Virus record (IMG/VR): IMGVR_UViG_3300013121_000034
Location: 65,024-129,023 of that record
Length of the DNA stretch: 64,000 nucleotides
Strand: one strand, 5' to 3'
From: a virus
Lineage: Duplodnaviria > Caudoviricetes
Shown here: positions 1 to 64,000 of the stretch, one piece after another
Layout of the letters: every line of letters starts with the position of its first letter
How positions within the stretch are numbered: the first letter of the stretch is position 1
Program-made: the position numbers and the translations under genes
The notes under the pieces: model-generated
What the model was told of the DNA's origin: nothing
The model's input: only the letters and a program-made list of their open reading frames with translations
Database searches by the model: none

Positions 1-309
1 AACAGTCCGTATGAAATGCGTTCACGCGAAATTCCCGGCGTGCGCTTTATTTGGCTGATGGAGAAATCCGACTATCTCGCAGTGTCGCGCGGAAATCCGT
101 TGCATATTACGGAAGCTTCGATTCCGGCATTGTCGCGCTCGCATGGTCCGGCAACTACACCGTCGAAACGAGAGGAACCGACGGACATGGAAAAAGCAAA
201 ACGCCGTCAGCAATTCGGTTATCGTTTCGGCGAAAACAAAAAGGACGAAGACTCCGACCGGCACATGCGTCCGTTCGGCGTGCCGTTGCCAAAAACGAGA
301 AAGCCGTGA
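1..309 (+). CDS. hypothetical protein (probably 5'-truncated by the window edge)
   Basis: Frame is open from base 1 to TGA at 307-309; the stop overlaps a GTG start of the next ORF (GTGA coupling). Confidence 0.5.
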   Translation, partial: NSPYEMRSREIPGVRFIWLMEKSDYLAVSRGNPLHITEASIPALSRSHGPATTPSKREEPTDMEKAKRRQQFGYRFGENKKDEDSDRHMRPFGVPLPKTRKP

Positions 310-530
310 GCATTCCAATCGTTCGCGTGCCGAAGGAATTTGCGTCTCTTGGAGCAGAGAATTGCTGTTTCTGCTTCAAGCCGACGTTCTTTTGGTTCAA
401 GAAAAACGACGTGGCCGTATGCGCCGACTGCGCGCCGAAAAATCGAGTGAAAGACGTTCCGACCAAAAAGGTTTGGTGCGCAGCCGTTCGCAAGCGCGGC
501 CTCGTTTCTAGGCCGGGAATTTGTGTGTAA
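306..530 (+). CDS. small Cys-rich, zinc-finger-like protein
   Basis: GTG at 306 overlaps the upstream stop; CCFC...CADC Cys pairs; ends immediately before the next gene at 531. Confidence 0.55.
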   Translation: MSIPIVRVPKEFASLGAENCCFCFKPTFFWFKKNDVAVCADCAPKNRVKDVPTKKVWCAAVRKRGLVSRPGICV

Positions 531-995
531 GTGGCGAAAAAGAAAACCGTCAGCGGAAAATGCGATCTGTGCCCTGCGAGTTATGGACCGCATCCAGCAT
601 TAGACGAACATCACGTTACGCTGCAAGCCGCTGGCGGTAAACGACTTCCGACGATTCTCATTTGCCCGAACTGTCACACGAATCTGCACAAACAGGCGTT
701 GAACGTTTTGGCGAAGGGGGTAGCGAATAAAGCCTACTTTTCTAGTGAGTGCATGCCGAAGGCTTTGCCGTATGTCAAAGCCATCATCCAATCCATCATC
801 GCAATAAGGGAGACAAACCTCGACCACGTCCCAATTACCCTCATGTTAAAAATGCCGCGCGGACACAGGAACGCGCTGCACACGTTGAAAATGGATGCAG
901 GATTCAAAAACCTTGAAAAGTTCTGCGTTCATGTCCTCGTGAAATATGCAAGGGAAAAGGGAATACCACTACCGACTTCGCTTGAGTTCGACTAG
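531..995 (+). CDS. HNH-endonuclease-like protein with possible C-terminal ribbon-helix-helix domain
   Basis: CDLC...DEHHV...GG...LICPNCH is the HNH/zinc pattern; the C-terminal LMLKMPRGHRNALHTLKMDAGFKNLEKFCVHVL looks like strand-helix-helix. Confidence 0.65.
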   Translation: MAKKKTVSGKCDLCPASYGPHPALDEHHVTLQAAGGKRLPTILICPNCHTNLHKQALNVLAKGVANKAYFSSECMPKALPYVKAIIQSIIAIRETNLDHVPITLMLKMPRGHRNALHTLKMDAGFKNLEKFCVHVLVKYAREKGIPLPTSLEFD

Positions 996-1032
996 CTTTC
1001 CAATCAACAAACCAAACGCTAGAGAATGTCAG

Positions 1033-1848
1033 ATGACCGCAGAGACAACGAACAACGAAGCCAAGGAATCGGAACGCCGCCGTCCCATACCGCTTAGTGA
1101 GCAATTTCGCCACAAAACGGACAAGACGAAAAAGTTATCATCGACTGGAGTCCCCAATCTGCTGCCGAGCGTGCATTGCGAATCGTGCATTTTCTTTCGC
1201 CGCATTCGCCATAGCAGTTTCGCAGAGCCGTGCAGCAAACTAGGCGTTATGCCGAAAGCAAATCCGTGTCGTCGCTTTTCAGCGGCCCCGGAAGCGTTCA
1301 ATTTCCGCTCCGACAAATTGCTTCGCGTTTTTGCGAAGACCGTGAGCCGAATGGGACGTGATCTTTTGCCGCTCATTGCCAGCGTGATGATGCGCGAAAG
1401 CAAGACCCGCAAAAAGGGTTTCTATTTTGGACAGCCTGTGTATGTGCGTGCGTTCGGCGGCGATTACCGTTCGAATTATCGCAAGGCATTTGTTGTCTAC
1501 GTCGACAAGAAACTCGCGTATCTGTGCGACGGCTTCAACAAAGATGGCGTGAATTTCACTGCCAGCATTTCGTGGGAGTCGTTGCTGACCGAGGAACAGT
1601 GGGAAGCGAAAAAGGCGCAGCTTGAAGCGCGAAAGCATTTGAAAGACCCACGGCTTCTCGAATACACGACTGTCGTTGGATCGAAAGACCCGCTCGAAGG
1701 CTACGTGCCGCCGACCATCGACACCGACTTCTCGCGCGAAAATAAGAAGCGCAAGACGTTCAAAGACGCCAAGACGAATTACGCATCAATCAACCACAAG
1801 GACCGGGTGGACGAGGTATTTCAGGCGCGCGGCCAACAGCGCACCTAA
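1033..1848 (+). CDS. hypothetical phage protein with Cys cluster
   Basis: Long ORF (track 946..1848); ATG 1033 avoids overlap with the upstream gene; CESCIFF...C...C motif. Confidence 0.7.
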   Translation: MTAETTNNEAKESERRRPIPLSEQFRHKTDKTKKLSSTGVPNLLPSVHCESCIFFRRIRHSSFAEPCSKLGVMPKANPCRRFSAAPEAFNFRSDKLLRVFAKTVSRMGRDLLPLIASVMMRESKTRKKGFYFGQPVYVRAFGGDYRSNYRKAFVVYVDKKLAYLCDGFNKDGVNFTASISWESLLTEEQWEAKKAQLEARKHLKDPRLLEYTTVVGSKDPLEGYVPPTIDTDFSRENKKRKTFKDAKTNYASINHKDRVDEVFQARGQQRT

Positions 1849-1889
1849 GCCTTTTCCAATTCGAAATCCTAGTGGGAGATTAAGCGGCC

Positions 1890-2942
1890 ATGAAAAAGCT
1901 GCTGCACTCGATCTTTGGCGAAAGCGTTGTCTTCGACGACGCTGCGAAAGCCTGCTTCATCATGTGCGTCATGGGACAGGCCGAGCGGAAAGAACTGCAA
2001 ACACGTTTGCGCAAATTGAATCGCGGCCATGTCGTGAAATTCGACTGGCCATATGAGACGATTTTGCGTTTGCGTTGTGCGATCCTGCAAAGCATCAAAG
2101 CCAAGCATGACGTGCAAGTGATTCAAGCCTTCACCAATCAGGGTTTGAAACGCTGGCATCGTCACGTAATGACCGCGATCAAAGAGTTGCGTTTAACGAC
2201 GCGGATCAAGTCGCTCAAGGTGGAAGCGAAGCCTGACATTTTCACCGGCCAGAAATTGCTGGCGAACATCGTCAAGGCACAGACTTCCTCACTCAAAAAG
2301 TTTGCCGGGTGGAAGCTGAAATTCATCGTGCGTTATTACGCAACGACGCTCGATGATTTGGTTACAGAGATGCAGGCACGCTCGATCATCGCCTTCTATC
2401 GTGGCTTTCCCTATTACAGCGAAGCCCACATGGCAGGCTATATGCTACGCGCCGGTAAAAACTACGCGCTCACGATTATCACTTTCTACACGCGCGGAAA
2501 ACGAGCCGAGATTAAGAAGGCCGACCCCAATACCGGATTCGATTTCACGTTGACGCAAGCCCAAGCCCACATCGGTAAAACTAACGACGCTGGAAACGAT
2601 ATGGGGCGCAACGACTTGTTCGACCTTGCATCCATAACAGCCGAAACAAGTCCCGAAGACGTGACGAATTACGAGTTGTTTCTGCGACGCTGCAATAAGA
2701 AGCAGAAACAAGTCATCGGATTGCTCATGCTGCAACACGATCCGAAATTTCTGAGTTGGCTGCGCAGCAACGCGGAGTCTTCCGCGCACACATTGCCGGG
2801 TGTATTGCGTGACATTGGCGTCAAAGACTACATGCGCAAGGTCCGTAAATACGTTGGCATCGATCCTGACCGCTACAAAGAGTTTTTGTCGTTGCTCAAA
2901 GACGAAACTCCCTCCGTTGCGGTCTTGGCCTCACGGATTTAA
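1890..2942 (+). CDS. putative divergent RNA polymerase sigma factor
   Basis: GGGAG Shine-Dalgarno-like sequence upstream; LDDLVTEMQARSIIAF...AGYMLRAGKNYAL resembles sigma region 2; CNKKQKQVIGLLML resembles the start of region 4. The ORF is secure, the function is tentative. Confidence 0.5.
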   Translation: MKKLLHSIFGESVVFDDAAKACFIMCVMGQAERKELQTRLRKLNRGHVVKFDWPYETILRLRCAILQSIKAKHDVQVIQAFTNQGLKRWHRHVMTAIKELRLTTRIKSLKVEAKPDIFTGQKLLANIVKAQTSSLKKFAGWKLKFIVRYYATTLDDLVTEMQARSIIAFYRGFPYYSEAHMAGYMLRAGKNYALTIITFYTRGKRAEIKKADPNTGFDFTLTQAQAHIGKTNDAGNDMGRNDLFDLASITAETSPEDVTNYELFLRRCNKKQKQVIGLLMLQHDPKFLSWLRSNAESSAHTLPGVLRDIGVKDYMRKVRKYVGIDPDRYKEFLSLLKDETPSVAVLASRI

Positions 2943-3140
2943 TAACAGTCGGCAAACTCTACCTCACAAAGATTGAGACTAATTGGCTCAATTGCGTGAT
3001 GGTAAAGGAACTGCATAGCGATGATGCTTGAGTGCATCTAGCAACGTAATTCTTCCGCCCTAATTCCTATCGCTTCGCGGTGAAGGCGGAAGACTTTAAT
3101 AGCCCCTCCGCCGCGAAGCATGACTCGAAAGGTGAATACC

Positions 3141-3815
3141 ATGTCAAAGTTTGTTGTTCTGCGTGGATCGGATACCGCCGTCCTCGCAACTGATCTGCGG
3201 TTTTCGGCAACGTATCATATGCGCACTGTTTGGGACGTTCGCGTTCCTGAGCAGCCGGGCGAATCGTTCATGCGTTCGGGACAGAAAGTTCTCGTTATGC
3301 GTTTGCACGGCACGCTGCCGAAGGGTGAGCCGGAATTTGTCGGCGAGAGCGCCGTTTATTTCGGCGAACCGAAGGTCGAAAATATTGAGGAACGCGTGAA
3401 GCGTATTCTCGCGCTTCCCGAAGACGAGGACGACGAGGAAGGAATTTCCGCCGTCAAAAAGCTTCGCACTGGCGCGATGAATCGCATCGAAGGCTATCAC
3501 AAGCAACTGACGGCAAAAGTCACTGCGATGCAAATTGCGGCGCAGCAGGCAAATCAGCCGCAGCCCGTGCAAGTGCAGGACGCTTCCGGCATGCCTGCAC
3601 CGCCGACAACTTTTACGCCGGTCGCAGGTCCGGTGTGGACTGCCGAGGAAGAAACGAAAATGCAGGAACGCGCCGCGTGGTTGCAGAAGGTATTTTCGGG
3701 CGCGTCGGAAGACGAGGATATCGATATCAACGCAGCGGAAATTGACGACGATCTGCGCGAGCAGGCCCGCGATCTTTTCGCCGCTGAAATCGACAAGATT
3801 AATCAAGGTCTGTAA
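3141..3815 (+). CDS. hypothetical protein
   Basis: AAGGTG Shine-Dalgarno before ATG 3141 (alternative ATG 3120); acidic and Q/P-rich C-terminal half. Confidence 0.75.
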   Translation: MSKFVVLRGSDTAVLATDLRFSATYHMRTVWDVRVPEQPGESFMRSGQKVLVMRLHGTLPKGEPEFVGESAVYFGEPKVENIEERVKRILALPEDEDDEEGISAVKKLRTGAMNRIEGYHKQLTAKVTAMQIAAQQANQPQPVQVQDASGMPAPPTTFTPVAGPVWTAEEETKMQERAAWLQKVFSGASEDEDIDINAAEIDDDLREQARDLFAAEIDKINQGL

Positions 3816-3831
3816 GACGTTTCCGGGGCAC

Positions 3832-3840
3832 GTCTAATTT
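3832..3840 (+). promoter_or_regulatory. putative late-promoter motif GTCTAATTT
   Basis: Same 9-mer as found upstream of several structural operons on the - strand. Confidence 0.45.
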
Positions 3841-3845
3841 AGGAC

Positions 3846-3969
3846 GTGCCTCGAACGACTCCCGAACACCTGAGTTGTTGCCCTTCTTCTGCGGTCTGGC
3901 ATCATGGTGGTCCTCCCTGTAGTCGGGAGTCGAAACTAGGGCGGCGGAAATTTCCGCCGCCCCTTTTTT
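3846..3969 (+). ncRNA. candidate small structured RNA
   Basis: Lies between the promoter-like motif and the terminator; CGACTCCCGA (3855-3864) pairs with TCGGGAGTCG (3923-3932); the enclosed region contains anti-SD-like TCCTCCCT. Confidence 0.35.
3939..3969 (+). terminator. rho-independent terminator between convergent transcription units
   Basis: Perfect inverted repeat GGGCGGCGGAAA/TTTCCGCCGCCC followed by a T tract. Confidence 0.85.
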
Positions 3970-3996
3970 GTCTTCAATTCGAACTTTTTAATGGTG

Positions 3997-6900
3997 CTAC
4001 AGCACGCCTTTTATTGGCGTCAACTGAGATAGTCGATCACGCGTGTAGCTTATCATAGCGCGGTAAATGACGCGCCACTCTTTCTTATGCAGCTTGCGCT
4101 TGAACGTTAAATCTTCCTCGAATCGATCACGCAAATAATCAAGGCACATGGCCTCGCCGCCCTTCGATACGATCATATCGATGGCGCGGCTCATATCAGC
4201 CTTGGCTAGTGCCTCGCTTTCATAGCGCGACACGATGCTGTTATACCGCTGCGCAATCTTTTGTGCGAAGGCGTTTGAGAATTTGCGATACATGACCGAG
4301 AAATCGCGCGGCGCTATCGCAGCATCGAACGTGGTTATGTTTTTCAACTGGATCGGTGCAGTCGAAATTGGCGTGCCTTGGATAATACCCCACGACTGGC
4401 ACTGCTTCTTTGTGAGCGGGAAATTACCTAGCGTGCGCGTGTCATAGAACTTGCGCAAGATAGGCTTGCCTGTGTCCCAATTCACTGCGCCTGCCGTCAC
4501 TTTGATCGACGCGCCCATTCCCATGAAGCCGAGAGACGTGCGCTGAATAGCGCGGCGCGCTTTTCGAATATCAACACGCGTGCCGTTCTGGCGCGCAATC
4601 AACGCCATGACGTTTTGAATTTCAAGGTCGAGTTGGCGAGGCGTGATGACGCCGACGTATTTGTAAATCAGGAAGCGCCTGAACGCGCCTGATATAAAAG
4701 TGCGCTTGTTCCAGCCGATAGGCGTGCGGAACAGCTTGCCACGTGTGCGCACGGTCAACACGACCATATACGGCGAGCGAATCTTTTCCCCAATCCAAAA
4801 CGCAGTCGGTGTAGACGCTATGGTCATTCGTGCGCGTTCGCCGGAATGACCCGACTTAGCACGCGCACCGGAAATGCGATCACCGTAAATGTGTTTCAGT
4901 TTCGGGAATTTCTTTTTCACAATTGCTAGAAGCTGACGCACTCCCGTCGCGCCTAGCTTATGTTGTGCCGCTCCGAAAATGTTGACCTTGGCGTATTCCT
5001 TAGACCCATCAACAAATTTGATAGCCAACTCAGCTTCTTTTTGTCCGTCGATCAGAATTGAATACATGTGCAACACGTAGCGGCCATCTTGCATATTGCG
5101 GCCACGTTCAATGCCGTTCGACTCCAGCTTGATATTCAAACCAAGCTTGGCTACTGCCATATTCTTTTTCGTGTTCTCGCGAACGAGCGCCGCCGCCTTC
5201 GAGCCTTCAAACGATTTGAAGAATTTCGATTCCTTGATCGCGTCGCCTCTATCGCCCCATTGTTTTATGTCCAGCACGTCGATGTGGTAGCCGTCAGGGA
5301 AATCGTCTTTGATGATTTGCAGCAGCACGTTAGCCGCTCGGCGCGCAATACCGTCCTTCTTAAAATCGACGTTGAAGGAATTGTTGTCCTGATCGAGCGC
5401 CGAGCAGCGAACCCATCCCAAAACATTCGTCGCGTAGAAACGAGCAATCAGCTTGCGCTTGGGATCGCTTTCGGAAAATTCCTCGCCTGTGAACGTCTTG
5501 TAGAAGGGATGAAAGCCGTCATCGTTCTTTAGCGCGGCATACGCAACGCTGGTATGCGTGTTGTCCTCGCCAACCGGCAATTCACGGCCTTCGTGCGTAA
5601 TCCACATGTCCATTGACGTGCGCGTTTTGTATGACGCGATGGCCTCTGTTACACGCGGAAACGTTTTCAAATGCTGGAGTGTTTCGTGCTTGTCCGTAGA
5701 CGAGAAAAAGTGTTCGTCTGTGCGCCCGCTCAAATCGTCTACGAGATAACGTTCGCGTGTTTTATCTGCGGGGCGGAAACGCTGCAACACGCGTGCTGCC
5801 ATCGTTACAGCCGCACGTGTCGGGAAGCTTTTATGCATTGCGAAATCAATTTCGCTTGGCATCATTATGACACGCACCCATCCCAAACGACGATAGGCGT
5901 AACCCATCGTTGCGTCTTTGACAGTGTTCGGCTGCGCCATTTCCATGTCGCGGTAATGATATTCTTTTTTGAACCATGCTTGGAAATCAGCGTCGTCTTT
6001 GAAACGCGTGACGCAATAATCCAAGTGCATAGTGTGTCCAAGGTCGATCAGCTTACCGTTTTCGTCGATCCAGTAACCGCCGATAGAGCCTGCTGTTTCC
6101 TCCAAACCTTTCGATGGCTGTGTGCGCGCTTTTTGAAGCAACTCAACTGCCAAATGGCGCTTGTCGCGCGACAATTTCGCGGCGCGGATATTCGATATGT
6201 CCAGCGGAAGACGCTGCACAACGTCCAAATTCACGAACTCAAGATCGGTGCCAATCTCCGCCATAAGGCGAATGCATGCGTTGACCGCGCGGCCAGATAG
6301 CGCACCATTTAAGAACATGAAAGACAGCGACGCATCGCCATATTCATCATAACGAGCGCGCACCCATCCGTCCTTGATAGCACGCTCCACCGTCAAGCCT
6401 ACACGGCTGATATATGTGCGGTGTGAGTCTGACGCCTTGAGCGTGTGCTTTTTGCCGTCGGGCGCTATCCAGTATTTTTCCTCGGCGTAGGACGCAGCTT
6501 TCGCTTCGTGCTTGGCGACGTTATTTTGCAGCACCGAAAACAGCCGCGATTTCTCATGCGGTTCAAATTTGCCGCCGACGTTACGCAGGATATTCTTTTC
6601 GTGGTAGGTAACGTCGAGATAGGTGTCCTCTTGAGTGTCACGCAGTTGGCGAACAAGTGTGCGATACGCTTTGAGGCTCAAACGATCCTTCGAAATTTCG
6701 ATTGCGTTGCGATGCGTGTTGCGCACGCGGACCCATCCACGATGCAACAGATAATCGACGGTGCTGGAATATTGCTGATCCTCAAATTCTTTTTTGTCCG
6801 CAGGGTGCTTGGCAATCCAATCGGCTGCGAAATCCATATGGTCTTCGTCGATCCAATGGATTTTGCCATCGGCGTCGATGAAGCAGTTGTTATTCGTATC

Positions 6901-9900
6901 CCAAATGGATGCGTCCGACGCAAAAAGTTCAAGCTGACCCTTTGGAGTCGCCTTGCGCCCGCGATAGCGCGCCAGAATTTCCTCGAATACGTTGCCTGCC
7001 GCTTTCAACGCACCGGGAATTTCGCCCTCGCGATGGCCCAACATGAATGCAAGGCGCACTCTTTTTAGCACCTTGAAGCGATTAGCCTTGTTCAGCTTGT
7101 ATTTCTTGGCGAACGGCTCAAGCTTATCGCGGTAGAAACCATCCCACGTATTAAACAACGCCTTGTGCTTTTCGAAATACAGCGGACGGACGATCTGCTC
7201 ATTTTCGAAATCGTGAAAGCCTTCGATGTAACGCAGCGTGATTTCGTCCAGCGACGCATGCACGACTGCACCTTTGATATTGTGCGCTATCTGCTGCATG
7301 GCTTCGCGACGCGTAAACTTTTTCGTAGGCACCGCCGTATCAGCGCCCCACGGATGATTTTTGTCTACAACGGCCACGTAATAGGCGATCGGATTTTCGG
7401 GATCGTCGCGGCGTTGCGACAACGCACGAATGAGTTTCATCGCCGCAGGCTTGGCGATTTCTTTTTGCGCTACGTCGTATGCATTATCTGCGGCCATGCG
7501 AATCCAGCCGAGTTCGCGCATAGCGAACGCGGTATATGGATAGTATTCGCGGCCCTTATCGCTTTTGCGCCACGCCGCAAATTCTTTTTTGTGATCGCGT
7601 AGGATCAATTCGCGTGCGCGATGTTCGTGATCGTATTGCGCCGGATGGCCGACCCAAACGACTGCACCACCATGCAGCAACCAAAACCGCCCGTCATCGT
7701 CATCAATCCATGAATGCGAGACGTTGGCCGTGATTTGTTTTTTAGCCACGTTCTTTCTTAGCACAACGTTCAACTCGTATAGCGAGTTGGCGCGTGCGTA
7801 ATCATGCTCAAAACCTTTTGCGTCCGGTTGTTCGGATATAATTTCTACGACAGCTTTGTCAAAACCGTTGTCCTTGAAAATAGAAGCAAGGGCGCTAGCT
7901 TGTGTCGACGTTAAGCCGCCTTTGGGAATGGAAATGGACAAAGAGTTACGATCAGTTGCAAAATAACGGTTGATAGTGCGTGCGTAACCGTAGGCCGTTT
8001 GCAAGGCTTCGGTCGGATATTCTTTATAGAGAGAAGGTGCGTTCAAGCGTGAACGAATCACAGCACTGGCGAGATACCAATGTTTTTCAAAGTCGACGTT
8101 TTCAATTTTTCCGTTCGGACTGATCCAATAGCCGTAAGGCATTTGGCCTTCCGCTTGGGCGGTTTCCTCGTTCTTTTTGAACTCTGGAATGCCTTTGCGA
8201 TTATACTGTGCGCGCATCAGCTTTTTGCGCTCGTCGCTATTCCGCCATGTGAACTCAAAATGCTTGTCGTCAATGTTGATTTCGGTCGTTTTGAAACCGC
8301 CGCCGCCTGATCGGAACAAACGCTCCAACGTTTCGAGTGCTTTATGCGACGCGCGATTATTCGCCATGTCGATAGTGGCGCGCCTGTGGTAGTCGGGCGA
8401 ATGTGTGTCGACGTCTTCGTTGCCGCTCGCTTCGTCGTGACCGCGCGGCAACGTCAAGCGAATCCAGCCGCGCTTGCGCATCAGAAATGCAGATAATCCG
8501 TCGTGGTCTTTTGCGTCGGCGAACTTTTGGATTTCAGCATCGTTCGGAAATTGCTGGGCGACAGTGTTGACATAGCCTTTCTTGCTAACGATACCAATGT
8601 AATCGCCACTATCAGTAATCCAAGCACCGTAATATCCATCCAAGTCAAATAGCTTCTTTGACGCTTCCCACGACTCGCGCTCGGCTTTATCTTTTGCATC
8701 GAGAATCTTACTCCACTTGACGTTCAAGCCTTGCAGCATTTCCTTAAGCGTCTTGAAACCGTGCTTTTTCATTTCCGCAACCAACGCGTCGATGGTCTTG
8801 CGAATTTGAGAGTTCGGCTCCGAGTTGGCATTATGGATTGCCGCTTCAAGGCTCGCAACGACGTCGGCTGTCAGATGACCGTAAGCAGGATCAGCGCGAC
8901 GCACCCAATCATACCAAACTTTTTTCGCATGCTTATCAAGCTGCGAATATTTATCGACCTTGAACAACTGAATGAGGCCATGAATACGCACGCCGTCATA
9001 ACTCTTGCGGCGATCAGAGCCGCGATAGACGTAAGCGTCGCGAATTTCAGGACGTAGCGCCTTATAGGCGTCGAGCAAATACGACAGCGGCTTGGCGCGC
9101 AATTTGTTTTGCACCAAGAAGCTCTTTTTGTCGGCGTATATGAAAACGGGAATACGTTTGGCTTTGCACAGACGCACAAGCTTAAGCAGCCTTTCGGTTG
9201 CCTTGGGATATGTCTTTTCGTTTATGGATTTTTGCTCAGCTAGGATATGCACGCCATCAATAAGTTCTTTTGCGTTCGCCGGAATCTTCAAGCCTTCCGG
9301 CGTGTTGGACGTAATGCGTTCCTCGGCTTCGTCGTTGAATTGCGTTTTGCCGACGTTGCCACGATCCTGCCAATACGAAACAGGGTAAATCTTGAACCGC
9401 TTCGCGATGGTGCGACGGTTCAAGTTGAACATGACGTAGTAGTGCGCGGAGTTTGCGACGGCAAACGAATTGAGTTTCGAGCGCGTGAGGCTCAAAAAGT
9501 ACGAGTTGGGAACGTTTTGATCGGAGCGCGTGCCGACGATAGGGCGAAATTTGAACTCGCCTTGCTCCAAAATCGTGAGAGCGCGGTCAGGATACGTCGA
9601 GTGATAGAGAATGTAATCGTTTACGCTCGCGGTTTCGACGCGCTCTGTTTCATTGAAGGCTCGTACGCTAGGGTTCGCTACGTTGTTTCGCATCAACGAG
9701 GTCACGAAACTTTTTTGTGACGCGTCGTAAATATGACCCGCCGTATCCATCGGAATATCGACGTGTCCTTCGTCTGTGAAATCTACGATGTACTCGTTGG
9801 CCTCTTGCTTAACAAACCAACGCAAAAAAGTGCTGGCCGCGCGCGGTGCGACGCGTTTAGCGGCGGCTTGAACAACGAGCGACTCACCGTAAGAAATAGC

Positions 9901-10383
9901 AGCCGTACGAATCCAGCCCAATTGCATTATGACATAGCGAAAAGCTACGAGTTCGGGACGATTGTTCTCTTTCGCGCGCGCATCTTTTTCTTCTGTCCTT
10001 TGCGCGAGGTAAGCCTCAAACGCCTTGTCGCCATGCAATTCAGTCAAAGCAACATGGGCGTGCGTGTACCAATTGCGAATTGGAATAACGCGACCGTCAT
10101 GCGTGAACCACATGTCAGTCAAAATGCGGTTATGGAATTTGAACGCGGCAACCGTAGGCCGCTTGGGACGCTTGCGCTCGAAAAAGAGCGGTACAGCGGC
10201 GCGAATAGCTGCAATAATTTCGTCGGCGGTTTTACCAGCCTTCCACGCAGCAATGGTTGCTTCACGGCATTTTTGCGTGACCATTTCGCATTCAAAAACC
10301 TTATCGCTTTTACGAAAGCGAGGTTCAATTTCGCTCGCGTAAAACTCGCGAAAGACCTTGGCAACTTTGTCTTGTGTCAGCAT
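3997..10383 (-). CDS. large modular protein (~2128 aa), putative head-packaged polyprotein with an ADP-ribosyltransferase-like domain and 8 repeats of a W-x-x-x-D-G...H...G-W-x-R domain
   Basis: ATG 10383 follows the upstream stop at 10388 (the track starts at TTG 10434); repeated motifs and Ala-ending linkers are visible in the translation; LYHST...FLSLTRS...DEAEER motif. Confidence 0.75.
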   Translation of the reverse strand: MLTQDKVAKVFREFYASEIEPRFRKSDKVFECEMVTQKCREATIAAWKAGKTADEIIAAIRAAVPLFFERKRPKRPTVAAFKFHNRILTDMWFTHDGRVIPIRNWYTHAHVALTELHGDKAFEAYLAQRTEEKDARAKENNRPELVAFRYVIMQLGWIRTAAISYGESLVVQAAAKRVAPRAASTFLRWFVKQEANEYIVDFTDEGHVDIPMDTAGHIYDASQKSFVTSLMRNNVANPSVRAFNETERVETASVNDYILYHSTYPDRALTILEQGEFKFRPIVGTRSDQNVPNSYFLSLTRSKLNSFAVANSAHYYVMFNLNRRTIAKRFKIYPVSYWQDRGNVGKTQFNDEAEERITSNTPEGLKIPANAKELIDGVHILAEQKSINEKTYPKATERLLKLVRLCKAKRIPVFIYADKKSFLVQNKLRAKPLSYLLDAYKALRPEIRDAYVYRGSDRRKSYDGVRIHGLIQLFKVDKYSQLDKHAKKVWYDWVRRADPAYGHLTADVVASLEAAIHNANSEPNSQIRKTIDALVAEMKKHGFKTLKEMLQGLNVKWSKILDAKDKAERESWEASKKLFDLDGYYGAWITDSGDYIGIVSKKGYVNTVAQQFPNDAEIQKFADAKDHDGLSAFLMRKRGWIRLTLPRGHDEASGNEDVDTHSPDYHRRATIDMANNRASHKALETLERLFRSGGGGFKTTEINIDDKHFEFTWRNSDERKKLMRAQYNRKGIPEFKKNEETAQAEGQMPYGYWISPNGKIENVDFEKHWYLASAVIRSRLNAPSLYKEYPTEALQTAYGYARTINRYFATDRNSLSISIPKGGLTSTQASALASIFKDNGFDKAVVEIISEQPDAKGFEHDYARANSLYELNVVLRKNVAKKQITANVSHSWIDDDDGRFWLLHGGAVVWVGHPAQYDHEHRARELILRDHKKEFAAWRKSDKGREYYPYTAFAMRELGWIRMAADNAYDVAQKEIAKPAAMKLIRALSQRRDDPENPIAYYVAVVDKNHPWGADTAVPTKKFTRREAMQQIAHNIKGAVVHASLDEITLRYIEGFHDFENEQIVRPLYFEKHKALFNTWDGFYRDKLEPFAKKYKLNKANRFKVLKRVRLAFMLGHREGEIPGALKAAGNVFEEILARYRGRKATPKGQLELFASDASIWDTNNNCFIDADGKIHWIDEDHMDFAADWIAKHPADKKEFEDQQYSSTVDYLLHRGWVRVRNTHRNAIEISKDRLSLKAYRTLVRQLRDTQEDTYLDVTYHEKNILRNVGGKFEPHEKSRLFSVLQNNVAKHEAKAASYAEEKYWIAPDGKKHTLKASDSHRTYISRVGLTVERAIKDGWVRARYDEYGDASLSFMFLNGALSGRAVNACIRLMAEIGTDLEFVNLDVVQRLPLDISNIRAAKLSRDKRHLAVELLQKARTQPSKGLEETAGSIGGYWIDENGKLIDLGHTMHLDYCVTRFKDDADFQAWFKKEYHYRDMEMAQPNTVKDATMGYAYRRLGWVRVIMMPSEIDFAMHKSFPTRAAVTMAARVLQRFRPADKTRERYLVDDLSGRTDEHFFSSTDKHETLQHLKTFPRVTEAIASYKTRTSMDMWITHEGRELPVGEDNTHTSVAYAALKNDDGFHPFYKTFTGEEFSESDPKRKLIARFYATNVLGWVRCSALDQDNNSFNVDFKKDGIARRAANVLLQIIKDDFPDGYHIDVLDIKQWGDRGDAIKESKFFKSFEGSKAAALVRENTKKNMAVAKLGLNIKLESNGIERGRNMQDGRYVLHMYSILIDGQKEAELAIKFVDGSKEYAKVNIFGAAQHKLGATGVRQLLAIVKKKFPKLKHIYGDRISGARAKSGHSGERARMTIASTPTAFWIGEKIRSPYMVVLTVRTRGKLFRTPIGWNKRTFISGAFRRFLIYKYVGVITPRQLDLEIQNVMALIARQNGTRVDIRKARRAIQRTSLGFMGMGASIKVTAGAVNWDTGKPILRKFYDTRTLGNFPLTKKQCQSWGIIQGTPISTAPIQLKNITTFDAAIAPRDFSVMYRKFSNAFAQKIAQRYNSIVSRYESEALAKADMSRAIDMIVSKGGEAMCLDYLRDRFEEDLTFKRKLHKKEWRVIYRAMISYTRDRLSQLTPIKGVL

Positions 10384-10387
10384 TGTT

Positions 10388-10708
10388 TCACTTGTATCGC
10401 GGATCGTTGACGCAGTGCTCTGCCAGTATTTCAAAGTATGCTTTGGCGTTTTGAATGTTGGTCATATGACCGCGCCATTGCGCGGTAGCTTCACGCAATT
10501 TACTAGGATCGTGTTGGTAGTCGCGTCCATTGGGCGCGGTCTTTTTAAGCATTTCTAGTGCATCGTCTAATGTTGTCAACGCGTCCATATAATCTTTGGC
10601 TAGAGAACGCGCAGACGATCCGTTTATATGAATTTGCGGTGTAACGACCTTGGATGGGTCGAAATCGTTAGCCGTTACTTTTTGAACGTAGGCTTCAATG
10701 CGGTTCAT
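10388..10708 (-). CDS. hypothetical protein with N-terminal KVTA|N leader (possible internal head protein)
   Basis: 106 aa, tightly packed between PAAR and the large modular gene. Confidence 0.7.
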   Translation of the reverse strand: MNRIEAYVQKVTANDFDPSKVVTPQIHINGSSARSLAKDYMDALTTLDDALEMLKKTAPNGRDYQHDPSKLREATAQWRGHMTNIQNAKAYFEILAEHCVNDPRYK

Positions 10709-10714
10709 TTTTGA

Positions 10715-10966
10715 TTACCCGATATTCACGTTGCCGGAACCAGTTGCGATAACGCTACCGCAATTGCCGATAATGCTATCGCCTTGGCGGGCAGCAGCGT
10801 TGCCGTTGATAAAGACCGTGGTGGAGCCGCCGAAAACAGTGCCGTGACCGCCGTACAAATCAGTTTTACGCAGAGCACCGTTTCCGTTGATGCTTACGTT
10901 CGAAGACGACGTTGTCGGCAAATTGCCGTGCGTACATGGCGAGTTACTTTTTGCAGCGGCTCCCAT
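10715..10966 (-). CDS. PAAR-motif spike tip protein
   Basis: SSNVSING...GSTTVFINGNAAARQGD...CGSVIATGSGNVNIG. Confidence 0.92.
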   Translation of the reverse strand: MGAAAKSNSPCTHGNLPTTSSSNVSINGNGALRKTDLYGGHGTVFGGSTTVFINGNAAARQGDSIIGNCGSVIATGSGNVNIG

Positions 10967-10972
10967 AAACCT

Positions 10973-11305
10973 TTACCTCAGTTGCGCAGCGTTATGGTTG
11001 ACAACCCACAACATCAAACCAAAAAGAATCACGAGAGAAATAGTGAGTTGTAGCGGCGATGCAAATGTCCACAACGCCCATAGAGCGACGACTGTAATCG
11101 CTAGCTTAATAGCCCAACGCACAGGCCCGACAAGTGGGACAGACCATCCGTACCACCAACGCACAAACGGATTTCGTTCGCGACCGCCTCTTTTTATGAC
11201 TTGGTCTGTCAACATACAATCACGAATCGCCAAAAGAAAAATGCACGCGCTAATCAGCGCGAGCAGCGTACCGATGTTTGCACCGTACAAAACGACGTCA
11301 GGCAT
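10973..11305 (-). CDS. small membrane protein (DUF5658-like)
   Basis: About 3 hydrophobic segments; D-x-x-x-T...GGRERNP motif. Confidence 0.55.
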   Translation of the reverse strand: MPDVVLYGANIGTLLALISACIFLLAIRDCMLTDQVIKRGGRERNPFVRWWYGWSVPLVGPVRWAIKLAITVVALWALWTFASPLQLTISLVILFGLMLWVVNHNAAQLR

Positions 11306-11317
11306 TTTTCCCTCCGT

Positions 11318-11605
11318 TTAGTACCAGCGGATTACACCGCCCGGCTCGATTTGATAATGCGAACGGCATGCCAACTGCATATTGCCAATCGACGGCGTCA
11401 AAGAAAAGTTTGGACCCGGATTATGCAACGTCCAGCCATCGCGCCAATGCGGTTCGAGCGCCGTCACTGTTTCGGTGCCGCAGCCGCACGCACACAGATG
11501 TATGCACTGCGCATGTTGAATTGAGTGATAAAAGATGCCCTCTTGAAGCGGACGTGGAATTTCCGATTCCACTGCGCGATATTCGAGTTTGTCGATCCTG
11601 CTCAT
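11318..11605 (-). CDS. DUF6527-like protein
   Basis: HLCACGCG...W...FSLTPSIGN...CRSHY-x-I-x-x-G-x-x-I-x-W; GGAGG Shine-Dalgarno follows for the next gene. Confidence 0.75.
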   Translation of the reverse strand: MSRIDKLEYRAVESEIPRPLQEGIFYHSIQHAQCIHLCACGCGTETVTALEPHWRDGWTLHNPGPNFSLTPSIGNMQLACRSHYQIEPGGVIRWY

Positions 11606-11621
11606 TTCACACCTACCGATT

Positions 11622-12014
11622 TCACAGTTTCGGGTCCAATATCACGACTTTAGGCGTAAGGCTTAACAGCCTGCATCCCATCAATCGCGTGTTACCCGCA
11701 ACTAGAGTATACGACAGTTTGTTTTTCAAAATGATAGGGCATCGAATGCGGTCCGACCGCAGTTCTTTTAGGATGGAATCCAAATCTCTGGAGTAAGCCT
11801 TGAGAATTTTGCGAGCATTCGCCTCGCTTTTCACGAAAAAGGAATCAGTGTTTTCCAACCGCTGCCACACGGTTTCCTGCAATGCGAGCACGGGGGCCTT
11901 TTTGTAGAGGTTCTCCAGCATGGAAAAGATGGCCTGTTTTTCGGAAGGCCCAATATCCATCGCCACGCGCATGAATTCATCGGCTTCGCTTTTGAACGGC
12001 GCTTTGAACCACAT
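11622..12014 (-). CDS. ParB/Srx N-terminal-like domain protein
   Basis: PIIL...YTLVAGNTRLM matches the G-x-x-R ParB/Srx motif. Confidence 0.6.
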   Translation of the reverse strand: MWFKAPFKSEADEFMRVAMDIGPSEKQAIFSMLENLYKKAPVLALQETVWQRLENTDSFFVKSEANARKILKAYSRDLDSILKELRSDRIRCPIILKNKLSYTLVAGNTRLMGCRLLSLTPKVVILDPKL

Positions 12015-12017
12015 AGC

Positions 12018-12386
12018 TTAAGCCGACCTCGCAATTCCGTTTTCTATGAAACCATGCCAACAACACCCGCCTTTAACGTCGACAGAATCAGACTTGCTGG
12101 CATCGCCTTTCAGCGTCAAGTTATTTGCTCCTGTACCCAAAATGGCCCAACGTCCCGGTCCCGGCGTTGCTTCCGGCGGTGTGCCTAGCGTTTCACTCCA
12201 ACAAACGACGCTATGCGTGCCGATAAGGCTCATGCCATTATTGGCATAACAGAGCGGGCATGAAAAACGCACGCCCATGCATTCAAACATTTCACAAGGG
12301 ATTTGAAACGTCCCTTTCTCATTCTTTTCGTATCGGACAAACAGCGGTTCGAGTGCAGCGAAAGAAATATTGGGGTGTTGCGACAC
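12018..12386 (-). CDS. second, divergent DUF6527-like protein
   Basis: FSCPLC...W...G...LTL...SV...GCCWHGFIENG; GAGGG Shine-Dalgarno before the GTG start. Confidence 0.6.
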   Translation of the reverse strand: MSQHPNISFAALEPLFVRYEKNEKGTFQIPCEMFECMGVRFSCPLCYANNGMSLIGTHSVVCWSETLGTPPEATPGPGRWAILGTGANNLTLKGDASKSDSVDVKGGCCWHGFIENGIARSA

Positions 12387-12502
12387 GTGTTATCCCTCAA
12401 TTCAGATAAACGAACGGGGCGGGCAAACTTTTGTGCGCTCTCCTGCCGAAAACGCACATACGCTCACCCGCCCGCGTCCTTCTGGCCCCTCCGCCAGCCG
12501 AC

Positions 12503-12880
12503 CTAGGGATTAGCGTTGTCCCCAATTTCTTTAAGTTTCGCTTTTGCGTCCTCGTTGTGTTTCCGTGTCAGCGCGTTGCGCTGATCGATCAGCGTCAAGA
12601 GCGTTCTGATGTATTGGTCGATGCGCGCTGCATTGACACGGAAATTGTCGAAGGATGCGCGATCAAATCCGCGATAAAGATTGGAATCGAGAGTGACGTT
12701 TCCATTCGCGTCGCGAGGCGCATCCAAATTGACAGGCAACAGCACCAATTTCGGCACTGTAATTTCAGCGTCCTGCACTGGCACGATATACGTGACAGGC
12801 TGGACCTTGGTTGATGTGCAGCCTGCAAAAAGAAGCGAGGCTAGAAGCACGACACCGATTGCGTAGAGGGTCGTTTTCAT
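12503..12880 (-). CDS. o-spanin (Rz1-like lipoprotein)
   Basis: ATG 12880 overlaps the i-spanin stop (ATGA); signal peptide with lipobox LFAG|C; Pro-rich segment. Confidence 0.8.
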   Translation of the reverse strand: MKTTLYAIGVVLLASLLFAGCTSTKVQPVTYIVPVQDAEITVPKLVLLPVNLDAPRDANGNVTLDSNLYRGFDRASFDNFRVNAARIDQYIRTLLTLIDQRNALTRKHNEDAKAKLKEIGDNANP

Positions 12881-13350
12881 TGCGTCACCCACACGCCGTT
12901 TTTGCATGAGCCGCTGCGATCACCTAGATGTGACCACAAACAATTCCACTGCGATTGATCGTCATAAAGAACGCCTTTCGCGTCGCCGTTGGCTTCGCGC
13001 ATGCGGCGTCGTTGCTGATCTGCTTCGTCGCGGATTTCATTTTCGGCGTTCGCGATAGCCTGCGAAAACGCATTGAGTGTTTCAGCGTTCACGCGCGCAT
13101 ATTCGAGCGCGTCTTGCAACTGCGCGCCTAGTGTCGCCATCGTAGTTTGCAGCGTCTTGTTCGCCGTTTCCAGATTGGCGTTGTCTTTGGTTAGCTGCGT
13201 TATTGCAGCTTCCTGCTTAGCGATTTCAGCGTTCTTTGCAGGGAGCGTAACGAATTGATACCAAGCGATAATACCGCCAGCCGCAATGGCGACGGCACCG
13301 CCTGCAATCAACCACGTTTTGAGGGATGAAAAAGAAGGGAGGAAGCCCAT
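12877..13350 (-). CDS. i-spanin (Rz-like)
   Basis: Single N-terminal transmembrane segment then coiled coil and C-terminal Cys residues; directly after the endolysin. Confidence 0.8.
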   Translation of the reverse strand: MGFLPSFSSLKTWLIAGGAVAIAAGGIIAWYQFVTLPAKNAEIAKQEAAITQLTKDNANLETANKTLQTTMATLGAQLQDALEYARVNAETLNAFSQAIANAENEIRDEADQQRRRMREANGDAKGVLYDDQSQWNCLWSHLGDRSGSCKNGVWVTQ

Positions 13351-14417
13351 TAGGCAATCACCTTCTCAAGCAACAACGCCTGATTCGTGCGAGTGACGCC
13401 AAGCTGCTTGAACGCAATGTCGAGCGCCAGTTTCGTGCGCGAACCATAAAGGCCGTCCGCCTTCAAATTCGGAGAGGGACGCAGATTGGAATTGAGCCAT
13501 TCCTGCACGCGCTTAATTCCGCCGTTGTAAGCGGGACCAACGCTCGGATACTTGCGTCCATCGTTCACCACGGCGACAGGAAGCGGCGCGAGTTTGTCGA
13601 ACGCCGATTTCATTTTCACGTCGTAGGCGTTCTTTGCGTAGCCTGCGCCGTTGTAGCCGTAAGCGAAGCCTGCAAAATCGAGGCGGCGCAATTCGTCGTC
13701 GAGGCGATTGGCGACCACGAACGAGACAAACGCATCCAGATGCTTGTCCTCGTTGGCGATCATCGCCATCACAAATTCTTCGACCGTCTTGAAACCGCAC
13801 AGGGCATAATGATAGCCCATAATCTGATAGCGGCCCCACGATGCCGAACAAAGTGCCTGCTGCAAATCAAGCTGCATGGCCTGAAACAGCATGGCATAAA
13901 CGCCATCGCTGTTGCGCGGATAATTCGACTTGTTCCACGACGCAGAGGCAATCACCTTGGAAGGGTCGCCTTTGAATTTCGTATTGAGATATTTGCCTTT
14001 CGTCCGCTTGTTGAAAACGTGCGGCTCGAACAAAATCTTCGGACGATCTTTTGCGTCGTATCCCGAACCGGCTGCCTCGACCTGATCGACGGCCTTGATA
14101 GCACGCGCATCTGTGAGGCCGAGACGAATTGCAGCGCCAATGAAATCCTCATTGGACAAAATGCGCTGCGCGTCGGGTGTATGCGAAATGAAATCTTCGA
14201 GTTCTTTGAAATTAGGCGCTGGAATAATCGGCGCATCCGAAACCGCGCTATATGCAGGCGTCAGTGTCGGATTAAAGAACTCGCCAGCCTTTTCAGCGGT
14301 CGGAATATCAATCGGAATTTCCGGCGCGACGACCTTGGCTTGAACCTCCGGCATGGAGGCTGCAATTGCTGATGCCGATGCGAACGACAGCAGGAATTTG
14401 ATAAGTTTCTCGAACAT
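13350..14417 (-). CDS. endolysin, N-acetylmuramidase (DUF3380-type) with C-terminal peptidoglycan-binding domain
   Basis: AIKAVDQVEAAG...PKILFEPHVF...SASWGRYQIMGYHY...FAYGYNG...YD; C-terminal VQEWLN...ADGLYGSRT. ATG 14417 chosen to avoid overlap with the upstream gene. Confidence 0.9.
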   Translation of the reverse strand: MFEKLIKFLLSFASASAIAASMPEVQAKVVAPEIPIDIPTAEKAGEFFNPTLTPAYSAVSDAPIIPAPNFKELEDFISHTPDAQRILSNEDFIGAAIRLGLTDARAIKAVDQVEAAGSGYDAKDRPKILFEPHVFNKRTKGKYLNTKFKGDPSKVIASASWNKSNYPRNSDGVYAMLFQAMQLDLQQALCSASWGRYQIMGYHYALCGFKTVEEFVMAMIANEDKHLDAFVSFVVANRLDDELRRLDFAGFAYGYNGAGYAKNAYDVKMKSAFDKLAPLPVAVVNDGRKYPSVGPAYNGGIKRVQEWLNSNLRPSPNLKADGLYGSRTKLALDIAFKQLGVTRTNQALLLEKVIA

Positions 14418-14466
14418 GACGTTCGAATCCTTAAACGATGTGGCGGAGGGGAGGGGCAGGCACGTC

Positions 14467-15060
14467 TTACTTTTTCTTTTTGCCTTTCGGCGGTTCGCCG
14501 GGAAGCGGAAGCGGAACCGGACCTTCGCCAACAGCTTCGAGCGCGGCGTCGATCTTTGCACGGATCGCTTTCATCTGCTCAATATCAGCAGCCGTAAGTG
14601 TCGGTGTCGGCGTATTTGGATCAGCAATCGCCTTCACCGTTTCAATGCCTTCAACGACTTGCGTTGCGCCGACATTTGCAGCGATGGCCGCAGCCGCGAC
14701 TGCCGCGCTTTTAATCGACTCGGTTTTTGTGTCGAGTGTTACGTTGAGTTTGGCGCGGCCCATATCGAATTTGGCAGCGATGCCCGATACGAGCAAAAGT
14801 TTGCCCCAAAATTCGATCCACTCAGGCTTCGGCACATTGAAATACGGCACGTTGATGCCGCCGATATATTCAATGCACCACAGCAGCGCAAAGAACGCGC
14901 ACAAGCCATAAACGTGGATCGCACTCAGGCCAAGCTTCACAATCACCATCTGGATGAAGGCGATGATATTGGCCGCGCCTGAAAGACTGACGCCCGCGAG
15001 GGGATTGTCGTCAACGGTTTTTGTCTTGGGGTCGTTCGACCCTACGTCCTGATTTGCCAT
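14467..15060 (-). CDS. putative holin
   Basis: 2-3 transmembrane segments, basic C-terminus (KGKKKK), directly upstream of the endolysin. Confidence 0.6.
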   Translation of the reverse strand: MANQDVGSNDPKTKTVDDNPLAGVSLSGAANIIAFIQMVIVKLGLSAIHVYGLCAFFALLWCIEYIGGINVPYFNVPKPEWIEFWGKLLLVSGIAAKFDMGRAKLNVTLDTKTESIKSAAVAAAAIAANVGATQVVEGIETVKAIADPNTPTPTLTAADIEQMKAIRAKIDAALEAVGEGPVPLPLPGEPPKGKKKK

Positions 15061-15095
15061 AGCAACAATCCCCTTCTTTTAGGAAGCGGCGTCAA

Positions 15096-15335
15096 TTACG
15101 CCGCAGAGTAGCGGTTATGAACCGCCTGCAACGCGGGCTTATAGCCTGCGATATTGGTGCGGAAATTGATAAGGTCGGCGACCGCGCCCGTTGCAGGGCT
15201 ACCATCGGTCGGCGACATTTCCGCAATGAGCGCGTCGAGCGCAGCATACGCATCGAGGAATTTGGTCGTCACAGGAACGACCGCATCTTTTTCCATCGCC
15301 GCAAGCTGCGCCGCCAGTTCTGCACGAGTAGCCAT
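15096..15335 (-). CDS. hypothetical protein
   Basis: 79-aa helical ORF with AAGG Shine-Dalgarno, downstream of a promoter-like motif. Confidence 0.7.
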   Translation of the reverse strand: MATRAELAAQLAAMEKDAVVPVTTKFLDAYAALDALIAEMSPTDGSPATGAVADLINFRTNIAGYKPALQAVHNRYSAA

Positions 15336-15382
15336 GACATTAAGCCTTTCTTGGGTTTTCCCGTTGAGCGGGGGGATACTGA

Positions 15383-15391
15383 AAATTAGAC
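15383..15391 (-). promoter_or_regulatory. putative late promoter GTCTAATTT (lysis cassette)
   Basis: Intergenic copy of the recurring 9-mer. Confidence 0.55.
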
Positions 15392-15402
15392 CAGCGAGCC
15401 GA

Positions 15403-18400
15403 TTAAAAGACCTTCCTGATCGGAATTGAGAAATTCACAGTGCATCCATTCCAAGCCGTAACGGCCTGAATAAAGAGCGTTTGCGATGCGGATTTGCTGA
15501 ATATGCGCTTCACGATGTTGGCGTCCGTAATATGGATCAAATCGTTAGCTGCGACCGCTTGCGCCACAACGACTTGCGTGCCGCCGTTCGTCGTGCCGAT
15601 TTTGACGCCGCCTGTCACGGCGGCTGCCGTCGTGTTATCAACAAAGATGTTGCCATAAACGGCGAAACCAGCAGGCACCGACACAGTTGTGTTTGCGTTG
15701 GCGGCTGTCGCCGTGAGCAAATAACTGTCGCCAGAAAGTTCGTCCGTGACGCCACGCTCAAAACGCGGCGCAGCGAAAATGGCATACTGCGCATTATTGA
15801 GCGTCGTCGACCAAACAACTTGGCAACGATAGCGCGCCCATACGGCATCGCTTGGTGCCGTGATGCGCGTGTCGAGGCTGGCCGTAGTATCTGCGCCCGC
15901 CGCGACATTGCGGTAATCGGAACCGATAGTAAAAGTATCCGAAGCCGTTGAGGCGGAAGTCGATTTATCCTGTTTGAGCCAACTGATGATGATGCGGATA
16001 AGACCAGTAAATCCGCTCTTAACGAATGCACGTGCAGCAACGCGAAGCGGCTTGCCCGGCTCAATCCACACATACGAATCAGTTGCCGTTTGACTCGTTT
16101 CGCTATTGCCTTGCGATGTGGTGCCGTTGCCAGTGACGGTTTTTGCGCCGGACGGAACGTTAAGCGTCGTTGTGCAATCGGTCGACGTGTCGAGCGTCCA
16201 GCCGGAACCGAACGTCCAGTAAGTCGAATCCGTATAAAGCGGATCAGCGATGTAGTTGTTGAAATCTTTAATGACATGTTTGCTGGCCGTAATAGCGAGC
16301 GCGGCAATTTGTGTGGCCGTGATCGTGCCGTTTACAAGGTTCGATCCCGTAATGGTCGTCGCTGCGATTTTGCCGCCAGTAATTGTCGTGTTCGCGATTT
16401 CAGTGGCAGTGATCGTGCTGGCCGTAATATTGGCTGCTGTGATCGTCGTATTCGCGATCTTTCCACCCGTGATGGTGGAGTTTGCGATATTGCCTGCAAC
16501 GATGGTCGTTGCCGCAATTTCGGTTGTTGTAATCGTCGCCGCTTGGATTTGCGTCGCCGTAATCGTGTTATTGACCAGCTTACCGCCGGTAATGGTTGTG
16601 TTCGCTATCTGCGTTGCGGTGATCGTCGAACTTACTATGTTGCCTGCGGCAATTGTCGTTGCAGCAATGTCCGATCCGGTAATTGTGCCGTTCGTTATTT
16701 CAGCCGACGTGATCGTTCCAGCGACAATGTTCGCCGGAATCGTCATTGAAATAACCTCGGCATCGCTTACACGTTCAAGAGCGCACCGATTGAAAATAAT
16801 CGTCGCCGCGCCAGCCGTTGAACCGAACGTACTCCAATGCGCCATTGCATATAGCGTTACGCTACGAACGGTAGATGTTGTTACCTGAAAAGTTTTCGCA
16901 AATTGATAACGCCGACCGACGGTGCCTGCGCCGTGTACGGTGCCTGCAATATCAGCATCTGTAGCAAAGTTTATGGACCAAGACTCTTGAACCGTACCCA
17001 AACCAGTCAGACGCCATTGTGTCAAAATACCAGCGGCGGTCAAAGAACCGGCACCCAACGTAATATCGCCAACGATTCTGTACCAGCCCGGATACATAGG
17101 AGCCGCTCCGGCGGTATCGGTCAGGTGTTGCAATATGCCGACGTTGGCTGCGGCTGCGGCTGCTGCGATTTGAGCGGCGTACTTTGAAACGCATCCGGTT
17201 ACGCGCGTCGTATTAGCCGCGCCTGCTGACCAATCTGCCCATCCCGTCGGAATGCCGGATGCGACCAAATTGCCTTGAAAGTTTGCCTCTAGGTTATATG
17301 CGTTGTCGACGCCTTTATAATCGGCGCTTGTCAAAATCGATGTGCTGACCTCGGCGGACGTAATAGTGCCCGCTGCAATATTAGCAGCGGTGATCGTGTT
17401 ATTTGCAATCTTTCCGCCAGTGATGGTGCTATTTGCAATTTCCGTTGCAGTAATCGTAGCAGCGGCAATTTGCGTGGCAGTGACGGTGTTATTCACCATC
17501 TTTGCACCAGTGATCGTCGTATTGGCGATCTGCGTTGCAGTGATGGTGCTTGAAACGATGTTGCCTGCGGCAATTGTAGTTGCTGCTATATTTGATCCCG
17601 TGATAGTGCTGGCGGCGATTTGTGTCGTTGTGATCGTGCCAGAAACGATATTACCTGCTGCGATTGTAGTTGCTGCGATATTCGATCCGGCTATCGTTGC
17701 CGCAGCAATTTGTGTCGTCGTTATGGTCGCGTTCACCAGCTTGCCGCCAGTGATCGTTGTGTTGGCAATGTTGCCCGCCACGATTGTCAAAGAAGCGATT
17801 TCGGTTGTCGTTATGGTAGCGGCGTTGATCTGCGTCGCGGTGACGGTGTTATTCACCATCTTTGCGCCGGTTATGGTGGTATTTGCTATCTGCGTCGCAG
17901 TGATCGTAGACGAGACGATGTTGCCTGCTGCGACGGTCGTATTAGCGATCTTTGCGCCGGTCACGTTGGCGTTCAAGATTTTGATGGTCGTTATAGCGTC
18001 AGAGGCGATTTCTGTCGCAGTGATAGTACCGCCAACGATATTGGATGCCGTAATCGTCGAACCCGAAATTTTTGCGCCGGTAATGGTCGAGTTGATGATG
18101 TTACTAGCCGCAATAGTCGTACCAGCAATGTTTGATCCCGTGATCGTAGCCGACGCTATCGACCCTCCGGTTAGGGTACCGGGGAAAATTCTGTCGTCGT
18201 AAATGGATGCTGGCGCTATTTTTGGACCAACGATAGAGTCGCTACGGATCAACGCCTCATCGAGCATGGGCCTAAAAGAAGGCTTAGTGTAAATGATATA
18301 CTGCGCGTTATTTTGCGTGCTGGACCAGTCGATACGCAAACTGAAACGTCCGTAAACCGCAGTGGACGGTGCTTGGATGATTACGAGAAAAGCGTTCGCC

Positions 18401-21400
18401 GTGCTGGCTCCAGCATAGGCTGTTGTTCGATAGTCGTTGAAACTTGGATCGAATATAGTCGTGGTACTTACTTGCGTGGATTTATCGGCTTTGTACCATA
18501 TAACTTGAGCACCTGCCCGGCCAGTGAAACCGGATTTCAAAAAGTATTCAACGGCAACGCGGAAATAAGCACCGCCGTCTACAGGGAACCAGTTGCTAGA
18601 GGCCCCGATACTTGACGTATTTGCGGCTTGCGACGTTGTGCCGTTACCGACCGGCGTTTTCAAGCCGCGTACTGCGCCCATGCCTGCGGGTGGATCAACC
18701 GTGACCTCGGTACTTGTATCGGTCGCCCATCCTGAACCCAAACTCCAGTAATCAGGAACGTCTGAAAATTCAGGATCGAGAATGTAGTTGTTTCCACCTA
18801 TCGCAACAATTCGCGATGCTGTAATAGCACCAACGGCAAGTTCTGTCGCGGTAATTGATCCTGCTGCAATGTTCGCAGCCGTGATAGTGCCCGCTGCAAT
18901 TTGCGTGGCGGTAATCGTACCGGCTGCAATTTGGCTTGCAGTAATCGTGTTGGCAGCGATCTTTGCCGCTGTAATCGTAGTGGCGGCAATTTCGGTTGCG
19001 GTGATTGTCGATGCCGCAATTTGCGATGCAGTGATCGTGTTCGCCACGATCTTTGCGGCAGTGATCGTCGTTGCAGCGATCTGCGTAGCCGTTATGGTAG
19101 AGGCGGCAATGTTGCCAGCAACAATAGTCGTCGCAGCGATCTGAGTCGTCGTTATCGTTCCTGCGACGATATTTCCCGCCGCGATTGTCGTCGCAGCAAT
19201 TTGCGTTCCGGTTATGGTGCCTGATACGATGTTGCCCGCAACAATGGTTGTTGCGGCAATTTGTGTCGTCGTTATTGTACCGGCAACAATGTTATTGGCA
19301 GCCACGGTTGTGGCTGCGATCTTTGTGCCGGTGATAGTTCCGTTAACAATCAATTCGGCGCTCGTTGCGCGATTTATACGCGGTTGACCCATCAACGCAT
19401 ATTGTGCGTTGTTGAGAGTTGTAGACCAAGCAACTTGCGTATAGTAACGCGCAAAATAGGCGTCACTCGGCGCAACGAATATAGCATCTATGTATTGAAC
19501 GCCATCGCCGCCAGATTTAGCTACTGTACGATAATCCGTACCGTACTGCCAACTGAAAGCAGTTGAGGCTGCCGTAGTACCGTCAGATTTATACCAGTTT
19601 ATAATTACACCGACGATTCCAGTGAAGCCGTTCTTTATAAGGATTTTGGAAGCGGCTCGGTATGATTTACCTGCTTCAACCGGAGAGTATTGACCGACTG
19701 CAATAACGGTCAAATTCGAAGTTGCCTGCGAGGTCGTACCGTTGCCGACAGGCGTTTTTACCGTCCGTACCAGTCCAAGCGTTGTCGTGGTTTCTGCTGT
19801 TGTGTCGTAGGTGCCTGATGTCAAAGTCCAGTATGTAGAATCTGCGAAATCAACGTCAGCCAAAAGATTGGAACTATCGCTGAGAATAATTCGAGACGCG
19901 GAAATCGTATTGACTGCAATTTCGGTCGCTGTGATAGTGCCTGCTGCAATTTGAGAAGCTGTAATTGTATTAGCTGCAATTTGAGCCGCCGTTATTGTAT
20001 TCGCTGCAATCTTTGCGGCGGTTATGGTGGTAGCAGCAATTTGCGTAGCAGTTATGGTAGACGCTGCAATGTTTCCTGCAACGATGGTTGTTGCGGCAAT
20101 TTGTGTCGTCGTTATGGTGCCTGCAACAATGTTTGCGGCGGCAATTGTCGTTGCCGCGATTTGCGTTCCGGTGATTGTTCCGCTTACGATATTGCCAGCG
20201 GTTATGGTGGTCGCTGCAATTTGAGTAGCAGTAATCGTCGCACTTTGAATCTGAGTGGCCGTTATCGTTGCATTGACGATGTTCGCGCCGGTTATGGTCG
20301 TATTCGCAATAAGACCGCCTGTTATTGTCGCGTTTGAAATTTGCGTTCCGGTGATCGTACCATTGACGATGTTCGATGCCGTAATCGTAGTGCCAGCGAT
20401 CTTTCCTCCGGTGATCGTGCTGTTAGCAATTTCCGTTGCAGTAATCGTGCCGCCGGTGATATTTGATGCAGTGATCGTGGCGTTTGCGATTTTGCCGCCC
20501 GTCACCGCGCCGTCTTCAAATGTGATCGTGTCGAGCAAACGGCGAACGCGGACGTCATCGAAATACACATCGGCTGTTGAGGCCGTCCAGTTGGCAACTG
20601 AAAAAGTAACATACTGAACGCCAGCCGGAACCGTGTAACTACCGCTGTAATACGTCCACGATGAAGGAATCGCACTATTAACAGTTACAAGGTCCGTAAA
20701 TGACGTGCGCAAATCAACGCCAGTCAGAGAATTTGATGTTTCGCCGACAAAGTTTGTTGACGGTTTAGACGTCAACTCGTGCATGCGGATATAAAGACCG
20801 TTCGTCGATGCGGCAGAGCCTTTAATCCAAATGCTCCACGCTAGAATCCATCCAGCTTTTACACCGAATGCTCGTGCTCCGTAAAACGTACCATGCGTCG
20901 AGTTGTCGGTGATCTTAAATGACGCAGCACCATTATTCTGCTGCGTTGTGTCACGCGTCAAAACGAGAGACGTTGTCGTCGCGCGTTGAACCGCACGCCA
21001 TCCGGCAATATTCGCTTCGGCATCTGGATTGCGTATTAAGTTTGCGCCGTAATCGGCAATCGTCAATTGATCGACGGTGATGCTATCAGCCGCTATTTCG
21101 CTTGCCGTTATGGTGCCTGCTGCTATATTCGATGCGGTAATGGTGCCAGCGGCGATGCTAGCGCCGGTGATTGTGCCGCCAAGAATATTGGAGTCGGTTA
21201 TGGTGCCGCCCGCAATGTTCGCACCCGTAATAGTCGCGTTCGCGATCTTTCCGCCCGTGATCGTGCTATTCGCAATTTCGCTGGCAGTTATCGTGCTACC
21301 TTGAATGTTGGAAGCGGTGATCGTGGTGCCAGCAATTTTGCCGCCGGTGATGGTCGAGTTCGCGATGTTCGATCCAGTAATCGTGGACGCAGCAATTTCC

Positions 21401-24400
21401 GCAGTCGTTATAGTCGCGCCCAAAATGTTGGACGCCGTAATCGTCGTGCCAGCGATCTTTCCGCCCGTGATCGTCGAGTTTGTTATTTGCGTTGCGGTTA
21501 TTGTGCTATTGGCGATCTGTGAGGCGGTAATAGTTGTGTTCGCGATGTTGCTGGCCGTAATCGTGGTGCCAGCGATATTGCCGCCGGTGATGGTGCTATT
21601 CGCGATCTGCGTTGTCGTTATGGTCGCGTTCGTTATATTGGAGGCTGTGATCGTAGTACCTGCGATCTTTCCGCCCGTAATCGTCGAATTGACGATATGC
21701 GAATTTGTGATCGTAGTGTTTGCCAACTCAGTGCCGGTGATCGTGCCTCCAACAATGTTGGAAGCAGTGATCGTAGTATTCGCGATCTTTCCTCCGGTGA
21801 TCGTCGAGTTTGCTATCTGCGTTGCAGTGATCGTTGAATTGACGATGTTACCCGCCGCGATTGTGGTATTCGCGATCTTTGAGCCGGTAATTGTTGACGC
21901 TGTTATGTTGGCGTCCAAAATGGTTGCCGATGCGATTTCAGCGTTGGTAATTGTGCCGCCGACAATGTTTGATGCTGTAATCGTCGTGTTCGCGATCTTA
22001 CCGCCGGTTATGGTGCTGTTGGCGATGTTTGACGCGGTGATCGTCGTACCGGCAATATTACTGCCCGTGATCGTGCTGTTAGCAATTTGAGTTGTTGTGA
22101 TGGTCGCCGAAACGATATTCGACGCAGCGATTGTTGTGCCCGCAATCTTTGCGCCGGTGATGGTCGACGCCAAAATTTTGGCGTTTGTAATAGCGTCATC
22201 ATCAATCGTAATCGTGTCTAGGACGCGACGTACGCGCACGTCGTCGAAATAAAGATCAGCGGTTGATGCTGTCCAGTTTGCGACAGAGAACGTTACGTAT
22301 TTGATTCCTGCCGGGACAGTGTATGTGCCGCTATAATAGGTCCACGATGACGGAATCGCGCTATTTCCAGTGATAAGATCGGTTGTCGATGTATATGCGT
22401 TATCCACGTCAGTTAGCGCACTCTGACCCAAATACCGCGCAGTTGGTTTAGCATTCTTTTCGATCATGCGGATATATAGGCCGTTCGCCGAAGCTGAACT
22501 GCCGTCAATCCAGATACTCCACGCCAATTTTTCGCCAGCTTTCACCGCAAAGGCACGTGCGCCATAGAAAGAACCGTTTGCTCCGTTGTCAGTTATTTTG
22601 AAGCTAGCCGCGCCGCTATTTTGGTTTGTGGTATCTCGTGACAGTACAAGAGCCGAACCCGAACGATGCGTTTCAGTCCAATCGGCTAGATCAACCTCTG
22701 CATCGGGGTTGCGTATTAAGTTCGAGCTGAAATTCACAAACGTCAGTTTGTCGACGGTTATACTATCGACGGCAATTTCGTTTGCCGTGATCGAGCCAGC
22801 CGAAATATTCGCAGCCGTTATGGTGCCCGCAGCTATTTCAGTTGCGGTGATTGTACCTGCTGCGATATTCGACGCGGTGATCGTGTTGGCTGCAATCTTT
22901 GCTCCGGTAATGGTCGAAGCAGCAATTTGTGTCGCTGTGATCGTGGACGACGCAATGTTGCCTGCAACGATTGTCGTTGCAGCAATTTGCGTTGTCGTTA
23001 TCGTTCCAGATACGATGTTGCCCGCAGCAATCGTCGTTGCGGCGATCTTTGCACCAGTAATTGTGGACGCTGCAATTTCAGTCGCGGTTATAGTTGCTGC
23101 CGCAATCTCGGTAGCAGTTATTGTGTTAGCTTGAATTTGCGTCGCAGTGATTGTTGCGTTGACGATATTCGCGCCAGTAATCGTAGTATTGGCGATCTTT
23201 CCGCCGGTGATGGTGGAGTTTGTTATCTGTGTGGCGGTTATAGTGCTATTCGCAATTTGCGAAGCCGTTATGGTTGTATTCGCAATGTTCGATGCTGTGA
23301 TGGTCGTACCGGCTATATTGCCGCCAGTGATCGTTGAGTTCGCAATTTGCGTTGTTGTAATTGTTGCGTTGACAATATTCGACGCGGTGATCGTCGTACC
23401 GGCGATCTTTCCGCCAGTGATTGTGCTGTTGGCAATTTCCGTCGCAGTAATTGTGCCGCCCGTGATGTTCGACGCGGTAATCGTCGCGCTGGCAATTTTA
23501 CCGCCAGTGACAGCGCCGTCTTCAAAGGTGATCGTATCCAACTGACGGCGAACGCGAACGTCATCGAAATAAAGATCAGCCGTCGAGGCGGTCCAAATGC
23601 CGACACCGAAGGTGATATATTTAACGCTTGCGGGCACTGTATAGGTGCCGCTGTAATATGTCCACGAAGACGGGACGGCACCGTTTGCCGTTGTCAAATC
23701 CGTTGTAGACGTTGCGTTATCGACATTCGGTAGAGAGTTCAGCGTTGAACCAACAAACTTTGTCGTCGGTGCGCTCGTCAATTCGTACATGCGAATGTAA
23801 AGGCCGTTCGTCGACGCAGACGAACCTTTGACCCAAACGCTCCATGACAAAATCCAGCCCGCTTTAACAGCGATAGCACGCGCACCATAAACCGTACCGT
23901 GCGTCGAGTTGTCTGCGATCTTAAACGATGCTTCACCACTGTTTTGCTGCGTTGTGTCGCGTGTCAAAACAAGCGATGTGGTCGTCGCACGTGCAACCGC
24001 ACGCCAACGTGCCAAATTATCCTCTGCATCGGGATTGGATATGAGATTGGAACCAAAGTTCACAATATTGAGTTGGTCGACCGTAATCGAGTCGGCGGCG
24101 ATTTCGCTTGCCGTTATGGTGCCTGCTGCGATATTTGCCGCCGTAATGGTGCCTGCTGCGATGCTAGCACCTGTTATCGTACCGCCCAAAATGTTTGAAT
24201 CAGTAATCGTACTGCCTGCAATATTCGATCCAGTGATCGTTGCGCTGGCGATCTTTCCGCCCGTGATGGTGCTATTCAAGATTTCCGTCGCGGTGATTGT
24301 ACCCGCAACGATATTCGATGCTGTAATCGTGGTCCCAGCGATCTTTCCGCCGGTGATGGTGGAGTTTGTTATTTGAGTCGCCGTGATTGTGCTATTGGCA

Positions 24401-27400
24401 ATCTGCGATGCCGTTATGGTCGTATTCGCAATGTTCGACGCTGTAATCGTGGTCCCAGCGATATTTCCGCCGGTGATCGTTGAGTTCGCAATTTGTGTCG
24501 TTGTTATTGTCGCATTCTGAATATTAGATGCAGTAATTGTCGTGCCTGCGATCTTTCCTCCAGTGATGGTGGAATTTGCAATCTCGGTTGCTGTGATCGT
24601 GCCACTCGTTATGTTTGCTGCTGTTATAGTGACGTTGGCAATTTTGCCGCCGGTGATAGCGCCATCTTCAAACGTAAGCGTATCCAATTGGCGACGAACA
24701 CGAACGTCATCAAAATACAAATCTGCTGTCGAGGCTGTCCAATTGCCGACCGAGAACGTGATATAAAGAACGCCAGCCGGAACGGTGTAGTTGCCGCTAT
24801 AATACGTCCAAGACGAAGGGATAGCACTGCTAGCAGTTACGAGGTCCGTTGTCGACGTTGCGTTATCAACATTCGTCAATGAATTTCCAGTTGAGCCGAC
24901 AAAGCGCGTAGTAGGCGCGCTTGTCAATTCATGCATACGAATATAGAGGCCAGCAGCAGAAGCACTTGAGCCTTTAATCCACACGCTCCATGCGAGTACC
25001 CATCCCGGCTTCACTGCGATAGCACGTGCGCCGTACATCGTTCCGTGCGTTGAATTGTCGGCGATCTTAAATGAGGCTGCGCCATTGTTTTGCTGTGACG
25101 TATCACGCGACAAAACAAGAGAGGTAGTTGTCGCACGCTGCACTGCGCGCCAACCCGCTATATTCGTTTCAGCGTCAGAGTTCGCAATGAGATTGGAACC
25201 AAAATTGACAAAGTTTAGTTGATCGACCGTAATAGAATCGGCTGCAATTTCGCTAGCCGTAATCGTACCAGCCGAAATATTTGATGCGGTGATCGTTCCG
25301 GCTGCTATGCTAGCGCCCGTGATCGTACCGCCCAAAATATTCGAGTCGGTGATTGTGCCGCCAGCGATATTCGATCCAGTGATCGTTGCACTGGCGATCT
25401 TTCCGCCCGTGATCGTTGAATTGATGATATTTGAAGCTGCTATTGTTGCAGACGCAATTTCTGTACCTGTAATGGTTCCAGCGACGATATTAGAAGCGGT
25501 GATTGTCGTACCAGCGATCTTTCCGCCCGTAATCGTCGAGTTTGAAATTTGTGTAGCGGTTATGGTGCTGTTGGCAATCTGCGACGCAGTAATCGTAGTG
25601 TTTGCAATGTTTGACGCGGTGATCGTCGTACCGGCGATGTTGCTGCCCGTTATGGTGCTGCTAGCGATTTGCGTTGTCGTTATTGTTGCGTTGACAATAT
25701 TCGAAGCGGTGATCGTAGTGCCTGCGATCTTTGCGCCAGTGATCGTGCTGTTGGCGATCTGCGTTGCAGTAATGGTGCTATTCGTTATGTTGGACGCTGT
25801 AATGGTCGCAGAGGCGATTTTGCCTCCCGTCACTGCACCGTCTTCGAACGTGATCGTGTCGAGCAAACGGCGAACGCGAACGTCATCGAAATAAAGATCA
25901 GCGGTAGAAGCCGTCCAGTTGCCGACTGAGAACGTCACGTACTGCACGCCAGCAGGAACGGTGTAACTACCGCTGTAATACGTCCATGAATTTGAAATCG
26001 CACTATCAGCCGTAACAAGGTCCGTCGTTGACGTTGCAGCATCGATATTCGTCAAAGAATTGAGTGTGGAACCCACAAAATTCGTAGCAGGTTTCGACGT
26101 CAATTCGTGCATGCGGATATAGAGGCCGTTCGTGGAAGCCGCCGAACCTTTTATCCAAACGCTCCAAGCGAGAATCCATCCAGCTTTTACGCTAAATGCT
26201 CGCGCACCGTACATGGTGCCGTGCGTTGAGTTGTCCGCAATCTTAAACGATGCGGTGCCTGTATTTTGCTGCGTTGTGTCGCGCGACAAAACGAGAGAGG
26301 TCGTCGTTGCACGCGCGACGGCTCTCCATCCGGCGATATTCGCTTCCGCGTCCGGGTTACGAATCAAGTTCGACCCATAATCGGCTAGCGTCAATTGATC
26401 GACGGTGATAGAGTCGGCTGCAATTTCGCTCGCTGTGATCGTGCCCGCCGCGATATTAGACGCCGTGATCGTATTTGCTGCAATGCTTGCGCCTGTAATC
26501 GTGCCGCCCAAAATGTTCGAATCAGTTATGGTGCCGCCTGCAATATTTGCGCCGGTTATTGTTGCGTTGGCGATCTTTCCGCCGGTGATCGTGCTATTAG
26601 CGATTTGCGTAGCAGTGATGGTGCTCGAAACGATATTCGAGGCGCTAATCGTGGTGCCAGCAATGTTGCCGCCGGTAATCGTGCTGTTAGCGATTTGTGT
26701 CGTTGTGATCGTCGCGTTGACTATATTGGACGCCGTGATCGTGGTGCCCGCGATCTTTCCGCCCGTGATCGTTGAGTTCGCAATTTCAGTCGCCGTAATG
26801 GTGCCGCCGAAAATATTCGAGGCTGTAATGGTGGTGCCCGCAATTTTGCTGCCTGTTATGGTACTGTTAGCAATTTCGCTAGCAGTGATCGTTGCAGCGG
26901 CGATGTTTGAAGCAGTGATTGTCGTACCGGCAATCTTTCCGCCTGTGATCGTGCTGTTGGCAATTTCACTAGCAGTGATCGTTGCTGCAACGATATTCGA
27001 AGCGGTGATCGTCGTATTTGCGATCTTTCCTCCGGTGATCGTCGAGTTCAAAATCTGCGTTGCGGTAATTGTGCTATTGGCGATGTTCGATGCGGTGATC
27101 GTTGTGCCAGCAATTTTCAAACCCGTAACGCTACCGTCCTCAAAAACGATAGTGTCTAGCTGGCGACGCACTCGAACGTCGTCGAAATAAAGATCAGCAG
27201 TTGACGCGGTCCAATTACCGACAGAGAAGGTGACGTAAATGACGCCAGCGGGCACGGTGTACGTGCCGCTGTAATACGTCCACGTATTTGGAATAGCACT
27301 ATCCGCTGTTACCAAATCTGTCGTTGAGGTAGCGGCATCAATTCCAGTCAACGAATTAAGGGTCGAACCGACAAACTTTGTCGACGGCGCACTCGTTATT

Positions 27401-30400
27401 TCGTGCATGCGGATATAGAGGCCGTTCGTCGACGACGCACTGCCTTTAATCCACACACTCCATGACAAAATCCAGCCCGGCTTCACGGCTATGGCGCGTG
27501 CGCCATACATCGTGCCGTGGGTTGAATTATCAGCGATCTTAAACGACGCAATACCGCTGAGTTGCTGCGTTGTATCGCGAGACAAAACGAGCGATGTTGT
27601 CGTTGCACGCGCAACGGCTTTCCAACGCGCAAGATTTTCTTCGGCGTCAGGGTTCGAGATTAAGTTCGAACCGAAATTCGCAATGGTTAGCTGATCGACC
27701 GTGATGCTATCGGCGGCGATTTCGGTTGCAGTGATCGTGCCCGCTGCGATGTTCGAGGCCGTAATGGTTCCTGCTGCTATACTAGCGCCGGTTATTGTGC
27801 CGCCGACGATATTGGAATCTGTAATCGTTGCACCAGCGATATTGGCTCCGGTGATTGTAGCGTTCGCGATCTTTCCACCTGTAATCGTCGAGTTCGCAAT
27901 TTGAGTTGCGGTTATTGTGCTCGAAACGATGTTCGAGGCGCTGATCGTGGTGCCTGCAATGTTACCACCAGTGATCGTCGAGTTCGCAATTTGAGTTGTC
28001 GTTATGGTTGAATTGGCAATATTCGAGGCGGTGATCGTGGTGCCAGCGATCTTTCCACCTGTTATAGTGCTGTTGGCGATTTCGCTAGCGGTTATCGTTG
28101 CTGCAACGATATTCGAAGCGGTGATCGTAGTGCCTGCGATGTTACCGCCGGTGATTGTTGAGGCTGCAATTTGAGTCGTCGTTATTGTTGCGTTCGTGAT
28201 ATTCGACGCGGTGATAGTCGTACCAGCGATCTTTCCACCCGTGATCGTGCTATTCGAAATCTGTGTCGCAGTAATCGTGCTGTTGGCAATTTCAGTCGCA
28301 GTAATCGTTGCAGCGGTGATATTTGATGCAGTGATTGTGGTGCCCGCGATCTTTCCGCCCGTTATGGTGCTGTTAGCGATCTGCGTAGCTGTTATGGTGC
28401 TGTTGGTGATATTGGATGCCGTTATTGTGGCGGAAGCAATTTTACCGCCAGTGACAGCGCCGTCTTCAAAGGTGATCGTATCCAATTGACGGCGAACGCG
28501 CACGTCGTCGAAATAAAGATCAGCCGTCGAGGCAGTCCAATTACCTATGCCAAACGAAATGTATTTGACACTCGCCGGAACGGTGTACGTACCGCTGTAA
28601 TACGTCCACGAGTTCGAAATTGCACTGTCACCAGTAATAAGCTCGGTGACGGAGGTATTGTTGTCCACGCCCGTCAACGAATTGAGCGTCGAGCCTACGA
28701 ATTTTGTTGTCGGCGCGCTCGTCAATTCATACATGCGGATATAGAGGCCAGCAGCAGAAGCACTTGAGCCTTTAATCCACACGCTCCACGACAAAATCCA
28801 ACCCGGTTTCACTGCAATGGCTCTAGCGCCAAGCACTGAACCGTGTGTAGAATTGTCTGCGATCTTAAATGAGGCTTCGCCACTGTTTTGCTGCGTCGTA
28901 TCACGTGTGAATACGAGCGAGGTCGTTGTGGCGCGCGCAATAATTCGCCAACGTGCAACGTCGATTTCAGCGTCGGGATTGGCTATGAGATTGGAACCAA
29001 AGTTCACAATATTGAGTTGGTCGACAGTGATAGAATCGGCTGCGATTTCGCTGGCCGTTATCGTACCCGCAGCGATATTGGACGCAGTGATAGTGTTAGC
29101 CGCTATCTTCGCGCCAGTAATCGTAGCGTCGACAATCTTTGCGTTTGTTATGGTAGCATCGGAAATTTGAGTCGCTGTAATCGTACCGTTTACGATGTTG
29201 CTGGCCGTAATCGTAGTACCTGCAATCTTTCCGCCAGTAATCGTCGAGTTCGCAATTTGCGTAGCTGTTATGGTGCTGTTTGCGATCTGCGTTGCGGTGA
29301 TCGTGCTGTTTACGATGTTGCTGGCAGCGATGGTGGTATTTGCAATCTTTGCTCCGGTGATCGTTGCGTTGACGAGTTTGGCGTTGGTGATAACACCGTC
29401 TTCAATCGTCACTGCATCGATTTGGCGGCGAACGCGCACGTCATCAAAGTAAAGATCAACTGTCGACGCCGTCCAGTTGCCAATGGCAAAGGTTGCGTAT
29501 TTAACGCCAGCAGGAACGGTATAGGTGCCTTCATAATACGTCCATGTATTTGGAATAGCACTATCGGCTGTAATAAGTTCGGTGGTCGACGTGGAAGCAT
29601 CGACACTTGTTAGAGAGTTCGACGTGCTACCGACAAAACGCGTCGACGGTGCGCTCGTCAACTCGTACATGCGGATATACAAACCGGCTGCGGATGCACC
29701 GCTTCCGTTAATCCATACGCTCCATGCTAAAATTTGACCGGCTTTAACTGCGAAGGCGCGAGAACCGGCAAAAGAACCGTGGGTAGAATTGTCTGCCAGC
29801 TTAAACGACGCGGTGCCGCCGTTCACTGTAGTTGTGTCTCGTGTAAAGGCAAGGCTTGTTGTCGTCGCGCGTGCGACAATACGCCAACCAGCAAGGTTTT
29901 CCTCGGCATCGGGATTGAGGATAAGGTTAGAGCCAAAGTTCGCGACTACAAGCTTGTCGACAGTAATGCTGTCGGCTGCGATTTCCGTAGCGGTAATTGT
30001 ACCAGCAGCTATTTGTGCAGATGTAATAGTGTTCGCGGCGATTTCCGTCGCGGTGATGGTGCCAGCGGTGATATTGGCCGCAGTGATAGTGTTGGCTGCG
30101 ATCTTTCCGCCTGTGATCGTTGAATTTACGATGTTCGAATTGGCAATGGTAGCCGATGCGATTTCGGTGCCGGTAATCGTACCGCCTTGAATATTACTAG
30201 CGGTGATTGTTGTGTTTGCAATCTTTCCACCCGTTATGGTGGAGTTCGCAATTTGAGTTGCTGTAATGGTGCTATTTGCAATTTGGGTAGCGGTAATCGT
30301 CGAGTTCGCGATTTGCGTTGCGGTGATTGTGGCGGACGCAATCTTTCCGCCAGTTACCGAGCCATCTTCGAAAGTAAGCGTATCGATTTGACGACGCACG

Positions 30401-33400
30401 CGAACGTCGTCAAAATACAAATCAGCGGTCGAGGCCGTCCAATTGCCAACAGCGAACGTGATATAAGCTACACCGGCAGGGACGGTATATGTTCCGCTGT
30501 AGTAGGTCCATACATTTGGAATGGCACTGTCGGCGGTTATCAAATTCGTGATCGACGTGTTATCGTCGACATTTGCAAGCGAATTGGCCGTTGAACCGAT
30601 AAAGTTCGTTGTGGGTTTAGACGTCAACTCATACATACGAATGAAAAGGCCATTCGTCGAGGACGTGCTACCTTTTACCCACACATTCCACGCCAAAATC
30701 CATCCCGGCTTAACCGGAATGGCGCGTGCGCCATACATCGTGCCGTGCGTAGAGTTGTCAGCGATCTTAAATGATGCTGCACCGTTGTTTTGCTGCGTCA
30801 AATCACGCGTCATAACAAGCGACGTCGTTGTGGCGCGATGAATTGCCCGCCAAGCAGATGCGTTTGTTTCTGCGTCAGGATTTGAGATTAAGTTCGAACC
30901 GAAATTCGCGATATTGAGTTGATCGACCGTAATCGAGTCGGCTGCTATTTCTGTCGCCGTAATCGTGCCTGCGGCAATCTTTGCTGCTGTGATTGTACCA
31001 ACAGCAATGTGCGAGCCGACAATGCTACCGTTTTCAATGGAAACCGTGTCGATTTGGCGACGGAAACGCACATCATCGAAATAAAGATCGGTAGTGGAAG
31101 CAGCCCAATTACCGACAGAGAAAGAAACAAAGCGAATACCGGCAGGCACGGTATAGGTGCCGCTATAATACGTCCACGTATTTGGAATAGCGCTATTTGC
31201 AGTCACCAAATCCGTTGTCGACGTTGCTGCGTCAACGCCGGTCAACGAGTTGGCCGTGCTTCCTACAAACTTTGTAGGGACAGCCGTCGATGATTCATGG
31301 ACGCGAATATATAGGCCAGCCGCCGAGGCGCTTGCGCCTTTAATCCACACACTCCACGCCAGCACCCATCCGGCCTTCACGCCGACCGCGCGCGAGCCGT
31401 ACATGGTGCCATGCGTTGAATTGTCTGCGATCTTAAATGAGGCTTCGCCGTTTATCTGATCGCTTGTATCGCGTGTCAAAATAAGCGAGGTTGTCGTTGC
31501 ACGCGCAACGGCTTTCCATCCCGCAGTGTTCGCTTCGGCATCTGGATTGATAATAAGATTGGAGCCGAAATTCGAAATAGTCAGTTGATCGACAGTAATG
31601 CTGTCGGCTGCTATTTCTGTCGCCGTAATCGTGCCTGCGGCAATGTTTGCTGCTGTGATTGTGTTTGCGGCTATCTTTGTTCCAGTGATCGTGCCGTCTT
31701 CGATAATCACGCCTTGTAGTTGGCGACGGAAACGCACGTCATCAAAGTTCAAGTCGACCGTAGACGCTGTCCAATTGCCGACAGAGAATGATACGTATTT
31801 TACACCTACCGGGACGGTGTAGGTGCCGCTGTAGTACGTCCACGTATTTGGAATAGCGCTACTGGCTGTAATAAGATCGGTCGTGGACGTAGCATTATCA
31901 ATGCCTGTTAGAGAATTGGCCGTTGAACCAATAAAGGGCGTTGTCGGTTTCGATGTGAGTTCGTGAACGCGAATATACAAACCATTTGTCGACGCGCCAG
32001 AGCCGCGCACCCAAAGGCTCCACGCAAGAATTTCGCCAGCTTTAACCGGAATGGCGCGTGCGCCAACCATAGTGCCGTGCGTGCTGTTATCGGCGATCTT
32101 AAATGATGCATCGCCGCTGTTAGACGAGCCTGTATCGCGCGAGAAGACGAGTGAGGTAGACGTCGCACGTGCGTTTATGCGCCATCCGCCCAAATTGTCT
32201 TCGGCATCTGGATTGATAATAAGATTGGAACCGAAATTGGCGACAAGCAGCTTATCCACTGTGAGCGTCGGAATAACTGCTTCTTTTATGTAGGTAATGC
32301 CACCAGTAATCTCGAAAGGCGAGTCGCCCTCTGTACCAGCCTCGTTGCTGATGATAAATTTATCAGCTTGAATTTTGACGACAGAGTAATCTTCGTCGGC
32401 TGACAACTTTATGAGGCCGGTAATGACGCCGCCGACGTTCACTTGAACGCCCCACTGCGCCATAATACCATCAACGCTTTCGGCAAATTCCGTTATCGTT
32501 GCGAGCGCACCATCGACTTCAGTGCTGATCGTTGTAATCAAGCCTGCAAGAACGGTATCGGCATCTGCGCGCGTAACTGCTTCAACTGTAATACGCGCGT
32601 TAGCGCCTTCCGCGCTTGCTCCAGACAGCATGCGCGCGTTGGTGAAATACCAACGCTTCGCAGAAGCGTAAGTATTATTAGCAGTCGCGATTTCCAAAAC
32701 AAGTTCGGCTTGCGTAACTGCGTCGTAAGTTGGTGAGGCGGACGGCGTTGCTTCGCCTTTTATACGCGCCCACGAAACTGAGGCTGAGCGCGTCGCAATT
32801 GTTTGCGTGCCGAGCAACGTGTTGTCGTTGTCGTAGTAATTGATTTTCAAAGAAAGATCGGGGGCCGTGCCGCTCGATGTGGCGCACATAACCTCCGCGT
32901 ATAGAGTCTCGCCTTTGATAATAGGCAAACGACGGCCAACATACTTGGCGTATTGCGTGCCAAAGCGCGCAACGTATTGGTATGGGCAATTCTCAGGGAC
33001 TTCGAGTTCATCGCGATTTAGACGAAGGCCACTATCGCCGCTGAACTGCCAGCCTTCAAGGGCCTGCTTAAAGCGCGAGTTTGTAATCGTGTTGACGAAA
33101 TCCATATCATAGCGCGCAGCGAGCGTGTTGATATTGGAAATCGTAATGCCGTCACCGCCAAATCCACCCGCCAAAACCTCTACGGTGTAGTTGTGCGTTT
33201 CGAGAATGTTTTGAACGCCTTCGGCGACAACCTCAACAATTACGTCCGCTTGCGTGACGGAGACAGAATTTGTCGTAATATTGGTTTGGACGACATTCTC
33301 AATTGTCGTCACAGAAAGATTGACCGCCGGTTCATCGACCGGCGTTATTGTATTTATTGTGTTGATCGGCGTAAGCGTATTGCCAACGTCGAGGATTTGG

Positions 33401-33501
33401 ATTGCATTAAGAACGTCAGCAGGCAGAGTCAACGACGTTGGAAATTCGTCAACGGTGATCTGATTGTCGTTCTCGATGACTTGAATTGTGACGGCGCTCA
33501 T
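15403..33501 (-). CDS. giant tail fibre/adhesin (6032 aa): DUF1983-like segment, ~16 CBM-like jelly-roll domains, long decapeptide-repeat shafts
   Basis: AQWGVQVNVGGVITG...IQADKFII...PF...YIKEA (lambda J/DUF1983-like); repeated NLIxNPDAE...W...YFDDVRVRR domains; TITAxxIAxx repeats. Confidence 0.9.
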   Translation of the reverse strand: MSAVTIQVIENDNQITVDEFPTSLTLPADVLNAIQILDVGNTLTPINTINTITPVDEPAVNLSVTTIENVVQTNITTNSVSVTQADVIVEVVAEGVQNILETHNYTVEVLAGGFGGDGITISNINTLAARYDMDFVNTITNSRFKQALEGWQFSGDSGLRLNRDELEVPENCPYQYVARFGTQYAKYVGRRLPIIKGETLYAEVMCATSSGTAPDLSLKINYYDNDNTLLGTQTIATRSASVSWARIKGEATPSASPTYDAVTQAELVLEIATANNTYASAKRWYFTNARMLSGASAEGANARITVEAVTRADADTVLAGLITTISTEVDGALATITEFAESVDGIMAQWGVQVNVGGVITGLIKLSADEDYSVVKIQADKFIISNEAGTEGDSPFEITGGITYIKEAVIPTLTVDKLLVANFGSNLIINPDAEDNLGGWRINARATSTSLVFSRDTGSSNSGDASFKIADNSTHGTMVGARAIPVKAGEILAWSLWVRGSGASTNGLYIRVHELTSKPTTPFIGSTANSLTGIDNATSTTDLITASSAIPNTWTYYSGTYTVPVGVKYVSFSVGNWTASTVDLNFDDVRFRRQLQGVIIEDGTITGTKIAANTITAANIAAGTITATEIAADSITVDQLTISNFGSNLIINPDAEANTAGWKAVARATTTSLILTRDTSDQINGEASFKIADNSTHGTMYGSRAVGVKAGWVLAWSVWIKGASASAAGLYIRVHESSTAVPTKFVGSTANSLTGVDAATSTTDLVTANSAIPNTWTYYSGTYTVPAGIRFVSFSVGNWAASTTDLYFDDVRFRRQIDTVSIENGSIVGSHIAVGTITAAKIAAGTITATEIAADSITVDQLNIANFGSNLISNPDAETNASAWRAIHRATTTSLVMTRDLTQQNNGAASFKIADNSTHGTMYGARAIPVKPGWILAWNVWVKGSTSSTNGLFIRMYELTSKPTTNFIGSTANSLANVDDNTSITNLITADSAIPNVWTYYSGTYTVPAGVAYITFAVGNWTASTADLYFDDVRVRRQIDTLTFEDGSVTGGKIASATITATQIANSTITATQIANSTITATQIANSTITGGKIANTTITASNIQGGTITGTEIASATIANSNIVNSTITGGKIAANTITAANITAGTITATEIAANTITSAQIAAGTITATEIAADSITVDKLVVANFGSNLILNPDAEENLAGWRIVARATTTSLAFTRDTTTVNGGTASFKLADNSTHGSFAGSRAFAVKAGQILAWSVWINGSGASAAGLYIRMYELTSAPSTRFVGSTSNSLTSVDASTSTTELITADSAIPNTWTYYEGTYTVPAGVKYATFAIGNWTASTVDLYFDDVRVRRQIDAVTIEDGVITNAKLVNATITGAKIANTTIAASNIVNSTITATQIANSTITATQIANSTITGGKIAGTTITASNIVNGTITATQISDATITNAKIVDATITGAKIAANTITASNIAAGTITASEIAADSITVDQLNIVNFGSNLIANPDAEIDVARWRIIARATTTSLVFTRDTTQQNSGEASFKIADNSTHGSVLGARAIAVKPGWILSWSVWIKGSSASAAGLYIRMYELTSAPTTKFVGSTLNSLTGVDNNTSVTELITGDSAISNSWTYYSGTYTVPASVKYISFGIGNWTASTADLYFDDVRVRRQLDTITFEDGAVTGGKIASATITASNITNSTITATQIANSTITGGKIAGTTITASNITAATITATEIANSTITATQISNSTITGGKIAGTTITASNITNATITTTQIAASTITGGNIAGTTITASNIVAATITASEIANSTITGGKIAGTTITASNIANSTITTTQIANSTITGGNIAGTTISASNIVSSTITATQIANSTITGGKIANATITGANIAGATITDSNIVGGTITGASIAAGTITASNIAAGTITATEIAADSITVDQLTIANFGSNLISNPDAEENLARWKAVARATTTSLVLSRDTTQQLSGIASFKIADNSTHGTMYGARAIAVKPGWILSWSVWIKGSASSTNGLYIRMHEITSAPSTKFVGSTLNSLTGIDAATSTTDLVTADSAIPNTWTYYSGTYTVPAGVIYVTFSVGNWTASTADLYFDDVRVRRQLDTIVFEDGSVTGLKIAGTTITASNIANSTITATQILNSTITGGKIANTTITASNIVAATITASEIANSTITGGKIAGTTITASNIAAATITASEIANSTITGSKIAGTTITASNIFGGTITATEIANSTITGGKIAGTTITASNIVNATITTTQIANSTITGGNIAGTTISASNIVSSTITATQIANSTITGGKIANATITGANIAGGTITDSNILGGTITGASIAANTITASNIAAGTITASEIAADSITVDQLTLADYGSNLIRNPDAEANIAGWRAVARATTTSLVLSRDTTQQNTGTASFKIADNSTHGTMYGARAFSVKAGWILAWSVWIKGSAASTNGLYIRMHELTSKPATNFVGSTLNSLTNIDAATSTTDLVTADSAISNSWTYYSGSYTVPAGVQYVTFSVGNWTASTADLYFDDVRVRRLLDTITFEDGAVTGGKIASATITASNITNSTITATQIANSTITGAKIAGTTITASNIVNATITTTQIASSTITGSNIAGTTITASNIANTTITASQIANSTITATQISNSTITGGKIAGTTITASNIVAGTITGTEIASATIAASNIINSTITGGKIASATITGSNIAGGTITDSNILGGTITGASIAAGTITASNISAGTITASEIAADSITVDQLNFVNFGSNLIANSDAETNIAGWRAVQRATTTSLVLSRDTSQQNNGAASFKIADNSTHGTMYGARAIAVKPGWVLAWSVWIKGSSASAAGLYIRMHELTSAPTTRFVGSTGNSLTNVDNATSTTDLVTASSAIPSSWTYYSGNYTVPAGVLYITFSVGNWTASTADLYFDDVRVRRQLDTLTFEDGAITGGKIANVTITAANITSGTITATEIANSTITGGKIAGTTITASNIQNATITTTQIANSTITGGNIAGTTITASNIANTTITASQIANSTITATQITNSTITGGKIAGTTITASNIVAGTITATEILNSTITGGKIASATITGSNIAGSTITDSNILGGTITGASIAAGTITAANIAAGTITASEIAADSITVDQLNIVNFGSNLISNPDAEDNLARWRAVARATTTSLVLTRDTTQQNSGEASFKIADNSTHGTVYGARAIAVKAGWILSWSVWVKGSSASTNGLYIRMYELTSAPTTKFVGSTLNSLPNVDNATSTTDLTTANGAVPSSWTYYSGTYTVPASVKYITFGVGIWTASTADLYFDDVRVRRQLDTITFEDGAVTGGKIASATITASNITGGTITATEIANSTITGGKIAGTTITASNIVNATITTTQIANSTITGGNIAGTTITASNIANTTITASQIANSTITATQITNSTITGGKIANTTITGANIVNATITATQIQANTITATEIAAATITATEIAASTITGAKIAATTIAAGNIVSGTITTTQIAATTIVAGNIASSTITATQIAASTITGAKIAANTITASNIAAGTITATEIAAGTITAANISAGSITANEIAVDSITVDKLTFVNFSSNLIRNPDAEVDLADWTETHRSGSALVLSRDTTNQNSGAASFKITDNGANGSFYGARAFAVKAGEKLAWSIWIDGSSASANGLYIRMIEKNAKPTARYLGQSALTDVDNAYTSTTDLITGNSAIPSSWTYYSGTYTVPAGIKYVTFSVANWTASTADLYFDDVRVRRVLDTITIDDDAITNAKILASTITGAKIAGTTIAASNIVSATITTTQIANSTITGSNIAGTTITASNIANSTITGGKIANTTITASNIVGGTITNAEIASATILDANITASTITGSKIANTTIAAGNIVNSTITATQIANSTITGGKIANTTITASNIVGGTITGTELANTTITNSHIVNSTITGGKIAGTTITASNITNATITTTQIANSTITGGNIAGTTITASNIANTTITASQIANSTITATQITNSTITGGKIAGTTITASNILGATITTAEIAASTITGSNIANSTITGGKIAGTTITASNIQGSTITASEIANSTITGGKIANATITGANIAGGTITDSNILGGTITGASIAAGTITASNIAAGTITASEIAADSITVDQLTIADYGANLIRNPDAEANIAGWRAVQRATTTSLVLTRDTTQQNNGAASFKITDNSTHGTFYGARAFGVKAGWILAWSIWIKGSAASTNGLYIRMHELTSKPSTNFVGETSNSLTGVDLRTSFTDLVTVNSAIPSSWTYYSGSYTVPAGVQYVTFSVANWTASTADVYFDDVRVRRLLDTITFEDGAVTGGKIANATITASNITGGTITATEIANSTITGGKIAGTTITASNIVNGTITGTQISNATITGGLIANTTITGANIVNATITATQIQSATITATQIAATTITAGNIVSGTITGTQIAATTIAAANIVAGTITTTQIAATTIVAGNIAASTITATQIAATTITAAKIAANTITAAQIAANTITASQIAAGTITATEIAVNTISASRIILSDSSNLLADVDFADSTYWTLTSGTYDTTAETTTTLGLVRTVKTPVGNGTTSQATSNLTVIAVGQYSPVEAGKSYRAASKILIKNGFTGIVGVIINWYKSDGTTAASTAFSWQYGTDYRTVAKSGGDGVQYIDAIFVAPSDAYFARYYTQVAWSTTLNNAQYALMGQPRINRATSAELIVNGTITGTKIAATTVAANNIVAGTITTTQIAATTIVAGNIVSGTITGTQIAATTIAAGNIVAGTITTTQIAATTIVAGNIAASTITATQIAATTITAAKIVANTITASQIAASTITATEIAATTITAAKIAANTITASQIAAGTITATQIAAGTITAANIAAGSITATELAVGAITASRIVAIGGNNYILDPEFSDVPDYWSLGSGWATDTSTEVTVDPPAGMGAVRGLKTPVGNGTTSQAANTSSIGASSNWFPVDGGAYFRVAVEYFLKSGFTGRAGAQVIWYKADKSTQVSTTTIFDPSFNDYRTTAYAGASTANAFLVIIQAPSTAVYGRFSLRIDWSSTQNNAQYIIYTKPSFRPMLDEALIRSDSIVGPKIAPASIYDDRIFPGTLTGGSIASATITGSNIAGTTIAASNIINSTITGAKISGSTITASNIVGGTITATEIASDAITTIKILNANVTGAKIANTTVAAGNIVSSTITATQIANTTITGAKMVNNTVTATQINAATITTTEIASLTIVAGNIANTTITGGKLVNATITTTQIAAATIAGSNIAATTIAAGNIVSGTITTTQIAASTITGSNIAATTIAAGNIVSSTITATQIANTTITGAKMVNNTVTATQIAAATITATEIANSTITGGKIANNTITAANIAAGTITSAEVSTSILTSADYKGVDNAYNLEANFQGNLVASGIPTGWADWSAGAANTTRVTGCVSKYAAQIAAAAAAANVGILQHLTDTAGAAPMYPGWYRIVGDITLGAGSLTAAGILTQWRLTGLGTVQESWSINFATDADIAGTVHGAGTVGRRYQFAKTFQVTTSTVRSVTLYAMAHWSTFGSTAGAATIIFNRCALERVSDAEVISMTIPANIVAGTITSAEITNGTITGSDIAATTIAAGNIVSSTITATQIANTTITGGKLVNNTITATQIQAATITTTEIAATTIVAGNIANSTITGGKIANTTITAANITASTITATEIANTTITGGKIAATTITGSNLVNGTITATQIAALAITASKHVIKDFNNYIADPLYTDSTYWTFGSGWTLDTSTDCTTTLNVPSGAKTVTGNGTTSQGNSETSQTATDSYVWIEPGKPLRVAARAFVKSGFTGLIRIIISWLKQDKSTSASTASDTFTIGSDYRNVAAGADTTASLDTRITAPSDAVWARYRCQVVWSTTLNNAQYAIFAAPRFERGVTDELSGDSYLLTATAANANTTVSVPAGFAVYGNIFVDNTTAAAVTGGVKIGTTNGGTQVVVAQAVAANDLIHITDANIVKRIFSKSASQTLFIQAVTAWNGCTVNFSIPIRKVF
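16270..31730 (-). repeat. coding tandem 30-bp (10-aa) repeats in blocks alternating with ~0.5-kb repeated domains
   Basis: Units such as TITATQIANS, TITGGKIAGT, TITASNIVNA recur throughout, with third codon positions varied. Confidence 0.9.
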
Positions 33502-33508
33502 GCGCTAA

Positions 33509-33895
33509 CTACCAATCAATAAGACCTTGCACGGGGTTGTCCACGACTTCAATTTCGCCGGACATGAGAAGGTGAGAATAATTCACAGTGGGTACTTTTA
33601 TAAGCACGCCGTATTTATATTTGCCACGCTTCAAGCCGACCGTCTTAGCGGGCGTCAAATTCAGTGTGATGTTAGGGTTGCTCGTTCCTGAGAACGTGAA
33701 AGGAGTGTCACCGTCGTTGCTCTTTGCTTCAAGCGCGACGGTATCGGTGTCGAAATCGGCGCGCATCTGAAACCACGCCTTGTAACCCGTAACGTCAATA
33801 ATGGCGTTTGCGTTATCGCGGTAGACGCAGCGCAAAAGAAAGGTCGTCCCAATGTATAGGGTACGATCCAATTTGCCGGGAATTTGTGACGACAT
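33509..33895 (-). CDS. beta-sandwich fibre connector/adaptor-like protein
   Basis: GTTF...D...IDVTGY...I-x-L-x-LTP...G-x-I-x-V pattern; directly upstream of the giant fibre; paralogous to 62870..63238. Confidence 0.65.
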   Translation of the reverse strand: MSSQIPGKLDRTLYIGTTFLLRCVYRDNANAIIDVTGYKAWFQMRADFDTDTVALEAKSNDGDTPFTFSGTSNPNITLNLTPAKTVGLKRGKYKYGVLIKVPTVNYSHLLMSGEIEVVDNPVQGLIDW

Positions 33896-33928
33896 TCAAA
33901 ACCCGCCGCTAATAGAGCCTTCACAAGA

Positions 33929-33937
33929 AAATTAGAC
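33929..33937 (-). promoter_or_regulatory. putative late promoter GTCTAATTT (fibre operon)
   Basis: Intergenic copy of the recurring 9-mer. Confidence 0.55.
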
Positions 33938-33969
33938 TCAGCGGCAGGCAATCTTTTTATGCTACCCGA

Positions 33970-34719
33970 TTATGGGAGCGGCGCAAATGAGTGCAGCACC
34001 AAATGGATAGGCGCAAACTTATTGAACAACTCGATGAAATCCGCTTCCACCACGTCAGGAAATAGGTCGTCATCATATTCGACCGTGACGTGATTGGTGG
34101 GATACCAAACACCATCGACAGGATCATCAATAATCGTGTCGCCGGTTTCGGAAGCCACGTCATTTGTCAAATCAACGTAGGTTGCTGAGTTGGCATCAAA
34201 GCGCGCCCACATGTATTTCATTATGAAGCGCACGCCCTTCAAATAACCGATATAGTCGATAAAAGAATCTGTGCCCTTGGTGAGATAGAACTCGCCAAGG
34301 GTCATATTGAGGCGCACCAAATCCTCGTCGTTCATTCGATCAGCGAGGATATTGAAGCCCATTTCCTGCGCGCTGCGAATTAGCAAATCGCGCTCATTCG
34401 TCGCGTGAATGTCCTCAAGCGTGGATTCGCTCACACCATCCGACACAATAAGATCGTCGGCAATTGGCGGATCAGGGTAGAACGACGTTTTGTGCACGAC
34501 GTCTTCGATTTTGTAAACCGCACCGCCGCGACGCAATACGCGACCGCGCCGAAATTTGAGCGGATCACGTGCGTTCAAAAGATACGTCATAGGCTCGTAG
34601 ACATTACGGCCCAATACGGTGCGAATTGCGTCCGCAAAATCCGCCCACACCGGCGCTTGCCGAACGCGTGTCGGCAAGAGTTTTTTGGGATCAAATGGGT
34701 CTTCGAAAAGATCAGACAT
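33970..34719 (-). CDS. baseplate wedge subunit (P2 gpI/T4 gp7-like)
   Basis: Follows baseplate J; FYLTKGTDSFIDYI and C-terminal APIHLV motifs. Confidence 0.7.
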   Translation of the reverse strand: MSDLFEDPFDPKKLLPTRVRQAPVWADFADAIRTVLGRNVYEPMTYLLNARDPLKFRRGRVLRRGGAVYKIEDVVHKTSFYPDPPIADDLIVSDGVSESTLEDIHATNERDLLIRSAQEMGFNILADRMNDEDLVRLNMTLGEFYLTKGTDSFIDYIGYLKGVRFIMKYMWARFDANSATYVDLTNDVASETGDTIIDDPVDGVWYPTNHVTVEYDDDLFPDVVEADFIELFNKFAPIHLVLHSFAPLP

Positions 34720-34722
34720 GGC

Positions 34723-36270
34723 TTAATCCATCAACTCAGGACGCGACGCGTATTCGGTATTGATCGTGACCGTACCGAGTTTGATCCATGCGGTGTTTTT
34801 GATTTCGCGGTCGGTCGAGGGCGTTGTGAGCGTGACGTGATCCACTTTGTATGTGGGATCGCGTAGTACGTTCGTAATGTCGTCGCGATAGCGCGAAAAA
34901 CCAAGTAGGCCACGACGCTTGCGGAAATGGAGCAGGATTTTCTGCACCAAAAAGTTCTGTGCCGAAATCAAATCCACGCCGGGCAAGCAATACACAGTCG
35001 CTTCAATATTGAGCGTGATTTCCTCCGGCGGCACGAGCAGATAGTTGTAAGGGTATGTCAGGCTTTCCATATATGAGCGGAAGGCCGCTTTTGTAGGATC
35101 AGACCATGCCGACTCTGTGAGCAAGATAGCCGTGACGACATTTTGATAACGCACGTCGTTCGGCTTGGTATCTTTTTGTCCAAGCATAACAGCATCCAAC
35201 ACGCCGGGATATTCAAGAGCGGCAGCTTCCATATCCTCACGCGTAACGGCGCGTCCTTTTCTCGCGTAAATCGTAGGTGCAACAACACGGTAATAAGCGG
35301 GCGAACGCTGGTCATCACCGCCTTCCGCCTGAATTGTCGTTTCGCCAGATAGCAACGGATAATCGCTTGCGTTGACGGACAGATGCGATTGCGAAATGTT
35401 GCCGCGCGAACCGAGCGTCGTAGCGTACTTAAAATTGATGACAGCCGCATTGGCAGGCAAGCGGCCAAAAACGCCATTGCCAAATTCCAATTCGACATTG
35501 CCGTATTGCGTTGTGCGGTCCATGAAAACGTAATCGGTCGCGGCGTGCGCTGCGAGGCCATCGGTCACGCGCGTATAGACCTGATTGCCGACGCCAACTT
35601 TTATGTAGACGTCTTCGTCGGCAATGGCGAAATCGGAATTGCCAATTTCGAAACGCTGATACGGTTCACCGCTCGACGTTTTGGCGTCGGTTTCGATTGT
35701 GCCCTGATACAAGTCGACGTCGAACACTTGCGTTGTGCCAGCCGGAAAAACGACCGCCGTGCGATTAAAGAACGGAACGCCGTTCACGCTAAATTGCGTG
35801 AGGGCTGGAATCGTCGCGCCAGCAAGCGAACCATACGTGAGATTTGCACGTGTGCGTGCCGGACGTTTACGCGTCAAACGCACGCCGTTTCGAATTGCCG
35901 ACAAGTAAATGGCGGCAGGACTCGTAGCGGTGTCTGGAAAGTTCTCTTGATTAGCGCGCTCAATTGACGTTTGCAGCATCGCGCCAAGGGCCGCAACAAA
36001 TTCGATAAGCGTTTCACCGCCGCCCGATGCGCTAAATTCATTCCACGATTGCTTGGTCGCCAATTCGGCTTGAAGCTGATAAAGAATGGCTTCGTAGGAC
36101 GGTTTAATGGCGCTCAAAACAACAGGCGCATCACCAAACGACGTCATATAGGTTTGGAAATACGCAGACAGCGCGTTGGCAGAAATCGTAATGTTGTGAT
36201 CGTCGTCAAGCTTTGTGGACAGCCACGCAGCAAGTTCATCGACGATAGCGGTGACGTAACTGGAAGGCAT
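34723..36270 (-). CDS. baseplate wedge protein (T4 gp6/baseplate J-like)
   Basis: ENFPDTAT...FGNGVFGRLP...Y-x-x-T-x-G-x-x-GN...GGDD...RAVTREDME. Confidence 0.9.
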   Translation of the reverse strand: MPSSYVTAIVDELAAWLSTKLDDDHNITISANALSAYFQTYMTSFGDAPVVLSAIKPSYEAILYQLQAELATKQSWNEFSASGGGETLIEFVAALGAMLQTSIERANQENFPDTATSPAAIYLSAIRNGVRLTRKRPARTRANLTYGSLAGATIPALTQFSVNGVPFFNRTAVVFPAGTTQVFDVDLYQGTIETDAKTSSGEPYQRFEIGNSDFAIADEDVYIKVGVGNQVYTRVTDGLAAHAATDYVFMDRTTQYGNVELEFGNGVFGRLPANAAVINFKYATTLGSRGNISQSHLSVNASDYPLLSGETTIQAEGGDDQRSPAYYRVVAPTIYARKGRAVTREDMEAAALEYPGVLDAVMLGQKDTKPNDVRYQNVVTAILLTESAWSDPTKAAFRSYMESLTYPYNYLLVPPEEITLNIEATVYCLPGVDLISAQNFLVQKILLHFRKRRGLLGFSRYRDDITNVLRDPTYKVDHVTLTTPSTDREIKNTAWIKLGTVTINTEYASRPELMD

Positions 36271-36282
36271 GATTTTTGTTCC

Positions 36283-36720
36283 TTAGTTGATGCTCGAATA
36301 CAGGTCGGCATCAAACCGGCCAAATTGTGTGCGGACTCCGGTAGGCGTGAAAAGATCGTAGGTCAATCCAATGCGATAATAGCCCTGATCGATGAAAGGG
36401 ATGATGCTGAAATTGCGGCGTGAGGCTCCAACAACAGGCACCCACATACGCACAGTGTCGATAACCTCACTTTCAATCATCCACGCGTGTTTGCGTGTGA
36501 TTGGTTTTTGCAGCAAGAAAGGCACGTCTGAACCAAATTCAGGATTGAACGGGCGCTCGCCCGGCACTGTGAAAAGAACGTTGTAAATCATCGCGTTGAT
36601 GGCGAACTCGTCGTAGACCATAAAATTTGCGCGATAGAGCGAATAGCCCAATTCCAAATCGATAATGGTATGGGCGCGGTCTTCGATGTTCTTTCCGGTC
36701 GGATCGTATGTGTATTGCAT
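36283..36720 (-). CDS. baseplate protein, gp25/gpW-like
   Basis: NVLFTVPGERPFNPEFGS motif. Confidence 0.9.
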   Translation of the reverse strand: MQYTYDPTGKNIEDRAHTIIDLELGYSLYRANFMVYDEFAINAMIYNVLFTVPGERPFNPEFGSDVPFLLQKPITRKHAWMIESEVIDTVRMWVPVVGASRRNFSIIPFIDQGYYRIGLTYDLFTPTGVRTQFGRFDADLYSSIN

Positions 36721-36723
36721 GGA

Positions 36724-37452
36724 TCAAAAATCCGTCTTGTTGCTTACGTCGCGACGTTCTGGCGTTTGACGTTCCTCAGTCGTTATAGGAGCCGTCGGCG
36801 ATTCAGGGCTGGTGCTTTGATTGAGATTGAGAGGAACACCGCGCACATCGACGCCATCACCGCCATGCAATTTGAGTGTGCCGCCTGCACGCACTTTTAG
36901 AGACTCCTGCGCGTCGATGTTGATGTTCTGTCCGCGAATATCAATGTCGTCCTCAGACGATATGATTATTTTTTCCTTCGCTTCGATGTTCACCGCGCCG
37001 TCGCTTCCGATCAAAACTTTTGTGCCGGATTTATGATGCAGTGTGTAGGAACCTTCCTCATAATCCATAAGCCATTTGTTGCCAAACGGATCAATGAAAC
37101 CTGCCTGATTTGGCTTGGACGGATCAAGTTCGTCCGTTTTGTCTTCGTCCTGATAACCCGGTCCCGCATACTGAAAATTATAATTGCTGTTGTCGGATAC
37201 GCGCACCATGATCTTTGTGCCGATGGGCGGAATGCTTTGCGAACCGATGCCGGGCGAGTTGCCGCCAACGCCCATGCCGAAATCGCATTTCACCCACGGC
37301 AATTTATCGTCCTCTATGCCGCGATGAATTTCACGCAAACGAAATTTGATGCGACGCAAACCCTCCGGGTCGACGTTATCAACTACGAGCGCCAGATATT
37401 CAGCGTTTCGTCCGCCAGCCTTCTTATTTTTGGTGCGCACGTCGAGAGGCAT
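36724..37452 (-). CDS. baseplate central spike (gp5/gpV/VgrG OB fold plus beta-helix)
   Basis: ALVVDNVDPEGLRRIK...LPW...IPPIGTKIMV...HKSGTKVLI. Confidence 0.88.
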   Translation of the reverse strand: MPLDVRTKNKKAGGRNAEYLALVVDNVDPEGLRRIKFRLREIHRGIEDDKLPWVKCDFGMGVGGNSPGIGSQSIPPIGTKIMVRVSDNSNYNFQYAGPGYQDEDKTDELDPSKPNQAGFIDPFGNKWLMDYEEGSYTLHHKSGTKVLIGSDGAVNIEAKEKIIISSEDDIDIRGQNINIDAQESLKVRAGGTLKLHGGDGVDVRGVPLNLNQSTSPESPTAPITTEERQTPERRDVSNKTDF

Positions 37453-38603
37453 TAGAACAAATCCCCTTGCGGATCGAGGCCGCGTCCTTGCGCAACCAAT
37501 TCCAGTTTCTCACCGTAAGTCGTTGCCTGAATGATGCGCGCTTTTCCGGTGACGATGTAATTGCCGGAGAACATGTCCTCCGCCTCATTGATTTGAGGGC
37601 GCATGATATGCACCTTGACCATTTGCAACAATTCGGCGTGTGTCACGAACGGCGACAAAACGTCGACGTAGGTTTGGAACGTCGCACGGCCACGTGTGTT
37701 TTGATACTCGCCCTTATTAAAGTTCTTGTTCGCGTTGCCGGTGTCGATCAGCGTAGGCCACGAGGCAACCTTACCCACAAGGTTTTTTATCGTGCGATTC
37801 ATGCTGATGAACGATGTGAATTTGCGCAAACTGAATTGCTCGATTTCCTCAACCGCTTCTTTTAGAAACTCGGTGAATAGAGACGCGCCGTAGTTTTCGA
37901 GCAAATTGGCAACGCCGCTTCTATCGCGAGCGCGTTGCTGCACGATTTGAACGCGGTTCGGCGTGCGATCCGACACAGGCGGTTGCGGGCCGTAATAAAG
38001 AAGCGTCTCAGGACGCTTGTCTAGCAATCGGTCGAGGTTCGCAAATATGAGTTCGCCTGTCTCGCGTATGGCGAGTGAAAAGATTGAATTGTCGTCCGCG
38101 TAGGCGTGTTCTGCAATGTGATGCAGGAACGTCTTATACGATTGCTTGAACGGAATCCAATTCTGCTCGTCGCGCGTCGCATCCACAACAGGGCGCAAAC
38201 CTATTTCGTTTGCAAGTTGCTCAATAACAGCCGATGCAGAGCCGGTGTAAACGCCTTTGGCAATGGAATAAAGTTTCGGCGCATCGAATATGGCTTTGAT
38301 CGTGCAAACCGTTCCAGTGCCGTGAAAATGACTCGGCGAAGTCGTAACAACGCGAAATGGAATAGCGGTCGGCGCGTCTCTGTCCTGTTTCGTCCCCATT
38401 CGGACTTCGATCTTTGTGCCCTCCGTCAAGGCATAATCGCGCAATAGCGTGTTGGACGGATCGCGAAACGTAACGGTGAGCATAGGCAATGCTTGTGCGA
38501 CGTTTTGCGTGATCGTGGCTTTTTGAAACAAGCCGGGTTGAAACGGAAGCACTTTTCCGTTCGCAGAAAATTCAACGTAATAGGTGTCGTTGAGGGTAAA
38601 CAC
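37452..38603 (-). CDS. baseplate hub (gp27/gpD-like)
   Basis: Position before the spike; C-terminal FSGNYIVT; size 383 aa. Confidence 0.75.
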   Translation of the reverse strand: MFTLNDTYYVEFSANGKVLPFQPGLFQKATITQNVAQALPMLTVTFRDPSNTLLRDYALTEGTKIEVRMGTKQDRDAPTAIPFRVVTTSPSHFHGTGTVCTIKAIFDAPKLYSIAKGVYTGSASAVIEQLANEIGLRPVVDATRDEQNWIPFKQSYKTFLHHIAEHAYADDNSIFSLAIRETGELIFANLDRLLDKRPETLLYYGPQPPVSDRTPNRVQIVQQRARDRSGVANLLENYGASLFTEFLKEAVEEIEQFSLRKFTSFISMNRTIKNLVGKVASWPTLIDTGNANKNFNKGEYQNTRGRATFQTYVDVLSPFVTHAELLQMVKVHIMRPQINEAEDMFSGNYIVTGKARIIQATTYGEKLELVAQGRGLDPQGDLF

Positions 38604-39001
38604 TAGATGCTCACCAACTGACCGATTTGTGATTGGTCGCGGCCTTCACTGATAGCCTTTTCCTTCGCAGCTTGTGAAACGAGCGCCGTTAGAACACGGC
38701 TAAGTTCTGCCTTATCAGGAATGCGCAACACCGTGCCTGCCTGAATTTCGAACGACGTTACGATGCCGTTGTAAATCATAATCATCGGATAGGTCGTCGT
38801 CACGCCATGATAGCGATACGCGATATTCTCGATCTTTTGACCGGCACTCCACACATGCTCTTGGTAGCCGCGAATGGAACGAATGCCACGAATGAGGCGT
38901 GCGTTGAGATAATCGTTGTACGATCCACGTGCGTCCGTCAAAATCGCGTAGAAGCGTTTTATGTCGTAGGTCGCATCGTAATTGGGCGAACCGCTAGGCA
39001 T
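38603..39001 (-). CDS. baseplate LysM/gp53/tail X-like protein
   Basis: IENIAYRYHG...IMIYNGI...GTVLRIP. Confidence 0.8.
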   Translation of the reverse strand: MPSGSPNYDATYDIKRFYAILTDARGSYNDYLNARLIRGIRSIRGYQEHVWSAGQKIENIAYRYHGVTTTYPMIMIYNGIVTSFEIQAGTVLRIPDKAELSRVLTALVSQAAKEKAISEGRDQSQIGQLVSI

Positions 39002-39003
39002 CT

Positions 39004-39807
39004 TTATAGCCCTCGGAAAATGTTACGGAAGGCTTCCTCGGACGTGTTGATGGTAGGCCCATCCACAAGACGGCTAAGGTAATTGAAAAAATCCGTTCCC
39101 TGTTGCTGTAAATTAGCAGCGCCTTGCGGCGATCCTGAATCCAACAAATTTGAAAAGAACGACAGAAATTCTGCGCGGTGCGGCACAAGCGACGTTCGCA
39201 GCGTTAGCGAAGCTGTAGCCGCTATGAAATTGCCGTTGGCGTCCGGTGCAACGGGATAGGTCACGTCGACATTTGGAATGACGACAGACGGCAGCGTCAT
39301 AAAGCGCCCGATATGCACAACGATTCGATTGTGGTCGGCGTTGTAAATCGTAGGCGCAGGCGATTCGATTGCGAAACTATCAAAGGCCGTTGGCAAAACC
39401 CACGACTGCAACAGACGCGTTGGTTTCATAACGTCTTCAACAGCGTCGGTATCTGCGTCAAAGTTCAACGTCAAATTCAATTCGAATGGATCGGAATCAA
39501 GCCACAATTGCTGCGTCAAACCTTGCCAATAAGCCGTGTCGCCTGTGACCGATTTCAGGATTTGCATGCCTTGCGAAATCATTTCGCCAAAACCGCCAAT
39601 GGCAGAGGACAAAAAGTTTGCAAGCTGCGCCTCATATTGAGCGGCAACGCGCATTTCGATTTCTTCCGGCAACGTCGCTGTAACGCGCTCCCAATTGCCG
39701 GAGATAGCGTCGCCCAAACCGCCAGCCAAATCGTGCGATCCTGCAACGACACGCTTTTTGATTTCGACGGCGTAGTTGGGGTTATCGTAAACGTAGCGCG
39801 GAGGCAT
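39004..39807 (-). CDS. baseplate/tail tube cap protein (gp48-like)
   Basis: Follows tape measure; beta-rich tube-like C-terminus (VIPNVDVTY...G...A-x-ASLTLRT). Confidence 0.6.
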   Translation of the reverse strand: MPPRYVYDNPNYAVEIKKRVVAGSHDLAGGLGDAISGNWERVTATLPEEIEMRVAAQYEAQLANFLSSAIGGFGEMISQGMQILKSVTGDTAYWQGLTQQLWLDSDPFELNLTLNFDADTDAVEDVMKPTRLLQSWVLPTAFDSFAIESPAPTIYNADHNRIVVHIGRFMTLPSVVIPNVDVTYPVAPDANGNFIAATASLTLRTSLVPHRAEFLSFFSNLLDSGSPQGAANLQQQGTDFFNYLSRLVDGPTINTSEEAFRNIFRGL

Positions 39808-39809
39808 GA

Positions 39810-42800
39810 TTATTCATCCCTATCCCATGCCAGCAATTTCGCAAGCGACGGGTCCATAACAGGCTCGTCTAGCGTAATCGGCGGCGGACGATTTTTAATG
39901 ATCGGTGTGGAAGGCTTGCGCTCTTTTTCTTTCGGCGCGGGCATCACAATGACTTGCGGCTCTGTAGGTTGAATTGGAATAGGCTCAGGCTCAACAGGCG
40001 GCGAAGGATAATAGGCGAAGTCGGGCATACCGCGTTGCGCGTTGAAACGCGGCATATCAGGAAGCATCGGACGCACGCTAGGCATGCCGGGAATTTCGAA
40101 CGATGCATCGTCGCCATCGTCTTTGCCGAAAAGATCGAAGGCAGGAAGCTTGAGCATGTCGTTTGCAATCGACGGGCCGTATTGAAATGCACCCGGCGAG
40201 AATATGTCGACGCCCAATTTTTCAGTCACAAACTTTTCCATTGTAGCTGGAATGGACGCAGGGATCGGCATGCTAGGATTATCAATTGCGAACAATTGAC
40301 GTGCGGCCATCGCGGGATCAATGTCACCTTGTGAAAGCAACGACGTAACCTCGCGCTTTTTCGATTCAAGCATGGCGTCGAGAGGCGTGCTGCGTGCACG
40401 CGGCTCATTCAATAAGCTGTAGACATAACCGTTCAACGCGTCCGGCCTTATATGCGCGCCGGGAGCATGCGGCTCAACGCCAGAGGCTAGTGCGTCATAT
40501 TCTCCAGATTCAATAGCCGTGCGGCCTTGATAGAGACGATTAGCTGCGTCGCCCAGTCGGCGTTCAATTAAAGTATCGCGACCGGCACCGCCGTCGATAT
40601 TACTATCGCCGCTCGCGCCGCTGATTTGTGCTTGCGATGCGTCATATCCACCCGGCGCAAATGCTACCGGCTGCTGGAATATGCGCGACTCTGCGGCGTC
40701 CATTGTGCGGTCGACGTAATCTTTTTCGTTCGGCAAAATAGGCGCAGGCGTAATACCAACAGGCGCAGCGTAGTTGTTTGCGCCAAGGTTTGTTGTTTGC
40801 GTAGACCCGCCTTCATACGTGAATTGGAAGGGATCACTCGCGCTTTTTGTTTCGAACGCCATAAGCCTGCCAGCATCCGCCGCAACAACGGTAGGTATTT
40901 CGTATCCCGTGCTTATTGTGGTGGGAGGATCAATTACAACGTGACGATCCGTAATTCGTTTTTCTGCAGCATCATATCCGCCCGGTGCGAGCATGACCGG
41001 CTCTTGATACATACGCGCCTCGGCGGCAGCCATTGTGCGTTCGACATAATCTTTTTCGCCCGGAATGACAACGCTAGTGTAGGTATTTGGAGAAACCGAT
41101 ACGTCGCCGGGAGTATAAGCAATTTGAAACGGATCAGCTTCTTTTTGTGGACCAAACACGTCAAATTTCGAGGCGTTTGCTGTCATCGGCATAGACGACG
41201 GCGCACTCTCCCTTTGTTTCTTGAGCGCCTCTTGATAGGACGCGTTGTATTTGCCTGCCGCCTCTTGCGTGTTGAATTGGTAATGCAAATGGGGAGCCGT
41301 AGCATTGCGCGACGGCTCGTTATATTCATCTAGGACGGTGAAATCTTTTCCTTCTACAAGGCCGCGCGCTGCAAACATGGCGCGAACGTCGCTCGCCTTT
41401 TGCGCAGCGATTGTTTTGTGTTCATCGGTGAGCGAATTGTAGTCGCGCGGCAAATTTTTCAACGTGAAATCGCCAGCAAGGCCATCATCGTGTTTCGACG
41501 TCGTGCCTTCATGCGCGTGATCGTCAAAGCCTGTGAAGCGTTCAACGCCTCCAAGACCCATAAGTTCGTTGGCGGCTGAATATGTGCCAGCCAAAGCTTC
41601 GCCGCCGCCGAATGCTTGTCCCGTGCGAGATTTTGGATCGCTTAGATCAATCCAACGCGTCGAGCCGTCACTAGCCTTTACCGGCACTTTTCCTTGCGAC
41701 AAAAGCGAAGGCGGCGTGTAATTAGGCTCAGTTGTTATGTAATTGCCTTGGAAGGCGTCGCGCATTTCTGCATTCGCACCCATCCAGCTTTCGACCGAAC
41801 CTTTTGTGCCTTGACCGTGCGCCGATACACCCGCCGTCGTTGGAACGGACGCCCAAATAGCAGCAACGTCGTTTTGGAATTGCTCCGGCGAAGATTCGCC
41901 TGCCATAAAAGAACGTCCGCCAGCACGCTCCATAATATCGAACGACGCAAGCTTGTCCTGAAATTCAGGGCTGAATGTTTCTGTGCCGGTAAATGACAGA
42001 CCGGCGTCGTCCGCACGCTTGCGGAAATTTTTATCGTATAGCGACTTTTTGCCTTGCGCAGCGCGTGTCAAATTCTCAGGGCTGTTGGGATCGTAGCGAT
42101 TGCGGAAATCGCGCATTGTTGTGCGAATATACTGATAGCGACCGACGGCGCTCGAACCTAGACCCGCAATGTCGTTGCCCGGCATATCAAGCATGCCTGT
42201 TTGATATGCGTCGAGTTCATCGAGCGACATTTCGCTGATCTTTTTATCGCTTCCCGGCGAGAATTTGCCGTAAGCGTATTCCGTATCGTAGCCGCTATTA
42301 GCTTGCGTTGCCGTGCCTTCGCTATTTGCAATACGATTGAGCAGCGACGCGAACGGACCTTTATGTCCGCTCGGTGTAATTGCGTTGCCTTCGCCGCTAT
42401 AAAAGTTGGCGTTGTCCTGCATCACTGCGTTATCAAGACGCGATTGATCGACTTCGACCGGGCCGTTTACGCGCCTGAAATCGTAGACGCCGACGTCGGT
42501 GTATCCGGTCGGCGAATTTGCGTCCGGTTCAAACGCATGCGTTTCACCGTTTACCGTGCCAGTAAACGTGCCTTCCTTATATTGAGGAAGCGTTCTTTTC
42601 TGTGTCTGCGCGTTGTAATTGGAATCGCCTGTGCCTGTGAATTGCTCACTCGTATGCGCGTTGCGTTTATGCGCCGTTACGGTTTTTACTGTAGGCTCAC
42701 CCGGAGGCAAACCAAACATGCCGCGCGTTAACGCGTTGATGCGATCCATCAATTCGAGAGCCTTGAGGTTTTCCTCAATCTTTTTGCCTGCCTCGTCCGC

Positions 42801-44606
42801 AACGGCTTTCGCCATTTCCGGGCCGTAGGTTTCGCTAATGCGCTTCAATACTTTTTCTTGCTGTTCCTTCGTAAAATTCGAAGACGCAATAAGGCTAACT
42901 GCGGCCTCTTGCAATTTATCGCTAGGGTCGTTGAAAACGCTTTCCAGCAAATCGAGTGTGCCAGCCGCCGCTGCGCCGAGCGCGCCGCCCGCTAGCGTAC
43001 CGACACCGGGAAAGAAAGAACCAAGTCCTGCGCCCGCTGCAATCATGCCGCCGTAATCGACAGCACGGCTTCCAATAAATCCGGTTTCCTCGTCGCCGAA
43101 AAATGCTCGCTTGTTTCCATATTCGTCGCGCTGATTGGCAAGCAAATCATAGCCTGCAAGACCGGCACCTACCGGCACCGCTACTTTTCCAGCCAAGCCA
43201 AGTGTGCGCGAAAATAGCGACGTGGCAGGACGAGCGGCTGCGGCAAGACCGCCGACCGTTCCGGCTGTTGCTGCGCCTGCTGTTGCAGCACCGCCAAGAC
43301 CGACTAATCCCTTACCCCAATTAAGAAGGCCGCGACCCCATTTCAGACCTTTCAATCCAAGCCATGTCCCAAGAGCCGTTTCCAAAACGGATGAACCGCC
43401 GCCGCCGCCTCCCTTTTTGACAGCTTCGGTTTGTTCTTCCTCTTGATCGAGCAAGCGGTCGAATTTGTCGTTGAAATTCTTTTTGGCCTGCTCGCGAAAT
43501 TCCGCTTCGGATTTCAAAGCCTGCTTGTAGAGTTTCGTCGTTTCAGCGTGTTGGCGCTTCGATTCGCGCAACGCGTCGCCATCCGGCACATCTTGCGCCA
43601 ACTGCGACGCGAGGCTATTGCCGCTGAAAATAGCACCAACGCTTTTTACGGTGTCAGCGACACGGCCAAACATATAATCGAAGCCGCTGCTGCGTTTGAG
43701 ATTGGCGCTCACGTCAGCCTTGGCTGTTACACCGGGCTTGAAATCGGCAGCTTCTTTTTCACTCGGCGTTTCGAAGCCACGGCTTTTCAACGTGCGGTCA
43801 ATATTACGATCACGTGCTGTCTTCGGCGGCGGACGCATACGTGCAGTTGACGTGCGTTTACCGCTACCGCGTTGACGATTACGCGGTGCTTTTGCGGCGG
43901 GAGCAGCGGGCGGCGGTGTAGGTGCTGGAGGCGGGGGCGGCGGTGCAACCGTGGGAATACGCGAAATCTTTTTGATGCGTGTCAGCATTTCTTCGGCACT
44001 GTGACCGGAATTGAGGCCGGTGTACCAACGAAAGCCACGAGCGAGAACGCCGTTGTTATTGCGCGAACGATCTGCGCCCCAACGATAAATCATGCCCTTA
44101 AAAGAATCGGAGCGCAAATTTTCAACGCCGCGCTCGATAATGGAATTGCGGACACCAAACACCTTGCGTTTAACAGCGCGGGCAGCGTAGCCGCCAACAC
44201 TAGCAATAAGGCTTGAAGGAAGCGCACGGCCTTCCAAAAGAACGGCTTGGTATTCATCCGTCACATCGGAAATAGACGCGATGGCCTCATTCAACGCGAG
44301 TGTCGTTTCAGGATCGGTATTTGTAGATTGCGCCGCCTGCAACATGAAAGACAAACGCTCCGACTCTAAATCAAGGTCGGAAACGCGCGCCTGAATTTCC
44401 TCGAAGGTAAGTGGAACAATGTCCTTCTTTTTGATTTCATCAAGCTGCTTGCGCATTTCTACGACAAGCTTCTTGAAATTCTGAGACGTCTTTTTCGTTT
44501 CGAGACGCGTATAAGCCTGCTGTAACGACGCTTTACGAATCGCAGTCGTATTACGTCTGCGTGCACCCGACGCGCCTAAAGTTGGTGAATACCTACGCTC
44601 TGCCAT
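39810..44606 (-). CDS. tape measure-like protein with lysozyme-like and peptidase M15-like domains
   Basis: Position after the tail chaperone; Gly/Ala-rich hydrophobic segment; LLNRIANSEG...AVGRYQYI...FSPEFQD...WASVP; SKHDDGLAGDF...PHLHY. Confidence 0.8.
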   Translation of the reverse strand: MAERRYSPTLGASGARRRNTTAIRKASLQQAYTRLETKKTSQNFKKLVVEMRKQLDEIKKKDIVPLTFEEIQARVSDLDLESERLSFMLQAAQSTNTDPETTLALNEAIASISDVTDEYQAVLLEGRALPSSLIASVGGYAARAVKRKVFGVRNSIIERGVENLRSDSFKGMIYRWGADRSRNNNGVLARGFRWYTGLNSGHSAEEMLTRIKKISRIPTVAPPPPPPAPTPPPAAPAAKAPRNRQRGSGKRTSTARMRPPPKTARDRNIDRTLKSRGFETPSEKEAADFKPGVTAKADVSANLKRSSGFDYMFGRVADTVKSVGAIFSGNSLASQLAQDVPDGDALRESKRQHAETTKLYKQALKSEAEFREQAKKNFNDKFDRLLDQEEEQTEAVKKGGGGGGSSVLETALGTWLGLKGLKWGRGLLNWGKGLVGLGGAATAGAATAGTVGGLAAAARPATSLFSRTLGLAGKVAVPVGAGLAGYDLLANQRDEYGNKRAFFGDEETGFIGSRAVDYGGMIAAGAGLGSFFPGVGTLAGGALGAAAAGTLDLLESVFNDPSDKLQEAAVSLIASSNFTKEQQEKVLKRISETYGPEMAKAVADEAGKKIEENLKALELMDRINALTRGMFGLPPGEPTVKTVTAHKRNAHTSEQFTGTGDSNYNAQTQKRTLPQYKEGTFTGTVNGETHAFEPDANSPTGYTDVGVYDFRRVNGPVEVDQSRLDNAVMQDNANFYSGEGNAITPSGHKGPFASLLNRIANSEGTATQANSGYDTEYAYGKFSPGSDKKISEMSLDELDAYQTGMLDMPGNDIAGLGSSAVGRYQYIRTTMRDFRNRYDPNSPENLTRAAQGKKSLYDKNFRKRADDAGLSFTGTETFSPEFQDKLASFDIMERAGGRSFMAGESSPEQFQNDVAAIWASVPTTAGVSAHGQGTKGSVESWMGANAEMRDAFQGNYITTEPNYTPPSLLSQGKVPVKASDGSTRWIDLSDPKSRTGQAFGGGEALAGTYSAANELMGLGGVERFTGFDDHAHEGTTSKHDDGLAGDFTLKNLPRDYNSLTDEHKTIAAQKASDVRAMFAARGLVEGKDFTVLDEYNEPSRNATAPHLHYQFNTQEAAGKYNASYQEALKKQRESAPSSMPMTANASKFDVFGPQKEADPFQIAYTPGDVSVSPNTYTSVVIPGEKDYVERTMAAAEARMYQEPVMLAPGGYDAAEKRITDRHVVIDPPTTISTGYEIPTVVAADAGRLMAFETKSASDPFQFTYEGGSTQTTNLGANNYAAPVGITPAPILPNEKDYVDRTMDAAESRIFQQPVAFAPGGYDASQAQISGASGDSNIDGGAGRDTLIERRLGDAANRLYQGRTAIESGEYDALASGVEPHAPGAHIRPDALNGYVYSLLNEPRARSTPLDAMLESKKREVTSLLSQGDIDPAMAARQLFAIDNPSMPIPASIPATMEKFVTEKLGVDIFSPGAFQYGPSIANDMLKLPAFDLFGKDDGDDASFEIPGMPSVRPMLPDMPRFNAQRGMPDFAYYPSPPVEPEPIPIQPTEPQVIVMPAPKEKERKPSTPIIKNRPPPITLDEPVMDPSLAKLLAWDRDE

Positions 44607-44609
44607 CTT

Positions 44610-44849
44610 TTATCTCCGCCGATTCGCTTGTCGCGCCCGGCTTTGTGAGGCTGCGTTCATCGCACGAACGCGAGCATTATGTGCAGCTACCTTCATCGCA
44701 TTTTCAAACTGATGCTTGCTGCGATAACCGGCACGCACTTTTTGCATCGCCTTGTTTTCGGTTGCCTTGTCTAGCGATTCTGTCGTGAGCCGCCCGATGT
44801 AACTCAAAAACTCAGTGAAGGCCATCGAATCTGGCGGCAGAAAACCCAT
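44610..44849 (-). CDS. tail assembly chaperone C-terminal (gpT-like) frame
   Basis: Lies between chaperone and tape measure; its frame stays open upstream across the chaperone stop codon. Confidence 0.55.
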   Translation of the reverse strand: MGFLPPDSMAFTEFLSYIGRLTTESLDKATENKAMQKVRAGYRSKHQFENAMKVAAHNARVRAMNAASQSRARQANRRR

Positions 44850-44892
44850 TTCCTTTGCGAACCGATATTTAAGATCGGCAATCAGGTTCGCA

Positions 44893-46008
44893 CTATAGAC
44901 CGGACAGAAAGGTCGCGGCGCTCAGAGGAACGAGAATCGTCTCTTTCTCCGGGCGCACCTCCTTTCCTGCTGCAAGATCAGCCTCAATCTCCGCAATTTC
45001 GTCAGCGATATTGAGCAGGATTTCTTTTGTCTCGATCACCTTGGCGTCGTAATCCAGCTTCATGTAATCGAGCATTGCCGATTCCAGAATGCGCGAGCGT
45101 TCTTTCAACTCAATGACCCATTTCCTTGGATCAAAATGCTGATCGATGCATTCGATTTCCTCAACGACGCCGTGTTCGGACAATTCCTTGAGCGTGACAG
45201 CAAGCGCGATAATATCGCCTGTGCTTTTATGGTAGTTCGCCAGCTTGTCCTTGAACGTATCGCCTTGGAAATACTGCGCTTGCGACCAAATGTATTTGTC
45301 AGCAATGGCCTTGGGCGAAAAAAGTTCAAAGTATTCCGCATCACGCATGAGCGGAACGGCAAGGCCCTTCGACACAAATTCGTCGAGGTATTCCTGATGC
45401 GAAATTTTGGGCGTCTTGAATTTTACCTCGCCCATGTCCTTCACTTGGATTTCGTTGTCGTTGCCATAAAGGCTGGTCCAACGACGAATCCACGGGCGCT
45501 TCGGGAAAGACAGTGTGCGGTGATGATACAAAAGATGCTTGAAATCACCGGGCGTTAGGAAACGCACGTCGATACCGTGAAGCGATGGTCCAATCGCATC
45601 AAGCAGAAGCGTAGTTGAATCGGCTTGGCCTGCAACAGCTAGGGCTTGAATATCGGAGCCTAGCAAACGGCGAACTGAAAAGTTTGCGCCGTCCTTGTAG
45701 AAAATACCGCCACTGATAGGCGTGAAACGAATATGGCCGGAGATAACGTTGTCGGTCGTTCGATATTCCTGCGCATCCGGCGTATCGACTTCTTTTACCG
45801 GCACGTAGTCTTTTGCGTCCGCCTTATATGGCTCGCGCGGCGTTGCTTGTTCAACGCCATCCGTAATCGTCTTGACCTTAAATTCACTGCCCGGAGGCGG
45901 ATTCCCTTCCGGCACCGACGTTGCTTTATCGATTGCAGCTTCTTGCGAAGGGACGCCTTCGCTCTTTTGCGTTAGCGGGTAGCGAAACGATCCTGAATCA
46001 GTTGACAT
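44893..46008 (-). CDS. tail assembly chaperone / hub assembly protein (gpG/T4 gp26-like)
   Basis: Between tube genes and tape measure; LTPGDFKHLLYHHRTLSF motif; GAGG Shine-Dalgarno. Confidence 0.65.
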   Translation of the reverse strand: MSTDSGSFRYPLTQKSEGVPSQEAAIDKATSVPEGNPPPGSEFKVKTITDGVEQATPREPYKADAKDYVPVKEVDTPDAQEYRTTDNVISGHIRFTPISGGIFYKDGANFSVRRLLGSDIQALAVAGQADSTTLLLDAIGPSLHGIDVRFLTPGDFKHLLYHHRTLSFPKRPWIRRWTSLYGNDNEIQVKDMGEVKFKTPKISHQEYLDEFVSKGLAVPLMRDAEYFELFSPKAIADKYIWSQAQYFQGDTFKDKLANYHKSTGDIIALAVTLKELSEHGVVEEIECIDQHFDPRKWVIELKERSRILESAMLDYMKLDYDAKVIETKEILLNIADEIAEIEADLAAGKEVRPEKETILVPLSAATFLSGL

Positions 46009-46061
46009 TGCAGCATCCTCAAAATGGGCAGTAAAAGCCGTTTAGCCTTTACCATAAAAGT

Positions 46062-46631
46062 TCAGCCCTTGAGAATCTGGATATTGTAAACCTCAAACGA
46101 GACGTTCCAACGAACTCGCTGAGAGTTTCCGTACATGTATTGCTGCTCACTAATTGCTGTAGGCCATGCTTTTTCATAAATGCCGTGAATCATGGGCTTC
46201 AAGCGTTCACGGTTGTTGAACGCGTAAAAATGTATGTCACGCACATACATATCACGCGGCGAATAAACACCGTCGCTTGATACGACGGAGTCCATCCAGT
46301 CTGTCATCATTTGGACCATGTCGTAAGTGTCGCTCTCATAAAAAGTGAGCGAAATGCTTTCGACATTTTGCCAGCGGGGATAGCTGGAGCGACGACCGCG
46401 ATAAAAACGCTGGTCTGAATCAATGGTGCGATACTTGAGCGGAATTTCTTCGATACGATTAAGAAAACGATTAAACCAATTTGGCGTGCGAAGCAAAGTG
46501 CCGTTATACGCGTAGTTAGCGCCTATCGTATTAGCGGCACCGACCGATTGAATATCGGCAACCCACATAGAGTCCAAAGCTGGCTCAGGTAGTTGCTGAG
46601 CCAACTCGTCATACGTTGGAAGATAGCCCAA
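46062..46631 (-). CDS. tail tube-like protein (tube initiator/gp54-like)
   Basis: ISLTFYE...W...AWPT...VSF tube-fold motifs. Confidence 0.7.
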   Translation of the reverse strand: MGYLPTYDELAQQLPEPALDSMWVADIQSVGAANTIGANYAYNGTLLRTPNWFNRFLNRIEEIPLKYRTIDSDQRFYRGRRSSYPRWQNVESISLTFYESDTYDMVQMMTDWMDSVVSSDGVYSPRDMYVRDIHFYAFNNRERLKPMIHGIYEKAWPTAISEQQYMYGNSQRVRWNVSFEVYNIQILKG

Positions 46632-46655
46632 AACAAAGAGCCTTCCATTAATCGC

Positions 46656-47180
46656 TTAGCGCAGTTCAACGTCTGCGGGAACGGCGCGCCAATACGAGAA
46701 CGACGTCGTGATCGGCATGCCCTGACCGCCCTGACCATCAAGAGGCGTATCCGAAAGATCGGACGGGAACAGCTTCTCGATAATCAGAGATTTCGCAAGC
46801 ACACCGGCGTTGTCGTACACACGCAATTCTGCGTCGACGCCATAATCGTTGATGTAGCCGTTCGACGTTCCCGAATTGGAGCCCTTGACTTGCTGCTGCC
46901 ATGATTCAATCGCACGAATAACCGGCATGTTGACCGACAATTCGAGGAAGGTGCAAGCAAGAACTTTTGGATACGTGTTTTTGCCCGAGAACACATAATC
47001 GAACGAGTGCAGCGTGACGGTAATCGGCTCGTTCTGCATGCCCGGAATAACGCACGACTGCATGCGAAGACGCAGCAAATTCGGGTCGCCGATTCCGGGG
47101 ATGGAGCCGAACAAAAGTTCGAAACCATCCGACGGCATCGTATCGGCGAGTCCGGCATTTTCATCGAAGGTGATACGCAT
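46656..47180 (-). CDS. major tail tube protein
   Basis: GGAG Shine-Dalgarno then ATG 47180; IPG...FSG...TFLE...W...LFP...TFSY; follows the sheath. Confidence 0.85.
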   Translation of the reverse strand: MRITFDENAGLADTMPSDGFELLFGSIPGIGDPNLLRLRMQSCVIPGMQNEPITVTLHSFDYVFSGKNTYPKVLACTFLELSVNMPVIRAIESWQQQVKGSNSGTSNGYINDYGVDAELRVYDNAGVLAKSLIIEKLFPSDLSDTPLDGQGGQGMPITTSFSYWRAVPADVELR

Positions 47181-47226
47181 GGAAATCTCCGTGAGTTGAG
47201 AGTTGGCTTTAAAGCGCGTGATGCTC

Positions 47227-49482
47227 TTAGCCGATTTCGTCGAAATCCGTGCCGTAACGCGTCGGAATAACCTCAACCTCGATGCGTCGACCGTAGCGAA
47301 CAAGGTCGACAAAGAGTCGGCATTTGATCGTGCCGCCTTCCACATCTTCGGCGCTCATGGTTTTTCCAACGTCACACTGGAAATCGTAATTGTAGATTCC
47401 TTCCTGCCGCTTCATCGGCTTCAAAAGGCGATCCGCAAACTGGCGAATCTGATAGAGCGTGTTGGACGTGATCTTTTTCTGCAAGTAGAACGGCAACACA
47501 TCGGCCAGAGCGACTTCGATGTGCAGCAAATTCAAACGAGCAGGCAGGAACGACAGCGCGCTCATGGTTTTCTGCAACGTCCACGAATCGGAGAGGCAGA
47601 ATCCGCCAAGCTGTTCGCTATAAATAAACGGATTGATCTGCGCTTCCGAAAGAACGTCGAGTTCAGCGTCAGTGTAACGCTTGCGCACGTCCAAAACGCC
47701 CATGCCGCCAAGCGATCCAGCTTCCAGACCCGCACCATTTTCCCACGGTGCAATCTGTCCCGCAGCCGCATAAAGAGCCGCCGCATAACCCGAAGGCGGC
47801 ACCCAAATCGGTCGTGCAGAGAACGGATCGTTGATTTTCAGTTCGTTGACAAAGAGCGCAGCGCGGTTGGTATCCGCAGCGAGCGTATCGCGGAACGTCA
47901 CGGCGTCCGCCGCGACCTGATTTGACGGCGACACGTCCAAAAACGCCACGCAATCTTTGCGCGTTTCTGCAACGTCGATCATCGCAGTCTGAACGGCGGA
48001 ATCGAAATGCCCGCCGTTAATCAGATAGCGAAGGCGCGGGAATTTCTTAATGTCCTTGAGCGCGCCCCACGCCGTAGCGATTGCGGCGTTGCTCGGAGCA
48101 GAACCGTTGTGTCCGCCGCTCAGCCAATAAAAAGTGCTCGAACTGATGCCGGAGACTTGGCCGAGAGGGTTGCCGAGATAGTGATTGACGCGGATATATT
48201 CCGAACGCTCGTTGATAACGTCCTCGATATACAGCGACTCACCAAAACCATCGGTAACTTTTTGCAGCGACACGCGCCACGTTTCGAGAGCCTTCACCGT
48301 ATTGGTGCGCGCATAAACCTCAATGTCGAAGGTTTCGTCTTTGCGGCTCGGGGTTTGCGCCAGCACAACAGAAACCGTCGCCTGCGACGCGCCAAGTGTA
48401 ACAATCGGCTGCGAAAACGACAAAGAATCGCGTCCGATAATCGGATCAGGGTTCAAAACGCGAATCGTGCGGTTTGTCGTATCCACCAACACCGCACCCG
48501 ACACACCGAGTTCAGTCTGAATGTCGTTGCCGATGGCGTTCAGCGTAGCGTTTGCCGAAGACGCATAAGTTCGCGAGAAATTCGTCACCTGACCGCGATA
48601 GGTCATTTGGAACGTGACGACGTTCGACGCAACAAGGTCGGCGCTAAAAACCAAATTCAACTGTTTGTACGTCGACGTGTATTGATTGACGATACGAACG
48701 CCAATCTGATTGCCCCACGCGCCGGGATTTGCGGCCCACAGTTCAAAAAGTTTCGGCTGTACCGCCGAATCCTTGCGAATAGCAACCGCAGCCTGCGTCG
48801 CGCCGAGAGTGATATTCACCTGAACGTCGGTGTAAGTGACGCCCATCGGAGCCTGCAAAACAATAATCGAACTGTTCTGCGTATTAAGCGCGATGGCAGC
48901 GCCGCCGGGCGAAACCGTGCTAGCTATGCCGGTATTCGCAAGCGTCGTCAACGCATCACGAATTGCCGTCAGCGTGTTGGTATGGCTCGTCGCATAAACG
49001 ATGGTCGTGGTGCGCGTGTTGGTGCCATCGTTCAAAATAAGTTCGATGGAGTTTGACGCGACAAGACCGCCGGTGCCAATCGTAATTACGACGCAATGGC
49101 GTTCTGCGGTATCCCATTCTTCAAAAGAACCGCCCGGCGCGCCAACGCCATAAGTGGTCTGGACGTTATTGAAGCTGGAATGCGCGACGTTGGTGAAAAT
49201 AACGCCAGCCGCTTTTGCCTTGTCGATAACACGCTTGACCAAAATGGCCTGACCTTTTTTCAAATAGGCCAGCGCGGAGTGAGGACCGAACGTCCACTGC
49301 GTCGTGCCTTCGAAAAGGCGCATGAACTCGTCGCCAGTGCGGCACAGAGTTTCTTTCAGCGGACCTTTGCGCAGCGGCGCAACGATAGCGGCAACCGGCG
49401 CGCTGATCTGTCCATCAGGCAAAAACGACTGCTCGTTTTCAACAATGGTAACGCGCGATGCGAGACGGAACTTAGCGGTCAT
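47227..49482 (-). CDS. contractile tail sheath protein
   Basis: KGP, NPGAWGN, AETRKDCVAFLD, WVPPSG, PWENGAG, QINP motifs. Confidence 0.93.
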   Translation of the reverse strand: MTAKFRLASRVTIVENEQSFLPDGQISAPVAAIVAPLRKGPLKETLCRTGDEFMRLFEGTTQWTFGPHSALAYLKKGQAILVKRVIDKAKAAGVIFTNVAHSSFNNVQTTYGVGAPGGSFEEWDTAERHCVVITIGTGGLVASNSIELILNDGTNTRTTTIVYATSHTNTLTAIRDALTTLANTGIASTVSPGGAAIALNTQNSSIIVLQAPMGVTYTDVQVNITLGATQAAVAIRKDSAVQPKLFELWAANPGAWGNQIGVRIVNQYTSTYKQLNLVFSADLVASNVVTFQMTYRGQVTNFSRTYASSANATLNAIGNDIQTELGVSGAVLVDTTNRTIRVLNPDPIIGRDSLSFSQPIVTLGASQATVSVVLAQTPSRKDETFDIEVYARTNTVKALETWRVSLQKVTDGFGESLYIEDVINERSEYIRVNHYLGNPLGQVSGISSSTFYWLSGGHNGSAPSNAAIATAWGALKDIKKFPRLRYLINGGHFDSAVQTAMIDVAETRKDCVAFLDVSPSNQVAADAVTFRDTLAADTNRAALFVNELKINDPFSARPIWVPPSGYAAALYAAAGQIAPWENGAGLEAGSLGGMGVLDVRKRYTDAELDVLSEAQINPFIYSEQLGGFCLSDSWTLQKTMSALSFLPARLNLLHIEVALADVLPFYLQKKITSNTLYQIRQFADRLLKPMKRQEGIYNYDFQCDVGKTMSAEDVEGGTIKCRLFVDLVRYGRRIEVEVIPTRYGTDFDEIG

Positions 49483-49532
49483 GATTTACTCGCTTTCGAA
49501 GATGGGTTTCGTGGATGGATTAACGCTCATAT

Positions 49533-49847
49533 TTATTGAGCGCCGTCCGATTTGGGCTTGGGGGTGGGAGGTTCTTTTTTTTGGTCCTTGGGAGGATCAA
49601 CAGTTTTGGGTGCGGGCGCGAGTTCGGTGAGCGTCACAACAGGCTGTTCGGCACCCGGTTCCGAAACAGACGCGCTTTCATCGACCACTACACCCACAAG
49701 CATAACGCCAGCAGGAATATCGCAGCCTTCCTCGTGGTATTTGTCATCCACGGTAATGGTAGATTTGCCCGGAATTTGCACCGAGTCACTACCATCTTTT
49801 GTTCGCAGAGTTGCTGCGAAGCGGTTCGAATTGAAAACCATTCCCAT
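49533..49847 (-). CDS. hypothetical virion-associated protein
   Basis: AAGGA Shine-Dalgarno; beta-rich N-terminus with a P/K/E-rich tail; directly upstream of the sheath. Confidence 0.7.
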   Translation of the reverse strand: MGMVFNSNRFAATLRTKDGSDSVQIPGKSTITVDDKYHEEGCDIPAGVMLVGVVVDESASVSEPGAEQPVVTLTELAPAPKTVDPPKDQKKEPPTPKPKSDGAQ

Positions 49848-49926
49848 TGCGCCAGTATCCTTCTCGATTCGCTTAAGTTCGAGCGCAGCAATCGCTCAAA
49901 AAGAACGTATCAATCGCTTTCCAAGA

Positions 49927-49935
49927 AAATTAGGC
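49927..49935 (-). promoter_or_regulatory. putative late promoter GCCTAATTT (sheath/tube operon)
   Basis: Copy of the recurring 9-mer at the gene boundary. Confidence 0.55.
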
Positions 49936-50273
49936 TAATTGGTAATCAATCGAATTTTGGCCGTGGTGCCAGATGTGACGTTTTTGACCGTGATCGAGTC
50001 CATAGCAGCGGACAGTAAAAAGTAATCGGAAACGGTTAGAACGATTTCACCGTCATCAACCGCAATGGTCACTTGCACCGGCGCACTCGTAACCAGCATC
50101 GTCAATTTCTCGACGTTTTCAACTACAACCTCTTGATTATAAACGAGCGCAACGTCTTTTTGCTGCAAGCCCGCTTCGTCATCGAGTGTAATTGGTTTGG
50201 AAGCATAAAGAACGTTGCGGCGCGTAGCGGCTGTTGCGACAACTGCCGTCATTCCGAGCGATACAGTGGTCAT
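49935..50273 (-). CDS. hypothetical structural protein
   Basis: 112 aa, beta-rich, ATGA-coupled to the upstream gene. Confidence 0.7.
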   Translation of the reverse strand: MTTVSLGMTAVVATAATRRNVLYASKPITLDDEAGLQQKDVALVYNQEVVVENVEKLTMLVTSAPVQVTIAVDDGEIVLTVSDYFLLSAAMDSITVKNVTSGTTAKIRLITN

Positions 50274-51001
50274 GCCCTGAAATTCTCCGTGGTTTCTGTC
50301 GGAAGCAAATTGAGCGTGATTGCTGTAGCGCCGTCGATAGCATGCCCTTCAATGCTATATTCCAAAATGATTTTGTCCGGTCTTTTTTCACGCTGCACGG
50401 TCGAAAACATGGTGTCGACGCGAAATTGCATTTCAACGCTTCCGATAGCCGCGCCAGTGTCGTCTGCGCCTTCGGTGGGATGCGTCAATTGCAAATCGTC
50501 TGAAAGGCACACGACCTTGATAAACACATCGACGTCGGTTGTATGATGCGCGTCGCGTGTGCGTGGTTTAAGATTGAATGAGAGGGCTTCCTCCAATTGC
50601 AGCGTGAAATACCGTTCCTGAATTGCCAGCAACTCGGCTTCCGTTTGCGCTGCATAACGCGCCGTAAGCGAAACGCTGACAGGGACAGGGAAAACTTTTA
50701 TGTTATTGCCTTGCTCGTCTGTGCCAATATGAATGCCCGACCGCAACGCCAATTTAGCGTTGGGTTTGGACGTGTCCTTGGCAACAGATTCGATACGAAA
50801 ACCTAGCGCGGGATATGTCGGGGCTTGACCAAGGGCCGTCTTCATCGCCGTTTCGAAATCAGTGCCGAAATAGCGAAAGGGACGCACTTTTTTATCAAGC
50901 AGAAGGTCGAAAATTTGTGACTTGAAGCCGTCTAGGGACAGCTTGAATATGGAAGCGCCGTTACCTTTGAACAACTCTGTGTGGTTGAAATTGTCGGGCA
51001 T
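50270..51001 (-). CDS. putative tail terminator/completion protein
   Basis: Between capsid and sheath; TYPALGF...PVPVSVSL pattern resembles gp15/gpU-like proteins. Confidence 0.55.
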   Translation of the reverse strand: MPDNFNHTELFKGNGASIFKLSLDGFKSQIFDLLLDKKVRPFRYFGTDFETAMKTALGQAPTYPALGFRIESVAKDTSKPNAKLALRSGIHIGTDEQGNNIKVFPVPVSVSLTARYAAQTEAELLAIQERYFTLQLEEALSFNLKPRTRDAHHTTDVDVFIKVVCLSDDLQLTHPTEGADDTGAAIGSVEMQFRVDTMFSTVQREKRPDKIILEYSIEGHAIDGATAITLNLLPTETTENFRA

Positions 51002-51088
51002 TCTTTTCTTTCATGTAAACGAGCCGGATTCACGCATGGACGTAAAATCCGGCTCGCCACATTGCCTTTGAAAAACGATAGACGGGTA

Positions 51089-51988
51089 TTACGCCGCCGT
51101 TCGCTTTCCTTTCGCGAGGAAGTCGGATGCCTTCTTTCGCGATTCATCGTCGCCGAAAATGCTCATTTTGTTCGCGACAGCGCGCTGCACACTCGCGGAC
51201 ATAGTTGGGAAGCGTGTGCCTCCCATGCCTTCTTTTTTCTGTTGCGGCAGAGGATCGGGCTCGTCACCGTCATCATCTGCGTCGTCGGACGCGGTGATTT
51301 CCGAATCATCGTCTTCGTCATCGCCGATTTCATCGACGCCGTCATCATCGTCTTCACCGCTCGAAAACGCATCATTCGCGTCATCGTCGGAATTAAGATC
51401 GTCGCCGGTATCATCACCGTCGATAACCGAATCGATAATTTCGTCGTCGCTTTCCTCACCGCCCTCGCCGTCGTCTTCACCGTCGCCAAGCATATCGTCG
51501 CCGCCATCGTCTTCGGCGTCAATATCCACGGCTTCGGATTCGTCGTCGCCAATTTCATCGCCGTCGTCTTCCGGCGCAATGTCATCGTCTTCGTCACCGC
51601 TTGCGGCGAGCAAAGCGCGATCACGCTGCTGTTCGAAATTATCCGCCGACTCATTGGCGTGCGTGAGAGCGTCCGCAAGGCTTTCCATATCGTCCTGCTC
51701 AAAAGCCTGCAAAACGAATTGGAGCGCGTTGCGCTTATCGCCTTGGGTGTAAACGGCATAAGCCGTCGCAATCAAATCACCCGATGCGATGTAAGGAATT
51801 TCAACAGCCGAGGCCGTGGCTTCGAGAGAAACCTTTTTGCCCTCAGCAAAAGAGGCAACAACCGAACGCAACGTGTCGCGAACGAGGGTCGGGCTGATTT
51901 GTAGTTTTGCAGCCGCAAAAGCTTCAATCAAAGGCTCCGCAGCTTCGACAGCCGCAGCTTGAAGCAAATGCTTTATACGCTTGTTCAT
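51089..51988 (-). CDS. acidic head-associated protein
   Basis: GAGGG Shine-Dalgarno; ~100-aa D/E tract; follows the major capsid gene. Confidence 0.7.
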   Translation of the reverse strand: MNKRIKHLLQAAAVEAAEPLIEAFAAAKLQISPTLVRDTLRSVVASFAEGKKVSLEATASAVEIPYIASGDLIATAYAVYTQGDKRNALQFVLQAFEQDDMESLADALTHANESADNFEQQRDRALLAASGDEDDDIAPEDDGDEIGDDESEAVDIDAEDDGGDDMLGDGEDDGEGGEESDDEIIDSVIDGDDTGDDLNSDDDANDAFSSGEDDDDGVDEIGDDEDDDSEITASDDADDDGDEPDPLPQQKKEGMGGTRFPTMSASVQRAVANKMSIFGDDESRKKASDFLAKGKRTAA

Positions 51989-52008
51989 CGTCCCTCGCCT
52001 TTCATGGT

Positions 52009-52048
52009 GAAAAAAGCGCGAATGCGGGAGGGCGCACCGCGCTTTTTC
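52009..52048 (-). terminator. terminator-like hairpin after the major capsid gene
   Basis: AAAAAGCGCG...CGCGCTTTTT inverted repeat, giving a T tract on the - strand. Confidence 0.65.
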
Positions 52049-52071
52049 GTTTCACGTTATGTCAGGCGAGA

Positions 52072-53166
52072 TTAGGCGCGCTGCGCCTTGACGACCGCAC
52101 GCGCGTTGTGAACGGCGCACGACAGGGTCGAATTGAAGAACCAGCCGCGACCAGCGACGCCCTTGTAAGCGCCGTTAATGTCGGTCGATTCAATCGGACC
52201 ACGCTCGGTGTACGCGCCGAGATATTCCGGCGTGCCGAGAACGTACATTTCGCCAGCCGCGAGAACTTTCTGCTGCGGATGACGGAAGCCGTCGGTGATG
52301 AACTCCGATCCGAGGAAGCGCATGATGCGGCCCGACTGGATCATTTCCAGCTTCGTCACCGGATCATAATACGCCGCGAACGCCGAACCAGCGCGCATAT
52401 CATCCCACAGATCAGCGGCAAAAAGAACCGGACCCGCAGGAATATTCCACGCCGTCAGCTTCGAAGTCATTGCAGAGAAAATCACCGGGGTCAGACCGCC
52501 GGAGATATACTGCAACTGATGCTCGACGCCGACCGACGCATCGAACATTCCACGCACCATGCGGTCTTCGGCGACCATCATGGCTTCGAGGCCCTCGTTG
52601 AACTTTTCGTCCAGAATATCGCCGGGCGTCTGCGCGAGATCGACCGTCGACATCATGATATTTGCAGAGTTGCCGAACTCGGGCGGATAGATGTGATTGC
52701 TCTGCAAATACTGCGCATTCAACTGCGCCATGCCCGTCGCAATAACGGCGGTCACGTCGCGCTTGATAATGCGGTGACGCGGCGGCGCGCCCTGAGCGAC
52801 TTCCGCCTTCACGAGAAGCTGACGCATAAAGCCATCGCGTTCCGCAGTTTCTTTCAACTGCGTCGCCATTTCAGCGCCGATTTCAGCAAACGCCGGACCC
52901 TGCTTGTCGTTGAAAGCAGCGATCACGTATTCACGCGACGCAGCAATATCAACGTTGCTCTTTTCGTCGTTCGCATTGGCGACAACGACGCCGCTCTGAA
53001 CGAGTTCGAGAAGCTGCGCAATCGCTTCGGCAACGTCACGCTTGTTCGAGGCGTTGATTTCGCCAGCGCCGTTGAAAAACGATTCACGCGATCCGGGGCG
53101 ACGAGCATGGGCCATCGGCGTTGCCGGACGGCCCGTGCTGTTCTGGAGCATCGACTTGAGTCTCAT
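52072..53166 (-). CDS. major capsid protein
   Basis: 364 aa, GGAG Shine-Dalgarno, strong codon bias, position after scaffold and decoration genes; ERDGFMRQLL...MVAEDR...GWF motifs like those recalled for jumbo myophage capsid proteins. Confidence 0.88.
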   Translation of the reverse strand: MRLKSMLQNSTGRPATPMAHARRPGSRESFFNGAGEINASNKRDVAEAIAQLLELVQSGVVVANANDEKSNVDIAASREYVIAAFNDKQGPAFAEIGAEMATQLKETAERDGFMRQLLVKAEVAQGAPPRHRIIKRDVTAVIATGMAQLNAQYLQSNHIYPPEFGNSANIMMSTVDLAQTPGDILDEKFNEGLEAMMVAEDRMVRGMFDASVGVEHQLQYISGGLTPVIFSAMTSKLTAWNIPAGPVLFAADLWDDMRAGSAFAAYYDPVTKLEMIQSGRIMRFLGSEFITDGFRHPQQKVLAAGEMYVLGTPEYLGAYTERGPIESTDINGAYKGVAGRGWFFNSTLSCAVHNARAVVKAQRA

Positions 53167-53219
53167 TACAATTCTCCGAGGTTTCTTTTTTCCGTTTGTC
53201 GATCTAGCGAATATCGCTA

Positions 53220-53930
53220 TTAATCGACGTTGAAGCGAATGCCGAGGAACGGCGTGTTGACGTTCGGCACCTGAATAACGTGGCCGTTGATGACCGCGCC
53301 GTTGCCGTTGATGCTCACAAGGCCGTTCGCACGCGCCTTAAGAACCTCCGCCGACGATTCCAGATCGACCGCATTCCAGTCGACCGTCGAATCATACATG
53401 TTGGTGAAAACCTCACCGCCATTGATGATCGTCACCGCTTTGTTCATAATCAGCGATGTGCGTCCGGGGATCGCGTCGCCGAATTTCATCAAAGCTTCCT
53501 GCGCCGTCAGGTCGTAACGATACTGCGCAAAGATCGCCTTACCGCTCTGACCGGAGTGCAGAGTAACGACGTTGCCCGAAATCGAATATTCGTTCGCGTT
53601 CGAGCCCGGCGTGCCGACCGCGAGAACGGTCGAGCCGTCCTTCAAAAGAAGGCTCGAAGCCTGCGGTGTGCGCGACAGAGTCAGCGTGGTCGTGACCGCC
53701 GTGACCAATTCCACCTTGACTTCCGCCGTCGGGAAAATCTTTTCCTCGAAGAAAGAGAAGCCAGCGAAAATGGTGTCGGCGGTGCCGTTCGACGGGCGAT
53801 AAACACCGTCGTTGTTTTCACGCACGGCGATCATCGCCATGCCGTCTTCGCTCAAGTTGGACGCGACGAGAGTCGAGAGCAGCTTGCCCGGAAACGACCT
53901 CTCAATACGCGTTCTGCTACGATCAAGCAT
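53220..53930 (-). CDS. head decoration/minor capsid protein
   Basis: EDGMAM...FAGFS...VFTNMYD...W...PFLGI; immediately upstream of the capsid gene; strong codon bias. Confidence 0.7.
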   Translation of the reverse strand: MLDRSRTRIERSFPGKLLSTLVASNLSEDGMAMIAVRENNDGVYRPSNGTADTIFAGFSFFEEKIFPTAEVKVELVTAVTTTLTLSRTPQASSLLLKDGSTVLAVGTPGSNANEYSISGNVVTLHSGQSGKAIFAQYRYDLTAQEALMKFGDAIPGRTSLIMNKAVTIINGGEVFTNMYDSTVDWNAVDLESSAEVLKARANGLVSINGNGAVINGHVIQVPNVNTPFLGIRFNVD

Positions 53931-54002
53931 TTTGGTTTTCCTCTGTTGGGGCCGAAAAGATTTTCGGGCCGTTACTCAGTTGGTTTTAACGGATGGTTGG
54001 AT

Positions 54003-55667
54003 TTAGCCGCCCATGCGCGTTGTGCGGCGACCAATCATGCTGGTGACGACGCCTTTGGCAGTCAGGCCGTTTTGATTCGGCGCGTTATGCGACGACGCCG
54101 TTTCAAAAGGCTTATCGGTGCCGAGCGCCGCCACAGTAATAGGAGCAGGAGTCGGAGCCGATTCTTTTTCGTCGTCGCTGCTGGCAGGAGCAGCGGTTTT
54201 CTCGACGATGTTCGAAATGTCGTTCAGGCTTTCATCGGATTTCAGCACGTAGTCGCGCGCCAATCCGAGAACGGTGGAGAGTTCTTCCTCGCCGTGCTTT
54301 TCGTAAATGCTGTCGACAGTGGCAGCCGCATTGCGGAAACCATGCTGCTTGAGCATCTGAATAAACGCAGCGCGCACCGGCGATTTCACGCCGCCAATTC
54401 CTTTGCGAACGGCGAGCGATGCAATCGACATGCATGTTTTGAAGCGATTCGAAACCGCCGTAATATCGCCTGCGGTCGTAGCAGTGCGAGCAGCGACTTC
54501 TTTTTCGATATGCTGCTTCGTCGCTTCATCAGTGGGAACGTCGACGATGGTCGGCTCAAAACCAAAATCGGCGAGTTTCTGTTCCGGCGTCGAAGGATCG
54601 TTCGCGTCGGGCGCGGCAGCGAGCGCAGTCGAAAGCGCGGCGTGATAACGCGTGCGATCATTGAACAGCGCAGCAATTTCCGGCTTGGCGCGCGCTTTAT
54701 CAGCACGAGCGCACGGCACGCCGTTCGCAAACATGTGATAACGCGTGTCGCCATTTTCGAGCGTGTTGGCGACAAATTCGATTTCGGGATTTTCGTCGAG
54801 CGAAGAAAGAACCATTTTCAGTGCATTGGCCTGAATGGTATTTTCCGCAGGAGCCGTTTCGCCCTCACCTTCGGGTTTTTCCTCGGGAGCGGGAGCAGCC
54901 TCGTCTTCGCCTTCCTTCTTTTCAGGAGTCGGCGCATCGGCGGGCGGTTCATCGCCGGGAATATCGGAAGCAATTGCTTCATCGCCAGCGTCGTCTTCGT
55001 CGGAATCGTCGCCTTCATCGGCGTCCGCAGCGGCGTCGTCGCTTTCGGCCATATCATCGGCGGGAATTTCACCGTCGTCATCGCCAGAAAGTTCGCCGTC
55101 GCCTTCATCGTCGCCGGTATCAAAATCGGAATCGTCGCCAGCGGTAACGCTCGCGTCGTCTTCGGCATCGCCCTCGCCTTCGCCGTCCGATTCCTCAGTG
55201 AAACCGTCGTCGTCCGCGTTATCGAAAGGATCGGTCGCGCCCATGCCTTCATCGGCGGGCGTATCGGCTTCGTCGTCATCACCCATTTCGGCGGTGATTT
55301 TCAGACCCTCGCCACACACGACGCAATTGGCCGTAATGCCCTTGACGTGCGAGAGGCATTCTTTTGTGGAAACGAATTCGGTTTTGCACGAACGGCAAAA
55401 TGCCGCGACAGGCATATTCTGCAATTCAGGGCGTTTCAGCGTGAGCGTGTCGGCGCTCTTTTTCGGAGCCATAATGCCATCACAAGTGGGGCACGACGGC
55501 GTATTGATGTTGTTGATCGTGGCGGTCGTTTTGCACGACGGGCAATCGTGCTGGCGAATAACGATGCCGCTTTTTCCAGCCTGCTGACCATCGATGCTGC
55601 GACCGACGAGAACGATATTGGGCCTTGCCATGCCCGCAATCGCCGTCAAAAGACGCGTTCTTTTCAT
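54003..55667 (-). CDS. putative prohead scaffold/core protein with zinc ribbons and acidic linker
   Basis: Four CxxC pairs, a long D/E tract, position between protease and capsid genes. Confidence 0.65.
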   Translation of the reverse strand: MKRTRLLTAIAGMARPNIVLVGRSIDGQQAGKSGIVIRQHDCPSCKTTATINNINTPSCPTCDGIMAPKKSADTLTLKRPELQNMPVAAFCRSCKTEFVSTKECLSHVKGITANCVVCGEGLKITAEMGDDDEADTPADEGMGATDPFDNADDDGFTEESDGEGEGDAEDDASVTAGDDSDFDTGDDEGDGELSGDDDGEIPADDMAESDDAAADADEGDDSDEDDAGDEAIASDIPGDEPPADAPTPEKKEGEDEAAPAPEEKPEGEGETAPAENTIQANALKMVLSSLDENPEIEFVANTLENGDTRYHMFANGVPCARADKARAKPEIAALFNDRTRYHAALSTALAAAPDANDPSTPEQKLADFGFEPTIVDVPTDEATKQHIEKEVAARTATTAGDITAVSNRFKTCMSIASLAVRKGIGGVKSPVRAAFIQMLKQHGFRNAAATVDSIYEKHGEEELSTVLGLARDYVLKSDESLNDISNIVEKTAAPASSDDEKESAPTPAPITVAALGTDKPFETASSHNAPNQNGLTAKGVVTSMIGRRTTRMGG

Positions 55668-55779
55668 GTTATCCTCAATTTCGTTTCCCGTCAGGGGTGG
55701 GAGCCAATTGGTGAATTAGTGACGGGCGAGAACGCGTCACCAATGACCCATAAGAAAGTTAGTCTGTTACAGGAATTGC

Positions 55780-56598
55780 CTAGTGACAGGCTCCTCCTGA
55801 ATTTCCGTTGTAGCCTAGCTTAACCGCTTCGTATTTTTTGATGTAACGTCGTTCCAGATTAGCCAACTTACTAATAGAGTTGGCTTTGGCTATAGCGTGT
55901 ATGGAAAAGTTTTCACTCCCCAATTGGCGTATAGCCTTGCTTAGTTTCGTCCTAGAATTATTTCGCGCAGCATGTAAATGCAGGCTAAACCGTTGTTTGA
56001 GTTTTTGTGTCGTCAAACCAACGTAAACTTTATTATTGATAGAGTTTGTTATTTTGTAAACGACTCCTTGCCTATTTTTAGGCAAACGGCGTTTCGAAAG
56101 TTCTAAGGCTTCTTCGATGGGCCATCCACGCCCGATTCTGTTCGTGACCGTAAGCGGCTCTAATCCGTAGAAACGTGCAGCGGCACTTATAGATGGAAAT
56201 GTTTTGTCTTTGACACGAACTTTTCCAGGAACAGACTCACGTAGCAGCGCGGGTAGCAGAGGATCAATTCCTCTACGACACCTACTAGCAAACAAATGTC
56301 TGTCTATGCCGTAATGATCCGCAGCCTCGTTCCATGATAGAAAAAGAACGCCTTCTAACACTATGCGTTTGGCACCGGCCTTGTTTGCATTGTTCTTGCG
56401 TAGCTCCGCATTATGCACGCGCCTAGACTTCAATACAACTTTATCGTTATCTTTTCCATATTTATGGACTCTATCGACGAACGTTGAATAAGGTATGTCG
56501 AAATGCTGAGCAGCCTCAGTCATGCTTTCAAAATTTTTGCCTTTTAGGGTTAGCATGTCGTTACGGTTCGTTACTGGACCGGCACCTTTTCGTCCCAC
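55780..56598 (-). mobile_element. free-standing GIY-YIG homing endonuclease with three N-terminal HTH-like repeats
   Basis: GVVYKITNSINNKVYVGLT...R...H...LER...GYN; repeated F-x-S-x-x-x-AA-x-x-Y/F; visibly AT-richer than the flanks. Confidence 0.88.
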
Positions 56599-58523
56599 AT
56601 GCGCGTATAATTCTGCGTCTGTGCGGACAAATACGCAGGCGAAATAACGCTCGACGTCTCGAAGCCAATAAAGTTTCGAGCGTTCAAATACGCCAAATTG
56701 CCGTCATACACCGCGAAAGCCGGGCGGCGCAGAGAAACGTGATTGCACGGAGATTCAGGATGACGCGCACCGCAAATGCTGCACGTGTAATAAGAACACA
56801 TCGCGCCCATCGAATAGGCTGTGCGCTGGCGCGTCAAAATCTGATTGGCGAGAAGCGAATCGCGCGTGCGATCAAATGCCAGCAACGACACGACCTTGTG
56901 CAGATTGCCTTTTGCATTTCGGATCGGCTTCAAAAACGTTCCAAGGATAATGCCCTTGGAGTCTTTGTTGTAATCCTTATTACAGTTGTGAACCGCAACA
57001 CCGTAAGCGACGTATGAATGTTCATTTTCGACTTCGAAGTTGTAAACGTCTTCAAAGCGCGCTTTGTGTTGAATTTCAACCACAGGTGCTAGAATATAAT
57101 TACCTTTGATAAACATCTTGGCGTTGTTGCCATTCGACCCGTCGTTATCGACAGGATGCATGTCAGATTTTCCGACCGTGTATTTTGAAAGAATATGCGC
57201 TTGGTCTTCTAGCGCCGTAACAGAGTAGGAACCCTTGCTACGCACAGTCCGCTCTACGTTATATTTAGGGCACATATAGGTGTACGTTTTTTGATGCCCG
57301 TCCTTATTTACGCTAGAGCATATACCTATAAACGCAAGTGCCTGCTGAACGTCGATAGCCAACTTTTTAGATGCTGTACGACAACGCATACGCTTGACGT
57401 TCGATGCGCCATATTGTGCCACAGAACCGTCGCCGGAAATATATCCGCCAAGGAAGTGCTTCATGGCTTTCTTATTCCATTGGCGAAGATCGCCTCTCAT
57501 GGATTTTTTATGCGCGTATTCGCCGGTAAGCGAAAGCATGGTAGCCGTAAACGCCTTATCGGCAATGCGAATAAGCCGCGTATTATTCTTTTTATGAATA
57601 TACTCGCCGTAAGGTAATCCAAGGGCATCGCATGCAGCAAAAATACGATTTCGCAATTGCATTTCAACGTAACCGATAGTTAGTTGAACACTGGTATATG
57701 TTCCGTTCTTTTTCTCGTAGCAACCCGCGGCCATATGAACGCCCGTTAGGAAGGCAAGATGCTTATCTACGTCTAGATCGCCACCAATACGAATTGGGCT
57801 ACAAACGTAATCACCAATGTTCATATCTGATACAGGACGAAAATGCGGTTTAAGATTGTCCCATTCTATATTATTCATCCTGCCATAAAAACCAAACCCC
57901 TTTTTACTACGCGTATTGCTATTGGGAATTGTTTGTGAATAAAGCTGGCGCGGGTCTACGATCCAGTAAGGGTGGTTTTCCGTAGCAAAGCTGTCGTCAG
58001 CCATTCCCAGAACTTTAATACGGGAAAGCCATTTCTTGCCGTTTTTAAAGACAGCAGTAACGCGTTCGACGGTTCCTTGATGTGTGAAGACAGAGTCGCC
58101 AACGCGAACTCTCTTAATACGCTTGGTCCCATTAGGGATTGCAATGGGAGCATCACCGGGGAAGCAATGATCGACCGCCGTGATTTTGTTCGTCCACGAC
58201 TGGAAGCCAAGTCGGCCCGTCTCAGGATTAGGGCGCAAAAGTTCTTCGAGCGGAAATGCCACGCAATTGCGGTTCGGCAAATCCGACGGCATGATGATCG
58301 TCGAAACGAGAATGTAGTCGTTCAGCTTCGGCGAAATGTCGTAGAGTTCAGCGAACAGAGGCAACGACGCTTGGCTTTCAACGAGCGCGCCGCGCACGTC
58401 GTCCAAAATACCCGCCGTTACGAAATGTTCTTTTTGTTCCTCTTTCTGAAATGCCTCGACCGGATGATACGAGCGCATGGCATCGGCGTGAATTTCGTGG
58501 GGGCGTCCGTGATAATCGAGCAT
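56571..58523 (-). CDS. prohead maturation protease (HK97/assemblin clan) interrupted by an intein
   Basis: PNRN...DH...G...YSMGA...FETSSVISPAY; ATG 58523 chosen; spliced product is 256 aa. Confidence 0.8.
   Translation of the reverse strand: MLDYHGRPHEIHADAMRSYHPVEAFQKEEQKEHFVTAGILDDVRGALVESQASLPLFAELYDISPKLNDYILVSTIIMPSDLPNRNCVAFPLEELLRPNPETGRLGFQSWTNKITAVDHCFPGDAPIAIPNGTKRIKRVRVGDSVFTHQGTVERVTAVFKNGKKWLSRIKVLGMADDSFATENHPYWIVDPRQLYSQTIPNSNTRSKKGFGFYGRMNNIEWDNLKPHFRPVSDMNIGDYVCSPIRIGGDLDVDKHLAFLTGVHMAAGCYEKKNGTYTSVQLTIGYVEMQLRNRIFAACDALGLPYGEYIHKKNNTRLIRIADKAFTATMLSLTGEYAHKKSMRGDLRQWNKKAMKHFLGGYISGDGSVAQYGASNVKRMRCRTASKKLAIDVQQALAFIGICSSVNKDGHQKTYTYMCPKYNVERTVRSKGSYSVTALEDQAHILSKYTVGKSDMHPVDNDGSNGNNAKMFIKGNYILAPVVEIQHKARFEDVYNFEVENEHSYVAYGVAVHNCNKDYNKDSKGIILGTFLKPIRNAKGNLHKVVSLLAFDRTRDSLLANQILTRQRTAYSMGAMCSYYTCSICGARHPESPCNHVSLRRPAFAVYDGNLAYLNARNFIGFETSSVISPAYLSAQTQNYTRMWDEKVPVQ
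56985..58166 (-). mobile_element. intein (394 aa) with LAGLIDADG-type endonuclease region
   Basis: DH|CFPGDAPI start, ATENHPYW block B, VYNFEVENEHSYVAYGVAVHN|C end, GYISGDG motif. Confidence 0.95.
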
Positions 58524-58572
58524 GGAGGGCGTCCGTGTGAAATTGGGAGGGGTATAGCTGCGTGCCTGATAT

Positions 58573-58581
58573 AAATTAGGC
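58573..58581 (-). promoter_or_regulatory. putative late promoter GCCTAATTT (protease/head operon)
   Basis: Copy of the 9-mer ~50 nt upstream of the protease ATG. Confidence 0.55.
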
Positions 58582-58690
58582 AGTTCCCAATTACGGAGCG
58601 CGCAAAAAGAAACGGAGCCGCCTTTCGACGACCCCGGCCAATTCAATTGACGTTTGCTGGATTAATTGGAGACGATTAGCGTTCCAATTA

Positions 58691-61600
58691 TTAGAGCGAC
58701 GCCGCCCTAATTATGTGAGAGCGTTTCATGCGTGCGCTCTTTTCCATAGCCGCTACAGATTTCGGCACAGGAATATTCAAACCGGCATATGTGTGAAGGC
58801 GTTGCGCCGCCGCTTGAATGCGCTCGTTAACGCCGCGATTCTCGCGTGCTGCAATTCGCGTCATGGCTTCCGCGCCATTTTTGTGCAACCGCTCCAAACG
58901 AACGGCGCGACCACGGCGCGAGAGAACTTTGCGCGTATCGGGATCACGCATTTCGTTATCGCGATCCGTGAATTTGCGCCGACCCAATCCAATTGGACCG
59001 TCTTTCGCCAGCGCCGCAATCATATGCTCGCGGAACGATGCTTCCTCGAATGCGCCGTCTTCGTCGCTTTCTTTTTTCATCGCCGACTTCGGCATTTTCT
59101 TCAAATACGCGTTAATGGCTTTGCGGTATTTAATGTCGTCATCGTAGCCGCGCATAACCTCATTGATATTGAAGCCCGACGCGCTCGCCCACATTTGAAG
59201 CGGAATCGGGATTCCCTTTTCCTCCATCGTTTTCATAATGTCGAGATAGGCGCTGTCCGCTTCCGGCTTAAGTGCTTTCACATATGACAGATGCGGAATA
59301 TGATATTGCGCCGGATTGAAACGCTCCGAACCAATTTCAACGTAGCCTTGGCTGCGGCAATAAAGAGTGTCGACGCCGCGCGAGAACAGCGAATAATTGG
59401 GGAAGCGGCGGTCTTCCGTCGAATAAATGACGTTGTCTTCGTAATAGCCCGTAACCTCAATAGGCTTGGGATCGCCCTTGATTTTGAAATCGTTCTGCTT
59501 GGCGATATACGGAAATATCTTGTTGTAAAAGATGCGCTGCGACATAACGAAACGCAGATATTTCAACCGCTCAAGGAAGGTGGAGAGCGCGTTCTCCATC
59601 GTGTTGAAATTGGCGTCGCCGATCAAAAAGTTTTCGTTGAAGCCGAGGGCGCGATACTTGAACGCGCTCGTCGCTTCCATGATTTCATCGTAGCGCCAGA
59701 AATCCGATGCGCTGTTATGTCCGACAACTCCGTTTACCATAAAAGCAGGCATGCCGGGCGTACGAATGGTTAAGTCGTACACTGGCAAATCTTTATGAGG
59801 CTTGACGGAAACGACTTTGTCAAAACGATAGCGTAGCTTGAACAAAGTCATCAAGGTCGCGTACAGTTTTTTGCTAACGCGCTTTATTATGTTTAGCTCG
59901 TCGCGATAACCGTTGTCATCAAATTTGTCGTACATGAGATACGAATTGGCGCGAAGATAATGACGGAAGGTATTTCCCCACCCACCAGCAATAAATACTT
60001 TCTCACCATCGTCGTTAATAAAAAACGAGCCAGAAGGGGTGCCGTCTTTCTTTTGTGTTTGACGGCGAACAAAACGAGATTTCAAAAACGGTATGAACAC
60101 GTCGGCTGGAATTCCCAATTGACGCGCTCTTACATCATCGCAGTAAGTATAATGTGCTTTATCTTCTAACATATAAGAGTTAAGTTCGTTATACAATTTA
60201 CTAGCATCGCATGTCGGCAGGTACAAATTATAAAATTTGCGACTAAAGGTCGACCTATACCCCATATCGGCCAGCATGGTTTTAAGGCTACGCAGAATTT
60301 TAACAGAACGGCTAAAGAACTTTATTTCTACTGCAAGCTTGCTATTGTTTTCTTTACGCGCAATGTTTCCGTCTCCTTGAATGTAAGCAGCCATGAAGGC
60401 CAAGCGACATTCGCGGTCGGCTTGCAAGATAGCATGCGGAATACGCTTATAATAGGCCGGTGATTTCTTTTTACGAATAGAACGTTTAACGCCTAGCCCT
60501 TCTAAAAATGACACTATCTCCATACTACTCAACTCTGCCGAGTAGCATGGTTTGGTCGTATAGGTTCGGCGTCTATAAGACCGATCTATGTAACGGAATG
60601 TAGAGTTGCCTTTCTCTTTTGTCACGCGGATAGAGGGTTTACGCTCAAAAGAAGCTGCCATGCATGCGACGTACTTATTCAACACATCCATGTTCGTATT
60701 GGTCACTTGAATGGATTTCCGATTCATGTAGCCTTCTGACACGACCAACCCCATAGCGTAAGCCAATTCGGGCGTCATGCGTTTCGGTATAGTAATGTCA
60801 ATATTACCTTTTCTGTTTTGATAGACCGTATATTCGATATTTGATAAATCACGCGTCCCTTTCGTTTCCGCCTGTAGCATTGGCGTCAATACATATTGTC
60901 CCAACATATCACTGGTTTTCTTGAATTTAAGTTCGCCTTCAAAGGTCGTAAAAAATTTGTGGTTGCAAGTAGCAATTAGCTCATTGCCAGAGCTTGTCGT
61001 TATTTTGAAGGTAGGCTTGGTGCCATGGAAATGCCACTCCTTAACGTCTACAAATTTTCCATCAAAGCCTTTAACGCGAACATCATTTAATTCAACGGAA
61101 AAAGGTTCCCCGTGCTTATCGTGTTCCACCAAAGAGTCGATAGCGCGTAATCCTGTTTGTGTATGAACTAACGAATTGCCTGCAAGGCAGCGAACCTCAG
61201 TTACGAGAACGTCGGGACGCGTTGCGATAATTGCGGACGTGGGGTCTGAATCGGCTGCCTGAAAAAGATTGACGTAATTGGTCGCTTCCTCGACCGTGGG
61301 TTCCCAATCCTCACCGCCGAGTAAGATATGCATGATCGAACGCTGACGCTTGTACGACAATTCGATGGTGCCGCGCATCAGTGCTTTTTCGATAATCCAC
61401 ACCGGCATGGCACGCGTCAAAAATGACGTGGGTTCGATTTGCGAAGCGAACGTGCGACGCGGCACGTAAACGGTCGTGTCAGGGTCGAGCGGAATTTCTT
61501 TTCGTGCAAGCTGCGATGCGAGATTGGGCGCATTCTCGGAAAGCATTTTGGCGGCGCGCGGGTCTTTTTTCGCAGCCTCCACCAATTGCTTGAAGCCGTC

Positions 61601-62170
61601 GGAGAATTTGAGCGAAATGAGCGGGTCTTTTCCGTAGAACGGCACATGCTGAAATGTGCACTGCTCAGGGTCTTGCGGCGCAATGCCAATAAAAGTGGAC
61701 TCGTTCGCATCCCACTGCATCGAGCCAATAAACTGCGCGTTCACTAGATGATCGACCGTTGCTTCCGGCATCAGCATCATCATGTTCATCGACTGAACGC
61801 ACGTCTGATATTTCTCAAGTATCTTTTTGTCGGCGACGCCGGAAAGCGTTGCGTTGGACCACGGCAACAGCGCCATCAAATCCACCGCGCCGCCACAAAC
61901 GGCGTCGTAGCGATACATGTCACGTGCCATGCGACGCTGCGCAGCAGCGTCCTTGTCCATAATAATGCCTTCCATGACAAGCTTGTCAAAGAAGCCTTTA
62001 ATTGCGGACGCCGTGCCTCCAAATCCGCCGGAGCCGCCCATGCCTCCCATACCGCCCATGCCCATACCCGGCACGTTCGCTTCAACGCGATGTGTTTTCG
62101 CTGCAAAAGATTGCGCGTTCGCTGACGCGCTAACCTCGTAGCGATTATAGCCCTTAAGCATGTGGATCAT
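58691..62170 (-). CDS. portal protein interrupted by an intein
   Basis: Upstream of the protease; YRYDAVCGGAVDL...LPWS and LGFNENFLIGDANF portal-like motifs; spliced product ~667 aa; start may be 62161. Confidence 0.82.
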   Translation of the reverse strand: MIHMLKGYNRYEVSASANAQSFAAKTHRVEANVPGMGMGGMGGMGGSGGFGGTASAIKGFFDKLVMEGIIMDKDAAAQRRMARDMYRYDAVCGGAVDLMALLPWSNATLSGVADKKILEKYQTCVQSMNMMMLMPEATVDHLVNAQFIGSMQWDANESTFIGIAPQDPEQCTFQHVPFYGKDPLISLKFSDGFKQLVEAAKKDPRAAKMLSENAPNLASQLARKEIPLDPDTTVYVPRRTFASQIEPTSFLTRAMPVWIIEKALMRGTIELSYKRQRSIMHILLGGEDWEPTVEEATNYVNLFQAADSDPTSAIIATRPDVLVTEVRCLAGNSLVHTQTGLRAIDSLVEHDKHGEPFSVELNDVRVKGFDGKFVDVKEWHFHGTKPTFKITTSSGNELIATCNHKFFTTFEGELKFKKTSDMLGQYVLTPMLQAETKGTRDLSNIEYTVYQNRKGNIDITIPKRMTPELAYAMGLVVSEGYMNRKSIQVTNTNMDVLNKYVACMAASFERKPSIRVTKEKGNSTFRYIDRSYRRRTYTTKPCYSAELSSMEIVSFLEGLGVKRSIRKKKSPAYYKRIPHAILQADRECRLAFMAAYIQGDGNIARKENNSKLAVEIKFFSRSVKILRSLKTMLADMGYRSTFSRKFYNLYLPTCDASKLYNELNSYMLEDKAHYTYCDDVRARQLGIPADVFIPFLKSRFVRRQTQKKDGTPSGSFFINDDGEKVFIAGGWGNTFRHYLRANSYLMYDKFDDNGYRDELNIIKRVSKKLYATLMTLFKLRYRFDKVVSVKPHKDLPVYDLTIRTPGMPAFMVNGVVGHNSASDFWRYDEIMEATSAFKYRALGFNENFLIGDANFNTMENALSTFLERLKYLRFVMSQRIFYNKIFPYIAKQNDFKIKGDPKPIEVTGYYEDNVIYSTEDRRFPNYSLFSRGVDTLYCRSQGYVEIGSERFNPAQYHIPHLSYVKALKPEADSAYLDIMKTMEEKGIPIPLQMWASASGFNINEVMRGYDDDIKYRKAINAYLKKMPKSAMKKESDEDGAFEEASFREHMIAALAKDGPIGLGRRKFTDRDNEMRDPDTRKVLSRRGRAVRLERLHKNGAEAMTRIAARENRGVNERIQAAAQRLHTYAGLNIPVPKSVAAMEKSARMKRSHIIRAASL
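59714..61189 (-). mobile_element. intein (492 aa) with LAGLIDADG endonuclease
   Basis: VR|CLAGNSLV start, ATCNHKF block B, GLVVSEG and AYIQGDG motifs, VYDLT...FMVNGVVGHN|S end. Confidence 0.95.
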
Positions 62171-62495
62171 CTTTCTTGCGGAGCGGATTTTCTCTCTCCG
62201 CTCGCTTTGTATTTTCGCCGTCGTAGGCGCGTTGTGCGAATTGCAAAAGCTGATTGCCCGTCTCGGTCGCTTCCACGAAATTCATTTCGATGCGAATGTC
62301 GCGCAAGCGCCACTCGCCATCGTCGTCACGCACATAAGCCTTGCCAAGACCTATCACGGCGCTTTGCAGATTATGCTTCGCGGAAAAATGACGACACCCG
62401 AACGTGATTTTACCCGAATGCAAATCGCCCGGCTTCGATTGGAATTGCTTGAGAACGTCGTTCTTTTCGTTAGGCGTTTCGTCAGGCATCGTCAA
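62154..62495 (-). CDS. hypothetical protein
   Basis: Tightly packed ORF overlapping the portal start; may begin at 62489. Confidence 0.65.
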   Translation of the reverse strand: MTMPDETPNEKNDVLKQFQSKPGDLHSGKITFGCRHFSAKHNLQSAVIGLGKAYVRDDDGEWRLRDIRIEMNFVEATETGNQLLQFAQRAYDGENTKRAERENPLRKKDDPHA

Positions 62496-62687
62496 TTACA
62501 TCATATTGACGTCGTCGAACACCGGCACGACGACACGATTGGGAAGGTCGACCATGACCGGAATATTGCGACACATGAGCGGCGTCATAGGCTGCCCGGA
62601 AATAGGCGAGCGCGTAGCGTCTTCTTTTGCAGCCGCCGTTGTTGCGTGACGACGATTCGAATCGAACAGCGGATCGCGAATTGCCAT
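62496..62687 (-). CDS. small hypothetical protein
   Basis: AAGGA Shine-Dalgarno; abuts the next gene. Confidence 0.65.
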   Translation of the reverse strand: MAIRDPLFDSNRRHATTAAAKEDATRSPISGQPMTPLMCRNIPVMVDLPNRVVVPVFDDVNMM

Positions 62688-62708
62688 GATGGCTTTCCTT
62701 TTGGACGG

Positions 62709-62870
62709 TTAATTGTAGGGAGCGAGGACGACGACCAAAGGCGGGTCTTCTTTATAGACCGCGCCTGTGTCTTCATTTTCGATTTCAGTCGTGACGACGC
62801 CTTCCGCTTTCGCGGTGACAATACGTTCAACGACATTCGTGGCTATGGGCGTGAAAATGTAATCGGCCAT
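62709..62870 (-). CDS. small hypothetical protein (53 aa)
   Basis: ATG 62870 overlaps the upstream TAA (TAATG). Confidence 0.55.
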   Translation of the reverse strand: MADYIFTPIATNVVERIVTAKAEGVVTTEIENEDTGAVYKEDPPLVVVLAPYN

Positions 62871-63238
62871 TAGCCGCCGCCCGGACCAAGCAAGCGAATA
62901 GTGCCGTAGCCCCATGCGCCTTTGCGGTTATTTTTCGTGTACCAAAGATCGATTTGATAATCGTTGTCCGGCGTGAGCGGAGCCAATTTCTCGGGCGTGT
63001 ATTGCACCTTGATAATGCCCGTCACCGGATTGGAAATAATCAAATCTTTATTGGCCTGCGTCAACAGCACCGCGTAATCGGAGCGCGTCGTTGCGCGTCC
63101 CTTACCAATTCCCAAAACCCACTGCGATCCAAAGCCCGTCAAATCGACAGCCGCGTTGCCTGCGTCCTTGAACGCAAACGAATCTTCGTAATCCGCGTAA
63201 GACGGAATTGGATCGAGCGTGAGTTTATAGAGAGGCAT
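62870..63238 (-). CDS. beta-sandwich adaptor-like protein, paralogue of 33509..33895
   Basis: KDAGNAAVDLTGF...GIIKVQYTP...GTIRL. Confidence 0.65.
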   Translation of the reverse strand: MPLYKLTLDPIPSYADYEDSFAFKDAGNAAVDLTGFGSQWVLGIGKGRATTRSDYAVLLTQANKDLIISNPVTGIIKVQYTPEKLAPLTPDNDYQIDLWYTKNNRKGAWGYGTIRLLGPGGG

Positions 63239-63241
63239 TCT

Positions 63242-63793
63242 TTATGGGACCGGACGCAAAAGGGTTACGTTGGATTTGCCATCGAGCGGTGTAACGGGCG
63301 TCGGCGAGCCAAGCGGAGAATGCTTGCGCACACGAATCACAAGACCTTCCCAATCGGTTTCCAAATGCTCGACGAAATCATACGGCAAATCTTTTTTGTC
63401 TGCCGTCAAACGAATGGGTGTAATCAAATCCCATGCACCGCCCATAACCCAAGGCACGGCATGTTCGTGATAATACGGAAGCAGCTTGGCTATCGCCATC
63501 GCATCGGACGCAATGCCCGACAATTCCACATTCACGCCGCGCTCGCCGGTTGCGCGATGGATGCTGTAAGAAAAGTGCACGGTCGCCTGCATATTCTGCG
63601 TATTGGGACGTACGAACTGCGGCGCGTTCACCGACACGCTGATCGGCACGTCGACCGTTCCCAAAATCAAAATGGGCGTCTGCGGAATATCAACGCGCGG
63701 GGCCTGTTGAGCATGCTCTTTATCGAGCAAGGCTTTCACGGCGGGCTTGCCGCCGTACATGTAAGCGCCGAGTAATTTGAGCGTGCCAACCAT
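63242..63793 (-). CDS. hypothetical protein
   Basis: ORF after a promoter-like motif; ATG 63793 with GGTG Shine-Dalgarno (the track starts at 63805). Confidence 0.7.
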   Translation of the reverse strand: MVGTLKLLGAYMYGGKPAVKALLDKEHAQQAPRVDIPQTPILILGTVDVPISVSVNAPQFVRPNTQNMQATVHFSYSIHRATGERGVNVELSGIASDAMAIAKLLPYYHEHAVPWVMGGAWDLITPIRLTADKKDLPYDFVEHLETDWEGLVIRVRKHSPLGSPTPVTPLDGKSNVTLLRPVP

Positions 63794-63809
63794 TTTCACC
63801 ACCACTAGG

Positions 63810-63818
63810 AAATTAGAC
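63810..63818 (-). promoter_or_regulatory. putative late promoter GTCTAATTT (portal operon)
   Basis: Intergenic copy of the 9-mer. Confidence 0.55.
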
Positions 63819-64000
63819 GGTTCTCACGGGATTAAAAGAAGCCCATCGGGCGTCCGTGAGAAACCATCACGGGGACGTTTTTGTCGCCGCCAAACCCGCT
63901 TCCGGGCGGGCCAACGTGCCCCCCTCCTTTACCACCTAGCGATACTATGCCGCCTGTTCCCGCCATAATACCGATAGGCTGACGCGGTGCGCTTGCGCCC

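Follow-up and report, generated by a model that had tools for sequence, protein, structure and literature searches.

A candidate head-cargo polyprotein of an uncultured jumbo phage, with alanine-ending junctions that may be cut by the phage's own prohead protease

Phage T4 packages the internal proteins IPI, IPII, IPIII and Alt by means of a capsid targeting sequence that is cut by gp21, and the cargo is freed in the head and injected; Alt is an ADP-ribosyltransferase (ART). T4 cargo is encoded by separate small genes and is cut once or twice after Glu, whereas the polyprotein described here holds about a dozen units in one gene with putative cleavage after Ala. The short N-terminal leader of the T4 proteins ends in the protease motif; the polyprotein has a candidate leader of this kind, ending F-Y-A↓S (the arrow marks a putative cleavage point), and such leaders are clear in its homologues. 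The properties of the T4 targeting sequence have been described, as have those of the jumbo phages phiKZ, 201phi2-1 and SPN3US, in which the gp21-like gp175/gp245 cleaves many head proteins at several, redundant sites (PMC9026906). The phage that encodes the polyprotein is likewise a jumbo phage, but phiKZ-type proteases cut after Glu (S/A/G-x-E), and their substrates lose propeptides rather than being split into a row of domains of equal size. The inner-body and ejection proteins of these three phages showed no sequence relation to the polyprotein.

Polyvalent proteins, found in phages and conjugative elements, carry 2-15 distinct domains per polypeptide (Iyer et al. 2017; PMC5512222), and N4 vRNAP and some others are packaged uncut (PMC5512222). 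Like the polyprotein, they join disparate domains in one chain, are encoded among virion genes, and are predicted to be packaged with the DNA and delivered along with it. Their processing has been proposed to be due mainly to an embedded MPTase and occasionally to a C-terminal assemblin-like domain (PMC5512222), whereas no peptidase domain was detected in the polyprotein by a domain search of the chain and its modules. The polyprotein also differs in having a regular, repeated linker motif that matches a stand-alone prohead protease, and in consisting mostly of one repeated domain. Herpesvirus assemblin, as at the pseudorabies sites YLQA-T and VQA-S (PMC4498786), cleaves after Ala and before a small P1' residue; the putative phage sites would be alike in this, with a looser P3 preference and a specificity that we infer.

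The window analysed was a stretch of 64,000 nucleotides. Within it, the polyprotein gene spans positions 3997..10383 on the minus strand, with its stop codon at 3997-3999, and encodes 2128 aa from its ATG (244 kDa, pI 9.5). An ORF read from TTG would extend over 3997..10434 (-), but homologue P0002 begins at the same Met as the ATG at 10383, bearing out the start chosen in the preliminary description, and homologues with 68-98% identity indicate that the ORF is real. The source of the gene is an uncultured jumbo phage. The late structural block runs in the order portal, protease, major capsid protein (MCP), sheath, baseplate, fibre, lysis and PAAR, and the polyprotein gene closes it on the minus strand, after the fibre, endolysin, spanin-like and PAAR genes and 46 kb from the head genes. 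Directly upstream is a 106-aa ORF (10388..10708, minus strand) that has a 13-aa leader ending KVTA↓N and gave no match in a family search.

The gene product had been described as some 14 effector modules. Its modular character stands; 14 distinct effectors do not, as eight modules (M2, M4, M5, M6, M8, M9, M10 and M11) are paralogous, and the chain is therefore mostly one repeated domain. About 12 modules of at least five unrelated kinds can be told apart, and in its many domains and its virion-gene neighbourhood the polyprotein resembles polyvalent proteins. From the N-terminus, and all on the minus strand, M1 (10147..10335, aa 34-96) is small, basic and helical-looking, ends in PTVA↓A, had no match in a family search, and is 100% identical in P0002. 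M2 (9628..10146, aa 97-269) is the first repeat copy (repeat HMM E = 7.5e-53) and ends in VETA↓S, while M3 (8662..9627, aa 270-591) consists of a predicted ART-fold domain (aa ~270-444) and a helical half, ending in SWEA↓S. M4-M11 (5149..8661) contain repeat copies 2-8, namely M4, M5, M6, M8, M9, M10 and M11 (repeat HMM E = 1e-29 to 1e-52 each), with the non-repeat M7 (6919-7254) between M6 and M8; their borders read EETA↓Q, QITA↓N, VVHA↓S, ELFA↓S, EAKA↓A, EETA↓G, EAIA↓S and AVA↓K. M12 (4816..5148, aa 1763-1873) is a basic non-repeat module ending in MTIA↓S, and M13+M14 (4000..4815, aa 1874-2145) are very basic, with net charges of +16 and +12. The repeat itself is a domain of ~140 aa in diverged copies with the pattern W-I-x3-G...H...G-W-I/V-R, for which there was no clear structural relative and no significant Pfam match.

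All 13 boundary strings listed in the preliminary description occur in the protein, once each and within 3-4 residues of where they had been placed, with P1 Ala (TTG numbering) at 96, 269, 591, 759, 903, 1060, 1172, 1313, 1448, 1600, 1762, 1873 and 1981. In the linkers, x-[T/I/V/E]-A precedes a small residue. P1 is Ala in 13/13, by the selection made in listing them; P1' is S, A or G in 10/13; and P3 is V, L, I, W or A in 8/13 and E or T in the other five. Set against the herpesvirus (V/L/I)-x-A↓S site to which it had been likened, the phage motif is looser, with a hydrophobic P3 in 8/13. Glu is absent within 4 residues of six of the 13 junctions, whereas the Ala is constant, so the junctions are not (L/I)-x-E sites of the gp21 type. 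A strict regular expression matched the polyprotein 14 times against 4.3 expected from residue shuffles (0/300 shuffles reached 14), and six further strict matches fall inside modules, the motif being short and loose. A PSSM built from the junctions of other proteins alone ranked 9/13 sites among the 20 best of 216 Ala positions (hypergeometric p = 4e-8), a test not fully independent of homology because this matrix in part picks up the conserved helix at the C-terminal end of the repeat. Of the listed sites, KVTA↓G at 1981, where homologues read R-P-F-A-I-D-W-D-T-G-K, is doubtful. A site that had not been listed, F-Y-A↓S, lies 16 aa after the ATG start and came 10th in the PSSM scan; from this rank and the leaders of homologues, the 16 aa that it ends (10336..10383, minus strand) are a candidate N-terminal leader.

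The junctions had been expected to lie outside folded cores, and AlphaFold models agree with this in part. VETA↓S is in a disordered flank, and EAIA↓S and AVA↓K flank the confident core of M11 (aa ~1609-1754; pLDDT 82 for M11 and its flanks), both in regions with pLDDT < 50, but SWEA↓S (591) sits in a long lone helix with pLDDT about 68-83. The P1 Ala precedes the W anchor of each repeat copy by 7-15 aa, and the N-V-x-K found before the motif is part of the last helix of the repeat, so that conservation of the motif could partly reflect domain structure. This feature would suit a polyvalent chain that is left uncut or trimmed only at its ends and delivered whole like N4 virion RNA polymerase, x-x-A-S then being a linker or helix-capping feature; polyvalent proteins can be packaged unprocessed (PMC5512222). 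We consider such a chain unlikely, on comparative evidence from homologues, head proteins and proteases.

A comparison of module content among related phages, which had been suggested as a check, revealed gains, losses and swaps with breakpoints exactly at the motifs. P0002 has an extra repeat, inserted after M2 and flanked by NEIA↓G and VEIA↓S, an extra module of ~290 aa, and a repeat copy in place of M12; P0003 is without M9-M12, and the breakpoints of this deletion are also at motifs. P0044 contains an M12 homologue flanked by IEAA↓E and VTA↓T. P0005, P0015 and P0029 carry M13 and M14 as a conserved C-terminal pair, each time behind TTA↓A, LEA↓S or VEA↓S, and the two are probably a single basic unit. 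In P0005, P0015, P0029, P0044 and P0070, an x-x-A↓ border is retained by the unrelated modules M3, M12 and M13. In the distant homologues P0006, P0007, P0009 and P0010, pieces of 135-155 aa, among them a Pfam ART-PolyVal module, are split at [LIVMT]-[ET]-A↓[SAN], and each protein starts with a leader of 15-27 aa that ends in the same type of motif. That the motif borders unrelated modules and ends short leaders argues against a mere feature of the repeat in an uncut chain.

A 347-kb phage has a run of seven adjacent genes, set between neck genes, whose products all start with M-R-L-L-[DEQ]-[LF]-L-x-E and have the same x-E motif at their inner junctions, indicating that the leader end is the junction motif. 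The leaders of this paralogue array presumably resemble the T4 capsid targeting sequence. These genes bear on whether the chain could instead be carried in or on the tail, in the tube lumen or on a spike with the PAAR protein, by analogy with PAAR/VgrG-linked effectors. The PAAR gene (10715-10966) does lie two genes upstream of the polyprotein gene, which closes the tail, fibre and lysis block; even so, we judge tail carriage highly improbable, as no tail-protein family was matched by the polyprotein in a family search, the combination of leader and motif follows the logic of head-targeted internal proteins, and the array of the 347-kb relative is located between head-tail adaptor and neck genes.

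The module with the clearest predicted function is M3, which by its AlphaFold model (pLDDT 76) is an ART-fold domain with NAD-site motifs and a predicted enzyme. Its top Foldseek matches all have the ART fold, with DarT (7omw) at E = 1.5e-3 and prob 1.0. In VIA, it matched DarT (7yk3_A) with Z 10.4 over 148 aa at 3.6 A and Tpt1 (7yw4) with Z 10.2, and all of the top 50 matches were of the ART fold. The motifs Y-H-x-T, F-x-S-x-x-R and E-x-E-E are invariant, and homologues occur in SCTP-2, Lu11 and Dickeya JA11 phages. An hhalign comparison of M3 with ART-PolyVal was not significant, and no Pfam polyvalent hallmark family scored above threshold on P0001 or its modules. The homologous chains P0006, P0007 and P0041 and the L007 gene match PF18760 (ART-PolyVal), and relatives of the chain carry ART-PolyVal and 2H/Acb1-like domains; together with the fold of M3, this makes the "effector" reading reasonable for part of the chain.

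The prohead protease gene (56571..58523, minus strand) is of the phrog_18299 type (PHROG E = 3.3e-56). It is interrupted directly after a conserved D-H by a LAGLIDADG intein (about 56985-58166, minus strand; Pfam intein and LAGLIDADG matches), and the two extein pieces score E = 6.7e-40 and 3.5e-18 against the phrog_18299 profile. Peptidase_S77 (PF03420) had no match in the genome, the prohead protease included. The protein aligns with the proteases of Lu11, RSL1 and Yoloswag, with conserved D/E-H, S-M-G and C-x-x-C-G, and all four have P-[AS]-[YWF]-x-x-A near the C-terminus, with a short tail behind it; this [YWF]-x-x-A, which marks the C-terminal limit of the protease domain, may be compared with the assemblin release site. 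HFVTA↓G occurs 37 aa after the protease start. In the literature searched, no measurement of the cleavage specificity of phrog_18299-type proteases was found.

Across the proteome, the junction motif is enriched only in the polyprotein, two acidic scaffold-like proteins, the MCP and the 106-aa ORF (2 matches versus 0.25 expected); the other ~100 proteins have about 52 matches versus about 50 expected. The first scaffold-like protein (54003..55667, minus strand, 554 aa) has 10 matches versus 2.0 expected and is the syntenic counterpart of PaBG gp82, in which VEEATA↓S, REEATA↓S, DEEATA↓G and QEVTA↓S occur; motifs of the EATA↓S type are carried by both scaffold-like gp82 and gp79 of PaBG. The second (51089-51988, minus strand, 299 aa) has 4 matches versus 0.7 expected. 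The MCP (52072-53166, minus strand; phrog_2522, E = 6e-64) has 4 versus 1.2 expected, and its G-E-[IFL]-N-A-[SGY] at aa ~37-41 recurs in PaBG, Lu11, RSL1, Yoloswag and Sen-NF. The PaBG MCP loses about 20% on maturation, and several PaBG virion proteins are present as multiple proteolysis products (PMC7412058). Enrichment in scaffold-like proteins of the head module is left unexplained both by an uncut chain and by cleavage with a host protease.

In nine viral records, the type of junction (Ala or Glu) goes with the family of the prohead protease. Ala junctions are found in 22 family proteins (64/97 junctions A-only) and [LIVM]-x-E junctions in 13 (40/46 E-only), the latter including members in gp21-type phages with the leaders M-F-T-F-K-Q-F-L-V-E↓A and M-R-L-L-D-L-L-x-E↓. 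All 6 of the A-type records, this genome and 5 records of an unrelated clade, have phrog_18299 and none has S77, while Pfam Peptidase_S77 was present in 3/3 sizeable E-type records and phrog_18299 in none, a covariation that draws on a small number of independent clades, about two of each type. Proteases of the T4 type cleave after Glu (PMC9026906). The protease ORF of the second A-type clade has ...S-K-Q-A↓S-L-T directly after the protease domain, the domain being fused, beyond K-Q-A↓S, to a scaffold-like tail; the same K-Q-A↓S forms the junctions of the polyprotein family of that clade (representatives P0047 and P0060), and EKKA↓S and EKSA↓S also occur in its loci. An uncut chain is hard to reconcile with this position of the motif in the protease-scaffold ORFs, or with its wholesale switch to [LIVM]-x-E in gp21-type-protease lineages while the domain is unchanged. 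Cutting by a host protease or another phage protease, in the cytoplasm or after injection, with pieces acting in the producing infection or on arrival, would be compatible with the distance of the gene from the head genes, and post-delivery processing has been proposed for some polyvalent proteins (Iyer et al.; PMC5512222). The tracking of protease family by junction type and the lack of a detected peptidase domain in the chain make this route very unlikely in our view.

The borders, module exchange, enrichment and covariation together suggest that the prohead protease cuts the chain at its Ala linkers inside the head, as had been proposed for the product of 56571..58523, with SWEA↓S and KVTA↓G as sites that fit less well. 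We favour, with a probability of roughly 0.6, a head-cargo polyprotein of the polyvalent kind that is cut after the linker Ala by the phage's own prohead protease. The chain would comprise a short leader and about 12 independently folded modules on flexible linkers: eight copies of a new domain, one ART-fold enzyme, three small basic modules and the basic C-terminal unit. It would be made late and enter the prohead core, where the spliced phrog_18299-type protease would cleave after each linker Ala; the same specificity may trim or degrade the acidic scaffold-like proteins, the N-terminus of the capsid protein and the protease's own ends. The resulting pieces of 12-37 kDa would stay with the DNA in the head and enter the cell at infection, where they may have an anti-host role.

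More tentatively, and at somewhat less than even odds, jumbo phages may share a "cargo cassette" code, in which domains flanked by the motif of the phage's prohead protease and preceded by a short leader become a head-loaded polyprotein and are released separately, the repeats being injected binders or inhibitors. If so, x-x-A↓S would pair with phrog_18299-type proteases and hydrophobic-x-E↓ with gp21-type proteases in several jumbo-phage lineages, and the junctions of such chains would report the specificity of uncharacterised prohead proteases. One phage protease family would then have a herpesvirus-like Ala specificity, and the W-I-x3-G/G-W-I-R domain would be a diversifying family aimed at host defences.

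The 2128-aa (244-kDa) ORF at 3997-10383 on the minus strand, P0001, is a genuine gene: its close homologue P0002 (2454 aa, 68-76% identity) begins at the same ATG, at 10383, and a second close homologue, P0003, is 98% identical to it. All 13 motifs in which an alanine precedes a small residue, proposed in the preliminary description as processing sites between about 14 effector modules (M1-M14), were present at the positions reported. The modular chain was upheld, but the modules are not 14 different effectors: eight (M2, M4, M5, M6, M8, M9, M10 and M11) are diverged copies of one ~140-aa domain, with 13-30% identity by all-against-all BLAST, alignment of the copies and HMM comparison. W, G, H and G-W-x-R residues are kept across the copies. 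The non-repeat modules are M1, M3 (322 aa), M7, M12 and M13+M14, the last two being found jointly at the C-termini of three more distant homologues (P0005, P0015 and P0029).

Pfam and PHROGs searches with the whole of P0001 and with M1, M3, M7, M12 and M13-14 gave nothing above curated thresholds, the only sub-threshold matches being DUF4859 (E = 0.004; 17.6 bits, cut-off 22.6) and, at E = 4e-4, phrog_1615. Weak DUF4859 matches (E = 4e-3 to 1e-6) cover the start of the repeat domain in P0001 (aa 1405-1468) and in the distant homologues P0006 (aa 1126-1177) and P0007 (aa 611-655), lying below the family cut-off in P0001 and above it in P0006 (28.8 bits) and P0007 (25.9 bits); the two domains may be distantly related. 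For the repeat fold itself, structural searches found no convincing relative (Foldseek best E = 0.1; VIA wide best Z = 5.3). The first ~175 residues of M3 adopt an ART fold, as did every top structural match, the best being DarT (7yk3_A, Z 10.4, 148 aa aligned at 3.6 Å) and Tpt1 (7yw4, Z 10.2), and the module has invariant Y-H-x-T, F-x-S and E-x-E-E motifs. Comparison of M3 with ART-PolyVal by hhalign gave no significant match and BLASTP against P0007 gave none; a word-indexed homologue search returned P0012 as the sole match, and the ESM Atlas yielded unnamed clusters only. A strong positive charge, common in internal proteins that associate with DNA, is seen in M3 (net +19), M12 (+11), M13 (+16) and M14 (+12); the repeats are near neutral.

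The window forms the last 64 kb of its IMG/VR record, which is 129 kb long and 48% complete according to CheckV; a jumbo phage with a genome near 270 kb is therefore probable. The polyprotein gene is the final gene of a myovirus late block on the minus strand, which encodes a portal with a LAGLIDADG intein (58691-62170), a prohead protease (56571-58523) with another LAGLIDADG intein (intein 56985-58166), two acidic scaffold-like proteins, a major capsid protein (MCP) that shares ~35% identity with its counterparts in Lu11, PaBG, RSL1 and Yoloswag, sheath and baseplate proteins, an endolysin, a spanin-like protein, PAAR and, just before the polyprotein gene, a 106-aa ORF. The protease matches phrog_18299 (E = 3e-56), the type found in Lu11, RSL1 and Yoloswag; its exteins had no Pfam match and no PDB sequence match, and its intein is inserted directly behind the conserved D-H, whose His is presumed to be catalytic. 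Between the protease and a scaffold-like gene, a 272-aa ORF (55780-56598, minus strand) contains a V-Y-K-I-T-N...K-V-Y-V-G-L-T stretch, which we take to resemble a GIY-YIG homing endonuclease. A 6032-aa ORF in the same block (15403-33501, minus strand), with CBM_4_9 domains and pentapeptide and decapeptide repeat regions, is probably a giant fibre; it was considered as a second polyprotein and rejected, its motif excess (199 vs 74 expected) probably arising from the pentapeptide repeats.

A strict regular expression for the motif, which is short, matched P0001 14 times against 4.3 expected. When a PSSM trained on 25 junctions taken from other proteins was applied to the 216 Ala positions, 9 of the 13 sites were among the 20 best-scoring ones (p = 4e-8); part of this signal comes from the repeat's last helix, which is conserved (N-V-x-K). 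Eleven sites flank repeat copies, the Ala lying 7-15 residues ahead of the W that anchors the following copy. In an AlphaFold model of M11 with its flanks (48 sequences; pLDDT 82, pTM 0.77), the confident core spans approximately aa 1609-1754, and both EAIA/S and AVA/K (the slash marks the putative cut) fall within stretches of pLDDT < 50. VETA/S lies in the disordered N-flank of the M3 model (pLDDT 76), while SWEA/S is within a long lone helix. KVTA/G is doubtful as a site: homologues have R-P-F-A-I-D-W-D-T-G-K at that position. These observations can also be read as a polyvalent chain that stays uncut, with the motif as a mere linker feature; we consider this main rival unlikely. The repeat-helix residues ahead of the motif speak for it; the motif's enrichment in scaffold-like proteins and its variation with protease type, described below, speak against it.

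Module content varies among relatives: P0002 and P0003 differ from P0001 by modules bordered by motifs. P0002 has an additional repeat after M2 (bordered by NEIA/G and VEIA/S) and an additional ~290-aa module after M5 (QVTA/G and DETA/N), and its M12 is replaced by a repeat (AVA/A and VVVA/A). In P0003, M8 runs straight into M13 through a 15-aa stretch with two motifs.

A repeat profile search of 1.84 billion representatives recovered 198 proteins (E < 1e-3), many of them chains that reach 2500 aa and hold 4-9 copies, many others single-domain proteins of 120-160 aa. One locus (L020, 761-6913, plus strand) is an uninterrupted reading frame of 2051 aa in which the domain occurs 12 times in tandem, with [LIVM]-x-E ahead of every copy. 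No match was obtained by megablast of the polyprotein gene against 50,697 phage records, by tblastn of P0007, P0014 and P0102 against phages, by viral-contig scans with P0001, P0014, P0007, P0041 and P0020, or by a profile scan of genome contigs with alignment A5; no family member was found in a cultured phage, and the repeat profile was not found in PaBG, Lu11, RSL1, Yoloswag or Sen-NF. Pfam ART-PolyVal is present in the relatives P0041 (E = 1e-56), P0007, P0006 and one gene of locus L007, and 2H/Acb1-like domains also occur, which together assign the family to the polyvalent proteins described by Iyer et al. 2017 (PMC5512222). P0006, P0007, P0009 and P0010 divide into clean 135-155-aa pieces at [LIVMT]-[ET]-A/[SAN], their N-termini are 15-27-aa leaders ending in the junction motif, and the ART-PolyVal module of P0007 is bounded by F-L-E-A/S and L-L-T-A/S. 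The P2 residue alternates between T and E while Ala is constant, which argues that Ala, not Glu, is the key residue. Cleavage after Glu (E/TA) was likewise rejected for the window phage, since Ala is constant, P2 E changes to T in homologues and 6 of the 13 sites have no nearby Glu.

Glu is the residue after which T4-type proteases cut (PMC9026906), and other members of the family have junctions of that kind. In a 347.5-kb record of a phage with a gp21-type protease (IMGVR_UViG_3300020202_000061; locus L007, 7479-17014, plus strand), seven consecutive genes, among them those for a 708-aa ART-PolyVal protein and five repeat-domain proteins, start with M-R-L-L-[DEQ]-[LF]-L-x-E, and the inner junctions of the proteins repeat the x-E of the leader. 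The array is flanked by head-tail adaptor and T4 gp15-like sheath stabiliser genes, and its leaders and junctions are, by analogy, the capsid-targeting logic of T4 extended to chains. Among family proteins, 13 are joined by [LIVM]-x-E (E-only at 40 of 46 junctions) and 22 by Ala (A-only at 64 of 97). Peptidase_S77, the family of the T4 gp21 protease, was found in all three sizeable records with E-type chains and phrog_18299 in none, whereas the genomes with Ala-type chains (that of the window phage and five records of an unrelated clade) all have a phrog_18299-type protease and none has S77, a covariation that spans few independent clades. Neither protease was found in the smaller E-type fragments.

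The second Ala-type clade, in whose viral records no MCP related to that of the window phage was detected, has x-K-x-A/S junctions. In its protease ORF the protease domain is directly followed by S-K-Q-A/S and then a scaffold-like tail, matching the K-Q-A/S junctions of the same clade's polyproteins (representatives P0047 and P0060). At two loci (L038 and L039), a phrog_18299-type domain continues through S-K-Q-A/S into a long scaffold-like tail rich in Lys and Glu, and I-T-K-T-A-A/S is found near the N-terminus, a layout like that of herpesvirus protease-scaffold precursors. In the proteases of the window phage, Lu11, RSL1 and Yoloswag the catalytic domain is closed by P-[AS]-[YWF]-x-x-A, with only a short tail (2-17 aa) beyond it; this end may be an autocleavage site, and it recalls the release site of herpesvirus assemblin (YLQA-T in pseudorabies virus, PMC4498786).

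In the window phage, apart from the probable fibre noted above, an excess of the motif is confined to the polyprotein, both acidic scaffold-like proteins (10 vs 2.0 and 4 vs 0.7 expected), the MCP (4 vs 1.2) and the 106-aa ORF; the remaining ~100 proteins are at expectation. The scaffold-like proteins gp82 and gp79 of the related, syntenic phage PaBG carry VEEATA/S, REEATA/S, DEEATA/G, QEVTA/S and QLATA/S, and G-E-[IFL]-N-A-[SGY] near residue 40 is common to all six related MCPs. In PaBG the MCP is ~20% shorter after maturation and several virion proteins are present as multiple fragments (PMC7412058); a literature search for N-terminal or semi-tryptic data on the RSL1/Lu11/PaBG clade found none. 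The enrichment, the PaBG parallels and the covariation with protease family connect the motif to the prohead protease. Overall, we put at roughly 60% the probability that P0001 is a head-cargo polyprotein resolved after Ala by the phage's own prohead protease.

If the linkers are prohead-protease sites, polyvalent phage proteins would be true polyproteins, with one gene and one leader delivering about a dozen cargo proteins in fixed stoichiometry. RNA viruses are well known to use such a strategy, and we know of no description of it for tailed-phage cargo. Prohead protease specificity would be readable from junction motifs by sequence alone, and the junctions would predict an Ala-specific protease family in Lu11/RSL1/PaBG-type jumbo phages, recalling herpesvirus assemblin. 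The T4 capsid targeting sequence has already been used to load foreign proteins into heads, and the leader-plus-linker logic could be usable in the same way for heads of this type. A new and widespread repeat domain (198 cluster representatives, with up to 12 copies per protein) would then join the class of injected cargo.

What the first reader, a model, noticed from the sequence alone, without database searches (positions are those of the whole stretch)
5150..10140. Eight divergent copies of a W-x-x-x-D-G / H / G-W-x-R domain I cannot name
Seen: WFTHDG..HAH..LGWIR; WITDSG..RGWIR; WISPNG..H..YGYAR; WLLHGG..HEH..LGWIR; FIDADG..H..RGWVR; WIAPDG..H..DGWVR; WIDENG..H..LGWVR; WITHEG..H..LGWVR. Only the motif residues are conserved. 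Inference: conserved His/Arg/Trp suggest a nucleotide- or nucleic-acid-binding pocket; a diversified paralogue array fits an arms race, e.g. sponges or degraders of immune signalling nucleotides, or DNA-protecting proteins.
Basis: partly seen in the sequence, partly recalled or inferred. Interest (0 to 1): 0.75.

Follow-up and report, generated by a model that had tools for sequence, protein, structure and literature searches.

The report
Eight-copy unknown domain, phage cargo protein
One giant late gene of an uncultured jumbo phage strings together eight very diverged copies of a small protein domain that matches no described family or solved fold, next to an ADP-ribosyltransferase-like domain, so it is probably a multi-tool protein delivered into the host with the DNA, but what the repeated domain does is still unknown.

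Summary
All eight motif pairs lie in one ORF (3997-10383, minus strand, 2128 aa). They mark eight homologous domains of about 130-155 aa. Leave-one-out HMM E-values are 1e-18 to 3e-3, and the copies are 14-31% identical to each other.

The domain is a real but rare family: 215 of 1.84 billion cluster representatives match. Across 460 copies the signature is W 94%, G 95%, H 93%, G 95%, W 85% and R 92%. It occurs singly or as 2-9 copies per protein. It matches no Pfam or PHROG family above threshold, no PDB sequence and no solved fold (best Z 4.9).

Relatives carry 2H/Acb1-type phosphoesterase, ART-PolyVal, GNAT, NUDIX and HD domains, so these are phage polyvalent proteins (Iyer et al. 2017). 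This protein also has a DarT/Tpt1-like ART fold (Z 10.4). It closes the late structural and lysis operon of a Lu11/PaBG-like jumbo myophage, two genes after a PAAR gene. An ortholog differs by whole cassettes.

My reading is a virion-delivered cargo protein whose W-domains are autonomous ligand- or nucleic-acid-binding effectors. Neither packaging nor function is shown.

The scan has noted polyvalent polyproteins on other DNA. One look-up with a stand-alone relative (P0098) found no look-alike stretch.

The parts
3997..10383 (-). Gene for the 2128-aa polyvalent protein. The ORF is open up to a TTG at 10434; the likely start is the ATG at 10383.
   Evidence: The public gene call of 2128 aa (P0167) and the N-terminus of ortholog P0169 both begin at this ATG.
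9661..10134 (-). W-domain copy 1 (aa 101-258)
   Evidence: (leave-one-out E 1e-13)
9103..9627 (-). ART-fold domain (aa 270-444), closest to DarT and Tpt1/KptA. Within the modelled stretch, H17, F52, S54, R57, E108, E110 and E111 are invariant among six homologs.
   Evidence: Alignment A5; AF2 model pLDDT 74.7; Foldseek top hits are all ARTs; VIA Z 10.4 for Tpt1 and 10.2 for DarT
8212..8646 (-). W-domain copy 2 (aa 597-741); His replaced by Tyr
   Evidence: (E 2.6e-3)
7732..8151 (-). W-domain copy 3 (aa 762-901); GYAR in place of GW[IV]R
   Evidence: (E 2e-4)
7252..7707 (-). W-domain copy 4 (aa 910-1061)
   Evidence: (E 1.8e-9)
6481..6906 (-). W-domain copy 5 (aa 1177-1318); Phe in place of the first Trp
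   Evidence: (E 1.1e-9)
6112..6495 (-). W-domain copy 6 (aa 1314-1441); shortest helical insert
   Evidence: (E 5.8e-6)
5626..6096 (-). W-domain copy 7 (aa 1447-1603)
   Evidence: (E 1.4e-9)
5161..5628 (-). W-domain copy 8 (aa 1603-1758); this is the copy that was modelled
   Evidence: (E 1.1e-18)
4813..5160 (-). Unassigned cassette (aa 1759-1874). In ortholog P0169 another W-domain sits at this position.
   Evidence: (22% identity over this segment), (only P0064 shares it)
4000..4812 (-). Conserved C-terminal domain (aa 1875-2145), shared with W-domain proteins P0003, P0014 and P0031; function unknown.
   Evidence: E 1e-32 to 5e-24. The Atlas gave only a weak lead to a phage minor-capsid (MuF-like) cluster, score 0.88.
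10388..10708 (-). 106-aa gene directly upstream; no family
10715..10966 (-). PAAR-motif protein, two genes upstream
   Evidence: Pfam PAAR_motif E 2.1e-9; phrog_281 E 3.6e-14

Best explanation
The ORF encodes a late-expressed polyvalent cargo protein of a Lu11/PaBG-like jumbo myophage.

I infer three steps. First, the protein is packed into the virion. Second, it is probably cut by the phage's head-maturation protease at the short x-[T/I/A]-Ala|small-residue junctions that precede the modules. Third, the pieces enter the next host with the DNA. The delivered set would be a DarT/Tpt1-like ADP-ribosyltransferase-fold domain, a few unassigned cassettes and eight different W-domain proteins of about 15-18 kDa.

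The W-domain is an autonomous alpha/beta unit (hairpin, three helices, then two strand-strand-helix units) that is not in Pfam, PHROGs or the PDB. I think it most likely binds a nucleotide-derived small molecule or a nucleic-acid end, using the nearly invariant Trp, His, Trp and Arg. It would then act as a binder or sequestering unit alongside the nucleotide- and ADP-ribose-processing enzymes that accompany it in relatives.

Shown here: homology of the eight copies, family-wide conservation, a confident fold model, partner domains in relatives, the ART fold, the gene's place in the late operon, and cassette exchange with an ortholog.

Inferred only: packaging, cleavage, injection and ligand binding.

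My odds: polyvalent cargo protein about 0.75; packaged and processed about 0.5; W-domain is a ligand or nucleic-acid binder about 0.35.
For: Family and conservation:
- 215 representatives match at E <= 1e-3, and 8 at E <= 1e-30.
- Across 460 copies the signature is W 94%, G 95%, H 93%, G 95%, W 85%, R 92% (+K 5%), while other positions drift.

Autonomy of the domain:
- There are 29 stand-alone proteins of 230 aa or less.
- 31 of 107 longer relatives are at least 75% W-domain.
- 108 of the 150 best relatives have 2-9 copies.

Cassette behaviour:
- In ortholog P0169 a W-domain replaces an unrelated cassette, a ninth copy is inserted after aa 262, and per-module identity runs from 100% down to 50%.

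Partner domains in 104 relatives:
- 2_5_RNA_ligase2 in 10, Acb1 in 5, 2H-SAK in 1, ART-PolyVal in 6, GNAT in 4-5, plus NUDIX, HD_4, LigD_N, LMWPc, ParB_N and Nuc_deoxyri_tr2.
- HxTx pairs 74-80 residues apart occur in 11 relatives.
- These are the effector types of polyvalent proteins (PMC5512222).

ART fold in this protein:
- VIA Z 10.4 (2.8 A over 110 residues, Tpt1) and Z 10.2 (DarT).

Gene context:
- The gene is last in a same-strand run of portal, head protease, major head protein, sheath, tube, a 1598-aa ORF without a family match (probably the tape measure, by position), baseplate, endolysin, spanins and PAAR.
- In a complete 192-kb relative, the W-domain protein sits among giant ORFs just upstream of terminase and portal.

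Junction motif:
- 6 of 8 copies have [TIVA]-A-[SGNQA] 3-18 residues upstream of the Trp (random-position p about 0.001).
Against: - There is no direct evidence of virion packaging, cleavage or injection.
- The junction motif is loose: 26 matches in the protein, and the enrichment is moderate (p about 0.001).
- No known capsid-targeting or MuF domain was detected in this protein. Only a weak Atlas lead exists.
- Conserved Trp and Gly could simply be core and turn residues.
- The spatial clustering of W, H, W and R could not be checked, because coordinates are not returned.
- The copies have unremarkable pI values of 6.3-9.3, which gives no sign of a DNA-binding or DNA-mimic character.
- Copies 2 and 3 lack the His or the second Trp.
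- This protein itself has no 2H, NUDIX or HD domain.
Confidence: 0.4

Rival explanations
1. The W-domain is a protein-binding scaffold. Each diverged copy would inhibit or decoy a different host defence protein, as an array of anti-defence binders. The conserved residues would keep the fold, and the variable surface would give specificity.
For: The eight copies are only 14-31% identical to the reference copy. Each copy is at least as close to copies in other phages' proteins as to its sisters, so the array is old and diversified. Copies are gained and swapped between orthologs. Stand-alone forms exist. The proteins that carry them are counter-defence proteins.
Against: The best conserved positions include polar His (93%) and Arg (92%), not only core hydrophobic residues. 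That is unusual for a pure scaffold.
Confidence: 0.25
2. The W-domain is a structural or packaging unit. It would be an internal-head (inner-body or scaffold-like) filler, or a spacer that lets a very long cargo protein be packed and threaded through the tail, with no activity of its own in the host.
For: The domain is repeated many times per protein and lies between enzymatic cassettes. The gene sits among virion genes. No enzyme-like fold match was found. Jumbo phages are known to have paralogous internal head proteins (my background knowledge, not checked here).
Against: Small stand-alone forms and proteins made almost only of W-domains exist. A W-domain occupies the same slot as a non-W cassette in the ortholog, so it behaves as cargo rather than as a linker. 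The family is rare: 215 representatives in 1.84 billion, and none in seven cultured phages that were searched. That fits poorly with an essential structural part. His and Arg are nearly invariant.
Confidence: 0.2
3. The W-domain is a small enzyme that uses His and Arg, for example a phosphoesterase, a nuclease or a hydrolase of nucleotide signals or ADP-ribose adducts.
For: His and Arg are nearly invariant on an otherwise free-drifting sequence. Iyer et al. read such patterns in several LPD domains as possibly enzymatic (PMC5512222). The domain co-occurs with nucleotide-processing enzymes.
Against: No acidic or second catalytic residue is conserved above 45%. Copy 2 has Tyr at the His position. 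Eight or more copies per protein is uncommon for enzymes, although ART reaches 12 copies in one protein. No resemblance to a known catalytic fold was found.
Confidence: 0.15

Closest known systems
Polyvalent proteins of phages and conjugative elements (Iyer, Burroughs, Anand, de Souza, Aravind 2017; PMC5512222)
   Same: It is a giant multi-domain phage protein in a virion-gene neighbourhood. It has an ART-fold domain. Relatives carry ART-PolyVal, 2H, GNAT, ParB and other typical effector domains. Its cassettes are modular and swappable, and several domains are of unknown function, like that paper's 'LPD' domains.
   Different: Eight of about fourteen segments are one repeated domain that matches none of the Pfam LPD or other models. 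No MuF, portal, metallopeptidase or vRNAP hub domain was detected in this protein.
T4 internal proteins and Alt (capsid-targeted, protease-processed, injected proteins); phage P1 Dar proteins
   Same: The proposed logic is the same: small proteins plus an ADP-ribosyltransferase carried in the head and delivered with the DNA. A head-maturation protease gene is present in the same operon. What I say about T4 and P1 rests on my background knowledge and on PMC5512222.
   Different: Here the putative cargo units are fused in one polypeptide. There is no sequence similarity to IPI-III, Alt or the Dar proteins. Packaging and cleavage are unproven.
phrog_1615 and Pfam DUF4859 (both of unknown function)
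   Same: Short, weak matches cover the stretch just before and through the Trp hairpin of single copies: phrog_1615 at E 4e-4 on aa 751-786, and DUF4859 at E 0.0037 on aa 1405-1468. phrog_1615 also matches at E 9.4e-10 in the relative P0172.
   Different: Only about 36-65 residues of one copy match. DUF4859 scores below its curated cut-off (17.6 against 22.6 bits). None of 26 single domains hits either family.
Phage nucleotide-signal sponges and degraders (Tad1, Tad2, Acb2; Acb1 and 2H phosphoesterases)
   Same: They are small phage domains of about 100-150 aa in a counter-defence setting. In relatives the W-domain shares polypeptides with Acb1/2H-type domains. The minimal form, P0078, is one 2H-SAK domain plus one W-domain.
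   Different: There is no sequence or fold similarity to any of them. The W-domain has no HxT/S motifs. Ligand binding is untested.
Gelsolin / ADF-H alpha-beta sandwich (best structural neighbours)
   Same: An alpha/beta sandwich of similar size. The best VIA match is villin V4-V6, Z 4.9, 3.3 A over 91 residues.
   Different: The Z-score is below the level the tool says is typical for unrelated models (best Z 7-8). Identity is 4%. Foldseek finds nothing at E <= 0.001. I treat this as no match.

Membership tests
Phage polyvalent proteins (Iyer et al. 2017) | Large single polypeptide of a phage or conjugative element that combines two or more distinct globular, effector-type domains | tested here: met
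   2128 aa holding eight W-domains, an ART-fold domain, at least three other conserved segments and a C-terminal domain. The record is a virus record with portal, major head protein, sheath and other virion genes.
Phage polyvalent proteins (Iyer et al. 2017) | Contains domains of the known polyvalent repertoire (ART, 2H, MuF, metallopeptidase, methylase-helicase and others) | tested here: inconclusive
   Relatives that share the W-domain carry ART-PolyVal, 2H/Acb1, GNAT and ParB_N. This protein has an ART fold by structure (Z 10.4) but no Pfam ART-PolyVal or other repertoire hit by sequence.
Phage polyvalent proteins (Iyer et al. 2017) | Delivered with the genome (virion-packaged) and acting early in infection | not testable with these tools
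   Only gene position supports it: the end of the late structural and lysis operon, and next to terminase and portal in the relative L007.
Pfam LPD families and other Pfam-A domains | Sequence match of the repeated domain above the gathering threshold | tested here: not met
   The whole protein has no family above its cut-off. For 26 single domains scanned at E <= 1, no family is hit by more than one member.
Pfam DUF4859 (PF16151) | Score at or above the 22.6-bit cut-off over the 120-position model | tested here: not met
   17.6 bits, E 0.0037, on aa 1405-1468 only; 14.6 bits in the six-frame search.
phrog_1615 | Significant match over most of the 111-position profile | tested here: inconclusive
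   E 4e-4, with profile positions 16-51 aligned to aa 751-786 only. A stronger but equally partial hit occurs in the relative P0172 (E 9.4e-10). The single domains do not hit it.
ADP-ribosyltransferase superfamily, DarT/Tpt1-like (for the aa 270-444 domain, not the W-domain) | ART fold with a conserved His on strand 1, an aromatic-x-Ser/Thr strand and a catalytic Glu | tested here: met
   All top Foldseek hits are ARTs (DarT prob 1.00, E 1.2e-3). VIA gives Z 10.4 for Tpt1, 10.2 for M. tuberculosis DarT and 9.3 for Thermus DarT. H17, F52, S54, R57, E108, E110 and E111 are invariant in six homologs. Catalysis was not tested.
2H phosphoesterase / Acb1 (as a reading of the W-domain) | Two HxT/S motifs on a 2H fold | tested here: not met
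   No HxT/S pair is found in this protein. The W-domains give no Pfam 2H or Acb1 hit. The fold model differs.
Nucleotide sponges (Tad1, Tad2/DUF2829, Acb2) | Sequence or fold membership; oligomer with a ligand pocket | tested here: inconclusive
   No Pfam hit and no PDB fold match.

The most novel reading that the evidence does not exclude
The W-domain is a new fold family of injected binders for nucleotide-derived immune signals or ADP-ribose adducts. Phages would deliver it as ready-made tandem arrays of up to nine or ten units per polypeptide, cut apart in the capsid, so that signal sequestration begins at the moment of DNA entry, before any phage gene is expressed.
Probability: 0.15. Interest if true: 0.85.

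Novelty: new variant of a known kind. Interest (0 to 1): 0.55.

Why it matters
Polyvalent proteins are thought to be the tool kits that phages bring into the cell with their DNA, and many of their domains are still unnamed. This family is rare and strongly signed (Trp, Gly, His, Gly-Trp-x-Arg). It is predicted with confidence to fold like nothing solved. It can fill most of a 2000-residue protein, and it keeps company with Acb1-type phosphoesterases and ADP-ribosyltransferases.

If it binds or processes an immune signalling molecule or a nucleic-acid end, it would be a new class of counter-defence domain. It would also be an example of defence neutralisation that is pre-loaded in the virion. 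If it is only a packing unit, it would still explain how such giant cargo proteins are built.

Either way it gives a clean target of about 140 aa for expression, ligand screening and crystallography.

Tried and rejected
Searches for a known family or fold of the W-domain:
- Pfam and PHROGs on the whole protein gave nothing above threshold. The same was true for 26 single domains.
- PDB sequence searches with the protein and with the domain profile gave only chance-level rows.
- Foldseek against the PDB gave no match at E <= 0.001; the weak rows were mostly GNATs at prob <= 0.10.
- VIA-align against 48,161 chains gave a best Z of 4.9 (gelsolin/villin), below the tool's noise level.
- BFVD gave only weak hits to uncharacterised phage proteins: best E 2.1e-3 at TM 0.49, and hits in Shigella phage pSb-1 and Agrobacterium phage Atu_ph07. 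A profile search of those two genomes found no W-domain.
- The ESM Atlas gave only unnamed clusters.

Searches for relatives and their context:
- megablast of the gene against phages found nothing.
- tblastn of the protein against phages found only the ART-like region, in jumbo phages.
- The W-domain profile found nothing in Salmonella phage Sen-NF, Dickeya phage JA11, Salicola phage SCTP-2, Dolichospermum phage Dfl-JY45 or Alishewanella phage Slicko01. The positive control on the own genome found all eight copies.
- The search for related loci failed for A3 (no conserved stretch), P0001, P0003 in viral and genome contigs, and P0076 and P0098 in metagenome contigs. The context of stand-alone domains therefore stays unknown.
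- A literature search for GWIR or GWVR motifs found nothing relevant.

Readings considered and dropped:
- DNA mimic or basic DNA-binding internal protein: the copies have pI 6.3-9.3.
- Recent tandem duplication: each copy is as close to copies in other phages as to its sisters.
- GNAT identity of the aa 1759-1874 cassette: it has a Q-x-x-G-x-G/A-like motif by eye, but there is no Pfam support in it or in its only homolog, P0064.

Full report
**1. What is there**

The stretch 5150-10140 lies inside one minus-strand ORF. It is listed as 3997-10434 (2145 codons from a TTG). The public gene call (P0167, 2128 aa) and the ortholog P0169 both start at the ATG at 10383, four bases after the stop of the upstream gene.

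They alternate strictly and are 34-64 residues apart.

Aligned as units of about 130-155 aa, the copies also share downstream elements: a strand after GW[IV]R, a helix with conserved Ala/Leu, two more strands and a final helix.

Leave-one-out profiles recover each copy at E = 1e-18 to 2.6e-3 for a database of 1000 sequences. Identity to the reference copy is 14-31%, and only Gly, Gly and Arg are invariant among the eight.

The G-[WY]-[IVA]-R motif occurs 8 times in this ORF and 7 times in all other six-frame ORFs of the 129-kb record. A domain profile finds exactly these eight places in the record.

**2. The domain family**

A profile of the eight copies was searched against 1.84 billion cluster representatives. 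It found 215 proteins at E <= 1e-3, 51 at E <= 1e-10 and 8 at E <= 1e-30.

Among the 150 best hits:
- 42 have one copy and 108 have 2-9 copies.
- 29 are stand-alone proteins of 230 aa or less.
- 31 of the 107 proteins of at least 300 aa are at least 75% W-domain.

Over 460 copies the signature is G-x-W-I-x-P-x-G, then V, then H, then A, then G-W-[IV]-R-V. Frequencies are W 94%, G 95%, H 93%, G 95%, W 85% and R 92% (plus K 5%). No other position exceeds 70%.

Each copy of this protein is as similar to copies in other phages' proteins (25-38%) as to its own sisters. The array is therefore old or was assembled by shuffling, not by recent duplication.

**3. Fold**

AlphaFold2 on copy 8, using the eight-copy alignment, gave pLDDT 83.5 and pTM 0.82. 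The order of elements is a strand hairpin (with Trp and Gly), three helices (His at the start of the first), strand (GW[IV]R), strand, helix, strand, strand, helix.

- Foldseek found no PDB match at E <= 0.001.
- An exhaustive VIA-align run over 48,161 representative chains gave a best Z of 4.9 (villin/gelsolin, 3.3 A over 91 residues, 4% identity). That is below what the tool reports as typical for unrelated models.
- BFVD gave only weak matches to uncharacterised phage proteins.
- Pfam, PHROGs and PDB sequence profiles gave no family for single domains.
- phrog_1615 and DUF4859 gave short, sub-threshold matches around the Trp hairpin of single copies.
- The ESM Atlas returned only unnamed clusters.

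I could not check whether the four conserved side chains meet in space, because coordinates are not returned.

**4. What kind of protein carries it**

Pfam scans of 104 relatives gave these counts:
- 2_5_RNA_ligase2 in 10
- Acb1 (anti-CBASS) in 5
- 2H-SAK in 1
- ART-PolyVal in 6
- GNAT in 4-5
- single cases of NUDIX, HD_4, LigD 3'-phosphoesterase, LMW phosphatase, ParB_N, a nucleoside deoxyribosyltransferase-like domain and a HAD-like hydrolase (Hydrolase_3)

Eleven relatives have HxTx pairs 74-80 residues apart. The smallest mixed form, P0078 (386 aa), is one 2H-SAK domain plus one W-domain.

This is the repertoire of phage polyvalent proteins described by Iyer et al. 2017. They proposed delivery with the genome, release of units by proteolysis, and a role of 2H domains in degrading nucleotide signals (PMC5512222).

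In this protein the segment aa 259-596 is shared with P0003, P0014, P0031 and P0072, and with stand-alone hypothetical proteins of jumbo phages (Salicola SCTP-2, Lu11, Dickeya JA11, Sen-NF, Alishewanella, Vibrio). Its model (pLDDT 74.7) matches DarT and Tpt1/KptA:
- Foldseek prob 1.00, E 1.2e-3.
- VIA Z 10.4 (2.8 A over 110 residues) for Tpt1, Z 10.2 for M. tuberculosis DarT and Z 9.3 for Thermus DarT.
- Every strong row is an ART.
- His, F-x-S-x-x-R and E-x-E-E are invariant in six homologs.

The C-terminal 270 aa are conserved in P0003, P0014 and P0031 but remain unassigned. The Atlas gave only a weak lead to a minor-capsid (MuF-like) cluster.

**5. Genome setting**

The window is the second half of a 129-kb IMG/VR record that CheckV rates 48% complete. 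The major head protein is about 35% identical to those of jumbo myophages Lu11, PaBG, Dickeya JA11-like phages and many Erwinia phages.

On the minus strand the window carries, in order:
- portal (58691-62170)
- a 691-aa protein with a head-maturation protease domain
- a virion protein
- major head protein
- sheath and tube
- a 1598-aa ORF without a family match (probably the tape measure, by position)
- LysM, VgrG-like and gp25-like baseplate proteins
- a 6032-aa ORF
- endolysin and spanins
- small genes, including DUF6527 and DUF5658
- a PAAR protein
- a 106-aa protein
- the gene studied here, last in the run

In a complete 192-kb relative (IMGVR_UViG_3300028666_000001), a protein with six W-domains lies among giant ORFs directly upstream of terminase and a portal of the same PHROG. 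A neighbouring 1028-aa protein has one more copy.

**6. Modularity**

The ortholog P0169 (2454 aa, from a 207-kb contig) is identical in the N-terminus and in copy 1. Identity then falls to 95-99% in copies 2, 3 and 5, 76% in copy 8, 70% in copy 4, 64% in copy 6 and 50% in copy 7.

P0169 also has:
- a ninth W-domain inserted after aa 262
- a 173-aa unrelated cassette after aa 901
- another W-domain where this protein has the aa 1759-1874 cassette

W-domains therefore behave as exchangeable cargo cassettes, equivalent to non-W cassettes.

Six of the eight copies are preceded, 3-18 residues before the Trp, by [TIVA]-Ala-[SGNQA] (random-position p about 0.001). Similar sites open the ART domain and the C-terminal domain.

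Other first-stage notes on this genome proposed Ala-specific protease sites. My test finds the enrichment real but moderate, and the motif loose (26 matches in the protein).

**7. Interpretation**

The best-supported reading is a virion-delivered polyvalent protein in which the W-domain is an autonomous effector unit.

The conservation pattern is two aromatic and two polar, phosphate-friendly residues held at 85-94% while the rest drifts. The partner domains process nucleotides, ADP-ribose or RNA ends. Both observations point to a ligand or nucleic-acid site, but this is inference.

Rival readings are:
- a diversified protein-binding inhibitor scaffold
- a packing or structural unit
- a small His/Arg enzyme

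None is excluded. The pI values of the copies (6.3-9.3) argue against a DNA mimic or a strongly basic DNA binder.

**8. Limits**

- No cultured phage with the domain was found: seven genomes were searched with the profile.
- The neighbourhoods of stand-alone members could not be fetched.
- Self-association could not be tested.
- The scan's earlier notes hold several polyvalent polyproteins with junction peptides on other genomes. One look-up with a stand-alone relative (P0098) found no look-alike stretch.

Noticed in passing
window 15403-33501 (-): A single 6032-codon ORF lies between the baseplate genes and the endolysin. It contains no W-domain. It was not analysed further; it could be a giant fibre, an adhesin or a second cargo protein.
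   Followed up: no
window 9103-9627 (-), aa 270-444 of the same protein: An ART-fold domain closest to DarT and Tpt1/KptA (Z 10.4 and 10.2), with invariant His and an E-x-E-E loop. Homologs are stand-alone genes in Lu11, Dickeya JA11, Salicola SCTP-2, Sen-NF and other jumbo phages, all annotated as hypothetical.
   Followed up: yes
window 10715-10966 (-) and 10388-10708 (-): A PAAR-motif gene sits apart from the baseplate cluster, after the lysis genes. It is followed by a 106-aa gene with no family and then the polyvalent protein gene. In type VI secretion loci, genes next to PAAR genes are often effectors (my background knowledge). A link between the tail tip and this cargo was not tested.
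   Followed up: no
junctions in window 3997-10383 (-): The motif x-[T/I/A]-Ala followed by Ser, Gly, Asn or Gln recurs just upstream of W-domains, of the ART domain and of the C-terminal domain. Similar strings occur near the N-termini of the 106-aa protein, a 299-aa head-region protein, the portal and the major head protein. It is a possible head-protease site. The enrichment is moderate (p about 0.001).
   Followed up: partly
window 56571-58646 (-) and 58691-62170 (-): The head-maturation protease domain is the C-terminal part of a 691-aa protein, and the portal protein is 1159 aa long. Both extra regions give weak hits to the same PHROG (phrog_30356, annotated as helicase). The extensions may be further fused cargo.
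   Followed up: no
window 11318-11605 (-) and 10973-11305 (-): A DUF6527 protein (E 1.1e-16) and a DUF5658 membrane protein (E 4.9e-8) lie between the spanins and the PAAR gene. Another first-stage note links DUF6527 to ubiquitin-like defence systems. I did not examine this.
   Followed up: no
L007 (IMGVR_UViG_3300028666_000001, 54576-83860): A complete 192-kb relative has a run of giant ORFs (870, 1186, 1028, 2093, 550 and 1295 aa) upstream of terminase and portal. The 2093-aa ORF combines six W-domains with regions that hit a phosphoheptose-isomerase PHROG and an RNA-ligase PHROG.
   Followed up: partly
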